The position numbers were made by a program, and so were the translations under genes. DNA of 64,000 nucleotides. Origin: a virus. This document shows positions 1 to 64,000 of this stretch, in pieces; the stretch's first letter is position 1; each line of letters opens with the position of its first letter. Location: IMG/VR virus record IMGVR_UViG_3300037467_003078; one strand, 5' to 3'. The notes below the pieces were generated by a model. The model saw nothing but the letters and a program-made list of their open reading frames with translations, was not told the origin of the DNA and ran no database searches.

Positions 1-866
1 GAACTAAACTCAGTTTCTTCCTCACTATAGATTGGGTCTAATCCTAAGTTCATCAGGGCTTGGTTTGCATTGTAGCGTAAGAAACGCTTAACATCATTTT
101 CAATACCAATCTCAGCATATAATTCAGTAGTATAGTAGTCTTCATTAGCCATTAATGTTGTTAGCATTAATTTGATTTCTGCCTCTGCGACAATCTTATC
201 TTCATTAGATAGCTTTCCAAAGTCTTCTTGTGCCAACATTCCTACATATGCTCCGTGAATTGCCTCGTCACGAATGATAAGGTTGATAATCTCAGCACTA
301 TTTGTCATTATTCCATTTCCTGCTAAGTAAAGAGGGTAGTAAAAACCTGAATAGAATAAATATGATTCTAGGAAAACACTAGCTACCTTACGAAGATAAT
401 TATTTAATGGAGATTGTGGTCTATCATAGTATGATTGAATATAACTTGCTTTAAATTGCAAGAACTTATCTTCTCGTATCCAATCATGTACTGCGTCAAT
501 CTCAGACTTAGTTAGCAAAGTCGTAAAAATAGTAGAATATGATTTAGCATGAATACCTTCCATAGCACCCATGAAGTTAAGTAACGAGCGTCTTGTAAGA
601 TACTCGTCACCTTCATAATCTGCTGATACCTTTGGCATACCTACATTAGCTTGTTTAGTGTCTAGTAGGGTAAGTCCACCTAAAGCACGAACAAATGCTT
701 TCTGTTCAGCCTCAGTTAATCTTGCGAATGGCTTTACATCTTCGGAAGGGACAAACTCCTCGTCTCTCCAAAACTGTTTAAGGTTTTGTAACCAAAATAT
801 TTCTGTTGTTTCATCTGATTTAGTCCAATCGGTAGCACTATGAACTTGCGTAATTTCTTCACTCAT
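1..866 (-). CDS. nrdF: Class Ib ribonucleotide reductase beta subunit (partial; runs off the left edge)
   Basis: Not in the ORF track; translated by hand from ATG at 866 (RBS AAGGAGG): MSEEITQVHSATDW...LLDTKQ...MEGIHAKSY...FLESYLFYSGF...IRDEAIHG. All dimetal ligands and the radical Tyr are present; it lies directly downstream of nrdE. Confidence 0.95.
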   Translation of the reverse strand, partial: MSEEITQVHSATDWTKSDETTEIFWLQNLKQFWRDEEFVPSEDVKPFARLTEAEQKAFVRALGGLTLLDTKQANVGMPKVSADYEGDEYLTRRSLLNFMGAMEGIHAKSYSTIFTTLLTKSEIDAVHDWIREDKFLQFKASYIQSYYDRPQSPLNNYLRKVASVFLESYLFYSGFYYPLYLAGNGIMTNSAEIINLIIRDEAIHGAYVGMLAQEDFGKLSNEDKIVAEAEIKLMLTTLMANEDYYTTELYAEIGIENDVKRFLRYNANQALMNLGLDPIYSEEETEFS

Positions 867-878
867 TTCCGTTCCTCC

Positions 879-2981
879 TTAAACTGCACATGCAACACAC
901 TCGTCAATACTTAATAATTTAGTACGAGTATAGTAGATTGCTTTTAATCCTTTATCGTGAGCGTAAGCATAATCGCTTACTAGTTGTTCTGTTGTATAGT
1001 TGCTATCAACATACAATGTAGTAGAGATACCTTGGTCAATATGTTGTTGGATAACTGCAACTAAGTCAATATATTTCTTCGTATCAATAGTGTAAGCGTC
1101 TTTATAGAAGAACATATTCTCATTAGTCATGTAAGGCATTGGATATTGAGTAGTTGAATCTCCGTATTTACGAGTCTCAATTTTATCCATGATTGGTCCG
1201 ATACCTGCTGTAGCAGACTGTACATACGAAATATTTCCAGTAGGTGCGATTGCTAATCGGTATGCGTGTGCTAATCCGTTTTCAGCTACCTTCTCTGCTA
1301 ATGCAATCCAATCTTCTTGTGTTGGAATATAAATTCCTTCAAATAACTGTTGTACCTTCTCTGTTCGAGGTGCAAAGCTATTCTCTACATATTTCTTGAA
1401 GTAACGACCATTAGCATAATCAGACTTCTCGAATCCTTCAAAGATGAATCCTTCTTCCATAGCAATCTCCATAGAGCGTTCAATAGAATAGTAGTTCATA
1501 GCCATGAAGAATGTATTAGCGAAATCTTTTGCCTCTCTGCTCTCGTACATCATGAAGTTCTTAGCAAAGTAACCATGTAGGTTCATTACACCTAATCCAA
1601 TTGCTCTAAACATATCGTTTCCGTTTTTAACCGTTGGAACTGAATCAATAGAAGTCTTCTTGGCTACTGTATTAAGAGAGTCCACTCCTGCTCGTACTGA
1701 GTCACGAATTGCTTTGTTATCCATAACATTAACGATATTTAATGACGCTAAGTTACACGATACATCATAATTCCAATCAGACTGTAAGTGACGACCTCTT
1801 ACCTCAGATAGCTTATGTAGTTGATAAATTTCTGTACAAAGATTAGACATTACAATTCTACCAATCTCTTTTAGTGGGTTTTGCTTATTAGCATTATCAA
1901 TGAAGATAAGGTAAGGGTATCCACTTTGTTGAGATGTGATAGCAATATTATTAGCAAAATCTCGTGCATTTACTTGTTTCTTTTTAACATTAGGGTTGGC
2001 AACTAATTTATCATACCACTCATTCATGTCCATGTCGTCCATATGAATACCATACTCTTTAAACACTGAGTAAGGATAGAATTGATAGAAAGGTTGGTCT
2101 GCTTTTAGTTTCTCAATGAATTTACTAGATACTGTAACACCAATAGATAATGTCTTTAGACGAATAGTATCATCTGCATTAATCTTTTTTGCCTCCAACA
2201 ATGTATGTACATCAGGGTGGTGAATGTTAGCGTAAACTACTGCTGAACCTTTACGCTGACCTAGTTGGTTGTAGTATGCAACTGTTGACTCAATCATACG
2301 AGCAACACCTATGATACCACTAGCCGCACCTTCGATACCTTTGATAGGCTCACCACTAGCACGAACTTTAGAAAGGTTAACACCTACTCCTCCACCCATG
2401 CGAGATAGCTGTGCCACACACTCTTTAACATACTCTATGCCTTCTGTGCTATCAGGTGTATCTAGTAAGAAACATGATACAAGTTCACCTGAACGCTTTC
2501 TTCCTGCATTTAAGAATGTAGGAGTTGCAGGTTGTAGGTTTTGTTCAATAAGCATTTTAGCAATCATCATAGCCTTGTCGAACTTACCATCACCTAATAG
2601 TATAGCGTTTGCTACAACACGGTCTTCATATCGCTCCAAGAATCTTTCTTGGTCGTTTGTTTCTAATGCGTAATTATTGTAAAATTTAAACGCACTCATG
2701 AATGAAGGGAAACGGAATTTTTTTCCGTATACAAATTTAGATAATTTCTTTATTTGATTGAAAGAGTATTTATTAAATACTTCTGTATCGTAATATTCAT
2801 TCTCGAACATATAGTCCATTTTTTCTTCTAGACCTTCATGAAACCATACCATATTCTGATTCACATGGTCAATGAAGTAAGCTTTAACAGCCTCCTTGTC
2901 TTTCTCGAATTGGTAACGACCATTTTTCATTACCTTAACTTCATTGTTTAATTCAATGTAGCTTTTGCTCAATTCTCTCAA
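879..2981 (-). CDS. nrdE: Class Ib ribonucleotide reductase alpha subunit
   Basis: Motifs ATPTFLNAG, SCFLL, SNLCTEI and C-terminal CVAC; no ATP cone; 700 aa uninterrupted. Confidence 0.96.
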   Translation of the reverse strand: MRELSKSYIELNNEVKVMKNGRYQFEKDKEAVKAYFIDHVNQNMVWFHEGLEEKMDYMFENEYYDTEVFNKYSFNQIKKLSKFVYGKKFRFPSFMSAFKFYNNYALETNDQERFLERYEDRVVANAILLGDGKFDKAMMIAKMLIEQNLQPATPTFLNAGRKRSGELVSCFLLDTPDSTEGIEYVKECVAQLSRMGGGVGVNLSKVRASGEPIKGIEGAASGIIGVARMIESTVAYYNQLGQRKGSAVVYANIHHPDVHTLLEAKKINADDTIRLKTLSIGVTVSSKFIEKLKADQPFYQFYPYSVFKEYGIHMDDMDMNEWYDKLVANPNVKKKQVNARDFANNIAITSQQSGYPYLIFIDNANKQNPLKEIGRIVMSNLCTEIYQLHKLSEVRGRHLQSDWNYDVSCNLASLNIVNVMDNKAIRDSVRAGVDSLNTVAKKTSIDSVPTVKNGNDMFRAIGLGVMNLHGYFAKNFMMYESREAKDFANTFFMAMNYYSIERSMEIAMEEGFIFEGFEKSDYANGRYFKKYVENSFAPRTEKVQQLFEGIYIPTQEDWIALAEKVAENGLAHAYRLAIAPTGNISYVQSATAGIGPIMDKIETRKYGDSTTQYPMPYMTNENMFFYKDAYTIDTKKYIDLVAVIQQHIDQGISTTLYVDSNYTTEQLVSDYAYAHDKGLKAIYYTRTKLLSIDECVACAV

Positions 2982-3327
2982 TCCTTTCCACTAATTGTTC
3001 TCTGTCTTTGTCAGTACCTTTCATCTCAAATTTGAGAAGTATTGGCACTCCATACTGTTGATGTATAACATCAGCACTCTTACAGTATGTACCTCTTAGT
3101 TTCCACACTTGTCTTCCACTAGCACAAACACCTCTCATATTTCTATGATGTTCTTTTAGGAAACTAGCTACATTTTCAGGTACTTCTCCAAAGCCATGAG
3201 TAGGGGTGATAAGTATGTATTCACCTAGATTATCTTCATAGTCATTGATGTGATATGTTTCATACTTGTCGATACTGTCTACAAACTTCTGTATTTGTCC
3301 TGTGAGTGAGTAATATACGATTACCAC
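2953..3327 (-). CDS. nrdI: NrdI flavodoxin
   Basis: YYSLTGQIQKFV, LITPTHGFGEVP, GVCASG and ILLKFEMKGT match the NrdI pattern; overlaps the nrdE start. Confidence 0.9.
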   Translation of the reverse strand: MVIVYYSLTGQIQKFVDSIDKYETYHINDYEDNLGEYILITPTHGFGEVPENVASFLKEHHRNMRGVCASGRQVWKLRGTYCKSADVIHQQYGVPILLKFEMKGTDKDREQLVERIERIEQKLH

Positions 3328-3338
3328 AACGTCACCAC

Positions 3339-3977
3339 CTATAGATTTTTTAACTTAGCACTTTCACCTAGGGAAAAATTCGTTCGTCTACTTCTTCCTT
3401 CTCGTACTTCTCTTATGTATTTCTTTGTCAATATGTTGCCTCGGTCTTCTTTATGTGGGGAGAACTCCTCCCAATGAAATCTAGACACTGGCACTCTTAT
3501 TGTTGACTTACCATATACCTTAGTAGGACGAATACCTAGGTTGAGGATTTCCTCAGGCTTAACTAAGATGAATTTAGGACTTGCAGTATCAAAGCCCATT
3601 ACAAATAGAATGACAACTTTTTCTAACTCCTTGTATTGTTCTAATTGCTTAACTTTGAAAAAGCACTCTTGAGAGTGTGGGTTGCAGACCTTAACCTCTA
3701 CGAAGTTTGCTCTAATTCTTCTATTCTCCTTATACTTCAACAAGTAGTCGGGGAACAGGTCTACGTTGGCAACCTCGTTATCTTTGTCGTAAGAAATCTG
3801 ACCTTCTTCATCAGAGCCACAATATACAATCTCAGGGTGTTCTACATCACTGTTATGTAAAATATCTCGAAAAACATTAATTGATTTAACTTCTGCTTTC
3901 AATCCTTTTTCCATATCAGAAATAAATTCTTCTTTTGTTCTATCGTCAAATTTGTAATTGTTTACTGTCATCTTCAA
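3339..3977 (-). CDS. Hypothetical protein with a PD-(D/E)xK nuclease-like motif
   Basis: FPDYLL...FVEVKVC spacing is typical of restriction-endonuclease folds; good RBS; first gene after a consensus promoter. Confidence 0.55.
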   Translation of the reverse strand: MKMTVNNYKFDDRTKEEFISDMEKGLKAEVKSINVFRDILHNSDVEHPEIVYCGSDEEGQISYDKDNEVANVDLFPDYLLKYKENRRIRANFVEVKVCNPHSQECFFKVKQLEQYKELEKVVILFVMGFDTASPKFILVKPEEILNLGIRPTKVYGKSTIRVPVSRFHWEEFSPHKEDRGNILTKKYIREVREGRSRRTNFSLGESAKLKNL

Positions 3978-3989
3978 TCCTCTCCTTAT

Positions 3990-4018
3990 ATTATAGTTGA
4001 ATTATAATAGGAAGTCAA
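3990..4018 (-). promoter_or_regulatory. sigmaA-type promoter for the nuclease-nrdIEF operon
   Basis: TTGACT-N17-TATAAT. Confidence 0.85.
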
Positions 4019-4029
4019 TGAAAAACTTC

Positions 4030-4494
4030 CTACTTTTTAAATAACTCATAATCACAATCGCATGGCTCTGTATCTCCACATAATAAGCACTGTGTTTTAA
4101 ATTGTGTTGACCAATGTGGTATCTCGTTAAATATGTAAGACTCAATTTGTAGCCAATCAATTCCTCCGTTCATTTGTGCGTAAATACCTTTATCATCAAT
4201 ATAGCAGTGAGCGAATACTTTTCTTCCTCCTTCGCCCCAATACTGTCTTTCTGACGGTAAAATCTCGTTAAAAGAATCGTATGGAATGTCATGGTCTGCA
4301 AGGAACTTTTTAACCTTCTCCTCGTGCTCTCCTGTCCTACAAGTCCAAATACAAATTTCTCCACCGTTCTCTTTAATTCTTCTTATTACTCTATCTGCAT
4401 GAGGGTTGAGTTCCCCAATTTCAGGGAACTTCGTACCTCGTGTAATTGTATCGTCAAAGTCAATGGCGTAAGTACTAAACTTCATTTTGTTCAT
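4030..4494 (-). CDS. HAD-superfamily phosphatase
   Basis: Motif I IDFDDT, motif II WTCR and motif IV YIDDK. Confidence 0.8.
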   Translation of the reverse strand: MNKMKFSTYAIDFDDTITRGTKFPEIGELNPHADRVIRRIKENGGEICIWTCRTGEHEEKVKKFLADHDIPYDSFNEILPSERQYWGEGGRKVFAHCYIDDKGIYAQMNGGIDWLQIESYIFNEIPHWSTQFKTQCLLCGDTEPCDCDYELFKK

Positions 4495-4498
4495 AATT

Positions 4499-4972
4499 TT
4501 ATGCTCTCTCCTTTGCTAGTTGATTTGCAAATGGAAGTATCCAAATATATACAGGGTCTTCCAGTGATGGCATTACCTGTGGTATAGGCGAATTGTACCC
4601 TCTGCTAGACTCTACTAATCTAAGTATATTATCGAATGTGTCTGAGCCTACTGTGGGCATTAGAGAGATAACTGTTTGCCTAACTGACAATGTAGACATA
4701 ATATCTTCTACAATGTCATCTTCATCATTAAGTTTGAACTTTGTGATTCCTTGAATCAATACTGCACTTATAACACAATCTCTTATGTAATCTTCTACAT
4801 CTAAGACATCTAAGAATGTAGTAGCATATTGTACAGCTAGGTCAGTTTCCTCAATATATTTGCTAATGTTTGAATAAAACTCAGGTGCTTTGGACAGACT
4901 CTCTACTGTAAAGTCTCTGATTTTATCGTCATTAATTATTTCTATGTGTGGTGTGAATATGCTAAACAACAT
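4499..4972 (-). CDS. Degenerate HD-fold protein (metal ligands lost)
   Basis: Follows the phage HD-protein pattern (IRDFTVESLSKAPEFY, RDCVISAVLIQGITK), but the HD dyad position reads QG and the protein has a single His near the N-terminus. Confidence 0.5.
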   Translation of the reverse strand: MLFSIFTPHIEIINDDKIRDFTVESLSKAPEFYSNISKYIEETDLAVQYATTFLDVLDVEDYIRDCVISAVLIQGITKFKLNDEDDIVEDIMSTLSVRQTVISLMPTVGSDTFDNILRLVESSRGYNSPIPQVMPSLEDPVYIWILPFANQLAKERA

Positions 4973-5535
4973 TACTTAGCCTCCTTGTCAAGCTGTCTAA
5001 ACATTTCAGCGTGAATGATATTGTTGATAACTCCTATAGTGGCATGTGCGTAGCCTCTTATGTTCTTAACAACATAATCATACTGACCTTTATTAGCCAT
5101 CTCTTTATCATATGTAGATATTCGACCATTTACTTTTTCTGTGCTGTCTCCTCTGTCGAACATATTGTCAACACAATCATCTTCGTCTGCATATAAGAAT
5201 ATAGACACTACATTGTCGTAAACATCTGCGAATTGTTTAAAGCCATGATTGTCACAGATTACATACGCATGACCATTTTCGAGTTTACTTTGTAATTCGT
5301 CCTTAGTTGTTCCATAGTAGTTTCCTGCGTACTCAGTCCATTCAGCTAGTTCGTCAAAAGCTATAAGCTCTTTAAATTCTTCCTTAGAAACAAATAAGTA
5401 GTCTACACCTTGTACTTCGCCTTCACGAGTGGTTCTTGATGTGATACTGCCTACTTCATTTGTCATACATTGTCTCATTACGGTTGTTTTTCCTGCACCA
5501 CTTGGACCTGTTATACAAAATAAGATATTACTCAT
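4972..5535 (-). CDS. gmk: Guanylate kinase-like nucleoside monophosphate kinase
   Basis: P-loop GPSGAGKT; TSRTTREGEVQGVDYLFVS; EYAGNYYGT. Confidence 0.88.
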   Translation of the reverse strand: MSNILFCITGPSGAGKTTVMRQCMTNEVGSITSRTTREGEVQGVDYLFVSKEEFKELIAFDELAEWTEYAGNYYGTTKDELQSKLENGHAYVICDNHGFKQFADVYDNVVSIFLYADEDDCVDNMFDRGDSTEKVNGRISTYDKEMANKGQYDYVVKNIRGYAHATIGVINNIIHAEMFRQLDKEAK

Positions 5536-6106
5536 TTTCTAGTTCCTCCTTGTACTCTTTTAAGAGTATATCTAGAATTTCTAAGAATCTATTTTTAGTG
5601 TGTACTATTCCTAGATTAGGGATATACACTCCGTTGTAGATTGGCTCTATGTCAAAGTCTTCGGGATTAATCATTAGTTGACCAATTTCATTAGCAAGAA
5701 GAAAATCATCATAGTGTTTAATTGTTTTCCATTCTTCCTCGGTTGGTTCTTCAATGTCAAAGTGTTGCCAAACTACTGTTGCAACCTTATCTTCTAGGTC
5801 TGTGTAAATTTTTCCTAATACTGATTTTAATGGTCTGCTAACATCTGTTAAGTAGGTCTCTGTAGCGTCATGTAGCATTAATAGCAGTTGTATTCTAGCT
5901 GACATTCCATCTTTCCTAGCCTGTTCTGCACACAAGATAGAGTGTGTTGCTACACTATAAAATATCTTTGTGTGTCCTGTGAATCTACAATTCTGTGACA
6001 ATGAGTGAGCAATATCTTCCTTGCTAACTTCTTCGGGTCTAGGGTCTAATAGATGAAAGTGAATACCTGTGTAAGTCTGAATCCATTGTCCTCTGTTACG
6101 TTGCAT
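5528..6106 (-). CDS. HD-domain phosphohydrolase (YfbR/YfdR-like 5'-deoxynucleotidase family)
   Basis: IAHSLS..CRF.GH...YSVATHS...LHDATETYLTD...PLK pattern. Confidence 0.85.
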   Translation of the reverse strand: MQRNRGQWIQTYTGIHFHLLDPRPEEVSKEDIAHSLSQNCRFTGHTKIFYSVATHSILCAEQARKDGMSARIQLLLMLHDATETYLTDVSRPLKSVLGKIYTDLEDKVATVVWQHFDIEEPTEEEWKTIKHYDDFLLANEIGQLMINPEDFDIEPIYNGVYIPNLGIVHTKNRFLEILDILLKEYKEELENE

Positions 6107-6154
6107 AACATCACTCCTAATCGTTTTATAAAGATAAGAAGGGAAGAACCCCTC

Positions 6155-7330
6155 TTACTTCTTTTTCTTTCTTCGTAATGTTGGTGAGATAAAGTACTTC
6201 TCTGATGTTTGTTCTAACATTTCTTGAATCTCAGGATTATTCTTAGCTAGTTTGTCAACCTCAGCTTTTTTAACTGATAGTAGATTCTCAAATTCCTCAG
6301 GGAAACAAGCAATTACTGTGCTAATGTCATAGTTGACACGAGCATTGTTAGTTACATATCTTTCTGCTCCTCCTACATCAATAGGTGAGTTATCAGTAGA
6401 TTTTAACTCTTGCTTGAATCTAGCCTCGATTTCTTTCTTTCTATCTTCAAGAATCTTTTTGTGTATATTAATCTTTTCTAATTCAGAGTCCAAGTTTTCT
6501 AACTCTAAGTTTTTAACATCTAGGTCTTCTGCCTCACCATTTATAAGTTCTTGGTAAGCGTGGCAACCACTTCTAGCGTCACACCAACCACAATACTTAT
6601 TTAATGTAGCCTTAGGTGACACATCATTCTTAATTTGATGATACATATGAATCAACCATTGTTTAAATACAACTAGTTCTTCATCTGTTCTACTAGAGCG
6701 AACCTTTTCTCCTAATCTAACATAATGTAATTCTAGCTTTACATTGTCATACTCAGGATACATATATTTAGCTACTAGAGCATACATGCTTAACTGTTCG
6801 TCTTCACTAGCCTCAAATGATGTTAGTGCTATTCTTGATGTCTTGTAATCTACTATGTATAGTGTATCTGTATCCATATCATAATCAATACGGTCAATAA
6901 ATCCGAATATATATGGCTTATCGTCTTCCTCTAGTTTTTTAAGGAACTCTTTTGCTTGTTCTCTGTCGCTGAAATCAGTATCGCTAACATCTATTACAAT
7001 GTCATCTTCAATATTGATAGCAAACGCTTGTTCAAACCCGATAGCCATTGTCTTGTCTTTATCCGTTGTCTCAGCAAAATTCTTAACCATATCAATACCA
7101 TCTTTATAGTATTGAGGTTCAACAACATCTGATTTCCTCCATTCTTGCTCATAGATTTCAAGAATATCAGTGTCCTCTTGAAACCATCTTTCAAATACTG
7201 TATGAACCATAGTTCCAAAGCGTAAATGAACTGCGTCACTTCTTACTTTGTTCTCATATGCCTCATGATATGCTTGTGTGCATTGTAAGTACTTCTTCAA
7301 TCTACTTGCAGATAGATAGTGTATAATCAA
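6155..7330 (-). CDS. Cas4/RecB-like PD-(D/E)xK exonuclease with Fe-S cysteines
   Basis: YLQC near the N-terminus, GFIDRID...IVDYKT, QLSMYA and CGWCDARSGC. Confidence 0.85.
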   Translation of the reverse strand: MIIHYLSASRLKKYLQCTQAYHEAYENKVRSDAVHLRFGTMVHTVFERWFQEDTDILEIYEQEWRKSDVVEPQYYKDGIDMVKNFAETTDKDKTMAIGFEQAFAINIEDDIVIDVSDTDFSDREQAKEFLKKLEEDDKPYIFGFIDRIDYDMDTDTLYIVDYKTSRIALTSFEASEDEQLSMYALVAKYMYPEYDNVKLELHYVRLGEKVRSSRTDEELVVFKQWLIHMYHQIKNDVSPKATLNKYCGWCDARSGCHAYQELINGEAEDLDVKNLELENLDSELEKINIHKKILEDRKKEIEARFKQELKSTDNSPIDVGGAERYVTNNARVNYDISTVIACFPEEFENLLSVKKAEVDKLAKNNPEIQEMLEQTSEKYFISPTLRRKKKK

Positions 7331-7379
7331 TTACGTCATCTCCTTAAAAGTAAGGGAGAGAACTAGTCTCTCCTATGTA

Positions 7380-7634
7380 TTATTTACTTTTGTTTTCAAA
7401 GTACTTATTGAATTGGAATTTAACTTCATCACGAGCGTACTCAACTAAGCCACGCACAACGATTAAGTCATTGATTCCTACTGTTTTAAAGAAAGTTTCT
7501 CCATCTTTTCTGCGACCAACAACAACCATGAATCCTACATCTTCTAAGTTCAGTGTATCGTTTGGATTCTCTTGCTCCACCTCTGTTAATGGTACTTCAA
7601 TAATTTCTTCGTTTACTTTGTTTTGTTCTGACAT
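7380..7634 (-). CDS. Hypothetical protein
   Basis: Strong RBS (AAGGAGG); first gene after a consensus promoter. Confidence 0.7.
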   Translation of the reverse strand: MSEQNKVNEEIIEVPLTEVEQENPNDTLNLEDVGFMVVVGRRKDGETFFKTVGINDLIVVRGLVEYARDEVKFQFNKYFENKSK

Positions 7635-7665
7635 TCTAAATTCCTCCTTGATTGGTTATAAGATA

Positions 7666-7697
7666 ATTATAATACAAGTTTATTAGTTTGTCAAGGG
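7666..7697 (-). promoter_or_regulatory. sigmaA-type promoter for the Cas4-HD-gmk-HAD operon
   Basis: CCC-TTGACA-N17-TATAAT. Confidence 0.88.
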
Positions 7698-8321
7698 TAA
7701 ATACCTTGCTCTATATTCATCTTTTATCTTGGTAATTCCTCGTCTTATAATTGCATATGTATTTTGATAGTGTAGTCCAGTTTGAATGGAAATGTTTTTA
7801 GGTGACATATCTTTGATTATATACAGATACATAACCAGTGCTTTCTCTCCTTCAAAAGAAGAAGAAATTATTTCAGTTATATGTCTAGTAAACTCTCTTT
7901 CTTCTGCTATTTCTAGAGTCTCTCTTTCATCTCTTAACTGTAAAGATGATTCCATGTCTTTATCAAGGTCGTATACTTGACGGTCACATGATATTTCTTC
8001 TTGCTCAAATATGTCTCTCATTTCAGCGTTCCAATATTCAAGTTCTCTACAACACTGTCGTTTCATAAATGACTTAGCGTAACTAAAAAAACTAGGATTC
8101 TTAGGGTCATATTTAATACAAGCCTCATATAGTGCGTTAAGACATATTGAGTAGAAATCATCAAACTCAAATTTATAATGAAGACTAGAGAAATACTCTG
8201 AATGACTAACCATGAGGGGCTTTGCTAACCCCTCTAGTTGTCTAAATGAATCTCCGTCTCCTTCTACTACTTTAGCTACTAGGTCTTTTACCTCCTGTTG
8301 TTTATCTCTCAATTTACTCAT
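7683..8321 (-). CDS. Phage RNA polymerase sigma factor (group 4 / sigmaH-ComX-like size)
   Basis: Region 2 (DDFYSICLNALYEACIKYDP..SFFSYAK) plus a C-terminal region 4 HTH (MSPKNISIQTGLHYQNTYAIIRRG); 4-nt overlap with the dnaE stop. Confidence 0.8.
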   Translation of the reverse strand: MSKLRDKQQEVKDLVAKVVEGDGDSFRQLEGLAKPLMVSHSEYFSSLHYKFEFDDFYSICLNALYEACIKYDPKNPSFFSYAKSFMKRQCCRELEYWNAEMRDIFEQEEISCDRQVYDLDKDMESSLQLRDERETLEIAEEREFTRHITEIISSSFEGEKALVMYLYIIKDMSPKNISIQTGLHYQNTYAIIRRGITKIKDEYRARYLPLTN

Positions 8322-11300
8322 GACGCAAACTCCAACCTTTCTATTTCTTCTTGAATTTTATCTTGTTTGTCGTATAGTCCAAAAAGTTCGTTTGTTATAT
8401 CAACGATAAGGTCAGCGTCATCACCAAGTAGTTCCATAGTTTCTTCTATGTCTCTTATTGTAGCTTTAATTGACATTAGTTGTTCAAATAGTTCGTTTCG
8501 CATTAGATTCCTAGCAGATGTACGACTAACTTCCGTAATCTCTCTAGCGTTAATTTGAGCACTATCATTGAAGTAATCTATACTACCTTTGATGAACACC
8601 ACCTTTCCTTCTTTAATAGTGTTCTGTAGTATTTCATATTCTTTATTGAAGATAGTGCATTTAATGTCGCCTTGGTAAGCGTCCTCTAAAACGATACTAG
8701 CCATTTTCTTTCCTTCGTTTCTACCACGCTTGATAGTAATCTCTTTAACTTGTTTGATTACTCCACCAGTAATAACGAATTGTCCTTGAGGCAACATTTC
8801 ATATTCCATTTCAAGGTCTCCTGAATCAGAATACTTTAGAGTGTCTTCATTGAAAACCTGAGTCATCATAACAGGAACTCCGTTATTAATAATATCAGAA
8901 GAATGAGTTGTCTTACTTTGAATGTAGTCAATTAGTCCTTCAAGTGGGTGGTATGTCATATAGAATCCTGTTAGAGTTTTCTCTAGGATACATAGTTCAT
9001 CATGTGAGAACTCCTCTAATTCTTCTACTTCATAATTATAGAAAGGCTCATAGAAAACACTGATGTCTGATAGAGGTTTTTTTCTCTTTTTGTTGGCAGT
9101 GATTTTCTTTTTTACTTCGGAACTGATTGCAACTAAGTCCTCTGCAACTTGAACCATTGTTCTACGATTATATCCTAAGAAGTCGAATGCTCCTGCTTTT
9201 GCTAATGCAGTAATTACTGTTTTATTTACTGCTGAACCAGTCAACATAATAAAATCAGATAATGTTTTGAAAGCGTGTTTCTTTTTAACTTCTAGAATGT
9301 TTTCTACTGCTTTTGTTCCTACACCTTTAATTCCATTTAAACTAAAGTGAATACCTTTTCTGTCAGCAGATACTTCAAATTTAAGTGTACTTTGGTTAAC
9401 ATCAGGTGCTAATAGTTTAAGGTTTAATCGTCTACATTCATTAAGGTAAGGTACAATCTTTTCAATCTTCTCACCGATTAATGATGTTAACACACTAGCC
9501 ATGAAGAACTCAGGATAGTATGTCTTTAACCACATAGATTGATAGGCAACTGTCGCATAAGCAGTAGCATGTGATTTATTAAATCCGTATCTACCGAATG
9601 TTTCAATCTGATTCCAAATCTTAGTAGCTATTTCCTTGGGGTTCTGTCCATAAAGTGTGAATTGTGGATTGTTCATACAGCCATTAATAAATTTATCTCT
9701 TTGCTCCGGCATTTTTTCAAGTAGTTTCTTACCTACTACCTTACGCAATTCATCTGACTCAGGCAATGTAAAACCTGCTAGGTTTACTGAGGCGAACATT
9801 AGTTGTTCTTGATATACGAAAATTCCACATGTATTACTTTGAATGTCTTCAAGTAGTGGGTGGTCATATACTGTTTCTTGTTCTCCACTAGCACGAGCCA
9901 AGTAAACATCTACCATCGTCTTACCGAAGTTGGGGTCATTCTCGTCATCAATGATGTAGTCCAATGGACCTGGACGATACAAGGCATTTACAGCCGACAA
10001 GTCTTCTATGCTAGTCGGGTTCTGTTTTTTAAGTAGTGACTGCATACCATCTGACTCAAACTGGAAGATACCGAGTGATTCACCATCTTGGAACTTCTTG
10101 AATACTGCTTGGTCATTGAAGTCAATCTTATCAATATTAATGTATTCGCCTAGTTGCTCGTATATTGAGTTTGTTCCGTTTTTGATAACTGTTAAAGTTC
10201 TTAAACGAAGATAGTCCATCTTAACGAAACCTAGAACCTCTAACTCGACCATATCAAACTGTGCTGTTAGGTCTCCACCTCTACCTTTTAAAGGAATTAA
10301 GTCAGTAAGTGGGAAAGGTGAAATGATGATTCCAGCCGCATGTTGTGATGTATGGCGTTGTAATCCTTCTAGTCGAAGTGATGAATCAATGATACGCTTA
10401 AATTCTTCGTCTTCATCATACAATGTAGAGAACTCACTATACTTAGTTAATATGTCTTTAATCTTAATACCTAGGTCAGTTACCTTTTTAGTTAATGTAT
10501 TAATTGTTTGGTAGTCATATTTAAGTACTCGTGCTACATCTTTGATAACTGCCTTAGCAGATAAAGTACCATATGTACCAATCTTACATACTCTGTCGTG
10601 ACCATATTTATCTTTAGTGTAGTCAATAACCTCTTGGATTCTATCGTAACAGAAGTCAAGGTCAATATCGGGCATTGAGATACGGTGAGGGTTTAGGAAA
10701 CGCTCGAATAGTAAGTCATAGTGTAATGGGTCAATATCTGTAATACGAAGTGAGTAAGCTACCAATGAACCTGCACCTGAACCACGACCTTTGCCTACTG
10801 GAATATCTTGTTCCTTACAGAAACGCAATACGTCCCATAGGATAATAAAGTATGTTGGGAAACCCATGTTATTAATGACTTCCATTTCATACTCTAATCG
10901 TTTTTCATAGTCCTCTAGTGTATAGGTATCTAAATCTACTTCTCCTTCTGCTATACGGTCTTTTAAGCCTTCTCGTGATAGGTGTTGAAAGTAAGACTCT
11001 TTACTTGCGAATGGCATAGGGATTGGAAAATCAGGAAATAGATATTCTTTTGTTTTCCATTTGCCAACCAACTTACCTTTCTTTTCTTCCACTCCTTGAA
11101 GTGTAATAGCGTCAAATGTTACATTGCAACGGTCTACAATCTCTTGTGTGTTAATTAATGCTTGAATAGCCATGTCACCATAAGGGATAGCCACTTCTAA
11201 CATTTCTTCCGTAGACTTGACATAAAATTCGTCACAGGTAGAGAAACCTTCATCGAACTTATCATCATTCATAAATTCTTCGTAATCTTTACCTAATCCA

Positions 11301-12115
11301 TTAGCAAAGTGAATACGGTGGGTGTCAGCGTCAGACCTCCAAGTATAATGAGAGTCATTAGTCATAACTAGTTTTACGTTATGGTCTAATGCTAATTTCA
11401 TGACTAAAGGAGTTACTTGTTCTTCAATTCTTAAATCATGGTTCTGTATTTCAAGATAGTAGTTATCTCCAAATACATCTATGTACCATTTGTTTAACTC
11501 ATACGCTCTTTTTATTTCTTTTTCGGTGTACGCTTTCTTTTCTTCTTCTGTCTCGCCAACAGGATTACATGCTCTCTCGAAAGACTTAGCTATGTCTGTA
11601 CCAACGTGACCGTTGATTACAATAACACCTTCTTTGTACTCTCTTAAAAGTTCATAGTCCACTCGTGGCTTACCGTAGAAACCATCTGTGTTTGATAATG
11701 TAGTTAGCCTACAAAGGTTTTGGTATCCTTCAAAATTTTCTGCTAATAAAACTAAGTGAGAGATTTCATGTACGAAATCATCTTCAATAAATTCTTCTAC
11801 AATCATAAAGTCTGATTTTTGTTGTAACTGTCTAGCAAACGATAGATAAACTTCATTTCCTAGAAGTGGCTTAATATCATTTACTAAGCAAGCCTGATAA
11901 AAACGAAGTGCGTTGTGCATATTTCCGTGGTCGGTTATTGCACATGCTTTTGCACCAATCTCTTTTAATCTAGCAATCAAACTAGGTATATCATTCATAC
12001 CGTCAAGATGACTAGCGTCTGTATGTAAGTGTAGGTGGGTAAAACCTATCTCTAACAATATTTCTTTTAATTCTTCTATCCTGTCATTTGAGATTACATT
12101 AATTGTATCTAACAT
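8318..12115 (-). CDS. dnaE: DNA polymerase III alpha subunit (family C)
   Basis: PHP domain (HLHLHT, AITDHG, EIQNH, TNDSHY), catalytic MPDIDLDF, GFNKSHA, HhH region and C-terminal OB fold. Confidence 0.97.
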   Translation of the reverse strand: MLDTINVISNDRIEELKEILLEIGFTHLHLHTDASHLDGMNDIPSLIARLKEIGAKACAITDHGNMHNALRFYQACLVNDIKPLLGNEVYLSFARQLQQKSDFMIVEEFIEDDFVHEISHLVLLAENFEGYQNLCRLTTLSNTDGFYGKPRVDYELLREYKEGVIVINGHVGTDIAKSFERACNPVGETEEEKKAYTEKEIKRAYELNKWYIDVFGDNYYLEIQNHDLRIEEQVTPLVMKLALDHNVKLVMTNDSHYTWRSDADTHRIHFANGLGKDYEEFMNDDKFDEGFSTCDEFYVKSTEEMLEVAIPYGDMAIQALINTQEIVDRCNVTFDAITLQGVEEKKGKLVGKWKTKEYLFPDFPIPMPFASKESYFQHLSREGLKDRIAEGEVDLDTYTLEDYEKRLEYEMEVINNMGFPTYFIILWDVLRFCKEQDIPVGKGRGSGAGSLVAYSLRITDIDPLHYDLLFERFLNPHRISMPDIDLDFCYDRIQEVIDYTKDKYGHDRVCKIGTYGTLSAKAVIKDVARVLKYDYQTINTLTKKVTDLGIKIKDILTKYSEFSTLYDEDEEFKRIIDSSLRLEGLQRHTSQHAAGIIISPFPLTDLIPLKGRGGDLTAQFDMVELEVLGFVKMDYLRLRTLTVIKNGTNSIYEQLGEYINIDKIDFNDQAVFKKFQDGESLGIFQFESDGMQSLLKKQNPTSIEDLSAVNALYRPGPLDYIIDDENDPNFGKTMVDVYLARASGEQETVYDHPLLEDIQSNTCGIFVYQEQLMFASVNLAGFTLPESDELRKVVGKKLLEKMPEQRDKFINGCMNNPQFTLYGQNPKEIATKIWNQIETFGRYGFNKSHATAYATVAYQSMWLKTYYPEFFMASVLTSLIGEKIEKIVPYLNECRRLNLKLLAPDVNQSTLKFEVSADRKGIHFSLNGIKGVGTKAVENILEVKKKHAFKTLSDFIMLTGSAVNKTVITALAKAGAFDFLGYNRRTMVQVAEDLVAISSEVKKKITANKKRKKPLSDISVFYEPFYNYEVEELEEFSHDELCILEKTLTGFYMTYHPLEGLIDYIQSKTTHSSDIINNGVPVMMTQVFNEDTLKYSDSGDLEMEYEMLPQGQFVITGGVIKQVKEITIKRGRNEGKKMASIVLEDAYQGDIKCTIFNKEYEILQNTIKEGKVVFIKGSIDYFNDSAQINAREITEVSRTSARNLMRNELFEQLMSIKATIRDIEETMELLGDDADLIVDITNELFGLYDKQDKIQEEIERLEFAS

Positions 12116-12135
12116 GTGACCACCTCCATGCTTAT

Positions 12136-12167
12136 ATTATACTTGTTTTATAAAATAAAGTCAAGGG
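12136..12167 (-). promoter_or_regulatory. sigmaA-type promoter for dnaE-sigma
   Basis: CCC-TTGACT-N17-TATAAT. Confidence 0.88.
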
Positions 12168-12175
12168 TAAACGCA

Positions 12176-12202
12176 GAAAAAAGAGGGCATAGAGACCCTC
12201 TT
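12176..12202 (-). terminator. Intrinsic terminator
   Basis: AAGAGGG-N8-CCCUCUU followed by a U run. Confidence 0.8.
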
Positions 12203-12788
12203 AAAATGTATCTGCAACAGGTGGTTCATTTGTTGTTAATAAGTCTGTTTGGACAGGATTAACAACTACTTGTTCATTTTTATATTGAACTACTACTTCG
12301 CAACCAACAATAGCTTTTTTATACATCGTATATTCTGCCATGAACTTCTGTGCATTGAATGTGAACATTCCTGCATAATCATCAATCTGAGCAGTGCCTT
12401 GTGCATTACCACTAGAGGCTATGAACTGAGTCATATCTTGATAACGCTTTTTCAACCAATCTAGCAAACGCTCTACTAGTTGAACATGAGTACCGTCTAC
12501 TGCACTCTCATACATTGAACGAGTATAATCTAGATTTCCTCTTTTATACTCAGTTATAACATTTAGACATTCCTCTACTGTTCTTAGCATAGCGAGTCTT
12601 TGCTGTAACTTAGTGAAGTCCATTATTACATACGGATTATAGTTTACATGACCTGATGGATTGTCGATAAAGCCTTGAAGATTGTTTCCTTCATTCTTTA
12701 CCCACCCATAAAGTACGAATGTAATATCAGGTGCAACTAAGTCCATATGCTCTAGCATTTCTGTTCTTGATACTGCCATTACCAACAC
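12201..12788 (-). CDS. Hypothetical protein
   Basis: 195-aa ORF in an operon context; ends at a clear terminator. Confidence 0.7.
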   Translation of the reverse strand: MLVMAVSRTEMLEHMDLVAPDITFVLYGWVKNEGNNLQGFIDNPSGHVNYNPYVIMDFTKLQQRLAMLRTVEECLNVITEYKRGNLDYTRSMYESAVDGTHVQLVERLLDWLKKRYQDMTQFIASSGNAQGTAQIDDYAGMFTFNAQKFMAEYTMYKKAIVGCEVVVQYKNEQVVVNPVQTDLLTTNEPPVADTF

Positions 12789-12791
12789 TCC

Positions 12792-13403
12792 TTATTTCAG
12801 CGTATCGACAACAATCTTAGACCAATTCTCTAACTTGTCATAAATTTCTTTGTGTTTTAATGTACTTAGATTAACAAAGTCACCTTCTAGTTGGTCTTCT
12901 TCTTTAACTTTTACGATAGTTCCTTCGGGAACATCAATGACAACTAAAATACAAATATGTACACGACCTACTTCGTCTTCATCATCATTAATAAAGCCTA
13001 CTATGTTAATGTCTAAATCGTCTGTATCAATATGTAATTCTTCATCTAACTCTCGTTCTAAATTTGTCTTTAGTGACTCCATAAACTTAGGGCTATCAAA
13101 ATTCATATGTCCACCTACACCTACAGATAACTTATCATGTAATTTAGTCTCTCCACCACCTGATAGTCGTCTGTATAAGAAGATTTGTTCTCCTCTACGA
13201 ATAACTGCATATGGAATAGGTTGTTTAAAACCTTCGTTTACCTCAGCGTCACCTCTACGCATTACACCGAAATTATTTTGAATATTATCTTCTAGTTTCT
13301 TCAACACATCAAATCGTGTCTCAGTTCCTTGAAACGTCAGATTACCAAAATCAAAAAGTGCTTTTCTTGGTACTACAATAATTTGTTCGTCCATTTTATT
13401 CAT
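12792..13403 (-). CDS. NUDIX-like phosphoesterase (YmaB-like)
   Basis: KQPIPY, SVGVGGHMN and a Nudix-box-like ERELDEEL. Confidence 0.8.
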   Translation of the reverse strand: MNKMDEQIIVVPRKALFDFGNLTFQGTETRFDVLKKLEDNIQNNFGVMRRGDAEVNEGFKQPIPYAVIRRGEQIFLYRRLSGGGETKLHDKLSVGVGGHMNFDSPKFMESLKTNLERELDEELHIDTDDLDINIVGFINDDEDEVGRVHICILVVIDVPEGTIVKVKEEDQLEGDFVNLSTLKHKEIYDKLENWSKIVVDTLK

Positions 13404-13404
13404 A

Positions 13405-13737
13405 CTACATTCCTCCTAAAGTTAGCAATCTAGTAATATCCTCAGGTTTATGTCCGTCCCACTCAGGGGCAAACTCAACCTCTTTCACATTAAAATATTT
13501 CCAATTATCAATGTGGTAATGATATGTATACTCTCCTTCATCAGTTGTCACTCCAACAATAAAGTAGTTATCATACATAGTTCCATCATCATGTAGCCTT
13601 GACTTCCACGCTCTATCTTTATTCTGATTACATATTACAGAAAAAAGAATCATTCTGTGATTATATAGTTCATCGAATGTGTGGTATCCATCATCTATCT
13701 GACCTTTATGCTCTACATTAAATGTAAACTTTGGCAT
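13405..13737 (-). CDS. Conserved phage protein (WDGH-motif type)
   Basis: DGYHTFDELYNHR...WKSRLH.DG...YHY...APEWDGH pattern recognised from conserved phage proteins. Confidence 0.7.
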   Translation of the reverse strand: MPKFTFNVEHKGQIDDGYHTFDELYNHRMILFSVICNQNKDRAWKSRLHDDGTMYDNYFIVGVTTDEGEYTYHYHIDNWKYFNVKEVEFAPEWDGHKPEDITRLLTLGGM

Positions 13738-13756
13738 TTGCTATCCTCCTTTACCT

Positions 13757-13784
13757 AAAAAAGCAAGTAGCCAATTAAGGCTAC
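13757..13784 (-). terminator. Intrinsic terminator
   Basis: GUAGCC-UUAAUU-GGCUAC followed by UUGCUUUUUU. Confidence 0.7.
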
Positions 13785-13785
13785 C

Positions 13786-14007
13786 TTACTTCATTGCACG
13801 AACTTGTTCAATAGTTAAGCCATTTTGTTTAGCCCAAACCTGTGCCTCTTGACGAGCCTCAACAAGTAATGCGTCCTCGATAGTTGTAATGTACGATTTC
13901 TTTCCATCAGTAGCGACCACATAAAAATTCTTACGAAGATTTACTTTAGTTTCTGCGAAATTGTTTTCCATACGCTTTCCTGTGTTCATTGAAAATTTTA
14001 CTGACAT
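13786..14007 (-). CDS. Hypothetical protein
   Basis: GGAG RBS; followed by a terminator. Confidence 0.6.
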   Translation of the reverse strand: MSVKFSMNTGKRMENNFAETKVNLRKNFYVVATDGKKSYITTIEDALLVEARQEAQVWAKQNGLTIEQVRAMK

Positions 14008-14034
14008 AATATCACTCCTAATGTTTATGTATGA

Positions 14035-14349
14035 TTAAGCCTTAATTACTTCTAATACAGTTGCAACTGGATAATACTTTCCGTCTTTTTGTGACTTCTG
14101 CATATCATAAGAGCACAATAATTCTACTTCATCTCCATCTTGGATATGAGCCAACTCGTCTGCTTGTTCTTTAAATGCACGAATATCCATACGCTTAGTA
14201 ATCATGTTGCCATTGATTTCGACTTCTGCCTCTACTCGACAACCTACGAAGAATGAACTTCCTGATTCAGATACATCGTAACGAATAGGGAATTTCTCGT
14301 GTGCGTCCTTTGCGATTCCTTTGATTGTCATGTTAATAAAATGTGCCAT
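14035..14349 (-). CDS. ssb: Single-stranded DNA-binding protein-like OB fold (short, no acidic tail)
   Basis: Pattern matches SSB (IKG...IRY..SESG..F...DIRAFKEQADEL..IQDGDEV....DGKYY); located in the replication module. Confidence 0.6.
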   Translation of the reverse strand: MAHFINMTIKGIAKDAHEKFPIRYDVSESGSSFFVGCRVEAEVEINGNMITKRMDIRAFKEQADELAHIQDGDEVELLCSYDMQKSQKDGKYYPVATVLEVIKA

Positions 14350-14395
14350 ATTAGCAACGCCTCCAATAGTTTTAATTAATTTGTATTACATTTAT

Positions 14396-14427
14396 ATTAT
14401 AACTTACTTGCACTATAAAGTCAAGGG
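14396..14427 (-). promoter_or_regulatory. sigmaA-type promoter for ssb
   Basis: CCC-TTGACT-N17-TATAAT. Confidence 0.85.
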
Positions 14428-14637
14428 TTATTTTTTCTCATTAAAAGTTTCTTTTAAATCTTTATACAACATATATGCACAGAATAAAGCAGGTAATCCA
14501 TATAGTGCCAATCCAAAATAGAATCCTGAATTTTTTTCAGCACCTTGAGAATCTAATATAAAATGATATAATTTGCTTGACATAAATCCGAATAAGAAAG
14601 CGAAAATACCATATGGTATGAATTTCATAAGTTTCAT
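14428..14637 (-). CDS. Small membrane protein (2 TM)
   Basis: Two hydrophobic segments; GAGGAG RBS. Confidence 0.6.
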   Translation of the reverse strand: MKLMKFIPYGIFAFLFGFMSSKLYHFILDSQGAEKNSGFYFGLALYGLPALFCAYMLYKDLKETFNEKK

Positions 14638-14651
14638 ACTAACAACTCCTC

Positions 14652-14888
14652 TTATTTATTTTTCTTAAAGAATCTGTTTTTAACATTCTTGTAAACTAAC
14701 CAAATTTCTAACAATGAAAGAAATAAATAGAATACACTCCAAACATAATCCTTATCGAACCAAGATTCAAAAATCGAAAAAGTAAAGATTACTGCAAATA
14801 ATCCATAAAATATAATATTAAACCATGTTCCTCGTGTTTCGTTTTGAACCACTTCTACCTCTAATTTTATTTTCTTAGGTTTTTTCAA
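14652..14888 (-). CDS. Small membrane protein (2 TM)
   Basis: Two hydrophobic segments with basic ends; downstream of a consensus promoter. Confidence 0.6.
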   Translation of the reverse strand: MKKPKKIKLEVEVVQNETRGTWFNIIFYGLFAVIFTFSIFESWFDKDYVWSVFYLFLSLLEIWLVYKNVKNRFFKKNK

Positions 14889-14920
14889 ACGATAACATCT
14901 CCTCTTTGTAATATATTTAT

Positions 14921-14951
14921 ATTATAGTACAAGACCTGATAAAAGTCAAGG
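14921..14951 (-). promoter_or_regulatory. sigmaA-type promoter for the two small membrane genes
   Basis: CC-TTGACT-N17-TATAAT. Confidence 0.85.
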
Positions 14952-14952
14952 A

Positions 14953-16140
14953 CTATCTCGTTTTCTTTTCTCCAATATATTTTATTGGGTCAGAAACACA
15001 AAGCCATGCCTCCTCGAATGATAAATTATCAGGGTCTTTACCAATAGGTAAACTTAAAGTATACACATCTACATATGGCTTTAATTGTTCGCATATTCTT
15101 CTAGAGCCTACTTGTCCTGCTCCATCTGAATCTAACATCACATAAACCTTTAGAGTGCTTGATACTGCTAAAGAAAGCTGTTCAGGTGTTAAGGCACTAC
15201 CCATCACTGCAACAGCATTGTGTATGCCATGTGACCACAATCTGATAGCGTCAAAAGGACCTTCTACAAGAATTAACTCTTTGCTTTCTCTTACAAATTC
15301 TTTAGCCTTATCATAGTTATACAATACAAAGCCTTTATCAAAATCTAATTTATGTTGCCATTTGTTAAACTTTTTAATCGCACTCTTATCGTCTGTAGCT
15401 AGTCTTCCTGACCAACCTACTAACTGACCAAGGTCATCACGAACAGGAATTACTACCCTACCCATGAAGTCTCTTTTTCTAGAATGATATGGCTCGTCTA
15501 TTCCATCGGGAGAATATCCTATTTGAAATGTCTCTAGTATTTCATCATCAAAGTTACGAGTTTCAACATAGTCATAAGCAATAGGTAATTGTGCTTGGAA
15601 TATTTCAATATCCTCCTCGTTGAATACATCTAGTTCTACGTCTTGGTTTACCTTCGCCATCTCTCTAATCCATCTTTGGTTAGCTAGTTTATCTGAGATA
15701 TTCTTATCATAAGTAATACCTTTTTCTAGTTCTATTCCTGCGATTTCAGAGGCAATCTTTAGTGCAAGATTGAATCCACATTTAAATCCTTTCCTGCCTT
15801 CCTCGTATGCTTTCTTTTCCTCCATCAATTTGATAAACATGAATAGGTCTCTAGGAACTGTACTGCGACCACCTTTGGGAGTCCAAAACCAATCCTCAGG
15901 TTTTGTTCCACAGTGACCTGTAAAGCATGTGAATTGCTTTGTGTTTAAATCGAAGGAGAACCCTGTTGGGTTATCTCCTCCATGAATAGGACAGGCACAA
16001 CGCACCTTATCATATTTGATGTTTCTGCTTGGAATTTCAGCACCATAATGTTCAAGGAGCAATATTGGGTCAATTTGTTCTCTGATATGCTCTTTTATTA
16101 GACTATAATCTTTCATTTCTACTCTTGCCACACCTACCAC
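14953..16140 (-). CDS. dnaG: DNA primase
   Basis: Zn finger CPIH...CFTGHC; TOPRIM motifs LVEGPFD and MLDSDGAG. Confidence 0.93.
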   Translation of the reverse strand: MVGVARVEMKDYSLIKEHIREQIDPILLLEHYGAEIPSRNIKYDKVRCACPIHGGDNPTGFSFDLNTKQFTCFTGHCGTKPEDWFWTPKGGRSTVPRDLFMFIKLMEEKKAYEEGRKGFKCGFNLALKIASEIAGIELEKGITYDKNISDKLANQRWIREMAKVNQDVELDVFNEEDIEIFQAQLPIAYDYVETRNFDDEILETFQIGYSPDGIDEPYHSRKRDFMGRVVIPVRDDLGQLVGWSGRLATDDKSAIKKFNKWQHKLDFDKGFVLYNYDKAKEFVRESKELILVEGPFDAIRLWSHGIHNAVAVMGSALTPEQLSLAVSSTLKVYVMLDSDGAGQVGSRRICEQLKPYVDVYTLSLPIGKDPDNLSFEEAWLCVSDPIKYIGEKKTR

Positions 16141-16144
16141 TCCT

Positions 16145-17578
16145 TTATCCTTCTAGTGCGAGATTTCTCAATTCGTTCATCTTAGCCACACCTTTTGATA
16201 CAGTGAAGTCTATCCATGACTCGTATGCTCCTCCATTTCTAGTCTCTCCTAGTTTCCAAATACGATTTCCATTTCCTTGACCATGTTCAGCTATTTCGCT
16301 GTCAGTCTTTCTTCTTAGAAATGATAGTTCGTTTACGAACATAACAATTCGATTAGAACCTGACATGTGAGATGAATTAATATCGTCTGAATTATATCCA
16401 GTACGAGGGTTAATCTGTGCATATGCTAATACTGGAATATTCATAGCACCTGCAATCTTATTCTTCAACATATTAGTAATTTGTCCTAATACAACATACT
16501 CTTGTTGATTTCCTTTAAAAGAACCTTCGTCCATTTTGATATAGTCAAAGACTAATACAAATTGATTTTCAAATCCATTCCATGTTACACCGTATTGTCT
16601 TTGGAACTTTCTTGCTAGGTTATGTATTTTCTCAGGACTAAAGTCAGGCATATACACATGGTAGAAAGGTGCGTTCTTTAACATTGGTTTTGCATAGTCA
16701 TCTACTGCCTCTTTCATTTTTGCATTACGAGAATACATACCAGTTGTAACCAATCTCTCAGGGACAGTAAAACCACTGTCAGTTGCTAAAATAGAAACTC
16801 CTCGGTCAATTTGTTCCTCAGTAGGCATTTCAGTATCAATGTATAATACAGGAATACCTTCATTAACTGCTACATTAAGTGCTATATTTAAGGCATGAGC
16901 AGACTTACCTGTTTTAGGTGGTGAGGCTACTACTTTTAATCTTCCGGGAACTAGTCCACCAGTTGCTCTATCATACTCCTTAAATCCAGTTGGGATACCT
17001 AGAATTTCTCGTGGTGTCTTCTCACGCTTTTCTAGTACTATATCAACCATATCACCAATACGAACAACTTCATTTGTATTGTTCTCTACACGCATTACAA
17101 TATCAAGGAATTTCTCCTCTTGTCTAGCTACGAAAGCGTCAGCGTCTTCTTCCTCATTATGTACAGCCTCCTCAATAACTGAGACAGCTTTTAAAAATGA
17201 TTCTCTACGAACACTAGCTTGCTTTACTCGTTCCATGAAGAACTTTAAGTTTTCCACTCCTGCGTCTGTCTTAGATACCATTTGCAAGTATGTCATTCCA
17301 CCGATTTCTTCTTCAATGCCACTATTCTGTGCTAATGCGTGGATAATCATTGGATTTACTTTTCCGATATTTGCGTGCTTATTATCTAAGATTGTAAGCA
17401 TGATTTGATATACATATTTATTAGCTTGATTTGTAAAATCCTCAGGTGCTAACTCTACTGTAATATCAAATAATGTTTCAGGGTCATTCATAGCGATACT
17501 TAGTATTGCTCTCTCTGCTCCTACATGGCTAATTGAATCCAACTGTCTTTGAATATCTTCATTATGTAATAAACTCAC
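16145..17578 (-). CDS. dnaB: Replicative DNA helicase
   Basis: DnaB N-terminal AERAILS; Walker A PPKTGKS; YIDTEM, VFDYIK and AQIN motifs. Confidence 0.92.
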   Translation of the reverse strand: MSLLHNEDIQRQLDSISHVGAERAILSIAMNDPETLFDITVELAPEDFTNQANKYVYQIMLTILDNKHANIGKVNPMIIHALAQNSGIEEEIGGMTYLQMVSKTDAGVENLKFFMERVKQASVRRESFLKAVSVIEEAVHNEEEDADAFVARQEEKFLDIVMRVENNTNEVVRIGDMVDIVLEKREKTPREILGIPTGFKEYDRATGGLVPGRLKVVASPPKTGKSAHALNIALNVAVNEGIPVLYIDTEMPTEEQIDRGVSILATDSGFTVPERLVTTGMYSRNAKMKEAVDDYAKPMLKNAPFYHVYMPDFSPEKIHNLARKFQRQYGVTWNGFENQFVLVFDYIKMDEGSFKGNQQEYVVLGQITNMLKNKIAGAMNIPVLAYAQINPRTGYNSDDINSSHMSGSNRIVMFVNELSFLRRKTDSEIAEHGQGNGNRIWKLGETRNGGAYESWIDFTVSKGVAKMNELRNLALEG

Positions 17579-17609
17579 AATACCACACTCCTCTTTATCT
17601 TATATATAT

Positions 17610-17640
17610 CTTATAACGAATTGCTTAAACGTGTCAAGGG
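17610..17640 (-). promoter_or_regulatory. Probable promoter for dnaB-dnaG
   Basis: CCC-TTGACA-N16-TATAAG (imperfect). Confidence 0.6.
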
Positions 17641-17655
17641 GAAAATCCCCTCGAT

Positions 17656-18144
17656 TTAACTTCCATCTGTATATTTATGTAAATTTTTATTTCTTCCTTC
17701 TAATCTACGGTCATCATAGATTTTCTTTAATACATTTAATTTCTCTACGATAGGGTCTGCAAGTTTCTTTTTAAGAGTAGCCTCTATTATAGCTTGTTGC
17801 CATAAATCGAACTTTAATTTCAGTTTATCATTTAATGTAGAGGCGAATATCCATCTTTCTTCCACCGACCTAATTTTACTATCCATTACCATCGGTAGTG
17901 CTTCGACTTTAAATGAATTGCTTAACTCAATCTCTCTAGCCTCAGCTATATTAACTTCTTGTTGTACATATAGAGCCTGCTGTGCTAGTATTCCTAGATA
18001 AGATTCAAGCGTGACTATTTCCATTCCATAGTACTCGAACTCCTCCATATTGATTATCTTTCCAATAACATTAGAGTCTACTCGTTCAGCACTGAATACA
18101 CCTTTTTCTCTCAGTTCTGCTACTTTCTTATCGACATAAGCCAT
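17656..18144 (-). CDS. Helical protein, possible UvsY-like recombination mediator
   Basis: All-alpha coiled-coil pattern; immediately downstream of recA. The function is inferred from context only. Confidence 0.35.
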   Translation of the reverse strand: MAYVDKKVAELREKGVFSAERVDSNVIGKIINMEEFEYYGMEIVTLESYLGILAQQALYVQQEVNIAEAREIELSNSFKVEALPMVMDSKIRSVEERWIFASTLNDKLKLKFDLWQQAIIEATLKKKLADPIVEKLNVLKKIYDDRRLEGRNKNLHKYTDGS

Positions 18145-18154
18145 TATGTATCAC

Positions 18155-19240
18155 CTACTCTTGACTTTCTGTTTCATCATCTTCTGTAAATACTTCCTTT
18201 AACTTTCCTTCCTCTAAAGGAACATACTCTACTTCATCAATAACAGGGTTTAAATAAGAGCGAATCTTATCATCTAGTTCTGTTAATAGTGCAGGATTCT
18301 CGTTTAATGCTTGTTTACATGCAGGGCGACCATTTCCAATTCGCTCGTCACCATACCAAAACCAACTACCTTGTTTACGAAGGATACCTAAGTCTACACC
18401 GTAGTCCAAGATTTCTCCTGCTTTAGAGATACCTTCACCAAACTCAATATCTACAAAATCCTCACGGAAAGGAGGTGCTACTTTATTTTTAACTACTTTA
18501 ATTTTAGTTTTTCGTGATACAGCCTCACCGTCTTTTTTAATGATTTCGTTAGCACGAACATCTAAACGGATAGTTGAATAGAATTTCAATGCACGACCAC
18601 CCGGAGTTGTCTCAGGGTTTCCAAACATAACTCCTACTTTTTCACGAATCTGATTAATAAAGATGATACTAGTTCCAGTTCTGTTACATGCGTATGCTAT
18701 CTTACGAAGTGCTTGTGACATCAATCGTGCTAGTAAGCCTACATGGTTGTCTCCAATTTCACCTTTAATCTCAGCCTCAGGAACCATTGCAGGAACAGAG
18801 TCAACAACTACCATGCTACAGATTCCTGAATTAATCCAACGCTCTGCAACTTGCAAGCAATCTTCTGCTGAATCAGGTTGTGCAACTACTAGGTCTTTTA
18901 CATTAACACCTAGTTGTTCTGCATAAACAACATCTAATGCGTTCTCAGCGTCAATGAACACTGCTAATCCATCTTTCTGTGCCTCTGCAATAGCGTGTAA
19001 TGCTACAGTTGTTTTACCTGAACTTTCAGGACCGTATATCTCAACGATTCGTCCTTTAGGGAAACCTCCACCTGTTAATTCATCAATCTTATAACTTCCG
19101 AAACTAGTTCGTGGAATTTTTGCTACTTTGGTATCACCTAGAACTTGTGAGCCATGAACTCCAAAGTCTTTAGCGATAGATTGCATTGTTGCCTCAAAAA
19201 TCTTTTGCTTTGCTTTGTCCTCAAATACCTGTCTTGCCAT
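18155..19240 (-). CDS. recA: RecA recombinase
   Basis: GPESSGKTT, FIDAENALD, VVDSVPAM, FINQIREKVGVMFGNPETTPGGRALKFY. Confidence 0.98.
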   Translation of the reverse strand: MARQVFEDKAKQKIFEATMQSIAKDFGVHGSQVLGDTKVAKIPRTSFGSYKIDELTGGGFPKGRIVEIYGPESSGKTTVALHAIAEAQKDGLAVFIDAENALDVVYAEQLGVNVKDLVVAQPDSAEDCLQVAERWINSGICSMVVVDSVPAMVPEAEIKGEIGDNHVGLLARLMSQALRKIAYACNRTGTSIIFINQIREKVGVMFGNPETTPGGRALKFYSTIRLDVRANEIIKKDGEAVSRKTKIKVVKNKVAPPFREDFVDIEFGEGISKAGEILDYGVDLGILRKQGSWFWYGDERIGNGRPACKQALNENPALLTELDDKIRSYLNPVIDEVEYVPLEEGKLKEVFTEDDETESQE

Positions 19241-19272
19241 ATAACGACCTCCTTATGTATCTTACAAATTAT

Positions 19273-19304
19273 ATTATATTTGTTTTATAACGAAATGTCA
19301 AGGG
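19273..19304 (-). promoter_or_regulatory. sigmaA-type promoter for recA
   Basis: CCC-TTGACA-N17-TATAAT. Confidence 0.88.
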
Positions 19305-19309
19305 TCAAC

Positions 19310-19561
19310 TTAACGATAAAGAGTTCTAGTGAATCTTGAAATCTCATTACCTGATTTATCCACAATAATAACTCCGTCTACTTTAAATCCTTCATCTGTT
19401 ATGAATAGAATTGGACTACTTCCTGATGGAGTAGCAGGACTTGAAACATTCATCACCTTTCCTTCAATGTTCTTTTCACTATGACTTCGTTCCATGAAAA
19501 ACTCCTCTAGCATTTCTAGGTAGTCTCTCGGTACTGCAACTGTATGTTTTGACTTATCCAT
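19310..19561 (-). CDS. Hypothetical protein
   Basis: Closely packed ORF in an operon. Confidence 0.6.
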   Translation of the reverse strand: MDKSKHTVAVPRDYLEMLEEFFMERSHSEKNIEGKVMNVSSPATPSGSSPILFITDEGFKVDGVIIVDKSGNEISRFTRTLYR

Positions 19562-19562
19562 A

Positions 19563-19877
19563 TTAAAACACTCCTAACTTAGATTCAATTTCTATTTTTT
19601 CTATTCTCATTGCTTTTATATCTCTTGTTACTAAATGATGTTTCAATTTAGTATCTAAAAGCTTATGCTTCGCCTCTAACATTTCTTTATCATCAGACAG
19701 TAAGATATTGTCAATATTGACAGGTTCTTCTATAGACCTAGAATATTTTATTATCCACATTCTAACCTCGTCAATATCTAATGCTAATTGAAATTGTAGT
19801 TCTTCAAAATCTTTTAAGTCTGCTCTTATCTGTCTTAGTTTTTTAAGATTATACAAATCATCAAACCAAGCCATCAT
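19563..19877 (-). CDS. Hypothetical coiled-coil protein
   Basis: Overlaps the upstream stop; GAGGAGG RBS. Confidence 0.6.
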   Translation of the reverse strand: MMAWFDDLYNLKKLRQIRADLKDFEELQFQLALDIDEVRMWIIKYSRSIEEPVNIDNILLSDDKEMLEAKHKLLDTKLKHHLVTRDIKAMRIEKIEIESKLGVF

Positions 19878-20569
19878 ATGACCTCCTCTAATTTAGCTTT
19901 AATTAAATTAATAGAAATCTTTTCATCGTGATACACAACGAAAAGTGAAATATTTTGTGACTCTAACATTTCCGATTTAGCATAATCGTTTTCTTGACCT
20001 TTTACAAAATCATGCTTAGTTTTATGGTAGAACTCTGAGAAGTTAGTATGTTGAGAGCCATGAACTTCCACTGCTATACCTAATTGTGGAATTAACCAAT
20101 CAATCCATAGACTGCCAATAGGTTGTTCTTCTTCTACCTTGTGATAAGGGAAAAGATGTTGAAGAATTTTGCCCACAACATAATGTCCTTTAGAACAACC
20201 CATTTCCTTTTTCCATTCACTAGTCCACTTCTCAACTAAATCATTTCCATCATCAGCAACATCGAAATATCCTTTTTGCTTGCGAAGTCCTAAGCGATAA
20301 GCTATATGTTCTATTTGCCATTTAGGTGCATTGAGTCTGTCAGATATAAAACTATTTGGTGAAAATGGATATGTAGCGTTAATCCATTTTATTTCTTCTG
20401 TCGTCCATTCTCGTTTAGCAGGGTCTTCTTTTTCCAACCCTAATTCCTCTGCTTTCTTTTGTACGAATTGATAACTAACTTTCATAATCTTAGCTACTTC
20501 TTCGTCAGTGTTATGACGATATAACTTTATAAATTTTTTTTCTTTGTTCTTAGACCAGTATGATGACAC
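19874..20569 (-). CDS. Tandem HTH repeats fused to a Vsr/DUF559-like endonuclease domain
   Basis: Two W..E....Y...A..LGL repeats, then WIDWLIPQLGIAVEVHGSQH. Confidence 0.65.
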   Translation of the reverse strand: MSSYWSKNKEKKFIKLYRHNTDEEVAKIMKVSYQFVQKKAEELGLEKEDPAKREWTTEEIKWINATYPFSPNSFISDRLNAPKWQIEHIAYRLGLRKQKGYFDVADDGNDLVEKWTSEWKKEMGCSKGHYVVGKILQHLFPYHKVEEEQPIGSLWIDWLIPQLGIAVEVHGSQHTNFSEFYHKTKHDFVKGQENDYAKSEMLESQNISLFVVYHDEKISINLIKAKLEEVI

Positions 20570-20580
20570 ATAATCAACTC

Positions 20581-21516
20581 CTATAGTTCTATCTTACCAA
20601 GTCCACCTAGTAGGTCTTTTAAGAAATCATTATCAGACATTTCATCTACTTTGGTCTTCTTAGCTACTTTATCTTTGGCTATTTCTAATGCCTTAGCTTT
20701 CATTTCTTCAACTTTCTCCTTGCGAACTTCTTCTTTGGATTCATTTTCCGTGTTCATGTATTCTTGCTTGTAATAATCAAGTGCAACCATCATGTGACTA
20801 ACGCCTTTCTTTTCAAACATTAACCATCTTACAGAACTAATTCCATTCTTAGGTGGATTAACTTCAATCCAGTATTTTAATGACGCTAACACTTGGTCAG
20901 TTCTCCATTGAACTAATAAATCTTTAATCATTTTCATTTGTTGAGGAAAGAAGTAAGGAGGCATTTTCTTTTCAAATTTCGCTAACGGTAAAAACCATTC
21001 TACAAGAACTCTCCTAGCTAATTTACCTAGTTGTTCATCATTTAATTTTAAATTGTCATTAAAGATTGATAATGAATTAATATCTTCATAAAAGAAATTA
21101 TAATCTTTAAAATCTTTATAAATAATATTATTTATAATATTATCTTGTTCCGTAGGGTCAACTTTGGGTTCTAAGTCGTCTTCGTCCTTAGAGCCTACTG
21201 CTTTTTTGTAGCCATCTATCACTGATGATGATGTGTCAACTTTGGGACTGTCAATTTTGGGGGTATCAACTTTGGACACCTTGTATGTATTTGGGTGATT
21301 TCCTTTTCCAGTTGCAATTTGTTCTACAATTTTTTTGTCTAATAATTCTTGCAATCCTCTTTTTGCTGAGTTTCTAGCAATACCTGATTCGTCTACAATT
21401 TGATTCATAGATATTCGTATTACACCGTTACTCTTGGACTTCTCATATAGATACAGTAATACCTTTAACGAACTAATAGTATCTATTTGCTTTAGCAACG
21501 TAATTGGAATTGACAT
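20581..21516 (-). CDS. Phage replication initiator (N-terminal winged HTH, central repeats)
   Basis: N-terminal wHTH (ISMNQIVDESGIARNSAKRGLQEL..GKGNHPNTY) followed by PKVD/PKID repeats encoded by DNA direct repeats, a lambda-O-like layout. Confidence 0.65.
   Translation of the reverse strand: MSIPITLLKQIDTISSLKVLLYLYEKSKSNGVIRISMNQIVDESGIARNSAKRGLQELLDKKIVEQIATGKGNHPNTYKVSKVDTPKIDSPKVDTSSSVIDGYKKAVGSKDEDDLEPKVDPTEQDNIINNIIYKDFKDYNFFYEDINSLSIFNDNLKLNDEQLGKLARRVLVEWFLPLAKFEKKMPPYFFPQQMKMIKDLLVQWRTDQVLASLKYWIEVNPPKNGISSVRWLMFEKKGVSHMMVALDYYKQEYMNTENESKEEVRKEKVEEMKAKALEIAKDKVAKKTKVDEMSDNDFLKDLLGGLGKIEL
21085..21276. repeat. Putative replication origin: four 12-bp iterons, an AT-rich tract and a 20-bp palindrome
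   Basis: (G/A)TCAA(C/T)TTTGG(G/A) at 21157, 21235, 21250 and 21265; perfect palindrome TATAAATAATATTATTTATA at 21117-21136. Confidence 0.6.
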
Positions 21517-21550
21517 ATAGACATCATCTCCTTTCTTATATTACAGTTGA

Positions 21551-21582
21551 ATTATAACATGTTATCGGAACAAAGTCAAGGG
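21551..21582 (-). promoter_or_regulatory. sigmaA-type promoter for the replication initiator operon
   Basis: CCC-TTGACT-N17-TATAAT. Confidence 0.88.
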
Positions 21583-21588
21583 TAAAAC

Positions 21589-21610
21589 AAAAACTCCCTC
21601 GAAAGGGAGT
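21589..21610 (-). terminator. Intrinsic terminator after phoH
   Basis: ACUCCCU-UUCG-AGGGAGU-UUUU. Confidence 0.85.
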
Positions 21611-21617
21611 CTAAATC

Positions 21618-22982
21618 TTATTCGTAGAAACTTGAAGCCCATGCAGATAACTCTGAACGGAAGTTTGACTCTAATAAGATATATGTAGAATGTTGGAATC
21701 CTGTTCCATCTGTTGCACGAGAACGCTCTGCCCATACTCGTAAGCCATTGTTCTCTGAATCTAATCGTGGGTTGTCAATTTGAGATAAGTCACCACTTAG
21801 AATAATTTTAGTATTTTTTCCTGCACGAGTCAACATTGTTTTAATAGCCTCGGCAGTGTAGTTTTGGCACTCGTCAATGTGAATGATAGTATTAGGGATA
21901 CTACGACCACGCATATGAGTCACTACATCTAGTTCAATACGACCATTTAACTCCTCAGGTAAATCCATACCTTCGCTAGTTAATTCAGTCATAGTGTCTT
22001 TGAAACTTTCAAACCACGGAGCCATTTTTTCTTCTTTAGTTCCGGGTAAAAGACCTAGTTCTTCACCAATCTCAACCATAGGCTTGATTAAGATGTATCT
22101 ATCAAACGCACCTTGTTTTAATAGGTTAAGTACACATGCAGTTGTAATAAAGTTCTTACCTGCACCTGCTACTCGTGATAAGATAAAGTGAACATAGTTG
22201 TCTTCTGACATTAGGTGATTCATAAGGAAATTTTGTCTAGCGTCTTGAGGTCTAACAGCCTCACCACCAGTAGTCCAAATAGCCTCATTCTTTTTCCAGT
22301 CATGGATAGTTTCTAATCTCTTATGTACGGAATTATATGTAGCTAATACCATATGGTCAGGGTTCATTTCATCAACCATAAACACATTCTCATTGTTCAT
22401 ATATGGTAGTTCAATATTATAAACCTGATTCTTTCTAGTTTCTAGTAAAGCCTTAGTAGGCAATTCTAATTTAACTACTCCTGTGTTAATTTCGTTTAAT
22501 CCAGTGTTAATAATTTTGTATTGTTTTGCTCTTAGATTTGTTAATCCTAGTTGTCTTTTTACACCTCTAGCCTCAACACGGACATTCACATCATTACTAT
22601 GTAGGACTACTGTTGAGTTAGGATTGTCATTAGCATAAGCTACTGCTACAGAAATAATTTTATTGTCTGCTTTGTCGGGTTCATCACATTCATATTTTGT
22701 TTGGTAGTAGCTACCTTCAATAACTAGGAAACTGCCTTCCGTTTCTAATGGCATTACTTCTTCGTCTTCAAACTCCTCGGTAATTTCATCTAGTAACCAA
22801 GAGGCTTTACGAACAACCATTCGCTTATTTCCATCTTTGTTGTTCTTTAAACCATCTAGTTCGCTGATTACTACTCGTGGCACAACTACTAGTGTGTTCG
22901 GAAACTTTAGGATTGCTTTGTAATCGTCTACTAATACATTTGTGTCTAAAACTACGATTTTGCTAAATTCATTATGTTCCAT
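21618..22982 (-). CDS. phoH: PIN-domain + PhoH ATPase protein
   Basis: PIN motifs VVLDTNVL and ISELDGLK; PhoH motifs AGAGKNF, MRGRSI, IDECQN and GDLSQID. Confidence 0.9.
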   Translation of the reverse strand: MEHNEFSKIVVLDTNVLVDDYKAILKFPNTLVVVPRVVISELDGLKNNKDGNKRMVVRKASWLLDEITEEFEDEEVMPLETEGSFLVIEGSYYQTKYECDEPDKADNKIISVAVAYANDNPNSTVVLHSNDVNVRVEARGVKRQLGLTNLRAKQYKIINTGLNEINTGVVKLELPTKALLETRKNQVYNIELPYMNNENVFMVDEMNPDHMVLATYNSVHKRLETIHDWKKNEAIWTTGGEAVRPQDARQNFLMNHLMSEDNYVHFILSRVAGAGKNFITTACVLNLLKQGAFDRYILIKPMVEIGEELGLLPGTKEEKMAPWFESFKDTMTELTSEGMDLPEELNGRIELDVVTHMRGRSIPNTIIHIDECQNYTAEAIKTMLTRAGKNTKIILSGDLSQIDNPRLDSENNGLRVWAERSRATDGTGFQHSTYILLESNFRSELSAWASSFYE

Positions 22983-23006
22983 TGGACAACACTCCTTGGG
23001 GGATTT

Positions 23007-23050
23007 TAATATAAAAGAGGAGAGGCTTGAGCACCTCTCGTTTTATATTA
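23007..23050 (-). terminator. Terminator-like long hairpin at the late/early module boundary
   Basis: UAAUAUAAAA-C-GAGAGG-N8-CCUCUC-CUC-UUUUAUAUUA. Confidence 0.65.
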
Positions 23051-23057
23051 TATCTGT

Positions 23058-23089
23058 ATTATAACGACTATTCTGTTATTTGTCAAGGG
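23058..23089 (-). promoter_or_regulatory. sigmaA-type promoter upstream of phoH
   Basis: CCC-TTGACA-N17-TATAAT; the -35 overlaps the end of the 23076-23357 gene. Confidence 0.8.
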
Positions 23090-23357
23090 TAGCAATAAAC
23101 TTGTGAATTTGCTTTTCAATTACTTTAGCAGTAACGAACAACTTAGCTGTCTTTGGTAGTTTAGCATAGATATACCTTGCAAGTGCAGGAGCATTTTCAT
23201 CTATGTTTTCAAGAACTTCATGCTTAACAGTTCCTAGATGGCTAAGAACGAAATTCAGTGCTCTCTTTCTTCCCACAAGAAGTACACTAGCAACCACAAC
23301 TACTATTCCTGAAAAAAGTTCTTTGTTCTCAGTTATATATTGTAAGATTTGTTCCAT
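23076..23357 (-). CDS. Small membrane protein downstream of the endolysin (holin-like accessory)
   Basis: Single N-terminal TM segment; last gene of the late operon. Confidence 0.5.
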   Translation of the reverse strand: MEQILQYITENKELFSGIVVVVASVLLVGRKRALNFVLSHLGTVKHEVLENIDENAPALARYIYAKLPKTAKLFVTAKVIEKQIHKFIATLDK

Positions 23358-23375
23358 TGCAATCTCCTCCTATTA

Positions 23376-24449
23376 TTACTTATTTAATAGTTGTTCCATT
23401 TTAACTCTAGTTCTATCTCCGTAAACACCATCAGCAGGACTTACATACATGCTTTGGAATCGTTTGATTGCGTCAACTGTATCCTCTCCGTAAACTCCGT
23501 CTACCTTACCACATTTAAAGTTAAGGTCATTCAAAGCCTCTTGGATTTGTTTTACTGCATTACCTTTATCACCTTTCTTGAACACACCTTTTGGCAATGT
23601 TACTTTTGGCTTAGGAGCAGGTTTAGGTTGAGGCTTAACAGGAATTGGTTTAGGCTTAGGCTCTACTGGTTGAGGTTTAACAGGAGCAGGAGCAGGTTTT
23701 TCAGCTACAACCTTAGGAGTGTAAACTACTTTACCATCTTTATTGTATACTTCGTAACCTTCTTTAGCTTTTTCATCAGCAAGTTCTCTAGCACCTTCTA
23801 AGTCTTTATAAGCACCAATTTGGCTAGCAACATCTTCCCATGATTTACGAACACGATATACTTCTGCTGTTTCAGTTTGTTTTGGTGTAATAAGTGCTTT
23901 GACTGATTTTTTGAAGTCATTGTAGTCCTTAGTGTTTTCTACGAAAGGAGCAGGACAGTTCTTACCAGTAATATCATTGTGTCTAACAATGTCTTCGATT
24001 GGGTCTAACTTAAATGCTTTACATAGGTCAGCGAATACTTGTGCACTATTTTTTAATGTGTCCTCATGGAACTCACCATCTTTTTCAATACACAATTCAA
24101 TACCAATAGTTGTAACATTAGCGTCACCGTAATAGATTTCACCATTAGGTTTTCTTATATTTCCTTTTAATTCAGGAATCCTACATTTTTTTTCATTTGC
24201 ATGGAAAGCTACTTCATCTAGAGGTAGAATACAAATTGCCTCTTTTGAATCTACAAATATATGAGCAGAAGCACTTCTATCACTTAAATTAGCAAAATAG
24301 TTTTTATGGTTTCTAGCACTTGCACCGGGATTAGCAGTGTAGTGAATTACTAACTTCCTAACATTTATTAACTTCCATGTAGGTCTTGAATGTGGATTAT
24401 ATCCAATAAACTCATATTTAAGAATACTTGAATCTACTTTTTGAACCAT
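23376..24449 (-). CDS. Endolysin: N-acetylmuramoyl-L-alanine amidase + small wall-binding domain + Pro/Lys linker + PG_binding_1
   Basis: Amidase_2 motifs VIHYTAN, SAHIFVD, IGIELC and HNDITGKNCP; C-terminal GDKGNAVKQIQEAL...DGVYG. Confidence 0.92.
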   Translation of the reverse strand: MVQKVDSSILKYEFIGYNPHSRPTWKLINVRKLVIHYTANPGASARNHKNYFANLSDRSASAHIFVDSKEAICILPLDEVAFHANEKKCRIPELKGNIRKPNGEIYYGDANVTTIGIELCIEKDGEFHEDTLKNSAQVFADLCKAFKLDPIEDIVRHNDITGKNCPAPFVENTKDYNDFKKSVKALITPKQTETAEVYRVRKSWEDVASQIGAYKDLEGARELADEKAKEGYEVYNKDGKVVYTPKVVAEKPAPAPVKPQPVEPKPKPIPVKPQPKPAPKPKVTLPKGVFKKGDKGNAVKQIQEALNDLNFKCGKVDGVYGEDTVDAIKRFQSMYVSPADGVYGDRTRVKMEQLLNK

Positions 24450-24461
24450 TTTAATTCCTCC

Positions 24462-24776
24462 TTATTTGTTTTCGATTTTTAAGTTGAACAACAATAGTAG
24501 TCCACTTAAAGCGATTAAAAATTTAACTATAAACCAGTTTTCAGTTTCTAAACTAGCAAGAAATAAATCCATGTTCCCATTTAAGAAGAATATAGACGAA
24601 AATCCGAAGTATACACTCTCTATAAATAGAGAAAGTGACGCTATAGCTAATGGAATTAACAGTGGAGGTCTACTATATTTATATTTAGTAGTAGAAATTA
24701 TCACTTTTGTTAATTGGTAGCATATAGCACCCCAAGAGAAAGCTGAAACAAGATACACCAATAATACTAGTAACAA
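24462..24776 (-). CDS. Three-TM membrane protein (holin candidate)
   Basis: Three hydrophobic segments; directly upstream of the endolysin. Confidence 0.5.
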   Translation of the reverse strand: MLLVLLVYLVSAFSWGAICYQLTKVIISTTKYKYSRPPLLIPLAIASLSLFIESVYFGFSSIFFLNGNMDLFLASLETENWFIVKFLIALSGLLLLFNLKIENK

Positions 24777-24778
24777 GG

Positions 24779-25000
24779 TTAACGCACCTCTTTCTTGTGT
24801 TGTGTTTTCAAGCTGTCATTTAGACCCCTAAGACCAACTAGTATTTCATCATACTGTTGTAATGTTGAATGTTCAGCAGTTGCTTTTAAATATGTGGAAC
24901 GCTTTTCTAATCTTTTCTTTTTGGCTTTTAAATCAATCTCGTATTTAAGGAGAATCCCCACAATCACTCCCATTAGCATGTAAACAATATTTATCATCAT
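24779..25000 (-). CDS. Single-TM protein in the lysis cassette
   Basis: N-terminal TM followed by a basic/coiled segment; 4-nt overlap with the upstream gene. Confidence 0.5.
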   Translation of the reverse strand: MMINIVYMLMGVIVGILLKYEIDLKAKKKRLEKRSTYLKATAEHSTLQQYDEILVGLRGLNDSLKTQHKKEVR

Positions 25001-25266
25001 TTGTTCCCACCACCATTGTTATGCGTGATGATACTATTCAGGATTTTTATCGTTAATAGCATTTCTTGTTGTATGTCTGCTTGCTTGTTCATGCCCATCT
25101 CAATCCTATCAAGTCCTTCCTCAATTTGGTCTAATCTTGCTTGTATATTGTCTCCTTTAGCCCAATTCTTATCTAGCCTCCATAAAGCCCAACCTGCTAC
25201 AACTATAGGGAAACCAAATTGCTTAATAGCTTCCATAATTACTTTTATAATTTCATCTATACCCAC
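24997..25266 (-). CDS. YvrJ/BhlA-like holin-type protein
   Basis: FGFPIVVAGWALWRLDK motif followed by a coiled coil. Confidence 0.6.
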   Translation of the reverse strand: MGIDEIIKVIMEAIKQFGFPIVVAGWALWRLDKNWAKGDNIQARLDQIEEGLDRIEMGMNKQADIQQEMLLTIKILNSIITHNNGGGNK

Positions 25267-25304
25267 AACATCACCTTCTTTCTATTGTTATCCCCCCCAA
25301 ATTA

Positions 25305-25835
25305 TTACTTCGCCTTTTGCCATGCAGTACCATTCCATACATATACTGCTTTTGCGTCTTGCCAACCTGAGCCATTCCACACATAAACATTTTTTGCTGT
25401 TTGCCACGCACTTCCATTCCACACTTTTATAGGTGCAGTATTTAAATTGTCAAGAGCAACAGTTCCACTAACAGTCCACCTTCCAGTTTGAGAACCACTC
25501 AATACAACATCAGGTTCAAACCAACCACTTATGCCTATAGATTTAGTTCCATCTGAGTTATGAGTTACTGTTACAGCAGAACGAGTATATATAAGAGTTT
25601 TTCCACCTGATGAACCGTGTGATACGTCTACATCAGAGGTGAAGCCTAAGACTCCACCATTTACTGTAGTTTCTCCTGTTTTTTGTGATGTATAGTTGAT
25701 ACTGTTTGTAGATACTAAGTACATTTTTACTACAACAGAAGAAGTGTTGTTTGACGCATTCGGAGTGGAAGTCCAATCTATTTCTAGGTGATGGTATGTA
25801 TTAAAAGTTGGTCCTACTATTGTTCCACTTGCCAT
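25305..25835 (-). CDS. Tail fibre/tip-associated protein
   Basis: Ig-like N-terminal region (LEIDWTS..NASNNTSSV); C-terminal triple (V/K)xWNGSxW repeat. Confidence 0.6.
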   Translation of the reverse strand: MASGTIVGPTFNTYHHLEIDWTSTPNASNNTSSVVVKMYLVSTNSINYTSQKTGETTVNGGVLGFTSDVDVSHGSSGGKTLIYTRSAVTVTHNSDGTKSIGISGWFEPDVVLSGSQTGRWTVSGTVALDNLNTAPIKVWNGSAWQTAKNVYVWNGSGWQDAKAVYVWNGTAWQKAK

Positions 25836-25852
25836 ACATCATTCTCCTTTCC

Positions 25853-28800
25853 TTAATATTGAATGTAAATATCTCCATTCATTACATTAGATGTAGATGG
25901 TGCGGCTGTACCATAAGATACCCTAGGAACTAGCCTACCTCCACTTCCACCATTTATATATAGCCCTGCTGTATTAAGAGTGAAGTTACCCCTAGTGTTA
26001 GTTGAATCTGTAGTCCATGCCTCATTACTATCTATAACTACCTTAGTTCCATTTGAATCTCTTATAACGAAACCATTTAAATCTGTTCCTGCTGTGTCAG
26101 TCACATTGTCAATCATTAGACCACCATAGACTGTTAACCTAGTGGTATCAAGAGACATTTTAACTGGTGCGGGCTGTAATCCTAATCGCCAGTTGAATGA
26201 ACCTGTCTCAGACCAGTTAACAATAGTTCCACTAGCACCTACATGTAGTGAGGAGTTTGAGTATATAGCGTCACCACCTGATACATCTCCATTCCAATAC
26301 CTAGTTCTTCCTAGTGTTAAATCGTACACATTTCTAATCGTAAAAGTAGGAGAATATGCAACAGTACTACCAGTTGTTCTATCTATAGTTAATGCTAATG
26401 CACCAGTAGTGTCATTTTCATGTCTAGTTATGTAGAATCCATTATCAGGTGCTACTGCGTGCCAACTAGTTCCATTTCCATTATATCCTATGGCGAACCC
26501 GTAAGAACCGTTATCACTTTCTCTGAATCTTATTTCTCCTGATGTTTGACCAGTTGCACCACCTACCTTAAAATACATACCTTGAAGATTGTTTCCTGTA
26601 ATACTAGGGTTTGCGATAGTCATTGCTGTATTTAATATTGTATCAGTACTGTTAGATTTAAAGTATGCACCCGAAGTTCCCACTTGAAGTTCACCATCTG
26701 TACGAACTACTGAACTCCCGAAATAAACCCCACTAGTATGCAGGTCTCCTGTGTCGTTAATTCTTAGCCACTCGTCTATAGACCTTAAAATAGTACCATA
26801 TTGACCATTTAACTGCTTAGTTCCTAAATTAAGATTTCCTGTCATTGTTCCAGTTCCATCTAATCTTAGGTATGTGCTGTCAGTATTAATACCTTTATAG
26901 TAAAGAGTTCCATCAGTACCAATTATATCTGTAGTACCATTAGAACCAACTATCTTTGCACTAACCCTAGTTTTAACAGTGTTTTGGTATCCTAGATATA
27001 TATCTCCACCTGCACCACTATAGGTAACATTTCCGTTTCCGTGGTCATTAACTATAAAGGCATTATTATATCCACTATATATTCCGTTTCCTGAGCCTAT
27101 TTTAATATTACCATTAACATCTAACATCATAGTGACATCAGGAGTTGTAGTTCCTACTCCTAGAGTATTTCCTGTTCCATATAGTGTAGGACCAGTGCTA
27201 CCTAGTTTTAATCCACCTACAGCAGAATTAGCCACTCCATATAGACCTGCTATATTAGAAACATTGATGTCCCATAATTGAGTGCCTGAGCCTATTTTGT
27301 AGACAGCAGTATTTGTTCCCGGAGAACTGATTAAACCATTAGAAGTGAATGTTCCAGTTACAGTTTGATTCCCTGCTACTGTCATATCTCCACCTTGAGT
27401 TAATGTTAGGAAGTTAGTAGTATTTCGTCTTACATATAGGTTTCCTGAGCCATAGTCAATATAAGCATTGTCTGCTGAGTGGTGTAATCTAAGTCTATCT
27501 CCTGAATCAGCATTGTTTCCTATATAAATACTATATCCATTGTCTAACCCTACATTACCACTTGATATATCGAATTTAATACCTGTTCTAGGTGCTCTGT
27601 TTATTCCTACTCCTGCTACTCCATCAAATATTGTATTAATTAGAGCAGGGTTTGAGTTTGATTGGAAGTTTGATGACGCAGGTCCACCTATATACATTGT
27701 TAAGTTAGGTGTATCATATTTTATACCTGCCCAAGTATTGTAATCCCAAGTGTCTGTACTCCCGAATCTTAACTCATTTAGATTAGGAAGAATAAGCTTG
27801 TTTGTTAATGTAGCCATTGTTAAGCTATTAAGTCTTATACCACCAGTTTGAGTATCACTTCCTGCTATCTGCAATGAATGTGTAGGAGTAGTTCCACCTG
27901 AACCAATGCCTATTCTACCGTTAGTGTCTAGAGTCAACATAGTGTTGTTATAAGTATTGTTGTAGAATTTAAGTTTTCCATTGTCAAACCTAAATACCTT
28001 GTCGCCAGTACTTCCTAATGCTTGAAACACATCACCAACAGTATTTGTTATGTATCTTCCACTAGCTTGAACAACTCCAACTACATCTAGTTTTTGAGCA
28101 GGAGTGGTAGTGCCTAATCCTAGGTTTTGAGAGTAATTCCAAGAGAAAGGAAGACCAGTTCCATTTACCGTGTATTCTCGTCTATTTGTTATACCAAACA
28201 AGTTGACAAGAGAGAACACATTGGTATCATCAGCATTTGTATCAAATATGAATCTGAAATATCTACTCATTACTGAATTTGAAGGTGGAATAAATAATGC
28301 CATAGCTAAGGATTTTTGTTGTGTAGGTGCTATCCAAGAAGTATAAGTAACATTATCGTCACTTCTCTCTACTTCTAATGTGTATGTATTTTCTCCTGAA
28401 CTATACTTTTGATTTACACCTATAACAGCAGGGTACATATATGTACTTCCTAAATCCATTACAAATCTAAATTTCTTCTGAGTTAAGCCTATATCCCAAC
28501 TTCCAATAGAAGTACCATCTAGTGCACTTTGCCAACCAGTAGTTGACCAAGCTACCCAAGAAGTGCCATTCCAATACTCTACAGATATAACATTTCTAAA
28601 TCTAAATATATCTCCATTATTTGCATTTGCTACTGTCATTCCTAGATACTGAGATAATCTAGTCATAGGGTCTGCATGACCACCATATCCCAAAGATGTC
28701 GAGAATGTGTTTTCTGCAAAACTCAGTGTATCTCCACTATGAGTATGAGCACTTGGGGCAAATGTAGATGGTTTACTTGTCAGGTTGTTCCAGTTTAAGT

Positions 28801-29950
28801 AGTAAGTACCATCTTGACCATCTAACTTATCAGCGTCAAGCGTACTTCCTGCACCATCATTTCCCTCGTGCCAAATTTTATTACCACTTGCATTTAAATC
28901 TGCTACATCACCAATTTTAAGATTTCCAGTAGCGTCAATACCAAAGTACTTAGTAGCAGTGTCAAGTTTCAACTGCATATTAACATTGTTTGTTCCACCT
29001 CGTTGCAACAACAGAGGCGTTGCAGAAGAACCTGAAATAGTGACAACAGCATTAACAGTATCATCAACATCAGACCTTAAAAACTGAGAACTCTCTATAC
29101 CATCTAATTTGTCAGCGTCTAATCCTGAACCTGACCCATCATTAGCAGAGTCCCAAACTGTGTTTCCGTTATGTTTTAATCCTGTTGTAGCAGGAGTCTT
29201 AATGTTAACTGTGTCAGAAGATTCATTTCCTACCTCTATAGTTAACTCTTGATTTTCTCCTCCACTAGGATTAGCTAAATATATCTTAGCAATATCACCA
29301 GTTCCACCAAAAGCGTTATCAACAAACTTAAATCCTGACAACCCTGCTGTTACACTTCCAGTGAATACTGCATTACCGTTTCCATCTAGGGTCATTCTAT
29401 CAGCGTCACCTACGCCTTGGATTTTGAATACTCCTGCCGAACCAGTTCCCGAACCACCTATTCTTAATCTAGGATTGTCACTTAGCCAACTTAGTGTAAC
29501 ATTAGCAAGTGCGTTGTTTGGGTTGTTAGATTGAACTGTTCCATTGTTAGCTATTACACTACCAGTTGTCTCTATATTTCCTCCAAATACTACTTTCTTT
29601 CCTGTGTTGGTCATCATTTTAAGATGGTCTACACTTGAAGTTACATCTATTAAACCGTAAGATGGAGTCCCGTTTATAGTTTGAAATTGTAGTGCTTCAC
29701 TACCACTTGAACTGTAGACTTCCATAGTTTGATTGTTTACTCCATCGTAAACTATTAATTTATTCCCCTGAGGGTCTATTCTTAAATACCCTGAACTAGA
29801 ATTATCAGATAAAAAAGAATTTTTAAGTGTCAACTGTCCACCACTAATAGTTAGATTACTATTAACTGCTTGTGCTGACGTATCAGTTTTTGATATGAAA
29901 GCGTTGTTTAAATTAGTTGCCGATAACAAGGTCTTCTTACCTATCATCAA
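25853..29950 (-). CDS. Long tail fibre protein (1365 aa)
   Basis: Gly/Ser/Thr/Asn-rich; fibre motifs GSGLDADKLDG (x2) and PSAHTH; C-terminal GTAAPST..NGDIYIQY. Confidence 0.85.
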   Translation of the reverse strand: MMIGKKTLLSATNLNNAFISKTDTSAQAVNSNLTISGGQLTLKNSFLSDNSSSGYLRIDPQGNKLIVYDGVNNQTMEVYSSSGSEALQFQTINGTPSYGLIDVTSSVDHLKMMTNTGKKVVFGGNIETTGSVIANNGTVQSNNPNNALANVTLSWLSDNPRLRIGGSGTGSAGVFKIQGVGDADRMTLDGNGNAVFTGSVTAGLSGFKFVDNAFGGTGDIAKIYLANPSGGENQELTIEVGNESSDTVNIKTPATTGLKHNGNTVWDSANDGSGSGLDADKLDGIESSQFLRSDVDDTVNAVVTISGSSATPLLLQRGGTNNVNMQLKLDTATKYFGIDATGNLKIGDVADLNASGNKIWHEGNDGAGSTLDADKLDGQDGTYYLNWNNLTSKPSTFAPSAHTHSGDTLSFAENTFSTSLGYGGHADPMTRLSQYLGMTVANANNGDIFRFRNVISVEYWNGTSWVAWSTTGWQSALDGTSIGSWDIGLTQKKFRFVMDLGSTYMYPAVIGVNQKYSSGENTYTLEVERSDDNVTYTSWIAPTQQKSLAMALFIPPSNSVMSRYFRFIFDTNADDTNVFSLVNLFGITNRREYTVNGTGLPFSWNYSQNLGLGTTTPAQKLDVVGVVQASGRYITNTVGDVFQALGSTGDKVFRFDNGKLKFYNNTYNNTMLTLDTNGRIGIGSGGTTPTHSLQIAGSDTQTGGIRLNSLTMATLTNKLILPNLNELRFGSTDTWDYNTWAGIKYDTPNLTMYIGGPASSNFQSNSNPALINTIFDGVAGVGINRAPRTGIKFDISSGNVGLDNGYSIYIGNNADSGDRLRLHHSADNAYIDYGSGNLYVRRNTTNFLTLTQGGDMTVAGNQTVTGTFTSNGLISSPGTNTAVYKIGSGTQLWDINVSNIAGLYGVANSAVGGLKLGSTGPTLYGTGNTLGVGTTTPDVTMMLDVNGNIKIGSGNGIYSGYNNAFIVNDHGNGNVTYSGAGGDIYLGYQNTVKTRVSAKIVGSNGTTDIIGTDGTLYYKGINTDSTYLRLDGTGTMTGNLNLGTKQLNGQYGTILRSIDEWLRINDTGDLHTSGVYFGSSVVRTDGELQVGTSGAYFKSNSTDTILNTAMTIANPSITGNNLQGMYFKVGGATGQTSGEIRFRESDNGSYGFAIGYNGNGTSWHAVAPDNGFYITRHENDTTGALALTIDRTTGSTVAYSPTFTIRNVYDLTLGRTRYWNGDVSGGDAIYSNSSLHVGASGTIVNWSETGSFNWRLGLQPAPVKMSLDTTRLTVYGGLMIDNVTDTAGTDLNGFVIRDSNGTKVVIDSNEAWTTDSTNTRGNFTLNTAGLYINGGSGGRLVPRVSYGTAAPSTSNVMNGDIYIQY

Positions 29951-30057
29951 TTAACGACCTCCTTTTCTCTTATACATAAGCTTATATTAGTAGCTTGTAC
30001 TATGCTCTTTCTGACGATTGTTATATTATATATTTAAGAAAAAGACTAGCAAATTTG

Positions 30058-31299
30058 TCAGTATGCTAGCCTATGAATACCTTTTGGATAGAATGGAACT
30101 CTAGAAATATACCAACCTTCTACTTCTTCTGCCGACCTTTGAACCCTATCTATCCTTAATTCATCTATTATTCCATTTATTAGTCCACTTCCACTACCTA
30201 CACTAAAAAAACCTTCGCTTGCAAATGTAGGATTATTCGTTAGATTTCCCTCTTTGTATGTCTTAACACCTGTGGTGTTGTTTATAAGTGTCATAGACAT
30301 CTTTCCACCAGTTTTCCAAGTAACTGCTATGTAATACCAAGTGTAAGGTGTTATTCCAATTACACCAGTGTTTAGACCTTGCCTTACTACTCCTTTTTGT
30401 GTAATCTCAAACTCTATGTTGTCAGCATTATTCCAACCTGAACCCCATCTTATTTCTAGATTATCTCTAGATACATCAGAAGTCCAATCCCCTATTTGAA
30501 ATAACCTTGAATATGATTGAGGTGATTTTGAACCAGTATAAAACCAAAGGGATATAGTTCCTTCACTAGGATTTATTGGCTCTTTACTATATCTAAGAAT
30601 ACCACTCCCCCTAGTTCCTTTTACAAAAGATGTTGGGCTTATTCTGTTTTCTAGTTGTGGCATTGAGGCATATATAGTACAACCTGATGGTATAACACCT
30701 AGATTCCAACCAACTCCACCGTTTGCATTTACTTGTTCATATGCTACATGAGTAGCCTCATATCTTTTCCAACTAGTGCTTATTCCAGTAAAAGACACAC
30801 TATCAGCTACATTGTGTTGACCACCTACACCGGTATTTAGGTATGAACTAAGCACTTGGTTTGGCAAATTATAGTTTGACTTTAGGTATATTGAATTTAT
30901 ATATGTTCCTCCACTGGTATATGTATAAGGATAGTAATCATATAGAAAGACAGTGTTTCCTGTTGGAGTTCCCTTAAAAACCATTCCCATATTACTATCA
31001 CTGTATTGACTTGGATTAGTCCAATATGTAGTATTAGAATAATGACTCCATTTAGTCCAATCTTGTGACGCTCCACCGCCAACTGTTTCTATCAAATTAG
31101 TAGTACCTTCTTCTACTGCTATCCCACCACCGAACCTACCTTCTATGTTTCTTATTGTAGTAGTATCATTAATTGGTTGAAGACCGTACAATACATCAGA
31201 AGTGGTAATATCATAGTGTGCTAGAAAAGATGTATTTTTATCTGCTGTTACCATCTTTCCTTCTAGCCACAGGCTACTTCCTTTATGTGTATTTGACAT
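30058..31299 (-). CDS. LamG/concanavalin-like receptor-binding protein (paralog A)
   Basis: EGRFGGGIAVEEGTTNL, EGTISLWF, WYYIAVTW and IIDELRI. Confidence 0.75.
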   Translation of the reverse strand: MSNTHKGSSLWLEGKMVTADKNTSFLAHYDITTSDVLYGLQPINDTTTIRNIEGRFGGGIAVEEGTTNLIETVGGGASQDWTKWSHYSNTTYWTNPSQYSDSNMGMVFKGTPTGNTVFLYDYYPYTYTSGGTYINSIYLKSNYNLPNQVLSSYLNTGVGGQHNVADSVSFTGISTSWKRYEATHVAYEQVNANGGVGWNLGVIPSGCTIYASMPQLENRISPTSFVKGTRGSGILRYSKEPINPSEGTISLWFYTGSKSPQSYSRLFQIGDWTSDVSRDNLEIRWGSGWNNADNIEFEITQKGVVRQGLNTGVIGITPYTWYYIAVTWKTGGKMSMTLINNTTGVKTYKEGNLTNNPTFASEGFFSVGSGSGLINGIIDELRIDRVQRSAEEVEGWYISRVPFYPKGIHRLAY

Positions 31300-31310
31300 C
31301 TTATATCCTC

Positions 31311-32540
31311 CTAACTAAATGCTCTATAATCATAGGGATTATAAAAAGGTTGATTTGACATATACCATACGCTTACATCTTCTGCTGTAGGCATTTTTTT
31401 ATCTATTTTTAAGTCTGAGACAATTATTTGAGGATTAGACCTTATTCCTGAACCAACATAGAAACCAGTTGAATTGTTGTTATAATTTGTAGACCAATCA
31501 ACAGGAGAAACACTATTCTTGTTTAAAACACCATTAACATAGATTCCTACCTCTACATTCTTTTTCCAATATACAACTATATGATTCCATGCGTCATATG
31601 TAAGCGTGGGTTGCAATTGAGTGTTTGCTCCACCTACTGTGTTGTATACTCTCAAATAATGCCCACCTGTTTTATCTATCAGGAAATCAAAACAACCATT
31701 ATCTATACCCGAACTGAATACAGGGTATGAACTTCCATTTGAATTTCCAAGCGTACTAGCATAGAGCCAAAAGGATATACAACCTTCATCAGTATTTACA
31801 ACTTCTTTTGGGTAAGACAACAATCCATTGGCTCTTGTTCCTAAGACATAAGATGTAGGATATGTTTTTTGTTCTATTTGAGGACAAGTCCAGTCTATTA
31901 TAATAGGTTCATTAGCAATTGCTGATGGACATTTGAACGACCAATATTTTCCATCAGTCCTATTTGTTGTGTCGAACCATTTAGAAACACTTCTGTTCCA
32001 ATTATTATTTAATTGTTGTGTCCCTACATCTGTCCAACCTGCTATATTTGAAGCTGTCCCTCCTACTGAAATATCTGATTTGTTAACTGGTCTCCAATAT
32101 ATAGATGTCATATATGTATTACCTGACAGGTAGTTGAATCCAGTTGAACCCATTACACCATGACCACTTAATGTCGTTTGTACATGGGACAAAGCGTTTG
32201 CTGATACAGGTGTCATCGTCAAGCGATATATTGTTTGACCCATATATGTTTCAGTTAATGGTACAAGTGTGTGAGTCATATTACCACTTGTAGCATAGTT
32301 GTTATAAGAATTTATTATTCCTGTCCAAAGATTTGTAGTTCCTTGTTCTACCGATACGCCAACACCAAACCTACCTTCATTTGGTCTTAATGTGTAAACA
32401 GAACTAACGGTAGGTTCTACTAAGTCACCGTATTGTATTCCAGTTGCGTCCATATTATAGTCAAAGTGTGTAGAGTTAAAAGGCACTGCTATAACTTGGT
32501 CTTTAAGAATCAACTTACTACCTTTATGTGCGTTAGACAT
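31311..32540 (-). CDS. LamG/concanavalin-like receptor-binding protein (paralog B)
   Basis: EGRFGVGVSVEQGTTNL, EGCISFWL and WNHIVVYW..NVEVGIYVNG. Confidence 0.75.
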   Translation of the reverse strand: MSNAHKGSKLILKDQVIAVPFNSTHFDYNMDATGIQYGDLVEPTVSSVYTLRPNEGRFGVGVSVEQGTTNLWTGIINSYNNYATSGNMTHTLVPLTETYMGQTIYRLTMTPVSANALSHVQTTLSGHGVMGSTGFNYLSGNTYMTSIYWRPVNKSDISVGGTASNIAGWTDVGTQQLNNNWNRSVSKWFDTTNRTDGKYWSFKCPSAIANEPIIIDWTCPQIEQKTYPTSYVLGTRANGLLSYPKEVVNTDEGCISFWLYASTLGNSNGSSYPVFSSGIDNGCFDFLIDKTGGHYLRVYNTVGGANTQLQPTLTYDAWNHIVVYWKKNVEVGIYVNGVLNKNSVSPVDWSTNYNNNSTGFYVGSGIRSNPQIIVSDLKIDKKMPTAEDVSVWYMSNQPFYNPYDYRAFS

Positions 32541-32589
32541 TTTATTCTCCTCCTAATTTTTTATACGTTTGCCCCCGAAGGGGCTTTTA

Positions 32590-35064
32590 TTAATATGCCA
32601 TTATCTGACAGTCGATTGTCACATCTGACTCACATATATCATCAAGGTTTAACACTATTGAATTAGTGGCTTTATTTGACCAGTACACATGAGGTTCTGC
32701 ATTGTTCCATGAGAATGTTATTGTGTAATTAGTTCCTAATCCAAGATTATGATTCCATGTTGCAGATGTATTTCCTGCTGTTATAACAATAGAACTTGCG
32801 AATGTTGAACCTTTTATAGGCTTATCGAAATTAGCTGTAGCGACATTTGAAGAATATATATTTGGAGATAATTTCTCTACACATAAATCATTTGTTGTAC
32901 TTCTATATCTCAACATCTTCCAAACTCTTGTGTCAGTTATGTGAACATCTTGTATGCTACCTATGTTTCTAAGAACAGAAACAACTGCTAATTTAATAGC
33001 GTCAGAAGGTATTGATGGTTCAATAGGTGTTGAGGCAGGAGTACCAGTTGCAACTGTTGGAACACCTTCATTAGCACCTGCACTAGAACCTTGAATATAT
33101 ATGACATCTTTTCTATCATATGTAGCACTCGAAGTAGCTAGAGATATACTTGTATTAGGTATATCAACTCTCATTCCAGTGTCAGTGTATACGACACCTG
33201 AATTTATTAACACTGTCATATTAGGAACTGTTTGCTGAGTAATATTTAATCCTGTGAATACTCCACTTCCACCTAATTCTCGTATACTTAGATTCTTAGC
33301 TATTTTGGATTCTTTTGTTCCCCCAACCATTTCTGCATTTAAGTTTGATACTATAGTAGTATCAGTGACTTTTAATGAATTACCACTAAGAATACCATCA
33401 AATATAGCGTCACCATTTGCATTAATTTGTGCTTTTATCCCTGCACCTTTCGCACTTGTATCTCCAACTAGTTGAATTACATTCGTATTACTAGAGTTTC
33501 TAACATAAAGACTTCCTGCTGTTCCAGTAGTACCAACAAACATATTACCTTTAACATTCAATCCAGTGTTCATCACTTGATTATCAGTGTTATTTAGAAC
33601 ATATTGAGAATGAGTATGGCTTGCGTCTAGGGTAAGACTTGATAATCCTTGTCTAGTAAATGTTATAGTACCATTTCCACCTGCTGTGCTTGATACTCCT
33701 GTTAGATAGTTATTTGTATCTACAGGTATTTGCCAAGTTCCATCTCCACGAAGGAAGTTGCTCGTTGTTCCACCTGTAGGAACATGTGAACCTATTCCAG
33801 TAGTATTTGTATGAGTGTAAGCCCAACCTGAATTTATAGGGTTCAAACTTCCATTAGCAGGAGTTCCACTTACAGTTAGACTGTTTCCACTACCAGTAAA
33901 ACTATTAGCAGTTATATTTCCTACTGTTGATAAATTTTTATTTATATCCCAAACAAAAGGGAATAAAGTCTCCATAGAGCCACCCTGCTCTGCTGGTCTA
34001 CTTGTCATCATCATTATTTGGTTTAAGTTGAAGGTATTTCCACTGGACAAACCACAGTCAAATGTAAATCTAACTTTTGTATCACCTGAGACACTTGCCA
34101 TTGATGTGTATCGCCAATAAGCCCCCAAAGGAGAATTGCTACTGCGAACATTTGTTGTTGCCCAATTGTCACTAGTTGACTCAATAAGTAGAGTTCCACC
34201 CGGAGCATTATAGGCAGATGAAACCCAAATTAAGTCTGCACCATTATAAGCGTCAACATCATATGTTACCCTGAAATTTTTATGTGTATAATCTATATTA
34301 ACACTTGTATTCCCTTTTCCATCTGTAAGTATATCAAATGCAGTTGTTGACCAAGTTACCCAAGAACTTCCATCAAAATATTCAACTAAAGTAGGCTTTC
34401 TAAATCGTATTTCATCTCCAAACATAGGTAGTGGAGTAAATCCTGTCTCAGTGAATCTTCCATATGCTGTACCGTTTGAGGCTATATACTTAGGTGCACT
34501 ATCCGTAATACCATAACCACTCAATGTTGTTGGTGTGCTTGTTACTTGGCTGAATGGGTGGGTATGAGATAAATTTATTGTTAAATTTCCACCAGTATTT
34601 CTGCTTACAGTAAGAGTTCCATTGCCTCCTGCTGTACTTGATAAACCATTTACATAGGTGTCTGTGTCTGTAGGAGTTGCCCAAGTTCCATCTCCACGAA
34701 GGAAAGTTGTTGCACTTCCTCCATTCGGGATATGACCAAGTGCACCAGTTTTATTTTCATGTGTGTATGCCCAACCATTTGATATTGGAACATTACCACC
34801 ATTTGCAGTGACGCTATTAACAACTAATGTTGAACCGTCACCCTTTATTGAACTTCCTGATACTGTTCCTGATGAAGTAACATTAGTTAGTGTAGCATTC
34901 GTTCCATTAATAGTGGACGCTTGTATTGTTCCACCACTTATAGTGTTTCCTGTTATATTTCCTCCTACTAATAAATTAAAGGAGGAGGGGATAGTAGTAT
35001 CCCCATTGACAGTTAGCTTGCCATTTATTCTTACATCATTATCTATGTCATAGTACTTTGCCAT
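32590..35064 (-). CDS. Tail fibre protein (824 aa) with an internal duplication
   Basis: Two copies of GWAYTH...FLRGDGTW...STAGGNGT...SHTH. Confidence 0.8.
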   Translation of the reverse strand: MAKYYDIDNDVRINGKLTVNGDTTIPSSFNLLVGGNITGNTISGGTIQASTINGTNATLTNVTSSGTVSGSSIKGDGSTLVVNSVTANGGNVPISNGWAYTHENKTGALGHIPNGGSATTFLRGDGTWATPTDTDTYVNGLSSTAGGNGTLTVSRNTGGNLTINLSHTHPFSQVTSTPTTLSGYGITDSAPKYIASNGTAYGRFTETGFTPLPMFGDEIRFRKPTLVEYFDGSSWVTWSTTAFDILTDGKGNTSVNIDYTHKNFRVTYDVDAYNGADLIWVSSAYNAPGGTLLIESTSDNWATTNVRSSNSPLGAYWRYTSMASVSGDTKVRFTFDCGLSSGNTFNLNQIMMMTSRPAEQGGSMETLFPFVWDINKNLSTVGNITANSFTGSGNSLTVSGTPANGSLNPINSGWAYTHTNTTGIGSHVPTGGTTSNFLRGDGTWQIPVDTNNYLTGVSSTAGGNGTITFTRQGLSSLTLDASHTHSQYVLNNTDNQVMNTGLNVKGNMFVGTTGTAGSLYVRNSSNTNVIQLVGDTSAKGAGIKAQINANGDAIFDGILSGNSLKVTDTTIVSNLNAEMVGGTKESKIAKNLSIRELGGSGVFTGLNITQQTVPNMTVLINSGVVYTDTGMRVDIPNTSISLATSSATYDRKDVIYIQGSSAGANEGVPTVATGTPASTPIEPSIPSDAIKLAVVSVLRNIGSIQDVHITDTRVWKMLRYRSTTNDLCVEKLSPNIYSSNVATANFDKPIKGSTFASSIVITAGNTSATWNHNLGLGTNYTITFSWNNAEPHVYWSNKATNSIVLNLDDICESDVTIDCQIMAY

Positions 35065-35076
35065 CTATCTCACTCC

Positions 35077-38000
35077 TTAAAATTTATCGTAAGCCACAAG
35101 TTCAATCCATCTAATACCAAGATTGTTGTTTGCCAATGCAAGTTTAGCTTGAATCTTACCATTACCTGTTGGTAGGTCAGTGAAGTAAGCACTAAACCAA
35201 TCTCTCCTGCCATTTACCAATCCGAATGTTATCGGTAAATCTAAGTCCTTATTTGTTGCTCCTGCAATTCTTATCGTTGCCTTTTGTCCACCAGTTTGTT
35301 GAGCACTTGTAATATCATCACTGTAAACTACATATAAGCGATAATATCTTGTAGCACCTGCTTGAACTGTAGGTAGAGCATAAGAACTTAAATCGTAGTA
35401 ATCTGTGATGTCATCAAACACAGTGCTATCAGTTTGGAATTGAAGGTCTCCTCCAATACCGTAAATCGGTCTTCTGTGTACTTCGTTATATTTTCCAATT
35501 TCTTGAATAGAGCCATTCTGTACTTTAAGAGTTCCGTTTACAGTCGTTACATCTGTACTAGCGTCACCTAGGGTAGAGTTTCCTCCAACTATTAGTTGAC
35601 CACTAATTGTATAGTCACCATTTACATTTGTAGTACCACTAATGATTTGTTGACCAGTAACAGTGAAATCTCCTGCTATTACTACACCACCTGAATAGTT
35701 TACTGAGAATACTTCTGAACTAGTAGCATTATTAATTTGGAATAACTTAGTGCTATTAGCTACGCTAGAACTTGGCTGAATTTTAATTCCCAATCCTGCT
35801 TTGTTAAATGTATTAGTGTTAGTAAATATGTTAGCTTGACCTGCTTTGATGTCTCCTGCATTAGATACTGCTGTGTCTACCTCTGTCTTAGTGTAGATAT
35901 TGCTATATAAGTCAGTAATATTGCTAGCAGTATGAGTATGTGCAGAAGGTGTAAATGTAGTAGGTTTATTAATTACATCTGCATAATCTACATTAGCCCA
36001 AGATAGACTTCCTGCTGTTGCTCCTGCTGTTAATACCTTTTTACTGTTAGTTGTGCTAGTTGCAGGGACATGAAGGTTTCCATCTCCTGTAGGGTGAGAA
36101 TAATTGTTTGCATTTGTAGCAACACCATCTAACTTAGCTTTGTCTGACCCACTCATAAATCCGTTCGCTCCACCACTTATTGCTACTGCGTGGACATGAG
36201 TAGTATCTGATTTTGTAGAAGGGTCAAAATTAGCACTAGTCCAAATTGTACTTCCGTTTACTTGAACTAATCCTCCACCAACTGTTGATATGTTTATGTT
36301 TCCACTTGTTTCATTAGTGATTTGCATTGTGTTATTGCCATTAGTTCCATATCCGAACCAACCTGAACGAGTAGAGTTTCCTGACCTTGCGTAAATAGCC
36401 ATATAGATATGGTCTGTAGATGTTGCTTTAAGGCTTAATGCTCCTCCTCCACCACCAACACTAAGTATGCCAGTACTACCGTTTAACTGAATATATCTTC
36501 CATCAGCAGTTGTTTGGTTGATTGCGTTGTCTTGGATTCTTAATAGCTTGCCATAGTTAGCACCGTCAATAAATCCATTTGCTCCTCCACTTACTGCTAC
36601 TGCGTGAGCACTTCCACCTGAGCCAACATGTGCTATTGGTGCATACTTACTAGATAATGCAACTCCATTTTCTAGTAGACCACCCTTAGCGTCTAATGTT
36701 TTACCATTAGTAGAAATTGAAACTGCTAGAGTATTAGAGTCTGATTCATAGAAATTAATTAAATCATCTGAGCCTAAGTCTAACTGACCTTGTGTAGCAC
36801 TTTGTCTAATATATCCTACAGCACCATTAGCAACAGACCCGAACTTCAATCCTAGTGCATTATTCGGACCGAAATCTATGTGTCCTTTCATTACTCCACC
36901 AGTTGCTAAGGATAGATACAAATCATCATGCTTATGGTCTCCACGAGAAACTGTATTTCCAGTTCCGTAGTTTCCACTAGTTCCTGCCCAACCGTCCATA
37001 GAGTTCAACAAGTCTGAGTTGTCTTTCCATAGATATAAGTCTGTTCCCATGGGTCCTTGACCTGCTAGAACTTGATACTTACCGTGTGCATGTGTTGGGT
37101 GATTTAATTCCAACTTATGCTCTTGTATTCTAGCGTAGTTACTGATATGCCAATCCATGATTGTATTAGGCATAATCTTAGTACCTCTTACAGCACCGTT
37201 GGCTAAGTGGTCATGTTGTATACCAGTTTTATGAGGTTGGTTTCCGTCCCATTTCTCAATCTTGTGAGCAGGGTAGCTATCAACCGATTCTGACCTTCTC
37301 CAATGAGTAGAAAGTTTACCAGTTTCAAAGATTGCAGAAGTGAAGTATGCTGTTCCTCGTTCCTCAATAGTTCCGTTAGCATTTAACTCAGTTCTAAATC
37401 TCATTCTGTATTTGATAGGCACTGACTTATCAGGAATACCTGTGTCAGGGTTTACCCTAGGCTTATCAAATGCACCTTCTGTAGACTGCACTCCCATTCC
37501 TTGATACCATTTTGCTTGTTCTGCAACAAGTTTGTTTCTTCTGAAAATAGTAGATGTTGACTGAGAAGGTATCAATAGAGATGACCTTGTAAGATACTGG
37601 TAGTCCTCAAACCTTAATCTATCTACAGTTACTCTACCACTATCTTGCATGATTACTGCTCTATGTTTACCTGCTTTTATATTCATAGCGTCATTTGCTT
37701 TTATGTTCTGAGAAGGAGTGAAAGGCATGATATGTCTGTGTGCTACTTTGTTAACGAATGGAGATTCTAACTCTAAGAAGTGACTTCCACCCATAGCTGT
37801 AGGCATATCAATTTTTATTCTACCAAAGTCAGGACCTACGATATATGACATGTACCACCAAGTAGTGTATTCGATAGGAATGTCTACTGCGATATATGCT
37901 TTAGATATGTCTGTAGATACAAATCCTTTTCCGTTGGTAGCTATTTGTTGACCTGCTAATTCAGAGTTTGCAGGATATGTATATCCTTTTTCTAACTCCC

Positions 38001-41000
38001 AATCACCAAAGACTTGAATCTCTGTCCAGTTGTTAGTACTTCCTGATGTTAATCCATCTCCACTTTTCCAACCGTTAGCCCAATCTCGTACATATCTTAC
38101 TGGTTTTGCACCAAATGTAAAAGTTTTAGCGTAATGCGTATGGTTATGAGGAGCATGGTAAGAAATTTTTTCACTATATGTTCCTGATACTGCACTATCA
38201 TAAATAGTAGTCCAAGTAACTCCATCTTCTGAAACCTCAGTTTTAGTTCCTTGGTATACTCTATCAAGACCATAACTATGAGCAACTTGTATCATACCTA
38301 CCATATAAACTTTTCCAAGGTCTACTTTAACCCATTGATTTCCTGATGGGAATGTAAGAGTTCCAGTAGAAGAAGGTAAAGGATTAGCAGTGTTGTCACC
38401 ATGAACAGACATTACTTCTCCACCGTCTACTATCTTAGATAGTGCCCCTCCCGAAGTTGGTGCTACTGACGATGTTACAGTCATTCCTAATGCTCTATTC
38501 GTTATAGTAGAATACTCTAAGCCTGTGTATGTTTGGTTTATACCATCTGCTGTTGGTGTGAATGTAGTAGCAGTTAATTGATTGTCATAAACAACGAACT
38601 TAGGAACAAATTCATCTATTTCCATAGTAACATTGAAGTTAGGAGAAGAACCGTTCTCGATAGCTACAAGTGCTGAACCGTTATGTGGTTTGAAATATAT
38701 GTCATTCTTACAAGTATAATCTGCCTCAATCCAGTTCCCACTAACAAGAGTATTTGCAGAGAACTCAATTCTTGCATTTTGTCCGTAATAAATAGTGTAC
38801 TTAGATGGGTTTGCAGGAGTTAAAATTGTACTTCCTGACACTACATTACCAATGTTGATGTTGCTTGGCACAGGACTGTTTAACCATTCATTTCTAGGAT
38901 AAAATATATTTCCAGTTCCAGTTCCTTGTATTAACTTTTCTGCCTTAACATTAAGTTTATTATCACCATTTGAGTAGTTTGATACATTGTAAATGTCTTG
39001 CTCAATTTGTGCATATTGATAGTCTTTTCCGAAAGTAGTAAGCTTTGCATATCCACCCTCATTCAAGAATGGTTCGTTGATACGAAACTCTACAGTAGAC
39101 CTTGACTTAACATTTCCACTAGCGTCATACACCCAATCGCTTCTATCAGGAGTCCACCATTCTGCACCTTGGTATACTACCCCACCTTCTAGACCTAAGA
39201 AAGCGTCACCAATGTATTCTCCTTTAGGATAAACCATTGACAGGTCTCCTGAACCACCAAAGTTAGCAACATACATATATTGGTTGTCAGGTGTGAAAGC
39301 GAAACCTTTTGGATTAGCACCAGTATTAATGTACTGAGTTACTGTTTCTGTAGTAGGATTAATTACAGCCACTTGGTTTTGACCTGATAGTGAAACGAAT
39401 AACTTTCCATTAGCAACATCAGTAAATGATGGTTTAGAACCTACAGATATTGTTCTAACAGGAATAGCGTTAACATCTCTCATTGGTTGGAATACATTCC
39501 ACTTCTCGAATACTCCACCTTCAACGAAGTTACCGTAGTAAGCCTTATCAAGTGCTATCTCGTCAAGAATCTTTTGCTCGTCAATAATAGCAATATCACC
39601 AGTGCCTTCTAATGTTACGAAGATTTTACCGTTTATTATTTCGATGAAATCAGGTGAGTCACCAACTGGTATTCTATATCTTACATGGTATGTTCCCGGA
39701 CCTCCACCACTTGCTATACCCATTTCTTTAAGGTGCTCAGGGCTAGGACCGAATCCCATATCCATTCCCGGCATAGTTCCACCACTGCTCATATCCATGT
39801 GCATATCCATTCCATATGAAAATGAACCATTAGGTGATGTACCTATTAATGCGTTATATGGTGCGTTACCTAGTTTATCTACTACAACTAATTCTCCATT
39901 TTTATTGTCAACTACATATAAATGGTTAGGGTCTGAACTTAATGCAATACCATGTGGTTGATATGTTTTTAATGAACCATCTGATGTACCGTATCCACCA
40001 TGACTATGTGACATACCCGGCATATCTACCATTCCTGCCATTCCTGCGTCATTATATTGGTAGCTAGCGTCACCACCAGTTACTTCGTTCAATCCAAAGT
40101 TAGCAGGTAGTCCTCCATGATAGTTATCAGTTCCGTATGCAGAGATTGGTAGTCTACCTTTGACTTTCCAAGTAGAAGAATCATGTGCACTAGCGTCAAT
40201 AACTACAATGTCACCATCATCAGCCATAGTTACATAGATTTGCATGTTGTCATCAACGACTAAATCATAAGGACCGTTTCCTAGTGGGATAAAGTGATGA
40301 ACATATAAATCTGCGTTAACTGATGTTGGAGGTGAATCAATTACATTTAAAGTATCAGGTACATTCATATCATCAGGGTCTCTGTTAAGGACTAAGAAGT
40401 GTTTCATATCCATTAACTTCATTCCTACCCACTTAATAACATTAGGACCTTTTCCTACACTTAATGTATTTGTGGTTAATAAGTCAGTAGCTAAGTCAAT
40501 CTGTGCTACAGTATCATCACCTTGAACGGTTACATATGCGTAATTTCCTGATGGGTGTATAGAGACATCAGCAGGTTTTGAAGAAGGAATGTCAATTACT
40601 TGAACTTTTTGCCCTGTCGTAACATTGATTTTCCAAACTTGGTTTCCACCGACTACTGCTCTTGTATTACCTAATAATACCTCACCATAAGGATTATCTC
40701 TCTTAGAACCAAATGCAGACGAGGCTGTTAAGAATAATCCGTTACCAACTAGGTTATCCGATTGTACTACCCCTACATCTAAACCGTCTACTCTTAAATA
40801 TCCTCCACCGATTAATGTTTGACCTGTAGTTGGATTGTAAACAGAAACGATGTTAGCGTCTAAGCCTACAGTAGAAATATGTTCTGCTCTAATACTACCA
40901 ACTCGAATAGAATCAGCAGTAATTGAACCTGCTTGAATTTTATCTGATGTAATAGATTGTGCAGAAAGTTCTGTAGTAGTAATAGCACCTGCCTTGATAT

Positions 41001-43629
41001 GTAGCGAATCAATGGAGTTAGCTACGATGTGATTACCTGATATTGTATTACCTTTGATATTCTGACCTTCGATAGTGCTACCACTAATTTGAGTACCAGT
41101 TATTTTGCCAACTGTAATTGTATCAGCGTTTACACTTGCTATTTTAGCATATTGGATAGTAGCGTCTTGAATCAATGCGTTAGTGATATTACCACTTGCT
41201 ATATTAGCAGTTTTGATTTCAGCGTTACCAATCTTGGCATTTGTAATTGCACCGTCAGCAATATTAGCTGTTTGAATAACTGCATTTGCTAGAATACCTG
41301 ATTGAGCAGTAATTGTACCTGCTTGAATTGCAGAGGCAGTAATACTTCCAGTAGTAATAGTTTGACCATCAATTACAGTGTTACCTTGTGTATAATATTT
41401 AGAAGGAACAACTTCTTTTACTAGAGATGGTTTTGTCCATTTTACTATTGCCATTGCTCCACTAGTACCTTCTGTCATTTCTGCTAAGAAAGGATACCAG
41501 TTTCCTTGTGTAAGAGAAATAGTCCCTGTTTGCTCTACCCCACCTGAATAAGAAAGTTGATTTACAACAACAGTGTTATTGACAACTACTTTTCCTAAAT
41601 CATCAGCAGTTAAATGGAATGAGTAAGTCCCTGTCTCAGGTGCATAGATGAATCCTTGCCATCTTACTGAGAAACTATCATTCTGACCTACAATAGCAGG
41701 AGAACCTGTTCCCCATGAGAAGTTAATAGTAGGGTCTATTTGACTACCCTTGTAAACTTGGAATTTACTATTTCCACTTGCAGAGTTATATGTAAAGTAT
41801 TGTCCTAGCAATCCTTCTTTTCTACTTCCCACCGTCAAATGGTCTGTGTCTACACTTCCTGCTTGAATGTGATTACCTGAAATCTCATTAGCTTTAATCA
41901 TTCCACCAGTGATTGTATTTGCACTAATATGTTGAGTCTGAATAGAGTTAGCAGAAATGTGTCCTGATTGAATAGAATTTGCACTAATATGACTAGATTG
42001 AATTGAGTTAGCGATAATATGACCTGCATTAATAGAGTTAGCTGAGATATGACTTGACTGAATTGAGTTAGCCGAGATATGCTGAGACTGAACGCTATTA
42101 GCAGAGATGTGACTAGAAGTAATAGAGTTAGCAGAAATTTGTGTAGCAGTAATACTTCCTGCCTTAACATGCTTAGTATCAATACTATTTGCAGTAATGT
42201 GGTTTCCACTAATTGTGTCAGCTTGAATATGCTTACCTTGGATAGTGTTAGCAGTGATATGATTACCACTAATCGTATCAGCTTTAATTTGACTACCAAC
42301 AATCGTATTAGCTGAAATGTGTTGCGTTTGGATTGCATTCGCTGTTATATGACTTGCTTGAATTGAATTAGCAGAAATGTGATTTGATTGAATCGCATTT
42401 GAAACGATATGACCTGCATTAATAGAGCCTGCACTAATATGAGCAGATTGAACACTATTTGCAGATATATGTTGTGCTTGAATCGCATTTGCAGTAATAT
42501 GACTTGCAGTAATATTATTAGCAACAATATGGTATCCAAAGATTGAATCTGAACTAATCTTACTAGCAGTTATTGAGTTAGCAGAGATGTGATTAGTTTG
42601 AATACTGTTTGCACTGATATGTTGAGATTGTATTGCATTAGCACTGATATGTGTAGATGTAATACTTCCTGCTGAAATGTGTTGTGCTTGAACAGCGTTA
42701 GCAGAGATTAGTGTAGCATTAATTACCCCTGCTTTAATATGGCTAGCGTCAATACTGTTTGCTGAAATATGTTGTGATTGAATTGCATTTGCACTAATAT
42801 GACCTGAATTAATAGTTCCTGCATTAATATGGTTTGAATTGATAGCATTAGAACTAATGTGAACTGATTGGATTGCGTTCGCAGAAATCTCACTAGAAGT
42901 TATGGAGTTAGCAGAAATATGGCTAGCATTGATAGCGTCAACTTTAATCTGACTAGCAGTAATAGTGTTTGCCGAGATATGTTGAGTTTGGATAGCGTTA
43001 GCACTTATTTGTCCTGCTTGAATAGCGTTTGCTGAAATATGTTGAGTTTGAATAGCGTTTGCTGTGATATGCGTTGCGTTAATGGAGTTAGCACTAATTT
43101 GCGTTGCACCTATTGCTCCTGCTTGAATATTCTGTGCTTGAATCGCACCTGCTTGTATCTTGTCAGTCGTGATACTATTAGCAGACAACTGAACAGTAGT
43201 AATAGCGTTAGCAGTAATGTGGTTTGCATTAATAGAGTTTGCTGAAATGTGGTTTGCTTGAATAGATTCAGCAGTAATGTGTCTAGCCTCTATCGTATTT
43301 GTTCTGATGTGGTCTGAGTTGACTACACCACTAGCTATGTCACTTGTAGAAATAATAGTAACATTATCATTGATGTCTCGCAGTCCTGTAGACATGCTAG
43401 TTCCACCTTTTGCTAATGGCTGACCATTTCTCCATTCAACAGTAGCCCAATCACCTAATTTAGGTATATATGAATTATCACAGTTAACAGCCTCTAGAAT
43501 GTACCCTGTTCCACCCATATCTAGATTAACTATTTTGTCACTAATTACACTTACTACTTCACCGTAATCAGCGTAGGTGTCATTTGTGTTTGTTGAATAT
43601 TTTAAGTATCTGTTGTTAAACTTACTCAT
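35077..43629 (-). CDS. Giant tail spike/central fibre (2850 aa): OB-like N-terminus, 10-aa beta-helix repeats, PA14, YVTN-like beta-propeller, F5/8 (discoidin)-like domain, fibre C-terminus
   Basis: Repeats ISAN(S/A)IxxxH; PA14 GLLGQYF...FSVRWQGFIYAPETGTYSF; propeller blades (VGKGP, VGDSP, VGSKP, TGANPKG); QWVKVDLGKVY...EVSEDGVTW. Confidence 0.85.
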   Translation of the reverse strand: MSKFNNRYLKYSTNTNDTYADYGEVVSVISDKIVNLDMGGTGYILEAVNCDNSYIPKLGDWATVEWRNGQPLAKGGTSMSTGLRDINDNVTIISTSDIASGVVNSDHIRTNTIEARHITAESIQANHISANSINANHITANAITTVQLSANSITTDKIQAGAIQAQNIQAGAIGATQISANSINATHITANAIQTQHISANAIQAGQISANAIQTQHISANTITASQIKVDAINASHISANSITSSEISANAIQSVHISSNAINSNHINAGTINSGHISANAIQSQHISANSIDASHIKAGVINATLISANAVQAQHISAGSITSTHISANAIQSQHISANSIQTNHISANSITASKISSDSIFGYHIVANNITASHITANAIQAQHISANSVQSAHISAGSINAGHIVSNAIQSNHISANSIQASHITANAIQTQHISANTIVGSQIKADTISGNHITANTIQGKHIQADTISGNHITANSIDTKHVKAGSITATQISANSITSSHISANSVQSQHISANSIQSSHISANSINAGHIIANSIQSSHISANSIQSGHISANSIQTQHISANTITGGMIKANEISGNHIQAGSVDTDHLTVGSRKEGLLGQYFTYNSASGNSKFQVYKGSQIDPTINFSWGTGSPAIVGQNDSFSVRWQGFIYAPETGTYSFHLTADDLGKVVVNNTVVVNQLSYSGGVEQTGTISLTQGNWYPFLAEMTEGTSGAMAIVKWTKPSLVKEVVPSKYYTQGNTVIDGQTITTGSITASAIQAGTITAQSGILANAVIQTANIADGAITNAKIGNAEIKTANIASGNITNALIQDATIQYAKIASVNADTITVGKITGTQISGSTIEGQNIKGNTISGNHIVANSIDSLHIKAGAITTTELSAQSITSDKIQAGSITADSIRVGSIRAEHISTVGLDANIVSVYNPTTGQTLIGGGYLRVDGLDVGVVQSDNLVGNGLFLTASSAFGSKRDNPYGEVLLGNTRAVVGGNQVWKINVTTGQKVQVIDIPSSKPADVSIHPSGNYAYVTVQGDDTVAQIDLATDLLTTNTLSVGKGPNVIKWVGMKLMDMKHFLVLNRDPDDMNVPDTLNVIDSPPTSVNADLYVHHFIPLGNGPYDLVVDDNMQIYVTMADDGDIVVIDASAHDSSTWKVKGRLPISAYGTDNYHGGLPANFGLNEVTGGDASYQYNDAGMAGMVDMPGMSHSHGGYGTSDGSLKTYQPHGIALSSDPNHLYVVDNKNGELVVVDKLGNAPYNALIGTSPNGSFSYGMDMHMDMSSGGTMPGMDMGFGPSPEHLKEMGIASGGGPGTYHVRYRIPVGDSPDFIEIINGKIFVTLEGTGDIAIIDEQKILDEIALDKAYYGNFVEGGVFEKWNVFQPMRDVNAIPVRTISVGSKPSFTDVANGKLFVSLSGQNQVAVINPTTETVTQYINTGANPKGFAFTPDNQYMYVANFGGSGDLSMVYPKGEYIGDAFLGLEGGVVYQGAEWWTPDRSDWVYDASGNVKSRSTVEFRINEPFLNEGGYAKLTTFGKDYQYAQIEQDIYNVSNYSNGDNKLNVKAEKLIQGTGTGNIFYPRNEWLNSPVPSNINIGNVVSGSTILTPANPSKYTIYYGQNARIEFSANTLVSGNWIEADYTCKNDIYFKPHNGSALVAIENGSSPNFNVTMEIDEFVPKFVVYDNQLTATTFTPTADGINQTYTGLEYSTITNRALGMTVTSSVAPTSGGALSKIVDGGEVMSVHGDNTANPLPSSTGTLTFPSGNQWVKVDLGKVYMVGMIQVAHSYGLDRVYQGTKTEVSEDGVTWTTIYDSAVSGTYSEKISYHAPHNHTHYAKTFTFGAKPVRYVRDWANGWKSGDGLTSGSTNNWTEIQVFGDWELEKGYTYPANSELAGQQIATNGKGFVSTDISKAYIAVDIPIEYTTWWYMSYIVGPDFGRIKIDMPTAMGGSHFLELESPFVNKVAHRHIMPFTPSQNIKANDAMNIKAGKHRAVIMQDSGRVTVDRLRFEDYQYLTRSSLLIPSQSTSTIFRRNKLVAEQAKWYQGMGVQSTEGAFDKPRVNPDTGIPDKSVPIKYRMRFRTELNANGTIEERGTAYFTSAIFETGKLSTHWRRSESVDSYPAHKIEKWDGNQPHKTGIQHDHLANGAVRGTKIMPNTIMDWHISNYARIQEHKLELNHPTHAHGKYQVLAGQGPMGTDLYLWKDNSDLLNSMDGWAGTSGNYGTGNTVSRGDHKHDDLYLSLATGGVMKGHIDFGPNNALGLKFGSVANGAVGYIRQSATQGQLDLGSDDLINFYESDSNTLAVSISTNGKTLDAKGGLLENGVALSSKYAPIAHVGSGGSAHAVAVSGGANGFIDGANYGKLLRIQDNAINQTTADGRYIQLNGSTGILSVGGGGGALSLKATSTDHIYMAIYARSGNSTRSGWFGYGTNGNNTMQITNETSGNINISTVGGGLVQVNGSTIWTSANFDPSTKSDTTHVHAVAISGGANGFMSGSDKAKLDGVATNANNYSHPTGDGNLHVPATSTTNSKKVLTAGATAGSLSWANVDYADVINKPTTFTPSAHTHTASNITDLYSNIYTKTEVDTAVSNAGDIKAGQANIFTNTNTFNKAGLGIKIQPSSSVANSTKLFQINNATSSEVFSVNYSGGVVIAGDFTVTGQQIISGTTNVNGDYTISGQLIVGGNSTLGDASTDVTTVNGTLKVQNGSIQEIGKYNEVHRRPIYGIGGDLQFQTDSTVFDDITDYYDLSSYALPTVQAGATRYYRLYVVYSDDITSAQQTGGQKATIRIAGATNKDLDLPITFGLVNGRRDWFSAYFTDLPTGNGKIQAKLALANNNLGIRWIELVAYDKF
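41835..43340 (-). repeat. ~50 tandem 30-nt (10-aa) coding repeats, consensus I-S-A-N-(S/A)-I-x-(A/S)-x-H
   Basis: Visible in both the translation and the DNA (recurring gcagaaat / gcactaat / ttgaat). Confidence 0.9.
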
Positions 43630-43645
43630 TTGCTAACTCCTTTCT

Positions 43646-45289
43646 TTAATTTAAGTAATTTCCTTGAGCGTCCTTATATTTAGGATAGCTAACTACTACT
43701 GACATCTCTGCTGTTTTTGCTGTCTTTTTACCTTGGCTATTTACAGCACATATTCTATACTTAACAGTTACGCTATTTCCCGTAGCACCTAATTTTATGT
43801 ATTTATCAATAACTGATGAAACTGAATAGTCATAGAAATAGTCTATTTTTTTATCTAGTGCTCCTATGTATGAAGGTATAGAGGCTATAGTAGTCCACCT
43901 ATATGTTCCCGTTAGATTTTTACCTAATAAGTCTATCAGCGTTGCTCTCTCTATTATGTATCCTCCGAAGTTAGGAGGCAGTGCAACATTGTTAACATCT
44001 TTTGTTGGCGGTGTCCATTTTAACATAGGAAAATATTGTTCTTTCTCATATCCAAACCAACCTGAGCCTTTATAGTTTTGAATCGTTCTTTTTTGCATTA
44101 CATATGTAAGTCCTGTTGGTGGGTTTGTTAGAGCAAGTGGGTCTGACAGGAATTTATCATGACCTATTAATTCAAGACGAGTTCTTTTGTTGTCTTTCGT
44201 GTAATTATTTGATACACTAACTACCTTAAATATATCGTTTATTGAATTAGTCCCTAATCTAGGATTCGTGATAGTCACTATGTCTCCAACTTGAACAAGT
44301 GGGTGTAGTGGCAACTCAGCACTTTCAGTTGGATTTGCGTATCTTAAATCCCTCAATATGTTCTCTGCTAATTCGTGTGCTTGAGAAACATCAGTTATTA
44401 TGTCAGACATACTTCTCGTTACTTCCATATATCTTCTTCCATACTTGTTTATCGAGTCAATATCTTTGGCTGTTATAGGGTCATATCCCTGTACTTTTAC
44501 CACTATATGATTGCGAACATCAGCGTCACTTATAGACATGTCATCAGATATTAAATTTGATAAATCGAGTCTTAGATTAGGAGTTTTATCAGAAAAATCT
44601 CTATCTACTTTTCTCATTATTAAAGTTCCATCTTCTAAGAATCTAAGTTCTTGACTAGCTGAATCTGCGAGCAACTGGCAAGCGTCCCAAAGATTTGTAT
44701 CTTTTGCAGTGTACGCTCCATCAGGTCTTCCAATCATATACTGAGTTGGGTCTTGAACTTGCAAAATCACCATTTGATTGAATGGCATAAATTCGTTAAT
44801 CATGTCTTGTATTACATCTTCCACCAACATAAGTGAGTAACTAGGACCTTGATATATGTATATATCTTGCATTAGCTTAGATTTATCACGACAAGATAAT
44901 TGTATTGTTGGAGATGAACTTACGCTTATTTCGTCACCTATATACCCAACAAACTTTTTAATGTATTCAAAGCTACCATTAACAAGTAGTCCCTCGTACA
45001 GTTCTACTTTGTGATTAGAATCTAACAATGGGTCATACACTCCTGCGTCAAGATTAAATGAACTGATTCTGTTTAAAGGAGACAGTTGATAGTCATAGTT
45101 ATCTAGTTCTAAATTTAATCTACCGTTTCTACTCTCGAAATCTTGTTGAGTTGAATAAGACACAACCCTGTCAGATATGTCTAGTGGTTGTGCTCCTGTA
45201 TCATTTCTAGTGATTGTTACTTTTATATCAAATACCCTATTAGTACCTGAGTCAATTATGTTTTTATAAAAAGAACTAGCAGTAAGCAT
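43646..45289 (-). CDS. Baseplate hub / Tal-like protein
   Basis: Position after the distal-tail genes; FVGYIGDE..ISCRDKSK, LRFLEDGTL, SINKYGRRY and LPLHPLVQVGD resemble the gp27/gpD hub pattern. Confidence 0.7.
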   Translation of the reverse strand: MLTASSFYKNIIDSGTNRVFDIKVTITRNDTGAQPLDISDRVVSYSTQQDFESRNGRLNLELDNYDYQLSPLNRISSFNLDAGVYDPLLDSNHKVELYEGLLVNGSFEYIKKFVGYIGDEISVSSSPTIQLSCRDKSKLMQDIYIYQGPSYSLMLVEDVIQDMINEFMPFNQMVILQVQDPTQYMIGRPDGAYTAKDTNLWDACQLLADSASQELRFLEDGTLIMRKVDRDFSDKTPNLRLDLSNLISDDMSISDADVRNHIVVKVQGYDPITAKDIDSINKYGRRYMEVTRSMSDIITDVSQAHELAENILRDLRYANPTESAELPLHPLVQVGDIVTITNPRLGTNSINDIFKVVSVSNNYTKDNKRTRLELIGHDKFLSDPLALTNPPTGLTYVMQKRTIQNYKGSGWFGYEKEQYFPMLKWTPPTKDVNNVALPPNFGGYIIERATLIDLLGKNLTGTYRWTTIASIPSYIGALDKKIDYFYDYSVSSVIDKYIKLGATGNSVTVKYRICAVNSQGKKTAKTAEMSVVVSYPKYKDAQGNYLN

Positions 45290-45302
45290 TGTTCATCACC
45301 TC

Positions 45303-46385
45303 CTAAAATGGTATTCTACTCAATGTTTTCCACTTACTATCGAACATCTGATTTGTATACATTATGTCTGCATTGAAAGATATTTCGTACTTGGCTTCTT
45401 GCATGTTCTTATTTCTTGCAATATTTAATCCTTTTATAGCTAAAACAGAAGTCACTCCATTTTCATCTGTTATAGTAACTCTGCCATTTGAAACTATGCT
45501 TTTTATTATCTCAACATCTATCCTGCAAGTATTAGGAAACATCTCTATTATGGAAGTCCCTATTAGAACATAATATTGCTCACTGTAGTTACTGTAGGAT
45601 ATGTCGATTATATTATTCATGTTTGTTTCACATTGACAAATAATGTTAAAGTTTCCATCTAGGAACAATATGTTTTTATTATTTGTCATAATCCCAAGAT
45701 ACAAGTTTCCTTGTTTTTCAATTACTATTGAAGATTTATATTTTTTAATTGCACCTGATTTGTTTGTGGAAAAATCTTCAAATTCACAAGCAAATGAGTA
45801 TATTCCACTTGCTGTATTTAGTGTGTATACTCTGCCATACGGATTTACAGCATATATAATGCTATTGTAAGCCCAAGATAACGATACTAATGTGCTCATG
45901 TCTCCACTTGAAGCACTTGTATATATATATTTACGATTTCCTACCCCATTTTTGTCAGTTATAACTATAGATGTCTGACCTGATTCTTGATATAGAAAAG
46001 CAATTTCAGTATCAATGTGAATCATTGATATAGGAAATGTAGATGGTAGGGCAGTTATAGTTCCCTTAGTTATTGTAAAATTTCCGTAGTTTGCACCATC
46101 TTTTCCTTTTACATCAAAAGTACCATTGTTTTTCAACATGAATATTCTCTCTGTAATTCTTTCCTCAGTAATAGATACATAGCTACCTGTCAATATAGGT
46201 GTCCTACTAAGATATGTAGCTTTTTCGTAAATATCAATAGTGAAGTTTTGAGTACCGTTAAAAACTAAGTTTGGGTTAGATGAATTTCCATTGACATTTG
46301 TTATTATGTCTTGTTCTGCTCCCCAACTTTTTGAATTTGATTTTGGGTTATACTTTACTTCATAAGTACCTATTTTCCATCTCAT
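45303..46385 (-). CDS. Distal-tail (Dit)-like protein 2 with an inserted beta-propeller-like domain
   Basis: N-terminal RWKIGTYEVKYNP and the C-terminus are paralogous to the neighbouring gene. Confidence 0.55.
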   Translation of the reverse strand: MRWKIGTYEVKYNPKSNSKSWGAEQDIITNVNGNSSNPNLVFNGTQNFTIDIYEKATYLSRTPILTGSYVSITEERITERIFMLKNNGTFDVKGKDGANYGNFTITKGTITALPSTFPISMIHIDTEIAFLYQESGQTSIVITDKNGVGNRKYIYTSASSGDMSTLVSLSWAYNSIIYAVNPYGRVYTLNTASGIYSFACEFEDFSTNKSGAIKKYKSSIVIEKQGNLYLGIMTNNKNILFLDGNFNIICQCETNMNNIIDISYSNYSEQYYVLIGTSIIEMFPNTCRIDVEIIKSIVSNGRVTITDENGVTSVLAIKGLNIARNKNMQEAKYEISFNADIMYTNQMFDSKWKTLSRIPF

Positions 46386-47398
46386 TAATTAACACCCCTA
46401 CCTACTTTTTTAATGCTTAGATTAACTTGGTATTTTGTTAGACTATTATCTTCTCTCTCAAAGCCATAGTTTGTAACTGTAACCCTTCTAGATACACCCA
46501 TGTCATCTACTAAATTTAAATACCCATAATTCTGAATCTGATTTTCTAATTCATAAATATCTACAAGAAGTGTGTTTCCGTTTGAATATTTAACATTAGT
46601 TCCACCATTACATAAAAATACAAAGTTAGTTCCGTCATGAGTAACGTCTATTAACTCTGTGTAAGTTGTATTTGGTATTGAGAATCTACTAACTACCCTA
46701 CCATCATTTATATCCATATGATATGCACCTGACTGTTCTCCATCGTTAAATGACATTACCAAGTATCCTTTTATAATAGACATACCTTGATAGCCTAAAT
46801 TATTGTAAGATATAAATGGAAGACTTACTGATGATACGCTTGTCATGTTTGATTTACTAATTTTGTACAACTTCCTTAAATCTGTTACGATATAAATAAA
46901 GCTACTATCAACACATATTCCCTCAACAGTTCCCTGAACTTGAACTGGCATACTGTAGATAGTTTTTGTAGTATTAACTACTTTGTGAATCTTACTTGGA
47001 GATACACTTTCTTGAACTGCCCAAATAGTTCCATCTGACTCAACATCTAAAGCTATAAGGTTCTCTCCATTTGGAGTGTCGATTATGTTTGTTGTACTTA
47101 ACAAAGACATATTCTTATTGTATTTATTTACTTTCTTAGTTGTATTATCTAGCAAGTAGTAATTTCCATTAACAAACTTTAGTCCTTGCGATTTTGGAAA
47201 GGATAATTCTGCTACAATTCTAGGTCTACTCTGAAAAAACACAGATGTTATTTCATAACTTTCATCTAATTCAGTTGGTTGACTTATTACCGTTCCGTCT
47301 AATGTTTTAACAGTGTCTCCAACTACCTCTACGCTTTCTCCGTATCTATTTGGATTTACAGTAAATTGATAATTCCCTAGTTTCCATCTTTGAGACAT
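46385..47398 (-). CDS. Distal-tail (Dit)-like protein 1 with an inserted beta-propeller-like domain
   Basis: First gene after the TMP; RWKLGNYQFTVNP; propeller-like repeats (ALDVESDGTIW, GICVDSSFIYIV, DVTHDGTNFVF). Confidence 0.6.
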   Translation of the reverse strand: MSQRWKLGNYQFTVNPNRYGESVEVVGDTVKTLDGTVISQPTELDESYEITSVFFQSRPRIVAELSFPKSQGLKFVNGNYYLLDNTTKKVNKYNKNMSLLSTTNIIDTPNGENLIALDVESDGTIWAVQESVSPSKIHKVVNTTKTIYSMPVQVQGTVEGICVDSSFIYIVTDLRKLYKISKSNMTSVSSVSLPFISYNNLGYQGMSIIKGYLVMSFNDGEQSGAYHMDINDGRVVSRFSIPNTTYTELIDVTHDGTNFVFLCNGGTNVKYSNGNTLLVDIYELENQIQNYGYLNLVDDMGVSRRVTVTNYGFEREDNSLTKYQVNLSIKKVGRGVN

Positions 47399-47446
47399 TT
47401 TTTACACCCTTTCTTTTTATTTATACGTTAGGGAGAACCCCCTACC

Positions 47447-50400
47447 TTAGTAGGAAGTTCCTTTCCATGATAAGTTACCTAATCTTTGTTGACGCTTGAA
47501 CTCAGTCATAGCTTTTTCAACAGATGTTTCGACAACTTTTTCGATTCCTTTTTGGTCATAATCTCCACCTTCAACAGTTACATTGACATTGATATTGATT
47601 CCTGCACCGTTGCCCTCAGCAGTTGCTTTAGGTACTGTGTTACCAAGTAAAGTTGCTAATTGCTTAGGTTGTAATGCTATCTCACCTTTTTGCATAATAG
47701 CTTGAATCTCATTCGCTTTAAGTTGTTGACCATTAGCAAAATTCATCATTCCTGCGATACCACCAGTATGATAAATATAATCTTTACCAACATAACCTGT
47801 CTTACCTTTGTAGCTTACTTTCGCCCAACCTTTTTCCATTCCTAGGTAATTTACCTTAGCACCTTTAGGTAATACACTCATTACCTTTCCTCCCGGACTA
47901 CTACGGAAATTAAGTGCTTGCTTAGTAGTCTTAGTAGTTCCTTTGCTACCTGAATTAGAATTACCTTTGCTACCCGAACTACTTCCACCGTTACCCTTAT
48001 GAATAACAGCCCAAGTGTCCTTACCAACTACACCATCTGCTTTAAGTCCGTGTTTCTTTTGGTAAGCCTTAACAGCTCTTTCAGTATCAGAACCAAAGAT
48101 ACCGTCTGCCTTAACTCCTACAGCCCTTTGGATTTCCTTAACAGCCTCACCTCTATCTCCTTTGTTAACAGTCCCATGATTATGACCTGAGCCTGATGAA
48201 CCTTTGCCACCCGAAGATTTAGGAGGTGTATTAACCTTAGAGTTGTCAGTTGTAGGATTCTTAACAGCACTTCCACTATCAGGTGCTCCTGCTCCACCCT
48301 TACCAGTGTTAGGTGTTCCACCAGTTGAACCCGGTGTCCCTGTTGGTGGTTTAGATGTACCTCCCGGAACTCCTCCCGGTGTTGTTCCCGGTGGTGTAAC
48401 TATAGGAGTATTACTTCCAACTCCTCCAATAGGAGAACCTGCCTCATTAGTTTCACCATTTTGTTGCCAGTTCTTAACACCTTCAAAACTCTTACCTTTA
48501 GCTTGGTCATATAAGTATTGGTCAATTTTGAATCCTTGTGGTGCATTAAACAGTTGGTCTTTCATGATAGAGAATATACCATCTGTTGAGGCAACAATTT
48601 GTTCGATTAAAGGTAGGAACGGTGCTAGTGCGTTATTAATTTGGTCTCCGAAGTTGTTATTGTTAAACATATTAGCAATATCATCAGGGTTTCCAGTTGT
48701 AGCCGCAGTAGTTACCGAAGTGATTAAGTCATTAATAACTTTCTGTAGACCAGTGTTATTAAGTAGCGTAGCTGATAGTTGAGAAGCTATAGTTGTTGCT
48801 AATGTCTGCTTGATACCATCTATGAAACCTTGAGTAGAATCCATGTTGCCCATGAATCCACTTGCTAGTGCATTTGACAGGGATTGCTCAAAACCTTGAG
48901 AGATAGAATCAATCATTTTAAGAGCATTTTCTTTCTGTTCATTTTGCACATCACGAAGGTCAGACATTCTATCTATGTACTCTTGAATAGACATAGCACC
49001 TGCTTTAAAAGCACCAATAACAGCTTGACGATACTCATTCATTTGACTAATTAAAGCGTCTTGCAAACCTGCTATAATTTGTAGTGTAGCCAGTTGTTGA
49101 TTTTCGTCCATACCTTTAGCACCTGACGCTCTTTTCAGTTTGTCATTAGTAAGGGTTTGTTTAGCAACATTAAGGTTTCTTCTGTTTTCAGAGTAACTTT
49201 TGCTATTCAGGTATGCTTGTTGATTAATATATGTTTGAGCACCTTGACCAGTCATCTCAAAGTATGCCTTAGCATTTTCAAGTCTCTTTTCATCAAGTTC
49301 ACGAAGTTCTTGATATACTGCAACTACATCTTCAAGAGTAGAGTACCAATTCTGAGTTCCTTGAGCGAATGAATTTAAAACCTTTTGAATTTCTTTCAGT
49401 TTAACAAACGCAACATTGATGTCCTCTTGGTCTGACTTTCTCTTTACTGCATTGTAGTGACCAGTTTCAAGACCTGTTGTATTCCAAAATTCACCCATTA
49501 CTGATAATCGTTTCTTAGTCGTCATGTACTGATTATTCATACCATTAAGTTCTTCAACTGTACGATAGTAATCAGTAGTTCCGTCTTGCATAGTAGCTAA
49601 CTTATTGTACCCACCTTTTATGTAGTAACCTGCATTACTAGCATTATATCTAGGGTCTCCTTGAAGTGCTTTTACTAACTCTTTATCCCACTCGTCTAAT
49701 TTCTTATTGTTTTCTTTTAAAGTAGCAATAAGTTTGTCAATAGAAGATACAGCCTCTTTATTCGCATTATATTCGTCAGTTTTACCTGCCTTCAATGCAC
49801 TATTAGCGTCCTTAACATATTGAGCACGAGTTTTAGAAAGTGCTTTCATTTGCTCTACATTACCGTACTTAGCGTCATAGATTTCTTCTCTAGCTTGATA
49901 GTTTCTATCATAAGCACCTAATCTACCAGTTGTACCTAGTACATCACGGATATTACCATGACCATAACCCAATGTCTTGTCTTTATTGTATGACTCTTTA
50001 ATTGTTGCAACATTGTTTATAGCCATTTCAGCCTCGATTGCCTCTTTAAACATTCCAAAAGCAGTTTTAATCATCTGTGCTACTGTTGGCACATCTGCAC
50101 CTAGAGCACCTGCAACACTGCCTCCTGATGTTAATCTAGCATTAGCACCGTCATATCTTTTGCCTCCAACAAAGTCGCTTCGTAATGCGTCCTTTTTAAG
50201 TGGTGCTCCACTCTTATTAGGACCTCCACTGTTCATACCAATGTATTGACCGTTTCCTGCATAGATACCAGTGTGAGTTACTTTGCCTCCACTACCAAAA
50301 TAGACTACATCACCAACTTGTAGGTCTGCTTTATTTGTAATCCTTTTACCTTGGCTATTTTGCCACATGCTATTAGACGAACCAGTTCCTAATTCTACTC

Positions 50401-53400
50401 CTGCAAATTCTCTATAGAAATGTTGAACAAGTCCTGAGCAGTCAGCTTTAGCTTTTTTGATAAATGAATCCCAATCTCCTTTATCATGACCTCCACCCCA
50501 AGAATATCCTAGACCTCCTTGAGAAGCAGATTTATTAACTAGACTATTAAGTACTGCCATTCCACCTTTTCCAACACCTGATGTACTTGAAGAAGATGAA
50601 CCTCCACCTATACCTAATGAACTCCAAGTTTTAGAACCTACAATACCGTCAGCAGTTAGCCCATGACTCTTTTGATAGCTTTTAACAGCTTTTTCAGTTG
50701 CAGAACCGAAGATACCGTCAGCATTAACCCCTAATGCTTTTTGAAGTTCTTTAACTGACGCTCCTTTAGAACCTTTTCTAATAGTTCCGTAAGATGATGA
50801 TACTGATGTACCTCCACCACCACCTAATGCAGACATAGTTGTTCCACCTAGCAATGACTCTTTAGATGTACCTGACATACTAGAGTAGATACTAGCTACA
50901 CCGTATTTCCAGTTAGGGTCTTCTGCATACTTGCTGTTAATTTTAGGAATAGTATCATATCCTTGGCTGATATATACATCTTTTAGTAACCTAGCTAAGT
51001 CATTAATACCTAATTGTAGAGAACCGTATTTTCTATATGTTAGTCCGTCTCCCGGATTAACCCACTTAGTACCGTTCCACTCAGCATTAGCTTTACCAGT
51101 ACCTTTGATGTTACCAACATTATAAGCACCATTGATTACTCCTGATTTACCACCAGTTTCTTGAACTGCGATAGACGCTAAGAACATTGGGTCAATACCA
51201 TATTTAGCACCTGCTTGAACGAACATATTTCCAGTTCCTTGAAGTTTAGTTCTTCCAGTTTTGCTAAAATAAGAATTTATTTTTTCAGTGTAATCTGCAA
51301 CTGCCTTATTATTACCAACCGAAATAGTTCCTCTATTAACTTCTTTTTTGATTTCAGCAGGAGTCATACTAGCTTGCATTTGTTTCTTCATAGAGTTAAA
51401 CTCTCTAGTTCCTTTTTTATACCCGAATTGCTGAGTAATATAAGCGTCTAGTTTTTCAGCGTCAGTAGCATTTTTAGTATTGATACCACCAGTGAATCCC
51501 GGAATTACTGAACCACCAGTTCCAGTTGTTCCTGCTAAATCAGATTGGAAATTTTGAGACTGTTGAGTTAGAAGTCCACTAGTTATATTGTTTGCCCAAT
51601 ATGTTAGTACTTGGTCTAGTTTACCTGCACCATCACTAATAAGGTTTCCTGCTTTAGTGAAATCATTTTGTATTAAGTCTTTAAGTGGTTGAATGAACGC
51701 ATTGTCAAATTCTCCACCCATAGACTTATTGATTTCATCATATGCCTCAACAAGTTTCTGTTCGTCTCCTGCATAAGTTTTAAGAGAAGTCATGATTTTC
51801 TCGTATCCATCTAATCCTCTATCACGGATACCTTCTAATCTACTATTTCTATCTTGAATATAAGAGCCTCCTGTAACAGCACTTCTTATATTAGAGAAAT
51901 TGTTAACTAATGATAGGTCAGTTTTAATGCTAGCAATCTCGTTGTTTAGGTCTTTTACTAGTTGAATACGGTTTTGAACTCTTTCCCACACATCAGCATA
52001 CTTATCAGAATTAAGCACCATTTCTTTAACTTGGTCTGCTTGTTCCTTCATAGCAACTGTTGTAGAGTTAATATTGTCATGAATACTATATTGTTGTTCT
52101 AGTAGTTGCTTGTAAGCATTTTGCTCTGCTGATAGTCCGTTCTCTCCCGGATTATATAGTGTGTCGATTGAGAAATCTTGACCTCCATTTTGAGCCTTAA
52201 TTCTACTCATTTGAGCGTAGACAGAATTTAATTGTGCTCTGTATGCAGATAACTCAGTAGATTGAGATTTTAGTAGGTCTCCACTTCTCTTGATTTTTTC
52301 TTCGTCTGTATTCGATAAATCAAGTAGAGTTTTGGCTTTACCAGTACCAAACTGTATAGCACTAATCTTAGCATTGAATACATCAATCTGAGATTGAGAC
52401 ACTAGTAATTGAGCAGTTAACTGTTTCAATGCTTGTTGTCTCTCAAGTATAGCCATATTAGTTTGTAGAATTTGAGCCTCTGTTTCTTTGTCTGCGTCTA
52501 CAAATCCTGCATTAGATTGTTTGTATGACAGATATTCACTAACTGCATATCTCTTAGCAAGTTCTTTTTCTATATCTTTCTTACTCATACCTGCTTTTTT
52601 AAGTTTGTCTCTAGTTTTATCTGTTACTTCATACTGGTTAGTGATAGTGTCTGCGTTTCCTGAATCATAGGCAAGTTTATAAGTTTGGTCTAAGTCGTCC
52701 ATTTCTGCCTTAGACATTAAACCTCCTTTTATAATCTTGTTTCTTTGACCAGTAATTTTAGTGTCATAAATTCCTGCTTGCTCTTTAAAGTGGTTACCTT
52801 TGTCAGTTAACTCAGTAATAGTTCCACTTAAATCAGACATAGCACCATTGATAAGGTTAATCTTAGCAATGCTAGCACTTGACGAGTTTTCAGCACCCAT
52901 AAAGTTAAAGTCAATTTTAGACATATCGTAACCTAGTCTGTTCATAGTTCTATTGAACTTCTCAGTTAAGTCATTAATTATACCTAATTCTGTTTGATAT
53001 TTAATTGCCTCGTTGTTAGCGATTTTCCACTTCTCTGCTATTTGAGCGTCTTTATCTAAGCCCTTAGCACCTAAAGTGTCAATCATATCCTTCCAACCGC
53101 CTTTGTCATCGGCATTAAAATGTTGTTTATATATCTTGCCATCTTTTCCTTCGGCATTGTACGCTATAGTACTAGTGTTGTTACCGTTTAATCCTGCGAC
53201 AGTTGAGTAAGTAATTCCCATTTCAGAGAATTGTTTTTGAAGTTTTTCAATCTCCTTGGGCATTTTATTTTTCTTAGGTGGTTCGCTCGAAGGCATTGGG
53301 TTTCCGTGGAATGAGCCATTTCTAGAAACTATTACAGTTTTGTTTTTGTCATTCCAGTCTTTCCAAGTATTTAAGTCCTTAGCTAATTTCTCTTTGTCTT

Positions 53401-56400
53401 CTTCTCCACCACCATATACCTTGTTGAAGTTTTTGAACTCGCCTTTCCTTACATTAGCCTCATGCTTTTGATTCATGTCCCATAGTTTCTTACCTACCCA
53501 AACAGCAGTTCCTATGACAGCACCTATAGCACTTAATCTAAGCAAGATTCCTGCAAACCTACCTAGTATTGGAAGTAATCCTTTTAAAGAAGTTCCTAGT
53601 TTAGAGAATAAGTTTGTTGCTACATTGCCTCCAACTTCACCTGCTTTAGCAACATTAGCACCTCTTTTGAAAGGATTGCCTCCCATAAGTACCCAACCTA
53701 CTGCCTGACCGATAACATTTCCTACGCCTGAACCTTTTCCAGTATGAGGAACTTCTACATTAACTTTCCTTTGAGTTCTTCCGTTGAAAGAGGCACGAGT
53801 AATCATTTCTCCTTGAGTAAGAGCACCTATTAATGAACTACCACCTTGAAGCAATCCAGTTCCAAGTTGAAACTTTTTCATCGTAGCAGTTACTAATTTA
53901 AATGCACCTGCTAATGCTAAAATTTGTGTCACATATTTAGGAATATTGAATCCAAATATTTTCTCACTAGCGTCACCTAGTCTAACAATTATATCTAGGA
54001 AACCATTTACTGTTTGAACAGCAACTTTGAATCCACCAAGCAATGCTTTAAGACCATCTAAAGCACCTAGTTCAGCTAATAGTTCAACCGTCTCAGTCAA
54101 TTCTTGCTTTAATTGACCGAACTGAACTTTAGCAGTTTTTAGATAAGTATCAAGTGCATTGTCAGCTAATCCAGTGCTAGTCATATTCTTTTTGAATGTT
54201 TCAGCATATTCAGAACCACTAGCGTCTAAGAACTTTTGAATCTTAGGTGCTTGCGATATACCTTTACCATTAACAGATGACAAGTCTCTAGATACAGATT
54301 CTTTTTGTGTATCACTCAAACCTTTGTAATTCTTAACAACTAAGTCTAATAATTCTTCTTGAGAATAGTTTTGAGTTGTATCAATGCCTAGTGTTTTCAG
54401 ACCTGATTGGATAGACTCACTATCTTTATATCTAGCTAATCCACCGAAGAATGTTTTAGCAACTGTTGTCATATTAGAGCCACTTGAATCACTATCAGAT
54501 AAATTGTAAGCACCTAGCATACCTGCTACTCTCCTAGGGTCTATACCTTTCTTAATAGCGTCAGGAGCAACTTCACTCATAGCGTCCATAATGTTGTTAG
54601 TGTTGACACCACTACCATTCATTAGAGTCATGAAGTCTACGAATCTATCCATGTCGTATACATGTTGTTGACCTTTTCCTTTGTATAGCCCTTGATATAG
54701 AGATAACATATCTTGAGATATACGATTAACATCATCTGCACCTGCATTAGGTCCTAATGTAATTGCACTATATTTTAAGATTTGGTCTGTAATCTTATTT
54801 GCCAACACAGGGCTAGGCTTATCTCCATTACCTTTAATCAGCTCACTTCTAGCCATAACTTGTTGATAAACTGGCATTACAGTGTCAGTAGCAGACATTC
54901 CGTATTTTTGAGAAAGATTTGATACATCTCTGCGAGTATTATGCTTTATGTTATTTTTACTATATCCGAAACCTGAGTATGCTTGGTTTAGACCACCATC
55001 TCTTAGGTCTGTAGTTAGCAATTGAATACGAGACATTTGAGCCTCAAAATCAATCATACTTTGAACAGCTATTTGAATACCTTGACCCATAGCCATGAAA
55101 GCAGTCGTAATACCTGCATATTGCATAGTGTTTCTAAGAGTACTCATAAACTTGTTAGAACGGTCAACAGCGTCTCCGAATCTAGTGAACTCATACTGTG
55201 CGGTTCTAGTTCTAGAGATGGTTCCATCAGCATTACGATTAAATACTTCAAATGAACGAGTTAGGTTTTGATTCATTTCCCTAGCTAATCCACCTGCATT
55301 TTGCTTTAATCTTTCAAGAGCCTCTAACTTGTCATTCTTACTAGCGTCAGGATTTCTTAAAACCATTTCATCATCAAGAATGGTTTTTTGTCTGTTGCCA
55401 CCGTATCTATGTACAGCACCATTCCACTCAGCGTCTCTCCTAGCTTGTTGTTGTTGTCTAGCACGGTCTTGGTCATACTTTCTATTTAGAGCGTCAGCTT
55501 GCTTATGTGCTCTTTCTATTTCCTTTTGTGCTTGTTGTTCAGCTAGTCTCTGAGCCTTTATTTGTGATTGAATCTGTGCTTGAACATTAGAGTTGGTATT
55601 CATTACAACTCTGCCTCTAGTTGCGTTCATAGGGTCAACTAATGGCTTACGATTGTAATAGTTGTTAGGTAATTGGTTTAAGATTGCATTGTCAATCTTA
55701 TCTCTTTCTCTTTGGAACTTTTCTACCTTTTTTCTATATGTGTCTAGTTGACCTGATAATGCTTTTTGGTCATTAGTAGATAGTGTTCTCCAATTAGAAC
55801 CGTTAGCCTTTGACTCTAGTTGAGTTAGAGTATCTTGTGCCTTAGTCAATCTTCTAGTTGATTGGTCTCTCATTTTGAAAAGGTTTGTATTTTCTCTGTC
55901 TAACTTAGCTTGCTTTTCCTTTTCTTTTGTGATAGCCTGTTCAACTTGTAATTCAGTTTTTTGTGCTTGAGCATTTTGCCTTCTAGCACTTGCCATATCC
56001 TTCTCTGCCTGAGCCTGAGCCTTAGCATTAAGTAAGTCTTTGTCTGCTGTACTTCTAGAGCCAACTGACGCAGTTCTATCGTTAACATGGTCACGGAAAC
56101 TGCCTACTACCTCACCGTTTCTAGTTGTTCTAGTTCTACTAGTGTTTACAACTTCTTGTCTTAAAGATTCTATTTGACCTTTAACAACTCTTAAATCGTT
56201 TTGGTCTATTTTTAATCCCACAGTCATAGTTGCTTTGATGTCGCCAACTTGTTTCTGTACTTTTTCTTTTTCGCCCTTGTCAACTTTAAGAGAGGTCTTA
56301 ATATTTACATTTTCTTTGCTATTATTAATATTGTTAAGATGGTGCTTAACATTGTCTACTTGTTGCTTTAAAGCCTCAGCACTTTTATTATCAAGTTCCA

Positions 56401-56653
56401 TTTTGATTTTAATCTTAGGTGCTTGACTTCTGTTGAAGTTGGTAATTACTGCCTTTACTTCTGATTGTAAGTTATTTAAACTAGCACCTTTATCAATACT
56501 GATAGGTAGTTTGATACCACCTTTACCAGTTTTATTGAAATGGTTGCGTATGGAAGTATCTACATCTTTTACATCTTCTAATAATTTTTTTAGAGAGCCT
56601 GTATTTAACTTTAACTCGGTATTAATAATATACTTAAAGTCTTTTCCTGCCAT
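47447..56653 (-). CDS. Tape measure protein (~3068 aa) with glucosaminidase-like, NlpC/P60, 2x PG_binding_1 and SH3b domains
   Basis: Start moved to ATG 56653 (RBS AAGGAGGT). Long helical body; AGAKYGIDPMFLASIAVQETG; ADCSGLV...HTGIYAG; GSKGASVKELQKAL..ADGIFG; LNFRSSPG...GWAKVSY. Confidence 0.93.
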   Translation of the reverse strand: MAGKDFKYIINTELKLNTGSLKKLLEDVKDVDTSIRNHFNKTGKGGIKLPISIDKGASLNNLQSEVKAVITNFNRSQAPKIKIKMELDNKSAEALKQQVDNVKHHLNNINNSKENVNIKTSLKVDKGEKEKVQKQVGDIKATMTVGLKIDQNDLRVVKGQIESLRQEVVNTSRTRTTRNGEVVGSFRDHVNDRTASVGSRSTADKDLLNAKAQAQAEKDMASARRQNAQAQKTELQVEQAITKEKEKQAKLDRENTNLFKMRDQSTRRLTKAQDTLTQLESKANGSNWRTLSTNDQKALSGQLDTYRKKVEKFQRERDKIDNAILNQLPNNYYNRKPLVDPMNATRGRVVMNTNSNVQAQIQSQIKAQRLAEQQAQKEIERAHKQADALNRKYDQDRARQQQQARRDAEWNGAVHRYGGNRQKTILDDEMVLRNPDASKNDKLEALERLKQNAGGLAREMNQNLTRSFEVFNRNADGTISRTRTAQYEFTRFGDAVDRSNKFMSTLRNTMQYAGITTAFMAMGQGIQIAVQSMIDFEAQMSRIQLLTTDLRDGGLNQAYSGFGYSKNNIKHNTRRDVSNLSQKYGMSATDTVMPVYQQVMARSELIKGNGDKPSPVLANKITDQILKYSAITLGPNAGADDVNRISQDMLSLYQGLYKGKGQQHVYDMDRFVDFMTLMNGSGVNTNNIMDAMSEVAPDAIKKGIDPRRVAGMLGAYNLSDSDSSGSNMTTVAKTFFGGLARYKDSESIQSGLKTLGIDTTQNYSQEELLDLVVKNYKGLSDTQKESVSRDLSSVNGKGISQAPKIQKFLDASGSEYAETFKKNMTSTGLADNALDTYLKTAKVQFGQLKQELTETVELLAELGALDGLKALLGGFKVAVQTVNGFLDIIVRLGDASEKIFGFNIPKYVTQILALAGAFKLVTATMKKFQLGTGLLQGGSSLIGALTQGEMITRASFNGRTQRKVNVEVPHTGKGSGVGNVIGQAVGWVLMGGNPFKRGANVAKAGEVGGNVATNLFSKLGTSLKGLLPILGRFAGILLRLSAIGAVIGTAVWVGKKLWDMNQKHEANVRKGEFKNFNKVYGGGEEDKEKLAKDLNTWKDWNDKNKTVIVSRNGSFHGNPMPSSEPPKKNKMPKEIEKLQKQFSEMGITYSTVAGLNGNNTSTIAYNAEGKDGKIYKQHFNADDKGGWKDMIDTLGAKGLDKDAQIAEKWKIANNEAIKYQTELGIINDLTEKFNRTMNRLGYDMSKIDFNFMGAENSSSASIAKINLINGAMSDLSGTITELTDKGNHFKEQAGIYDTKITGQRNKIIKGGLMSKAEMDDLDQTYKLAYDSGNADTITNQYEVTDKTRDKLKKAGMSKKDIEKELAKRYAVSEYLSYKQSNAGFVDADKETEAQILQTNMAILERQQALKQLTAQLLVSQSQIDVFNAKISAIQFGTGKAKTLLDLSNTDEEKIKRSGDLLKSQSTELSAYRAQLNSVYAQMSRIKAQNGGQDFSIDTLYNPGENGLSAEQNAYKQLLEQQYSIHDNINSTTVAMKEQADQVKEMVLNSDKYADVWERVQNRIQLVKDLNNEIASIKTDLSLVNNFSNIRSAVTGGSYIQDRNSRLEGIRDRGLDGYEKIMTSLKTYAGDEQKLVEAYDEINKSMGGEFDNAFIQPLKDLIQNDFTKAGNLISDGAGKLDQVLTYWANNITSGLLTQQSQNFQSDLAGTTGTGGSVIPGFTGGINTKNATDAEKLDAYITQQFGYKKGTREFNSMKKQMQASMTPAEIKKEVNRGTISVGNNKAVADYTEKINSYFSKTGRTKLQGTGNMFVQAGAKYGIDPMFLASIAVQETGGKSGVINGAYNVGNIKGTGKANAEWNGTKWVNPGDGLTYRKYGSLQLGINDLARLLKDVYISQGYDTIPKINSKYAEDPNWKYGVASIYSSMSGTSKESLLGGTTMSALGGGGGTSVSSSYGTIRKGSKGASVKELQKALGVNADGIFGSATEKAVKSYQKSHGLTADGIVGSKTWSSLGIGGGSSSSSTSGVGKGGMAVLNSLVNKSASQGGLGYSWGGGHDKGDWDSFIKKAKADCSGLVQHFYREFAGVELGTGSSNSMWQNSQGKRITNKADLQVGDVVYFGSGGKVTHTGIYAGNGQYIGMNSGGPNKSGAPLKKDALRSDFVGGKRYDGANARLTSGGSVAGALGADVPTVAQMIKTAFGMFKEAIEAEMAINNVATIKESYNKDKTLGYGHGNIRDVLGTTGRLGAYDRNYQAREEIYDAKYGNVEQMKALSKTRAQYVKDANSALKAGKTDEYNANKEAVSSIDKLIATLKENNKKLDEWDKELVKALQGDPRYNASNAGYYIKGGYNKLATMQDGTTDYYRTVEELNGMNNQYMTTKKRLSVMGEFWNTTGLETGHYNAVKRKSDQEDINVAFVKLKEIQKVLNSFAQGTQNWYSTLEDVVAVYQELRELDEKRLENAKAYFEMTGQGAQTYINQQAYLNSKSYSENRRNLNVAKQTLTNDKLKRASGAKGMDENQQLATLQIIAGLQDALISQMNEYRQAVIGAFKAGAMSIQEYIDRMSDLRDVQNEQKENALKMIDSISQGFEQSLSNALASGFMGNMDSTQGFIDGIKQTLATTIASQLSATLLNNTGLQKVINDLITSVTTAATTGNPDDIANMFNNNNFGDQINNALAPFLPLIEQIVASTDGIFSIMKDQLFNAPQGFKIDQYLYDQAKGKSFEGVKNWQQNGETNEAGSPIGGVGSNTPIVTPPGTTPGGVPGGTSKPPTGTPGSTGGTPNTGKGGAGAPDSGSAVKNPTTDNSKVNTPPKSSGGKGSSGSGHNHGTVNKGDRGEAVKEIQRAVGVKADGIFGSDTERAVKAYQKKHGLKADGVVGKDTWAVIHKGNGGSSSGSKGNSNSGSKGTTKTTKQALNFRSSPGGKVMSVLPKGAKVNYLGMEKGWAKVSYKGKTGYVGKDYIYHTGGIAGMMNFANGQQLKANEIQAIMQKGEIALQPKQLATLLGNTVPKATAEGNGAGININVNVTVEGGDYDQKGIEKVVETSVEKAMTEFKRQQRLGNLSWKGTSY

Positions 56654-56690
56654 CTCTTTAACCTCCTTCTTAAAATTTGTACGTTTATAT

Positions 56691-56737
56691 AAAAAATAGG
56701 GAAGGGTATAGTTCACCTGAAAACCTAACCCTACCCT
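56691..56737 (-). terminator. Terminator-like hairpin between the chaperone and the TMP
   Basis: GGGUAGGGU...ACCCUUCCC followed by UAUUUUUU. Confidence 0.55.
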
Positions 56738-56745
56738 TTACCTTC

Positions 56746-57186
56746 TTAATCGTAATCCACACCATTAAACTCATACGAATCACCGTCTCCATCACTTGCA
56801 ACAAGGTCTTCGTAGTATTCTTCGTCTGCGTTATCGAATATGATTACTTCATCGTATTCTAGAGCACCTCTTGATACTGTATTAGAGGTATCTCCTTTCT
56901 TAGCCCTTTTCTCCATCTCTCTAGTCTTATCTTCTACCCACTTATCTAGTAGGTCATCGTTGTTTATGACTTTCATAGGTGGTCTCTCAGGGTGTTCGTA
57001 AATATTATCATAAAATGAGAACCAGTATGCAAGAGCAACTTGTGATGGATTCCAGTCGGCTACTATACCACCAAATAGAGGTGAACCAGTATCTTTACTA
57101 GCTTTCCATCTTGCTCTCCATTCTGCTCCAACTTCTCCCTGCCCCCTAGCTACTTCTCTCAGAACCCTATTCCGAATGGAAGGCAA
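56746..57186 (-). CDS. Tail assembly chaperone, T-like (C-terminal) segment; probably not initiated independently
   Basis: Lies between the G-like gene and the TMP; the only possible start is a TTG four codons after a TAG, preceded by CTCCTC rather than an SD. Confidence 0.7.
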   Translation of the reverse strand: MPSIRNRVLREVARGQGEVGAEWRARWKASKDTGSPLFGGIVADWNPSQVALAYWFSFYDNIYEHPERPPMKVINNDDLLDKWVEDKTREMEKRAKKGDTSNTVSRGALEYDEVIIFDNADEEYYEDLVASDGDGDSYEFNGVDYD

Positions 57187-57405
57187 ACGAGGAGAAATCT
57201 ATTGTCTTTCATAAGCAATATTTCTACCTACCGTTATTTGTGAACTAAAGCACCTTGTCTTGGGGGCAAGGTTAGTATAGCTACTACAAGGTCAGGCTTA
57301 TTTGTTAAAGTGTTGCCTAACACATTAGGATACCTTTGCTTGGTTCGCTATGCTACTTATTATCATATCTCTATGTATCACAGTACGATAGTAGTTATTT
57401 ACTTA
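57187..57405 (-). other. Structured non-coding intervening sequence between the chaperone segments
   Basis: Six in-frame stops; multiple hairpins (GUGUU-AGGC-AACAC, ACCUUG-N9-CAAGGU, UAGUA-GCUA-UACUA); the 3' end pairs with 57435-57447. Confidence 0.6.
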
Positions 57406-58077
57406 TTACTCCTCAGTAGTTTCTACTTCGTCTGTTTCTCCTTCGTCCTCAGAAGGGCTTGCAAGGAAGTCGGCAGGTAAGCCATTAATAAATGTTAAAA
57501 ATTGGTATACAATCATATTAACAGTTTGTTGGTCTTCTTCTTCCTTAAATTCAGCATATTTATTCCATACAGGTTTACCATTCTCTGCATATTCTGTACA
57601 CTTATGAATTAAGAATGACATCTTAGCCTCGTCAGCTTTTGCCTCAGCAGTATTATTGAAATATTTTTGCTTTTCTTGTTGTAAAGCAAACATTTCATCA
57701 CGAAGTTCTTCAATCTTCATCTCGATAGGCAACATGTTTTTCTCTGTTTCCATCTTAGATAGCAATGTTAATTGCTTATTGATTTCTTCACGAATCTGCT
57801 CAATACGCTCGTCATCTTTCTTAGTCCATAGTTTTTTCTTTTTAATTAATTCTTCCATTTCACGATTAGTTGGAATGTCGTCCATAATAGCTTGTTGGAA
57901 TACTTTAGAATACTCCCAATCTGCTAATCGGTTCTCCTCTACCTTTGGATAGCGAATTTGTAGTAAACCGTATTTCTCACTGTCAAAAACTCGTCTTCCA
58001 GTTTGAACCTCTGTCATTTTTTCACGCTTATCCTTATTGCTCATTTCCTGACTTTCTTTCTTTTTAGCCTCTGCCAT
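57406..58077 (-). CDS. Tail assembly chaperone, G-like
   Basis: Helical, charged protein with an acidic tail, upstream of the T-like ORF and the TMP. Confidence 0.75.
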   Translation of the reverse strand: MAEAKKKESQEMSNKDKREKMTEVQTGRRVFDSEKYGLLQIRYPKVEENRLADWEYSKVFQQAIMDDIPTNREMEELIKKKKLWTKKDDERIEQIREEINKQLTLLSKMETEKNMLPIEMKIEELRDEMFALQQEKQKYFNNTAEAKADEAKMSFLIHKCTEYAENGKPVWNKYAEFKEEEDQQTVNMIVYQFLTFINGLPADFLASPSEDEGETDEVETTEE

Positions 58078-58107
58078 TCCTTAGCACCTTCCTTTGTTTT
58101 AATAAAA

Positions 58108-58138
58108 TAAAAAAGAGACATTATTAGAAAATGTCTCT
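58108..58138 (-). terminator. Intrinsic terminator upstream of the G-like chaperone
   Basis: AGAGACAUU-N7-AAUGUCUCU-UUUUU. Confidence 0.8.
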
Positions 58139-58169
58139 TACGGTTTCAGTAGTTAGTCCTTACGCAAAA

Positions 58170-58427
58170 TTAGTCTTCTTCTTTATCGAAGTCGAACTGT
58201 TCATTAATTTGAGGTGTATACTTGACTTCATATTTATCAAGTTCCTCTGCAATTTTGCGAATTTCATCATTTCCTGACCTAAGAATCATCTTTCTAATTC
58301 TTCCGAACTGTTTAGGGTCAACTCCTGACATTTCCATAAGATTCAATGAGTCCTTAAAGACTTTCTTGATACTCTTGGATATGGCACGATTTAGCCTATC
58401 TTTGTCCTCGTTCATGCTCACTTGCAC
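58170..58427 (-). CDS. Hypothetical protein
   Basis: 85-aa ORF with an AGGGGG RBS, followed by a terminator. Confidence 0.6.
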   Translation of the reverse strand: MQVSMNEDKDRLNRAISKSIKKVFKDSLNLMEMSGVDPKQFGRIRKMILRSGNDEIRKIAEELDKYEVKYTPQINEQFDFDKEED

Positions 58428-58543
58428 AAACCCCCTTTCCTTGCTATTCCTTTATACCTAAGTAATTCCTTCTATATTCAATTTTTATATAGAACGTATG
58501 CACTAGTCCTCGTAAGGAATCTAGTGCTGACCCTATATGGTCT

Positions 58544-58693
58544 TTATTCTTTGTTTAGTGGGCAAACCTCTAGGTGCTCGTAATATTCTTGAGCAGTTGC
58601 AATTTCGTCCCAATCTGTCTCGTCTGCATTAATTACTTGAAATTCTTTACCACAACCACATGTGATAAAAGAGAATGAAAAATTTACTGCCAT
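58544..58693 (-). CDS. Unannotated 49-aa putative Zn-binding protein
   Basis: RBS AGGAGG then MAVNFSFSFITCGCGKEFQVINADETDWDEIATAQEYYEHLEVCPLNKE*; CxC...HxxxC. Confidence 0.65.
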   Translation of the reverse strand: MAVNFSFSFITCGCGKEFQVINADETDWDEIATAQEYYEHLEVCPLNKE

Positions 58694-58705
58694 TTTTACT
58701 GCCTC

Positions 58706-60241
58706 CTATTGTCTAATTAAAGCACTTTGTAGTTCAAATACAGTGTTTGCAGTTCCACCATTTGCATATCTAACTCTTACATATCGAGATATAACCATAT
58801 CTTCTAGTGTGGTAGGAGTATTAGCAGTAACATTTGCTGTTGCTGTTGTTCTCCATGTTGAGCCATCTCTTGATTGCTCTAGATATACTGTTCCTGTTTG
58901 GTCTGCAAAAACCAGTGCTCTATGTCTATTAATTGAATGATTAGAACCTAAGTCTAGCGTAGTACCTGTAAATGTAGCCGATATTCCTAATGCTGTAGTT
59001 GAGTGAACAAATGTCATTGATTTATCAAAGTCGATTGCTCCGTCTTGACGAACATACATTCCCTGAATAAAGAATGATGTTTGTGCAGTAGAACCATTGA
59101 TAAATTTCCAACGGAAATACCTAGCTGTTATAGGCAAGTCGAAAGTACGATAATTTCCATCAGAAGGAATTGGAATACGATGTGTCTCCCTAAAGTTAGT
59201 GTTGTCAGTGGAAATTTCAAATGTTAGATGACCGGGTACTAAACCTGCTGTATGTTGAACAGAAACCCTAAAACGATTATATAATTGTGTACTAGAACCA
59301 TTGTCAATGGAACTAGCAGTGTATGTAGCACTCGCACCTAAGTTTGTTGTTGAGCTTGAGCCTAGAACACCTGCTACAACATATTGAGTAGGTGTGTTTA
59401 ATACTTGGACTCCGATTGCTTGACCCGGAGATGAAACACCTCTACCTGCTGTAATTTCAGCAGTTAACTCAGATGAATCCATAACAGTAACAAAATTAAC
59501 CTTTAAGTCTGTTGCTGACGCAGGAGCAGTACCTAAGTTCTTTGCTCTAATACGAATCTTATATAAAGCAGTTGGGTCAGGAGCAGAGTTCTGACGAACA
59601 AACGAAGCACTTCTACCATTAGCACTATCTTGTGCTCTAGTGTGAAACCACACTTCATCTGAAAACAATTCAATCTCGAAATTTTGATATGAAGTTACAG
59701 CATTAGCAATATACTGAGCAGATGAAGCCAACATTGTACCTCCGCCATTTTGAACCTCATACACTCCATACTGTGCACTTGAGTTATCAGCGTAGTCAAT
59801 TCTCCAAGACGCTTTATTTAAACCATCTGCTACTAGAGTAACAGGGTCAACAGATACAGCCTCAACATAGAATTGTTGATTTACTATTTTCTGAGAAATC
59901 ATTAATCCAATCATAGCACGAAATGGGTCTGTAAAAGCCTCCGTAGATTGAATAATAGTCTCCGAGTTGATTGTAGTGCCTGTATTAATTTTTAATTCAC
60001 TATTGGCAACTGTTATAGTATGACCTGAGCCTGTTTGAAGAACTTCCCATTTACCTGCATTTAATACTGAGCCATTAAAGTCTGCTCTCCATTTTTTTTG
60101 CAATGATTTTATTTTAAACATATCATCTGCTTTATCGTATGCTATGCTTTCTTTTACAGAAGTATCAGTGATAGGTTGATTTTGTCCATTGTTTCTTGCC
60201 GATGTGTATATCGTACCTTGTTGATTTAAAAAATCCGGCAT
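58706..60241 (-). CDS. Virion-associated beta-rich protein (tail decoration / lectin-like) with a duplicated C-terminal domain
   Basis: Start moved to ATG 60241 (RBS AAGGAGGT). Two C-terminal repeats (LGASATYT...EISTD..FR...ARYFR / LGISATFT...EQSRDG..WR...SRYVR). Confidence 0.6.
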   Translation of the reverse strand: MPDFLNQQGTIYTSARNNGQNQPITDTSVKESIAYDKADDMFKIKSLQKKWRADFNGSVLNAGKWEVLQTGSGHTITVANSELKINTGTTINSETIIQSTEAFTDPFRAMIGLMISQKIVNQQFYVEAVSVDPVTLVADGLNKASWRIDYADNSSAQYGVYEVQNGGGTMLASSAQYIANAVTSYQNFEIELFSDEVWFHTRAQDSANGRSASFVRQNSAPDPTALYKIRIRAKNLGTAPASATDLKVNFVTVMDSSELTAEITAGRGVSSPGQAIGVQVLNTPTQYVVAGVLGSSSTTNLGASATYTASSIDNGSSTQLYNRFRVSVQHTAGLVPGHLTFEISTDNTNFRETHRIPIPSDGNYRTFDLPITARYFRWKFINGSTAQTSFFIQGMYVRQDGAIDFDKSMTFVHSTTALGISATFTGTTLDLGSNHSINRHRALVFADQTGTVYLEQSRDGSTWRTTATANVTANTPTTLEDMVISRYVRVRYANGGTANTVFELQSALIRQ

Positions 60242-60353
60242 TTTATTACCTCCTTGTTTATTTAACGTTCTAGCCCCCAAAAAATTGAGGGCTAAAGGCT
60301 ATAGTATGTCATTTAGACTATATACAGACCAACCTGTTCCTAGGTCGGCTGAA

Positions 60354-61877
60354 TTAGGGCATAGCCAAAGTCACTTTGTCAGAGATAAGTACATTGTGTG
60401 CTAGGAACTCAAATGATTGAGTAGCGTCCGAATCAACTCGAACGTCCCAACTTTCTGATTGTGGGATTAAGTTTCTAACATATACTGATTTGATTGCATA
60501 TTTGTCAGGGTGTCCTGCCGGTAACTTAGCACGCTTAACATCAGTCTCACGGAAGATTTTGATTAATAATCCTTTATCTTTAACTAAGTCACTTAATGCG
60601 ATTTCATCTACTGTGTTGATGTCTGAGTATCCTGCAAAACGAGCCATCATTTCTAAGTCAGAATCTTTTAACTCTAAAGACACAGAAACATTTACAGGTA
60701 ACTGCATTGGACGCTCATAAGGGAACGAAGAACCTAATTCGTCTAACTGGTCACGCTGTAAAGGTACAGAGATACGAGCAGATTGAACACGAGCAGTTCT
60801 AGTTGCGTCAGGAGTACCTGCTTTGTCAACTAAGTATAACTCGATTTGCCCTTCTTTTACTCCACCTGCTAATTCAGGGTGTGGGTCTTCTAAAGCAGGA
60901 ACAGGAGAGAATAATCGTCCACCAGTAGCAGAAGTGTAACGAACTTTTAGTAAGTCACCTGCTGTTGGAGTTGGAGTTAATGTCATAGTAGTACCTGTTA
61001 CAGTGAAATCTGTACCCTCTACTAACTCAACACCGTTCTTAACTGCTTTAAGAATTTTCTTACCATTAGCAAGAATCCAAGGAGTTTGAGATAATGTTAC
61101 AGTTGGAGTTGCAGTTAACTTGTACTCGTCAACAATCATTTGTGCTGAGTCATTTAAGAACCAACGCTTGTTGTCAGTCTCTAAACGATAAGAAGCAGAC
61201 GCTACACCGTTTACTTGGAAACCTAAGTCTAAGTTATTTACATATACTCTTTCCATATACATTGTACGCTTAACATTGTTACCTTGACCTGATTCTTTAA
61301 CAGGAACAAAGATGTCAGCTTTACATAATTCAAAGTCTAACTCAGTAACTTGAGCGAATGTACGAGTATCAGTGATATTCGCTTGAGTACATACACCTGC
61401 TGTTGGTGCTAAGTCAGCAATCTTAATTCCTCCACCTGCCGGTACAGTTGAACTAACTTGTGCTTGAGTACCAGTTACAGCAGGTAATAAGTATACAGCA
61501 GTAGCAGTTGAGCCTGTTACAGTTAAAGTAGCACCCGGAAATAAAATACGATTTCCTTGATACATATAAGAACCCGGTCTAACTCGAACGCTAGTAGTAC
61601 CGATAGCTGACGCACTTGGCACTGCTACAACTTGACAGCCATATCCTTTGTTAGTTAATAAGCCTAAGATTTCATTTGTTCCATTTTCATTTGCGTCAAT
61701 AGAAACATCAACTTGTGGTACATCGTCCACGATTTCTACGATATTAAGTGTACCTAATTCTTTCATGTCTTCTGTAGTTAAACGAGAAGATGAACCTAAC
61801 GCTTGAACACGGTTTACTTGAGCGTCATCAATGAAAGGTGCAGTACCGTTATATCTTACACGACTAGATTTTGCCAT
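60354..61877 (-). CDS. Major tail tube protein with an inserted Ig-like domain
   Basis: Position after the tail terminator; RVQALGSSS..ELG and RVQSARISV..ELG tube-like halves; VKNGVELVEGTDFTV insert. No sheath gene nearby. Confidence 0.75.
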   Translation of the reverse strand: MAKSSRVRYNGTAPFIDDAQVNRVQALGSSSRLTTEDMKELGTLNIVEIVDDVPQVDVSIDANENGTNEILGLLTNKGYGCQVVAVPSASAIGTTSVRVRPGSYMYQGNRILFPGATLTVTGSTATAVYLLPAVTGTQAQVSSTVPAGGGIKIADLAPTAGVCTQANITDTRTFAQVTELDFELCKADIFVPVKESGQGNNVKRTMYMERVYVNNLDLGFQVNGVASASYRLETDNKRWFLNDSAQMIVDEYKLTATPTVTLSQTPWILANGKKILKAVKNGVELVEGTDFTVTGTTMTLTPTPTAGDLLKVRYTSATGGRLFSPVPALEDPHPELAGGVKEGQIELYLVDKAGTPDATRTARVQSARISVPLQRDQLDELGSSFPYERPMQLPVNVSVSLELKDSDLEMMARFAGYSDINTVDEIALSDLVKDKGLLIKIFRETDVKRAKLPAGHPDKYAIKSVYVRNLIPQSESWDVRVDSDATQSFEFLAHNVLISDKVTLAMP

Positions 61878-61924
61878 TATAGAATCTCTCCTTTTTTATT
61901 TTAAATTTAATGATTATTATACTA

Positions 61925-62614
61925 TTATATATTAATAGTTAAATCTACTATTATTTCCGATAAAAACTTCGGGTTGTCTCCTATATCTAAACTTCCACCT
62001 TTACGATAATTTATGCTATCACATAGCATATACCCTATAATTTGAGATGTTTCATCGAAACTACTATTCTTGCTACCATCTGAGTTAGTAGGAAAGTTAA
62101 TATTGTAGTCTACTACAGGAACATTGCCTTCTTCAAACATTTCCATTATAGTATCAGTAATATCGTTTCTCTCTCCTCCTCTTTCTGACCAAACCTCGAA
62201 CACCCATGTTGAGTGCATTTCTTTTCTAGGATTTCCTAATTCAAAAGGACGGTCTGTTCTTTCATCTTCATACACTGCAACAGCAGGATATTTGAAATCT
62301 TCATTTGTAGGACTCTTGCTTTCATCATATATATTGATTGGACAATATGTGTAGCTTACTTCAACAACATCAGAGGAGGTTAGTGCTGTATTGAAAATAA
62401 TGATACCTTCGATATAGTTTACAGAATATAGTGTATTGCTTTTAAGTATACCATTGACATATACACTTACTTGGCTATTTGTCTGTATATTATTATATTT
62501 AAGATTATACACACTAAAGTTTGCACTTTTAGGCTTTTCCTTGTCTCTATACCTAGACAATGCCTCTTGAACTGCATAATACAAAGATAGTTCTACTAAT
62601 CTTGTTTTCTTCAA
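61925..62614 (-). CDS. Tail terminator/completion protein
   Basis: Synteny (just upstream of the tube); YPAVAVYE...FEVW...ERNDITD pattern. Confidence 0.6.
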   Translation of the reverse strand: MKKTRLVELSLYYAVQEALSRYRDKEKPKSANFSVYNLKYNNIQTNSQVSVYVNGILKSNTLYSVNYIEGIIIFNTALTSSDVVEVSYTYCPINIYDESKSPTNEDFKYPAVAVYEDERTDRPFELGNPRKEMHSTWVFEVWSERGGERNDITDTIMEMFEEGNVPVVDYNINFPTNSDGSKNSSFDETSQIIGYMLCDSINYRKGGSLDIGDNPKFLSEIIVDLTINI

Positions 62615-62628
62615 CTAGGTTCACCTCC

Positions 62629-63354
62629 TCAATTGTTTCTCAGGTATTTAGATATTCCTTCGTGAAGAATTTGTGTTACTTCTTCTTGCGAACTCTCAAG
62701 TCCTCTGCTAAATATTCTACCCGGTTTAACACCACGATGGAAAAATCTTTGTGCTTGTTGATGTTGGAGTTTGTCTAGGCTCTTTCCACTTATCATGAAG
62801 TAACCCTTCTTTCTTCCTCCACCTTCTCCTCTTACCTTACTTAAAGATGGTCCTAATAGGAAATCCTTATCAGGTCTAGGAGTATATGTAATAGCAAAGT
62901 CTTTTAATATTCTTCCTTTAGCTTTCTTCTCCCCCGAACCAAACTCTGCTATAATCCATTTAGGCATTTGTTCTTCTTGTTTCAGCTTGAAGGTTCTAAT
63001 CTTTGTTATTCGACCACCATTCATTTGAACTACATGGTCTTGTATTTGGAAGTTACGCTTTGCTTCTACCCCTAAGTTCATTTCAGGTATGTATGCAAAA
63101 CCCATAGTTAACTTGCTTGGTGTAGAATAGACATTACCATGTTTAGCCTCACTAGCTAGTAGATTATGGAAGTCACCTGATTGTTCATAATCGTATCCTG
63201 ACGCTCCTCCACCTGCTACCTCGTCCAATACATATCTACCCATAGCTTTACTAGCTGTCTTACCTGCCTCAGTTAACTCTCTGCTTTTCATCATTCCTTT
63301 GAAGACACTGTTGATGTGTTTTTCTAAATCTTGAAAGTTTGTTGATGTTTTCAT
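62629..63354 (-). CDS. Neck / tail-completion protein (HK97 gp10-like position)
   Basis: Synteny; basic; C-terminal HRGVKPGRIFSRGL. Confidence 0.5.
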   Translation of the reverse strand: MKTSTNFQDLEKHINSVFKGMMKSRELTEAGKTASKAMGRYVLDEVAGGGASGYDYEQSGDFHNLLASEAKHGNVYSTPSKLTMGFAYIPEMNLGVEAKRNFQIQDHVVQMNGGRITKIRTFKLKQEEQMPKWIIAEFGSGEKKAKGRILKDFAITYTPRPDKDFLLGPSLSKVRGEGGGRKKGYFMISGKSLDKLQHQQAQRFFHRGVKPGRIFSRGLESSQEEVTQILHEGISKYLRNN

Positions 63355-63359
63355 TTATA

Positions 63360-63854
63360 TCACGCCTTCAAACTTAATGTCATTGATATTTCATAGAAGT
63401 TGCCTTGTAAGTATCCTGCTTGAAAACTCTTTAGGACATACTTAGCACCTTTCCATTCAAAATAATCATATTGGTCAAGGAACTTTTTGATGTCATCATA
63501 GCTGTCCATATTGTATGTTCCACCTACATTAAGCACTGTATCAATTTCAACCTTGTCTATTGTAGCTAGTATTTCACCGTTTGTTAGTCTTCCGACTTTA
63601 GCATAATCAAAAGTAAAGTCTTGTTCCGTCTCTACAGATGAAGGTATAGTATAGAATACATCTGCTGTTACTTTTCCTTTTCCGTCACATGTGTCACAAT
63701 AAGGGTCTGTTGATTCTCCTCTGATTGGGTCAAACTTACAACTAGGGCAGTCTGACTCGTTATGCTTACATATTTTAAGAGTTTCGTTTAATACATGATT
63801 TAAACTGCTTATTGATTTAAGCATATTTCTAAGATTGGATTCAGGTATATTCAT
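63360..63854 (-). CDS. Head-closure (stopper)-like protein with a CxxC...CxxC motif
   Basis: Synteny; CPSC...CDTCDGKG. Confidence 0.5.
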   Translation of the reverse strand: MNIPESNLRNMLKSISSLNHVLNETLKICKHNESDCPSCKFDPIRGESTDPYCDTCDGKGKVTADVFYTIPSSVETEQDFTFDYAKVGRLTNGEILATIDKVEIDTVLNVGGTYNMDSYDDIKKFLDQYDYFEWKGAKYVLKSFQAGYLQGNFYEISMTLSLKA

Positions 63855-63859
63855 CTATA

Positions 63860-64000
63860 TCACTCCATTCTTATTCCTTTGATACTTCCACCATTTTTCA
63901 TTCGATAAAGAGTTTGTTTGTATTCTTTATCAATGAACTCTAATGTGTCCTTGTGGTCAGCAGATTGATTGGTATTATCTAGAGTTAATCTACCTTTAAC
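63860..64000 (-). CDS. C-terminal fragment of the upstream gene (likely head-tail adaptor)
   Basis: Open frame from the window edge: VKGRLTLDNTNQSADHKD...KGIRME*. Confidence 0.5.
   Translation of the reverse strand, partial: VKGRLTLDNTNQSADHKDTLEFIDKEYKQTLYRMKNGGSIKGIRME

Follow-up and report, generated by a model that had tools for sequence, protein, structure and literature searches.

How is the long form of a putative tail chaperone made when the two reading frames that encode it neither overlap nor adjoin? The question is raised by a soil phage (IMG/VR record IMGVR_UViG_3300037467_003078), from which a stretch of 64 kb, here called the window, was analysed. In phage lambda, the short and long chaperones G and GT are reportedly produced by -1 programmed frameshifting, an account attributed to Xu, Hendrix and Duda (2004). 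In the window, two frames that we call G and T occupy positions 58077-56746 on the minus strand. They lie directly upstream of a tape-measure-like gene, the position typical of lambda-type chaperones, and the same is true of all relatives. The genes are laid out as follows.

57406..58077, minus strand: G ORF (from the ORF list), 223 aa, the short product of standard decoding
57408-57406, minus strand: stop codon of G, inside the gap described below
57186-56746, minus strand: T ORF (from the ORF list), 146 aa
56746..57159, minus strand: T part of the proposed long form, 137 aa, beginning with AGA (Arg, 57159-57157) and ending at the stop 56748-56746
47447..56653, minus strand: giant tape-measure-like protein immediately after T, 3068 aa counted from the ATG at 56653

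The 3068-aa protein carries Glucosaminidase, NlpC/P60, PG_binding and SH3 domains. No tRNA genes were found in the 64-kb window.

A sequence-only reading of this DNA had described G and T as non-overlapping, in the same frame and 219 nt apart, with the in-frame stops TAA, TAA, TAA, TAA, TGA and TAG between them. All of this was confirmed. The remaining two frames of the gap are closed as well, with many stops each, and the sole start of T is indeed a TTG four codons past a TAG, without an SD. The shared frame holds for the window but proved to be a coincidence: in relatives T occupies all three frames relative to G, the excess lengths of 70-306 nt leaving 0, 1 or 2 when divided by three.

Might ribosomes simply read through or shift frame across the gap, or might T be an unexpressed, decaying remnant? 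The chance agreement of frames in the window, and in one relative (L013) where a single TAA parts G from T, is what such ideas have in their favor. They must contend with the six stops that interrupt the shared frame in the window, with the closure of every frame by stops and with a T that can follow G in any frame; on these grounds, readthrough and frameshifting were excluded. Decay is countered by strong purifying selection on T, which keeps 31 invariant residues while their codons vary. We find this group of explanations scarcely credible.

Are G and T, then, parts of one protein? The sequence-only reading had named single fused homologues, to be sought with G and T separately, as a sign of a join, and such homologues exist. 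T has 1048 homologues, most of which place it at residues ~195-320 of single-ORF proteins of 300-400 aa; about 1000 hold both halves in one ORF of ~330 aa, and the N-terminal halves of these contiguous proteins are homologous to G. The homologues of G number 73, all of ~220 aa, and are conserved through FINGLPADFL and variable beyond. In a joint alignment, the single Leu of the contiguous homologues shares its column, without indel, with two residues: the Leu that closes the conserved part of G and the one preceding REVARG. The join is thus fixed at ...NGLPADF-L-REVARG, and two codons for one leucine define its edges:

57463..57465, minus strand: proposed take-off codon CUU, Leu205 of G, aligned with the single Leu of contiguous homologues
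57160..57162, minus strand: proposed landing codon CUG, Leu; CTN at every locus

G residues 1-205 are common to the long form, and residues 206-223 are an acidic tail encoded within the gap. Protein conservation of T begins exactly at the Arg after the landing Leu, a residue that does not vary among 50 contiguous homologues (R198 of P0079). When a contiguous protein was modelled with AF2 (pLDDT 91, pTM 0.80), the join fell inside a helix, residues 194-202, of a single compact fold. We conclude from these comparisons that G and T are two halves of one tail-assembly protein, and that both the position of the join and the need for a non-standard way of making it are established.

The idea of a non-standard join, neither frameshift nor readthrough and best fitted by bypass, thus stood, while the codons, distance and product first suggested for it did not. 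The junction had been put near NGLP/ASP-SIR, and homologues put it at DFL/REVARG. The shift is 303 nt instead of a hop of 273 nt, and the product is 342 aa rather than ~352 aa with the junction ...DFLASP/SIRNRVLREVARG. The alternative U/...G/ splice junctions at 57474 and 57184 likewise find no support in the homologues.

All 73 G homologues are annotated at ~220 aa, with 'chorismate mutase' as the name of some; the T part is missed or assigned an arbitrary start, and gene callers sometimes pick a chance GTG or TTG for it (P0074, P0076). One UniRef entry calls a homologue 'Tail assembly chaperone'. No family in Pfam or PHROGs matched G, T or the contiguous homologues. A Foldseek search of the AF2 model against PDB and BFVD gave nothing at E <= 0.001, only weak rows naming tail assembly chaperones, and blastn and tblastn searches of a phage GenBank collection with the region, G and T gave no match.

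The gap-bearing arrangement was compared across 18 distinct related loci. Variants of it turn up in assemblies of independent origin, from IMG/VR, JGI, Logan and NCBI isolates, and an assembly artefact was rejected on this account. A search for RNA runs containing the window found none. Sequencing runs over a Paenibacillus-type relative, probably DNA and so uninformative, gave only contiguous gap contigs and no joints. Sister lineages reach the same end by other routes: L016, L037 and L036 use -1 PRF at C_CCA_AAC, two codons upstream of the same spot, and L041, L040 and L015 carry two adjacent paralogous genes encoding 223 and 329 aa. The wider family mostly has a plain single-ORF long form beside a paralogous short gene. 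We conclude that the sister lineages need both a short and a long form.

What, then, lies between the two Leu codons? In the window, the intervening stretch is composed of these elements:

57163..57462, minus strand: skipped gap, 300 nt, covering the codons of the G tail, its stop and then a structured interior that does not code
57418..57459, minus strand: 5' strand of the closing stem, starting 4 nt past CUU and containing codons for Pro-Ser-Glu plus GACGAAGGAGAAA
57202..57405, minus strand: gap interior, structured and clade-specific, with a GUGUU/AACAC-type hairpin and a conserved UAUGAAA motif
57163..57201, minus strand: 3' strand of the closing stem, ending in a G-rich, SD-like GGG at 57167-57165 plus UU directly before the landing codon

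Gap lengths in the 18 loci run from 67 to 303 nt (67, 69, 70, 71, 89, 102, 228-229, 269 and 292-303 nt), with stops in all three frames, and T lands in any of the three. Judged by the contiguous homologues, the stops and the frames, the gap is an undecodable stretch between two parts of one protein. In every locus it forms one closed folded domain. The whole stretch in the window has a folding energy of -85.5 kcal/mol (z -3.6), and the closing stem, 57459-57418 with 57201-57163, contributes a pairing of -30 kcal/mol that only 1 of 300 shuffles equalled. Across loci, the stems range from -22 to -34 kcal/mol (z -3 to -8), beginning 4-11 nt after CUU and ending 0-10 nt before CUN. Compensatory changes occur in 12 of the 27 closing pairs, 93% of which are canonical, a result matched by none of 500 permutations. 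The stem includes G-U pairs, so the structure belongs to the RNA, on the sense strand.

A helix of GACGAAGGAGAAA with UUUCUCCUCGUU enclosing the gap had been proposed earlier; it is real and covarying, as the second tier of the longer closing stem. Two interior pairings suggested with it fared differently. GUGUU/AACAC covaries (GGUG/CACC, GUGC/GCAC, GUGCUU/AAGCAC), whereas CCUAA/UUAGG is not conserved. The 3' strand of the closing stem also supplies an SD-like element in every gap: a run of GGAGGG, GGGGGG or GGGG ends 2-7 nt before CUN at all loci, and in short-gap relatives the strand reads GGAGGG or GGGGGG, 3-7 nt 5' of CUN. These SD-like bases double as the closing strand, which makes their role ambiguous.

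The interior differs between lineages. The window-type interior is conserved only in the window's clade (7 loci); those of L029/L042, L034 and L044 are unrelated, and short-gap loci have no interior insert, giving at least four unrelated sequence classes. No other copy of the interior occurs in the 64-kb window, which speaks against an obvious repeated mobile element within it. Rfam returned nothing relevant for the gap (E up to 10) or for eight relatives (E up to 1).

Perhaps the gap is a small self-splicing intron, group I or another canonical type, in a once-contiguous GT gene? The gene is usually contiguous, a 5' exon would finish with the U of CUU, and the interior in the window's clade is both structured and conserved. 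Yet neither Intron_gpI nor another Rfam intron matched and no catalytic core was recognized; gaps of 67-102 nt are too small to hold one, and the interiors belong to at least four unrelated classes. A terminal G is not conserved either, the last skipped base at protein-restoring junctions being U, A, G or other. A canonical self-splicing (group I) intron was excluded on the 67-nt gaps, the unrelated interiors, the missing 3'-terminal G and the lack of an Rfam match, and introns of this general kind appear very improbable to us.

We turn now to the two Leu codons. All 18 loci have CTT for take-off; of the 61 columns with an invariant residue, no other uses just one codon. The landing codon is CTT in nine loci, CTA in eight and CTG in one, and never TTA or TTG, whereas at other invariant Leu columns TTR makes up roughly one-third to three-quarters of the codons. 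In L014, a T-frame stop sits immediately 5' of the landing codon. The two codons, matched within the CUN family as in known bypass, are identical in nine loci and differ at the wobble base in the other nine. On these codon counts, both Leu codons are constrained at the nucleotide level. At every locus, the 12 nt leading up to the landing codon are free of CUN triplets. CUN triplets are not depleted across the whole gap, which makes linear anticodon scanning of the gap unlikely. What follows CUU is an ordinary sense codon, different from locus to locus (GCA, GUA, GUU, AUU, UCA, CAA, UCG, GAA, UUC, UAU or GAG), with neither a stop nor a slow codon in the A site. LPADFL is conserved in gap-bearing loci only, which is just suggestive of a nascent-peptide signal.

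The sequence-only reading had put the hop elsewhere, from CCU at 57456 to CCU at 57183, on the strength of matched CCU-UCU and CCU-UCC pairs. The pairs are present in the window, but relatives do not keep these Pro-Ser codons, and in L006, L012, L031, L032, L034 and L044 the T frame has stops at or after the CCU position and before conserved T. We rejected the CCU-to-CCU hop because of these stops. A 'stop-hop' starting at G's final sense codon and landing on a matching codon in T was rejected upon inspection of the sequences: it finds no matching in-frame codon in L013, L014, L026, L027, L030 and L038, and would also lose the invariant Arg.

Could the RNA be joined before it is translated? 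The closed domain might be cut at the base of the closing stem and its flanks ligated through some unknown route, either dependent on a protein or a new form of self-processing, leaving a GT message beside the unprocessed G message. The covarying stem does bring both junctions together, frame independence and the tolerance of unrelated interiors suit a structure-guided cut, and the invariant CUU could be a requirement of the cleavage site. Conservation is lacking at the termini, however: the gap may open with GCA, GUA, UCA, CAA or other triplets and end with CUU, CUA or CUG. The interiors match no ribozyme family, are non-homologous and shrink to gaps of 67 nt, and excision fails to predict a landing Leu limited to CUN, the codon family of the take-off site. 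We know of no bacterial or phage pathway for precise excision of a hairpin from single-stranded flanks. We consider RNA-level excision unlikely.

Alternatively, the gene may be truly split, with a separate T of ~137 aa that associates non-covalently with G. Ribosomes would start, or restart, weakly at CUN or close to it, using a non-AUG codon and aided by the SD-like run. In short-gap loci, the G stop, the GGAGG-like run and CUN are spaced as at an ordinary gene junction; chance GTG or TTG starts have been called (P0074, P0076); and the gap contains a weak promoter-like match (57244-57217). The number of promoter-like matches (10 against 5.9 +/- 2.7 expected) is not above chance, however, and the T frame opens just 12-60 nt before ARG, with no canonical start conserved in 18 loci. 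CUU and CUA are two positions off AUG. Where the gap is long, just 2 nt separate the G-run from CUN, the stem locks the run up, and the G stop lies more than 200 nt away. A split would leave the fixed CTT of Leu205 unexplained, and the modelled join inside a helix of one compact fold argues against two separate chains. For these reasons, we regard a split gene as doubtful.

Since G and T are parted by a folded plug with matching Leu codons at its edges, the long form is probably made by a ribosome hopping over the plug. Programmed translational bypass is, to us, the best reading of these sequences, with about an even chance of being correct. Standard decoding would yield the 223-aa short form with its acidic tail. 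In a fraction of ribosomes, peptidyl-tRNA-Leu would detach from CUU (57465-57463), the ribosome would cross the entire 300-nt closed RNA domain, and the same tRNA would re-pair at CUG (57162-57160), directly past the SD-like 3' strand of the closing stem. Decoding would restart at AGA and give the 342-aa long form ...NGLPADF-L-REVARG..., whose predicted tryptic junction peptide ends in ...FLTFINGLPADFLR, followed by EVAR. Bypass would thereby set the short:long ratio, as -1 frameshifting does for lambda G/GT. We infer the agency of the ribosome in the join (as against an RNA-level event), its efficiency and the role of the SD-like run.

A fuller version, in which our confidence falls slightly short of even, is that the ribosome skips, in one shunt-like move, an entire closed RNA domain measuring as much as ~300 nt, from the CUU foot to the CUN foot of the covarying stem, possibly with capture by the SD-like 3' strand. 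It would set the ratio of short to long tail chaperone, and the gap would be modular, accepting unrelated inserts across lineages. Several observations sit uneasily with bypass. An ordinary sense codon follows CUU, a position filled in gene 60 elements by a stop or hungry codon; the distance of 300 nt is sixfold that of the longest established bypass; the landing and take-off codons differ by wobble in half of the loci; and the short-gap order 'stop, GGAGG, 4-7 nt, CUN' resembles an ordinary intercistronic junction. The hop would also require the folded domain to be handled as a unit, and we know of no precedent for this in elongating bacterial ribosomes.

To our knowledge, established programmed bypass comprises only a handful of cases (T4 gene 60 and cassettes, yeast mitochondrial byps and probably the Hau3 terminase), all of <= 55 nt. 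If bypass operates here, it would be by far the longest ribosome hop known, raising the distance limit about sixfold, and the first to yield two useful products, as frameshifting does in G/GT. The natural variants, with frameshifting and two-gene relatives as controls, would then serve to study how ribosomes cross folded RNA. A join at the RNA level would instead represent a novel type of RNA splicing in bacteria or phages. Annotation is affected too, given G homologues that all end at ~220 aa and T parts that are missed or mis-started.

How does this locus compare with known systems? Programmed translational bypass in T4 gene 60 was reportedly first described by Huang et al. in 1988. The tape-measure gene of mycobacteriophage Corndog has no usable start after an HNH insertion; its authors named bypass as a possibility, and RT-PCR found no splicing (PMC4351075). 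Corndog shares with our locus an apparently non-canonical expression at the chaperone/tape-measure junction. It differs in that the gene is tmp, the insert is an HNH gene, there is no evidence of matched codons or a closing stem, and the phage group is unrelated.

The Magnusiomyces mitochondrial 'byps' and the terminase of Streptomyces phage Hau3 have gaps of 10-55 nt (PMC10732093). As here, blocks are inserted in conserved coding sequence and skipped in any frame, and local RNA structure draws the landing codon near the take-off codon. Those systems serve insert neutralisation or rare-tRNA sensing, whereas here gaps of up to 303 nt apparently serve two products.

Lambda G/GT (reviewed in PMC5009743) likewise adjoins the tape-measure gene upstream and makes a short and a C-terminally extended product with a common N-terminal part, and our sister lineages use a -1 slippery heptamer at the same place. 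Unlike lambda, the window has no ORF overlap or slippery site, and neither sequence nor fold searches detected a resemblance to known chaperones.

The closest comparison is with T4 gene 60 and its cassettes (10.1101/2022.08.31.505936). The gene 60 gap is ~50 nt as against 67-303 nt here, its take-off is followed by a stop or hungry codon, and its take-off hairpin includes the take-off codon, whereas the covarying stem lies 3' of CUU. In our loci, the 5' portion of the gap is also translated, as the tail of a second, short product, and the whole gap is one closed domain with its stem flanking both codons. No sequence similarity was seen, and the gene and host group are others (Paenibacillaceae-type soil phages here). 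In both systems, the two parts of one protein are parted by a non-coding gap with mRNA structure. Both gaps also contain an SD-like element shortly 5' of where the ribosome lands (an SD is present in gene 60 elements as well; 10.1101/2022.08.31.505936), with no competing landing triplets immediately 5' of the landing site.

Re-examination of the two minus-strand ORFs, G and T, bore out the description in the sequence-only reading. They share a frame and are separated by 219 nt containing six in-frame stops, the remaining two frames of the interval are closed repeatedly, and T has no SD, its sole start being a TTG shortly past a TAG.

58077-57406, minus strand: G ORF, 223 aa
57186-56746, minus strand: T ORF, 146 aa

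The element is a soil/rhizosphere phage of ~160 kb with relatives in Paenibacillus and Chengkuizengella assemblies. The protein next after T (3068 aa) carries glucosaminidase, NlpC/P60, peptidoglycan-binding and SH3 domains, the make-up of a Gram-positive phage tape-measure protein. Since an intrinsic-terminator-like hairpin and T-run (58113-58139) stands just 5' of the G start, G, T and the tape-measure gene may begin a transcription unit of their own. A 524-aa ORF (58706-60280), whose C-terminal part forms an F5/8 type C (discoidin) carbohydrate-binding domain, sits between a 507-aa tail gene and an 85-aa gene; it looks like an inserted extra gene, because in Paenibacillus-type relatives a ~500-aa gene directly adjoins a ~80-aa gene, with no counterpart between. 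Elsewhere, an intergenic-looking motif of ~45 nt (TTATATTATA ... TTATAA ... GTCAAGGGT) recurs in at least seven places (3986-4026, 12132-12172, 14381-14432, 14906-14953, 19269-19309, 21536-21583 and 23043-23090) and may be a phage-specific promoter or regulatory site. At least 24 copies of an imperfect repeat with a 30-nt period form a long array within a coding region (41862-43302), which presumably encodes a 10-residue repeat of some tail or fibre protein.

Neither G nor T matched a Pfam family, a PHROG family or a GenBank phage. Several G homologues (P0027, P0031, P0032, P0057, P0058, P0064 and P0070) are named "chorismate mutase" by JGI; the name finds no support in Pfam and was probably carried over during annotation from a false hit to a helical protein. 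Searching for fused homologues of T, as the sequence-only reading had proposed, was productive: an exhaustive HMMER search returned 1048 homologues, mostly single ORFs of 300-400 aa matched by T at residues ~195-320, and the N-terminal halves of the contiguous proteins are homologous to G. All 73 G homologues from a word-index search are about 220 aa long and conserved up to FINGLPADFL. In a joint alignment, contiguous proteins read ...F-x-x-G, five residues, then L-R-x-x-A-R-G. Window G reads ...FING, LPADF and L before its acidic tail diverges, while conservation in T begins exactly at L-REVARG. Both window Leu residues align, free of indels, to the one column that holds the contiguous proteins' single Leu. 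The Arg that follows is invariant in 50 diverse homologues, and an AlphaFold model of a contiguous homologue (pLDDT 91, pTM 0.80) places the join Leu-Arg inside helix 194-202 of a well-packed fold. From the collinear alignment and the invariant Arg we infer a join between the following codons, each placed by joint alignment with contiguous homologues.

57465-57463, minus strand: take-off Leu codon CUU
57162-57160, minus strand: landing Leu codon CUG
57159-57157, minus strand: resumption codon AGA (Arg)

The window's mature long form should thus be G residues 1-205 plus T from Arg10, 342 aa. The Pro-Ser junction and 352-aa product suggested earlier do not fit this alignment.

Judging from its gene layouts, the wider family appears to need both a short and a long form. 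In L016/L017, L037 and L036, relatives with 39-44% identity, T overlaps the G tail in the -1 frame, and a canonical C_CCA_AAC heptamer precedes the position of the window's CUU by two codons. L041, L040 and L015 instead have a contiguous long gene with a paralogous short gene (223-230 aa) directly upstream. Hence, the gap arrangement would be a third way to the same pair of products. This supports the earlier analogy to G/GT chaperones as regards function, although we detected no similarity between the family protein and known chaperones.

IMG/VR, JGI metagenomes, Logan assemblies and NCBI genomes together yielded 18 distinct loci that carry the gap, which we counted from after CUU to before CUN. 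Gaps measure 67, 69, 70, 71, 71, 89 and 102 nt in the short class, then 228, 229 and 269 nt, and 292-303 nt in eight loci, one of them the window. Relative to G, T can occupy any of the three frames, so the shared frame in the window, though true, is a coincidence. Across the 18 loci the T frame opens only 12-60 nt 5' of the ARG motif (in L014 a stop directly precedes the landing codon), and T has no conserved start codon. These observations rule out readthrough or frameshifting as the general mechanism. One long-gap locus, the metagenomic relative L034, carries a tmRNA gene (3740-3894; Rfam RF00023, 74.6 bits, E 2.5e-27), truncated at the end of the contig, shortly past its T part, where other loci have the tape-measure gene; the phage may carry the tmRNA, or the contig may be chimeric.

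At every locus, the ~45 nt that follow CUU form a duplex with the ~45 nt that precede CUN (-22 to -34 kcal/mol; z -3 to -8 versus shuffles). In duplexes and whole-gap folds alike, pairing begins 4-11 nt 3' of CUU and stops 0-10 nt 5' of CUN, and the MFE fold of each whole gap is one closed domain. The first tier sets Pro-Ser-(Glu/Ala) codons of the G tail opposite a G-rich run.

Examples of the first tier of the closing stem, 5' arm / 3' arm
CCCUCCGCA / UGCGGAGGG
CCCUCCACA / UGUGGGGGG
CCCC-UCUGAG / CUCAGA-ac-GGGG
CCC-UUCUACAC / GUGUAGA-uu-AGGG
CCC-UUCUGA / UCGGAA-ua-GGG (window)

RNAalifold on nine long-gap sequences gave 27 closing pairs, 93% canonical, with compensatory double changes in 12; these values were not attained in any of 500 column permutations, and pairing fell to 33-60% when the partner was shifted by 1-3 columns. 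The first tier recurs in six short-gap sequences, with A-U replacing G-C and C-G replacing U-A. G-U pairs assign the structure to the sense RNA. The 12-bp helix previously seen to enclose the gap is real and forms the second tier of this longer, covarying stem.

By sequence, the gap interiors form at least four classes that cannot be aligned with one another (the seven-locus window clade, L029/L042, L034 and L044), and short-gap loci have almost no interior. Since, in addition, no Rfam family matched the gap and no protein-restoring junction has a conserved terminal G, a group I or other canonical self-splicing intron is excluded. Whatever the agent, joining depends on the flanks and the closing stem; RNA excision by an unknown route guided by that stem seems to us unlikely. 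The window clade conserves its interior, including a covarying hairpin (GUGUU/AACAC, GGUG/CACC, GUGC/GCAC); this interior probably just keeps the domain compact. A UAUGAAA motif (57211-57225) is kept across the long-gap sequences of alignment A3, even in the otherwise unrelated L029 and L034 interiors; its ATG opens no conserved ORF.

Codon usage was compared across all 61 columns with an invariant, degenerate amino acid in the 18 loci. Sixty use two to six codons each; the sole single-codon column is the take-off Leu, CTT in 18/18. The landing Leu is CTT (9), CTA (8) or CTG (1), never TTA or TTG; in the four remaining invariant Leu columns, those two codons account for about a third to three-quarters of the total. 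This is what one peptidyl-tRNA-Leu re-pairing at a matched codon would predict. In the ARG motif (57142-57150), the Gly codon is GGG in 17/18 loci and the Arg codon mostly AGG, even though codons at other Gly columns are free to vary. In the RNAalifold structure this G-run is paired with the take-off CCUU, and it may add a further RNA-level signal 12-20 nt 3' of the landing site.

The observation is real and far from chance. Perhaps T is simply made separately, by weak initiation at CUN? The stop-GGAGG-CUN layout of short-gap loci speaks for this, but the invariant CTT in G and the long-gap geometry would go unexplained, and we think it rather improbable. We favor programmed translational bypass, giving it about an even chance; the long-distance hop first proposed was thus partly right, with its junction corrected. 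One peptidyl-tRNA-Leu would leave CUU and re-pair at the matched CUN, with decoding resuming at AGA. Bypass would explain why the two Leu codons match, why T may lie in any frame, why an SD-like run stands just before the landing codon, why the final 12 nt ahead of that codon contain no CUN triplet, and why the recoding position is conserved and common to the frameshifting relatives. On the other side, CUU is not followed by a stop or hungry codon, the skipped distance is unprecedented, and CUN triplets are not depleted over the whole gap. Given the last point, the ribosome would pass the folded domain as a unit, not by scanning.

The prfB +1 frameshift site likewise has CUU as its shift-prone P-site codon, with an SD-like AGGGGG placed 3 nt before it. 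Gene 60 cassettes show the same matched-codon pattern, wobble tolerance included (10.1101/2022.08.31.505936). The literature searched contained no report of bypass in tail chaperone genes, the nearest case being the unresolved Corndog tape-measure oddity (PMC4351075). On comparative grounds, the G-T join stands as a strong candidate, open to direct testing, for a new form of programmed translational bypassing that spans a much longer distance.

Follow-up and report, generated by a model that had tools for sequence, protein, structure and literature searches.

A candidate ribosomal bypass over a folded 300-nt gap in a tail-chaperone-like gene pair

Natural programmed bypassing is known to us from T4 gene 60 and its homologues, from one Streptomyces phage terminase and from yeast mitochondria, and in all of these the hop is of 55 nt or less. 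Leader shunting in plant pararetroviruses (CaMV) is a pre-initiation event in eukaryotes, performed by 40S subunits as they scan. Bypassing in T4 gene 60 involves matched codons, a stem-loop at take-off, the nascent peptide and an SD-like element 5' of the landing site (PMC5009743). In the terminase of the Streptomyces phage Hau3 the ribosome hops ~10 nt to a landing codon that is brought near by local RNA structure, and involvement of an internal SD has been suggested (PMC10732093, PMC5009743). Ribosome shunting has been named as a parallel (PMC5009743). The locus described here lies in a stretch of 64,000 nt of viral DNA (IMG/VR record IMGVR_UViG_3300037467_003078), referred to below as the window, and is probably another site of bypassing.

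The gene pair and its relatives

A G-like and a T-like ORF are encoded on the minus strand directly upstream of the gene for a tape-measure-like protein, T ending at 56746 and the next gene starting at 56653 (Table 1). The tape-measure-like protein carries the Pfam domains NlpC/P60, Glucosaminidase, PG_binding_1 and SH3_3, and the order of G, T and tape measure is the same in the relatives. A first-pass annotation of the window had placed G and T in one frame, 219 nt apart, with six in-frame stops between them (TAA, TAA, TAA, TAA, TGA and TAG), and had argued that the remaining two frames are also closed, so that neither frameshifting nor readthrough can cross the gap. The first point was confirmed on the sequence and the second by three-frame translation. 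The slippery heptamer and ORF overlap of a -1 frameshift are absent at the G/T junction of the window, and no tRNA genes were found in the window.

Table 1. Features of the G/T locus, in window coordinates
Feature	Position	Strand	Basis or remark
G-like ORF, 223 aa	58077-57406	-	ORF list; product of standard decoding
G core, codons 1-205 of the G ORF		-	ORF list and homology
Last 15 codons before take-off, YQFLTFINGLPADFL; candidate nascent-peptide signal	57463..57507	-	conservation
Proposed take-off codon CTT, Leu205 of G	57463..57465	-	CTT in 21/21 aligned relatives
Coding gap, 300 nt, closed in three frames; long irregular hairpin ('rod')	57163..57462	-	translation and fold
Closing helix, 5' arm, AGCCCTTCTGAG; pyrimidine-rich, anti-SD-like	57448..57459	-	comparative structure
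Acidic G tail, 18 aa, ASPSEDEGETDEVETTEE	inside coding gap	-	
G stop TAA	57408-57406	-	inside coding gap
Apical domain of the rod; long-gap forms only, conserved blocks	57232..57388	-	nhmmer profile
Closing helix, 3' arm, TTCGGAATAGGGTT; G-rich, SD-like	57163..57176	-	comparative structure
Proposed landing codon CTG, Leu	57160..57162	-	CTN in 21/21 aligned relatives
T-like ORF	57186-56746	-	ORF list
T part: resume codon AGA 57159-57157, then 137 codons, TAA stop 56748-56746	56746..57159	-	homology to C-terminal half of single-ORF relatives
Tape-measure-like protein, 3068 aa, ATG 56653	47447..56653	-	downstream of T

Searches of Pfam and PHROG gave no match, nor did Foldseek match the AF2 model of one fused relative (pLDDT 87.5) to any entry of PDB or BFVD. 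One G homologue bears the UniRef name 'Tail assembly chaperone'. Because the pair adjoins the tape-measure gene, and in view of its expression logic, G/T is best explained as a tail-assembly-chaperone-like protein, gene position and expression logic being the sole basis of the assignment. Some G halves are mislabelled in databases, for example as 'chorismate mutase', and T halves are at present either overlooked or called as orphan ORFs truncated at an arbitrary internal start.

In more than 80 distant relatives the T-like sequence forms the C-terminal part of a continuous ORF of ~345-370 aa, the N-terminal half of which is homologous to G. Six closer fused relatives of 317-335 aa were found by a profile search of 1.84 billion representatives, which superseded a word-indexed search for longer proteins that had returned nothing; single-ORF relatives span 317-370 aa overall. 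Fused homologues had been predicted by the first-pass annotation. Many relatives encode the fused form as a plain ORF only, and homologues of G fall into 73 clusters, all of 201-238 aa. Nothing was found among the INPHARED phages by blastn and tblastn, nor in the GTDB representative genomes. Because the single-ORF relatives carry both halves colinearly, G and T are, on this comparison, two halves of one protein, and the split is real. It is very improbable that T is the dead remnant of a disrupted gene, with G alone being made. Whilst T has no start codon of its own, as might be expected of a remnant, it is conserved as a protein with an open frame and 57% mean column identity in 26 clusters and in all split relatives, and the gap architecture itself is, from the comparisons given below, under selection.

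The clade of split forms to which the window belongs comprises 23 distinct sequences, and codon columns were counted on 21 aligned relatives. Gap lengths run from 64 to 303 nt and fall into all three mod-3 classes, with stops in every frame. Nine relatives have gaps of 64-89 nt, and their boundary features are the same as in the long forms. A short-gap copy was located in a ~161-kb element of Paenibacillus xylanexedens GCA_003833245.1, which provides a cultivable host context, and the clade appears to consist of Paenibacillaceae phages. In the relative L118 the frames overlap and a perfect C CCT TTA -1 slippery site stands at the homologous position; this relative, the only one seen with such a site, would join its halves by classical -1 frameshifting. 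A -1 or +1 frameshift was also considered for the short forms and was rejected, the T frame being closed in some of them until one codon before the G stop and the offsets differing.

The junction and its matched leucine codons

Joined as Leu|Arg (...FINGLPADFL-REVARGQ...), the two halves align without a gap to the six fused relatives, which share a pattern of Gly, six residues and then Arg-x-h-Ala-Arg-Gly. The alternative join DFL|NRVL needs a four-residue insertion with respect to the fused relatives. The three junctions tested against a profile of the fused proteins gave 170.7, 166.6 and 163.9 bits, the Leu|Arg junction scoring highest and the Pro-Ser junction of the first-pass annotation lowest. 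Comparison places the junction at CUU 57465-57463 and CUG 57162-57160, with a gap of 300 nt and a predicted product of 342 aa.

The hop proposed in the first-pass annotation had been that of a Pro-tRNA over 273 nt, from CCU 57456 to CCU 57183, beside a 12-bp helix of GACGAAGGAGAAA (57447-57435) with TTTCTCCTCGTT (57197-57186), to give a product ...DFLASP|SIRNRVL... of ~352 aa; the junction of the fused homologues had been expected near NGLP/ASP-SIR, whereas they align gapless at ADFL|REVARGQ instead. The CCT-TCT and CCT-TCC Pro-Ser pairs and the complementarity are present in the window at the positions given for them, but neither the matched Pro-Ser codons nor the helix register is conserved in the relatives. 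Furthermore, the T frame is stop-closed between the Pro landing point and conserved T in L006, L019, L027 and L130, and the product would be 10 residues longer than the fused homologues. This form of the hop is hardly credible, although the broader proposal, that of long-distance bypass across a structured gap closed by a helix, describes the mechanism that fits best.

The two boundary codons behave differently from other conserved leucines. Landing codons in the 21 aligned relatives are CTT (11), CTA (8) or CTG (2) and never TTR or CTC, compared with 24-67% TTA/TTG in nine other conserved Leu columns of the same sequences. As CUA and CUG differ from CUU, just the first two of the three positions are always identical between take-off and landing. 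In L130 a TAA stop stands immediately 5' of the landing CTA. At take-off the A site would hold GCA in the window, whilst in the relatives it would hold GTA, GTT, ATT, TCA, TCG, CAA or others; this is an ordinary, variable sense codon, and neither a stop nor a rare codon is present right after the take-off codon. Upstream of the junction, the last 15 residues of the G core are conserved more strongly than any other 15-residue stretch of G (0.97, the mean being 0.76, in 21 split relatives), and the Asp codon within them is GAC in 21 of 21 relatives. Conservation of these residues could equally be a structural constraint.

Two further ways of reaching T from G were tried and rejected. A stop-hop from the last G codon across the stop to a matching codon fits, by eye, the short forms L021 (AAA to AAA) and L023 (GAA to GAG), fails for L016 and L024, and ignores the conserved junction. 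A short upstream ORF from the conserved TTATGAAA motif, followed by a frameshift, was rejected since the frame of this ORF relative to T varies among relatives.

A different reading of the same boundary is that gene fission has left G and T as separate but translationally coupled proteins, the helix masking an SD-like 3' arm by means of the anti-SD-like 5' arm within the G tail until ribosomes translating that tail open it and T is started at a non-canonical codon. In many relatives a GGAGG- or GGGGG-like 3' arm faces a CCCUCC-like 5' arm, the classical layout for masking a ribosome binding site; an ATG, TTG or ATT lies two to three codons past the landing codon in some relatives, and T is listed by gene callers as a separate small protein. 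The only start that the first-pass annotation could assign to T, TTG 57186, preceded by CTCCTC and without an SD, is indeed the sole one in the window, but it lies inside the rod and is not conserved, and in 17 of the 23 sequences the stretch that runs from the last in-frame stop to the landing codon, ahead of the conserved Leu-Arg, contains no in-frame ATG, GTG or TTG. Past the landing codon, the window has none for 62 codons. The spacing of 0-5 nt between the SD-like arm and the Leu codon is too short for initiation. The Leu-Arg pair is kept as protein in the fused relatives, and the AGA that specifies its Arg is changed to CGG in two relatives. Coupling would also offer no explanation for the invariant CTT with which the G core ends, and is considered unlikely.

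The folded gap and its closing helix

The gap had been described in the first-pass annotation as rich in structure, and this was borne out by the fold of a 324-nt segment, at -85.5 kcal/mol (z = -3.3 versus shuffles). Within the gap lie the G tail, the G stop and the apical domain. RNAalifold applied to 8 clade members gave 75 pairs, 29 of them with compensatory changes, and it kept the closing helix both in 14 long forms (12 pairs, 6 compensatory) and in 8 short forms (11 pairs, 4 compensatory). Covariation across related phages, proposed earlier as a check, is found in this closing helix. The register of the 12-bp helix mentioned above is absent from the minimum-energy fold and from the comparative structure, which pairs 57459-57448 with 57176-57163 and proceeds inward from there in another register.

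The 5' arm of the closing helix starts 3 nt past the take-off codon in the window and reads CCCUCC in short-gap relatives, and the 3' arm abuts the landing codon in the window and reads GGAGG or GGGGG in relatives. A G-rich 3' arm (GGG to GGGGGG, or GGAGG) is found 0-5 nt before the landing codon in 23 of 23 sequences. Across the clade the spacers are 3-7 nt from take-off to helix and 0-5 nt from helix to landing. Cognate arms pair at -22.3 +/- 1.9 kcal/mol, as against -14.3 for non-cognate and -9.1 for shuffled arms. Because G.U accounts for 39 of the 351 helix pairs and the sense strand is stabler than the antisense, the closing helix is regarded as an RNA feature of the mRNA strand. Comparison of the relatives makes three things apparent: the codon constraint on the matched Leu codons, the covariation in the closing helix and, for T, the absence of a start.

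The nhmmer profile of the apical domain has one match in the window and, in relatives, matches solely at the G-T gap. The domain was considered as a mobile element and rejected as such, since nhmmer detected no second copy in the window, nor any copy away from the G-T gap. Three matches were returned by a pattern scan of IMG/VR, and the apical-domain profile recognised none of them. No conserved structure was found in the 60 nt upstream of take-off. A weak sigma-70-like match (9/12) lies inside the gap at 57244-57217 (-). It was discarded as an internal promoter, since such matches are about as frequent in shuffled sequence and a transcript from there would still be without a start codon for T.

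A closing helix of this kind also invites a reading at the RNA level, in which ~300 nt (64-303 in relatives) would be cut out at the helix foot and the ends ligated, either by an unknown self-splicing activity or by a phage or host endonuclease and a ligase, so that G would be made from unprocessed and GT from processed mRNA. Covarying helices joining both ends are typical of introns, excision would give a role to the conserved, highly structured apical domain of ~160 nt that otherwise goes without explanation, and the homology-defined junction fits as well as it does for bypass. However, no Rfam family (group I, group II or small ribozymes) was matched at permissive thresholds by the gap of the window (E <= 10) or by seven relatives (E <= 0.1). 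The junction falls in a CT/CT repeat, and wherever it is placed, U before the 5' cut and G at the 3' end of the excised piece do not occur together in all relatives. The U/G rule is not obeyed at the homology-defined junction, and the U|...G| splice junctions offered as an alternative in the first-pass annotation found no support. A group I ribozyme would be expected to take up ~200 nt or more. The 64-89 nt gaps are bare hairpins, too small for a ribozyme, and yet their boundaries are the same. Excision supplies no reason for the CUU/CUN constraint on both boundary codons, and we know of no bacterial enzyme system for mRNA splicing.

Group I introns were tested specifically. The comparative fold is a rod and not a P3-P9 core, and the last base of a piece excised at the homology-defined junction would be T or a base that varies. 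A candidate intron CTT|...TCRG| (57462-57172, 291 nt) is in phase and obeys the U/G rule, and was rejected since it adds four residues that are missing from the fused relatives; the L130 stop before the landing codon, the short gaps and the lack of an Rfam match also told against it. A self-splicing intron is unlikely because there is no Rfam match, the U/G rule is broken and gaps of 64-89 nt keep the boundary features, and excision at the RNA level by whatever agent is likewise improbable.

A proposed bypass and its counterparts

The reading preferred here is that of programmed translational bypassing from CUU to CUN over the folded 300-nt gap, by which the locus would probably yield both G (223 aa) and GT (342 aa). 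Under standard decoding, most ribosomes would read on past the Leu205 CUU, unwinding the lower part of the hairpin, add the 18-residue acidic tail and stop at UAA 57408, giving G. A fraction would stall with peptidyl-tRNA-Leu on the CUU at the hairpin foot. This tRNA would unpair from the mRNA, the entire folded segment would be skipped, and re-pairing would take place at the CUG at the 3' foot of the same closing helix, which would bring the take-off and landing sites together. Decoding would restart at AGA to give ...FINGLPADFL-REVARGQGEVGAEW..., and T would be expressed solely as the C-terminal part of GT. The joining would thus be performed by the ribosome and not at the RNA level. Take-off may be aided by the conserved nascent peptide, whilst melting of the anti-SD-like 5' arm by the ribosome may free the SD-like 3' arm for capture by the 16S anti-SD and so position the landing codon. 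G and GT would presumably both be needed, in a set ratio.

A more specific form of this proposal has about an even chance of being correct. It is that of a 70S 'shunt', in which the elongating ribosome would cross an intact hairpin of 64-303 nt from foot to foot, the SD-like 3' arm being handed to the 16S anti-SD so as to dock the landing codon in the P site; the Paenibacillaceae phage clade would use this instead of -1 frameshifting to set its chaperone ratio.

A number of observations weigh against bypassing in general. Among established natural bypasses the longest is that of T4 gene 60, at 50 nt, and the gaps here are 1.3 to 6 times as long. The gap is a stable structure, and linear sliding or scanning would meet earlier CUU or CUG triplets, for example in the 5' arm. 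A ribosome holding CUU in its P site would already have melted several base pairs at the start of the closing helix, which complicates the geometry of take-off. The model assigns no part to the conserved apical domain of the long forms, the A-site codon after CUU is neither a stop nor rare, and the landing match is guaranteed at two of three positions.

If correct, the hop would far exceed in length every other natural ribosome hop known, and the clade would constitute a second, independent family of bacterial bypassing, with more than 20 natural variants, gaps of 64-303 nt and rich covariation. It would offer a comparative handle on how a ribosome releases and re-finds its mRNA, and would identify bypassing as a means of making two products in a set ratio, a task usually accomplished in tail chaperone genes by -1 frameshifting.

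A number of parallels can be drawn with T4 gene 60. In both, the coding sequence for a single protein is divided into two ORFs by a non-coding gap closed in all frames; the take-off and landing codons are matched for a single peptidyl-tRNA, here with the first two positions always identical; the landing codon is closely preceded by a purine-rich, SD-like element; and the residues just ahead of take-off are strongly conserved, which here could equally be a structural constraint. An RNA helix is found at take-off in each, here 3-7 nt past the CTT, the likeness being one of position only. By contrast, the gap of 50 nt in gene 60 compares with 300 nt here (64-303 in the family), folded as a single long hairpin whose feet flank both codons, and the hop is from Leu CUU to CUN rather than from Gly GGA to GGA. 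The take-off codon is followed here by an ordinary sense codon, so that standard decoding yields a second product, G, and the 60 nt upstream show no conserved 5' stem-loop. Gene 60 encodes a topoisomerase, in which bypassing neutralises an insert, whereas the present gene is a tail-chaperone-like gene with no mobile-element sign found, and the presumed role of the hop is to set a product ratio.

The Hau3 hop (~10 nt) and the byps of Magnusiomyces mitochondria (27-55 nt) share with the proposed hop of 300 nt the re-pairing of a tRNA at a non-overlapping codon, matched fully or two-out-of-three. Those hops, however, extend over tens of nucleotides at most and are triggered by an unreadable or rare A-site codon, while here the A-site codon is ordinary and the distance reaches 303 nt. 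With leader shunting in CaMV the locus has in common that take-off before and landing after the base of a large stable hairpin would skip the whole of it, although here the traveller would be an elongating bacterial 70S ribosome with its nascent chain.

The lambda-type G/GT genes are similar in organisation. In both cases the pair lies directly upstream of the tape-measure gene and a short product is accompanied, here by prediction, by a C-terminally extended fusion with the N-terminal part in common, and L118 has its -1 site at the homologous position. The lambda-type pair is joined by a -1 frameshift, unlike the present locus, where no ORF overlap or slippery site exists and 300 nt containing stops in all frames intervene; many relatives, moreover, encode a plain fused ORF only, and Pfam, PHROG and Foldseek searches detected no resemblance to known chaperone families in sequence or fold.

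The G and T reading frames

| Feature | Coordinates | Strand | Remarks |Coordinates of the G–T locus in the window and of one relative's copy
Feature	Coordinates	Strand	Remarks
G ORF	58077-57406	minus	223 codons
T ORF	57186-56746	minus	146 codons
Tape-measure-like protein	47447-56653	minus	3068 aa; glucosaminidase, NlpC/P60, two PG_binding_1, SH3_3
Proposed take-off codon CTT	57465-57463	minus	CTT in 21/21 aligned sequences
Proposed landing codon	57162-57160	minus	always CTN in aligned relatives
Closing helix, 5' arm	57459-57448	minus	
Closing helix, 3' arm	57176-57163	minus	
L130, prophage copy	Chengkuizengella axinellae GCA_030730905.1, contig JAVAMP010000002.1, 87704-94387		

The first-pass annotation had described a G-like and a T-like ORF that share a frame and are separated by 219 nt holding six in-frame stops. 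The ORF list and translation bear this out; three-frame translation confirms that the remaining two frames are also closed, and there is indeed no Shine–Dalgarno (SD) sequence at TTG 57186. The tape-measure-like gene comes directly after this region, and upstream of G there is a hairpin of terminator-like form. Another, imperfect one, rich in G+C (GGGTAGGG ... CCCTTCCC) and with a run of T after it, stands between the stop of T and the start of the tape-measure gene (56691-56740, minus strand). It looks like a terminator or attenuator; its long loop kept the consensus scan from reporting it. The window holds a second giant ORF, of 2850 aa, at 35077-43629. No family matching G or T was found in Pfam or PHROG, none matching the G–T region in Rfam, and no sequence similar to either among deposited phage genomes.

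IMG/VR, JGI metagenomes and other assemblies supplied the relatives of T. Over 80 distant ones (30-45% identity) have a single unbroken ORF of ~345-370 aa that carries the T-like sequence as its C-terminal part and whose N-terminal half is homologous to and colinear with G. In an HMM built from 21 fused proteins, G covers positions 1-178 and T 183-297. Searching 1.84 billion representative proteins by profile yielded 1439 matches, among them closer fused relatives of 317-335 aa (proteins P0102-P0106 and P0110). Fused homologues, proposed in the first-pass annotation as a check on joining, do exist. Close homologues of G (at least 44% identity) are 201-238 aa long in 73 of 73 clusters, and so the entire close clade is split. 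In an intermediate relative, L118 (47% identity), T overlaps G and lies in the -1 frame; C CCT TTA, a perfect slippery heptamer, occupies the homologous position (L118:1495-1501) and the zero-frame G tail is 45 residues long, which is the classical G/GT arrangement. These comparisons point to a single protein family displaying plain fused ORFs, -1 frameshifting and a split, helix-closed form. That T is simply dead is contradicted by its conservation and is very improbable.

The chaperone assignment is putative, based on the site directly before the tape-measure gene, two-product logic and the UniRef name of one homologue. AlphaFold predicts a mostly helical structure for a fused relative with good confidence (pLDDT 87.5), and the model has no match in the PDB or BFVD. 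Several JGI records label homologues of G 'chorismate mutase', which looks spurious since no Pfam support for it was seen for the window's protein. Where relatives have a named host, it is Paenibacillus xylanexedens, P. illinoisensis or Chengkuizengella axinellae, which makes Paenibacillaceae the probable hosts of the window's phage. In the C. axinellae copy, L130, the G tail is lysine-rich rather than acidic, and the genes after T encode a 406-aa protein and one of at least 1347 aa with CBM_4_9/Laminin_G_3 matches, with no obvious tape-measure protein.

Boundary codons and the junction

Two size classes make up the split clade of 23 distinct sequences, all of which keep the take-off codon, the constrained landing codon and the closing helix described below. 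Measured from the last conserved G codon to the first conserved T codon, gaps are 64-89 nt in nine of the 23 and 228-303 nt in the other 14, including the window (300 nt). All three mod-3 classes are represented, so the G–T frame relation is not conserved. In 17 of 23 sequences no ATG, GTG or TTG follows the final stop of the T frame before conserved T sequence begins, indicating that TTG 57186 is an accident rather than a start; the next canonical in-frame start in the window comes 62 codons downstream.

The G core ends ...GLPADFL, coded GAC TTY CTT, with an unvarying take-off codon throughout the aligned split clade. The T part starts Leu-Arg-x-(I/V/L/M)-Ala-Arg-Gly, its landing Leu being CTT (11), CTA (8) or CTG (2) in the 21 aligned sequences and never TTA, TTG or CTC; nine further conserved Leu columns in the same sequences, taken as a control, are 24-67% TTA/TTG. 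Two codons before take-off, GAC (57469-57471) is used by 21 of 21 relatives, although another conserved Asp column has 10 GAC and 11 GAT, a pattern suggestive of synonymous-site constraint beside the take-off site.

With both Leu codons counted as one, the product reads ...FINGLPADFL-REVARGQGEVGAEW... (342 aa) and aligns without gaps to the six closer fused relatives, which share an invariant Gly, six residues, then Arg-x-h-Ala-Arg-Gly. In L130 a TAA stop stands directly 5' of the landing CTA, so that the T frame can be entered only at that codon. Scored against the distant fused-protein profile, this Leu/Arg junction reaches 170.7 bits, a group I-compatible junction 166.6 and that of the first-pass annotation 163.9, the lowest of the three. 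Joining of G and T into a single protein at Leu/Arg is highly probable. The four-residue-longer junction, the sole group I-compatible one, was rejected as needing a four-residue insertion relative to the fused relatives. The first-pass annotation had instead proposed a hop between matched Pro-Ser codon pairs, with its own helix register. The complementarity and the codon pairs are physically there in the window, but neither they nor the resulting junction are conserved, and in-frame stops block them in several relatives; those specifics are scarcely credible.

Excision of the same segment at the RNA level would equally join the halves. It is unlikely: no ribozyme family was matched in Rfam, the junction does not follow the U/G rule, the short forms are below ribozyme size, and splicing leaves the codon constraints without a reason.

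The closing helix and the rod

A closing helix links both gap ends in 23 of 23 split sequences, its 5' arm beginning 3-7 nt past CTT and its 3' arm stopping 0-5 nt short of the CTN codon. The arms covary freely (CCCCCGCAG/CTGCGGGGG, CCCCCGCAA/TTGCGGGGG, CCCTCCAC/GTGGAGGG; also ..TCTGA/TCAGA.., ..TCCGA/TCGGA.. and CTACAC/GTGTAG). With RNAalifold it is the only helix retained across 14 long forms (12 pairs, 6 compensatory) and is recovered in eight short forms (11 pairs, 4 compensatory). Pairing energy is -22.3 +/- 1.9 kcal/mol for cognate arms, against -14.3 for non-cognate and -9.1 for shuffled ones. G.U pairs make up 39 of 351 helix pairs and stability is greater on the sense strand than on the antisense, which marks the helix as an mRNA feature.

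In the window's sub-clade the 300-nt gap forms one long irregular hairpin, or rod (75 pairs, 29 compensatory), the window's own fold having -85.5 kcal/mol and z = -3.3. The G tail and stop codon are located in its 5' strand. An apical domain of ~160 nt with conserved sequence blocks is confined to the long forms and to the G–T locus. A (T/G)ATGAAA(G) motif (window 57210-57217, TTATGAAA; aligned positions in relatives' loci L001-L028) is kept in the 3' half of long gaps, even by clades with otherwise unalignable inserts (L013/L014, L019); part of it pairs, in the window clade, with bases directly past the G stop, and, as the frames differ, its ATG opens no conserved ORF. A purine-rich run ending GAAAC (window 57436-57440; GGAGAAAC, GAAGAAAC, GGGGAAAC) lies in a predicted internal loop of the rod's 5' strand in all long-gap clades but L025, and also codes part of the acidic tail.

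Probable ribosomal bypassing and its precedents

The joining is probably done by the ribosome. Bypassing accounts for the frame independence, the stops in all frames, gaps down to a 64-nt hairpin and boundary codons read by one tRNA family; the long-distance bypass of the first-pass annotation survives as a general idea, without its codons, helix and junction. Peptidyl-tRNA-Leu would detach at CUU and pair again at CUN, reading restarting at the AGA that follows. Most ribosomes would continue and yield short-tailed G, and a smaller share would hop to give GT, mirroring the -1 frameshift of L118; a sense A-site codon fits such a two-product design. We infer a hand-over of the arms from their sequences: the ribosome would melt the 5' arm, which is anti-SD-like (many relatives have CCCUCC), releasing the SD-like 3' arm to be caught by the 16S anti-SD, which would dock the adjoining landing codon. 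Linear scanning through the gap is unlikely because the 5' arm holds other CUU and CUG triplets. The arm sequences would also fit independent initiation of T once the SD is unmasked, but start codons are absent, the SD spacing is too short and the conserved Leu-Arg belongs to the protein in fused relatives, making this doubtful.

Bypassing in gene 60 depends on matched codons, a take-off stem-loop, the nascent peptide and an SD-like element before landing (PMC5009743). Here the matched Leu codons and the G-rich 3' arm (GGAGG or GGGG) are counterparts of the first and last of these, and the closing helix may correspond to the stem-loop. A candidate for the nascent-peptide signal is the 15 residues preceding take-off, where G is most conserved (0.97 versus a mean of 0.76), though a structural constraint could equally explain this. 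Three things set the locus apart from gene 60: an ordinary sense codon, which varies, occupies the A site; a conserved 5' stem-loop was looked for and not found; and the gap, up to sixfold the length, is a single stable hairpin. Natural bypassing is known from gene 60 and its homologues (50 nt), the Hau3 terminase (~10 nt) and mitochondrial byps of 27-55 nt (PMC5009743, PMC10732093); full-text literature searches gave no report of it in tail chaperone or tape-measure contexts. If confirmed, the G–T locus would represent a form of bypassing that is new and arose independently, its gap length and geometry being without precedent, and a new means of setting the G:GT ratio.
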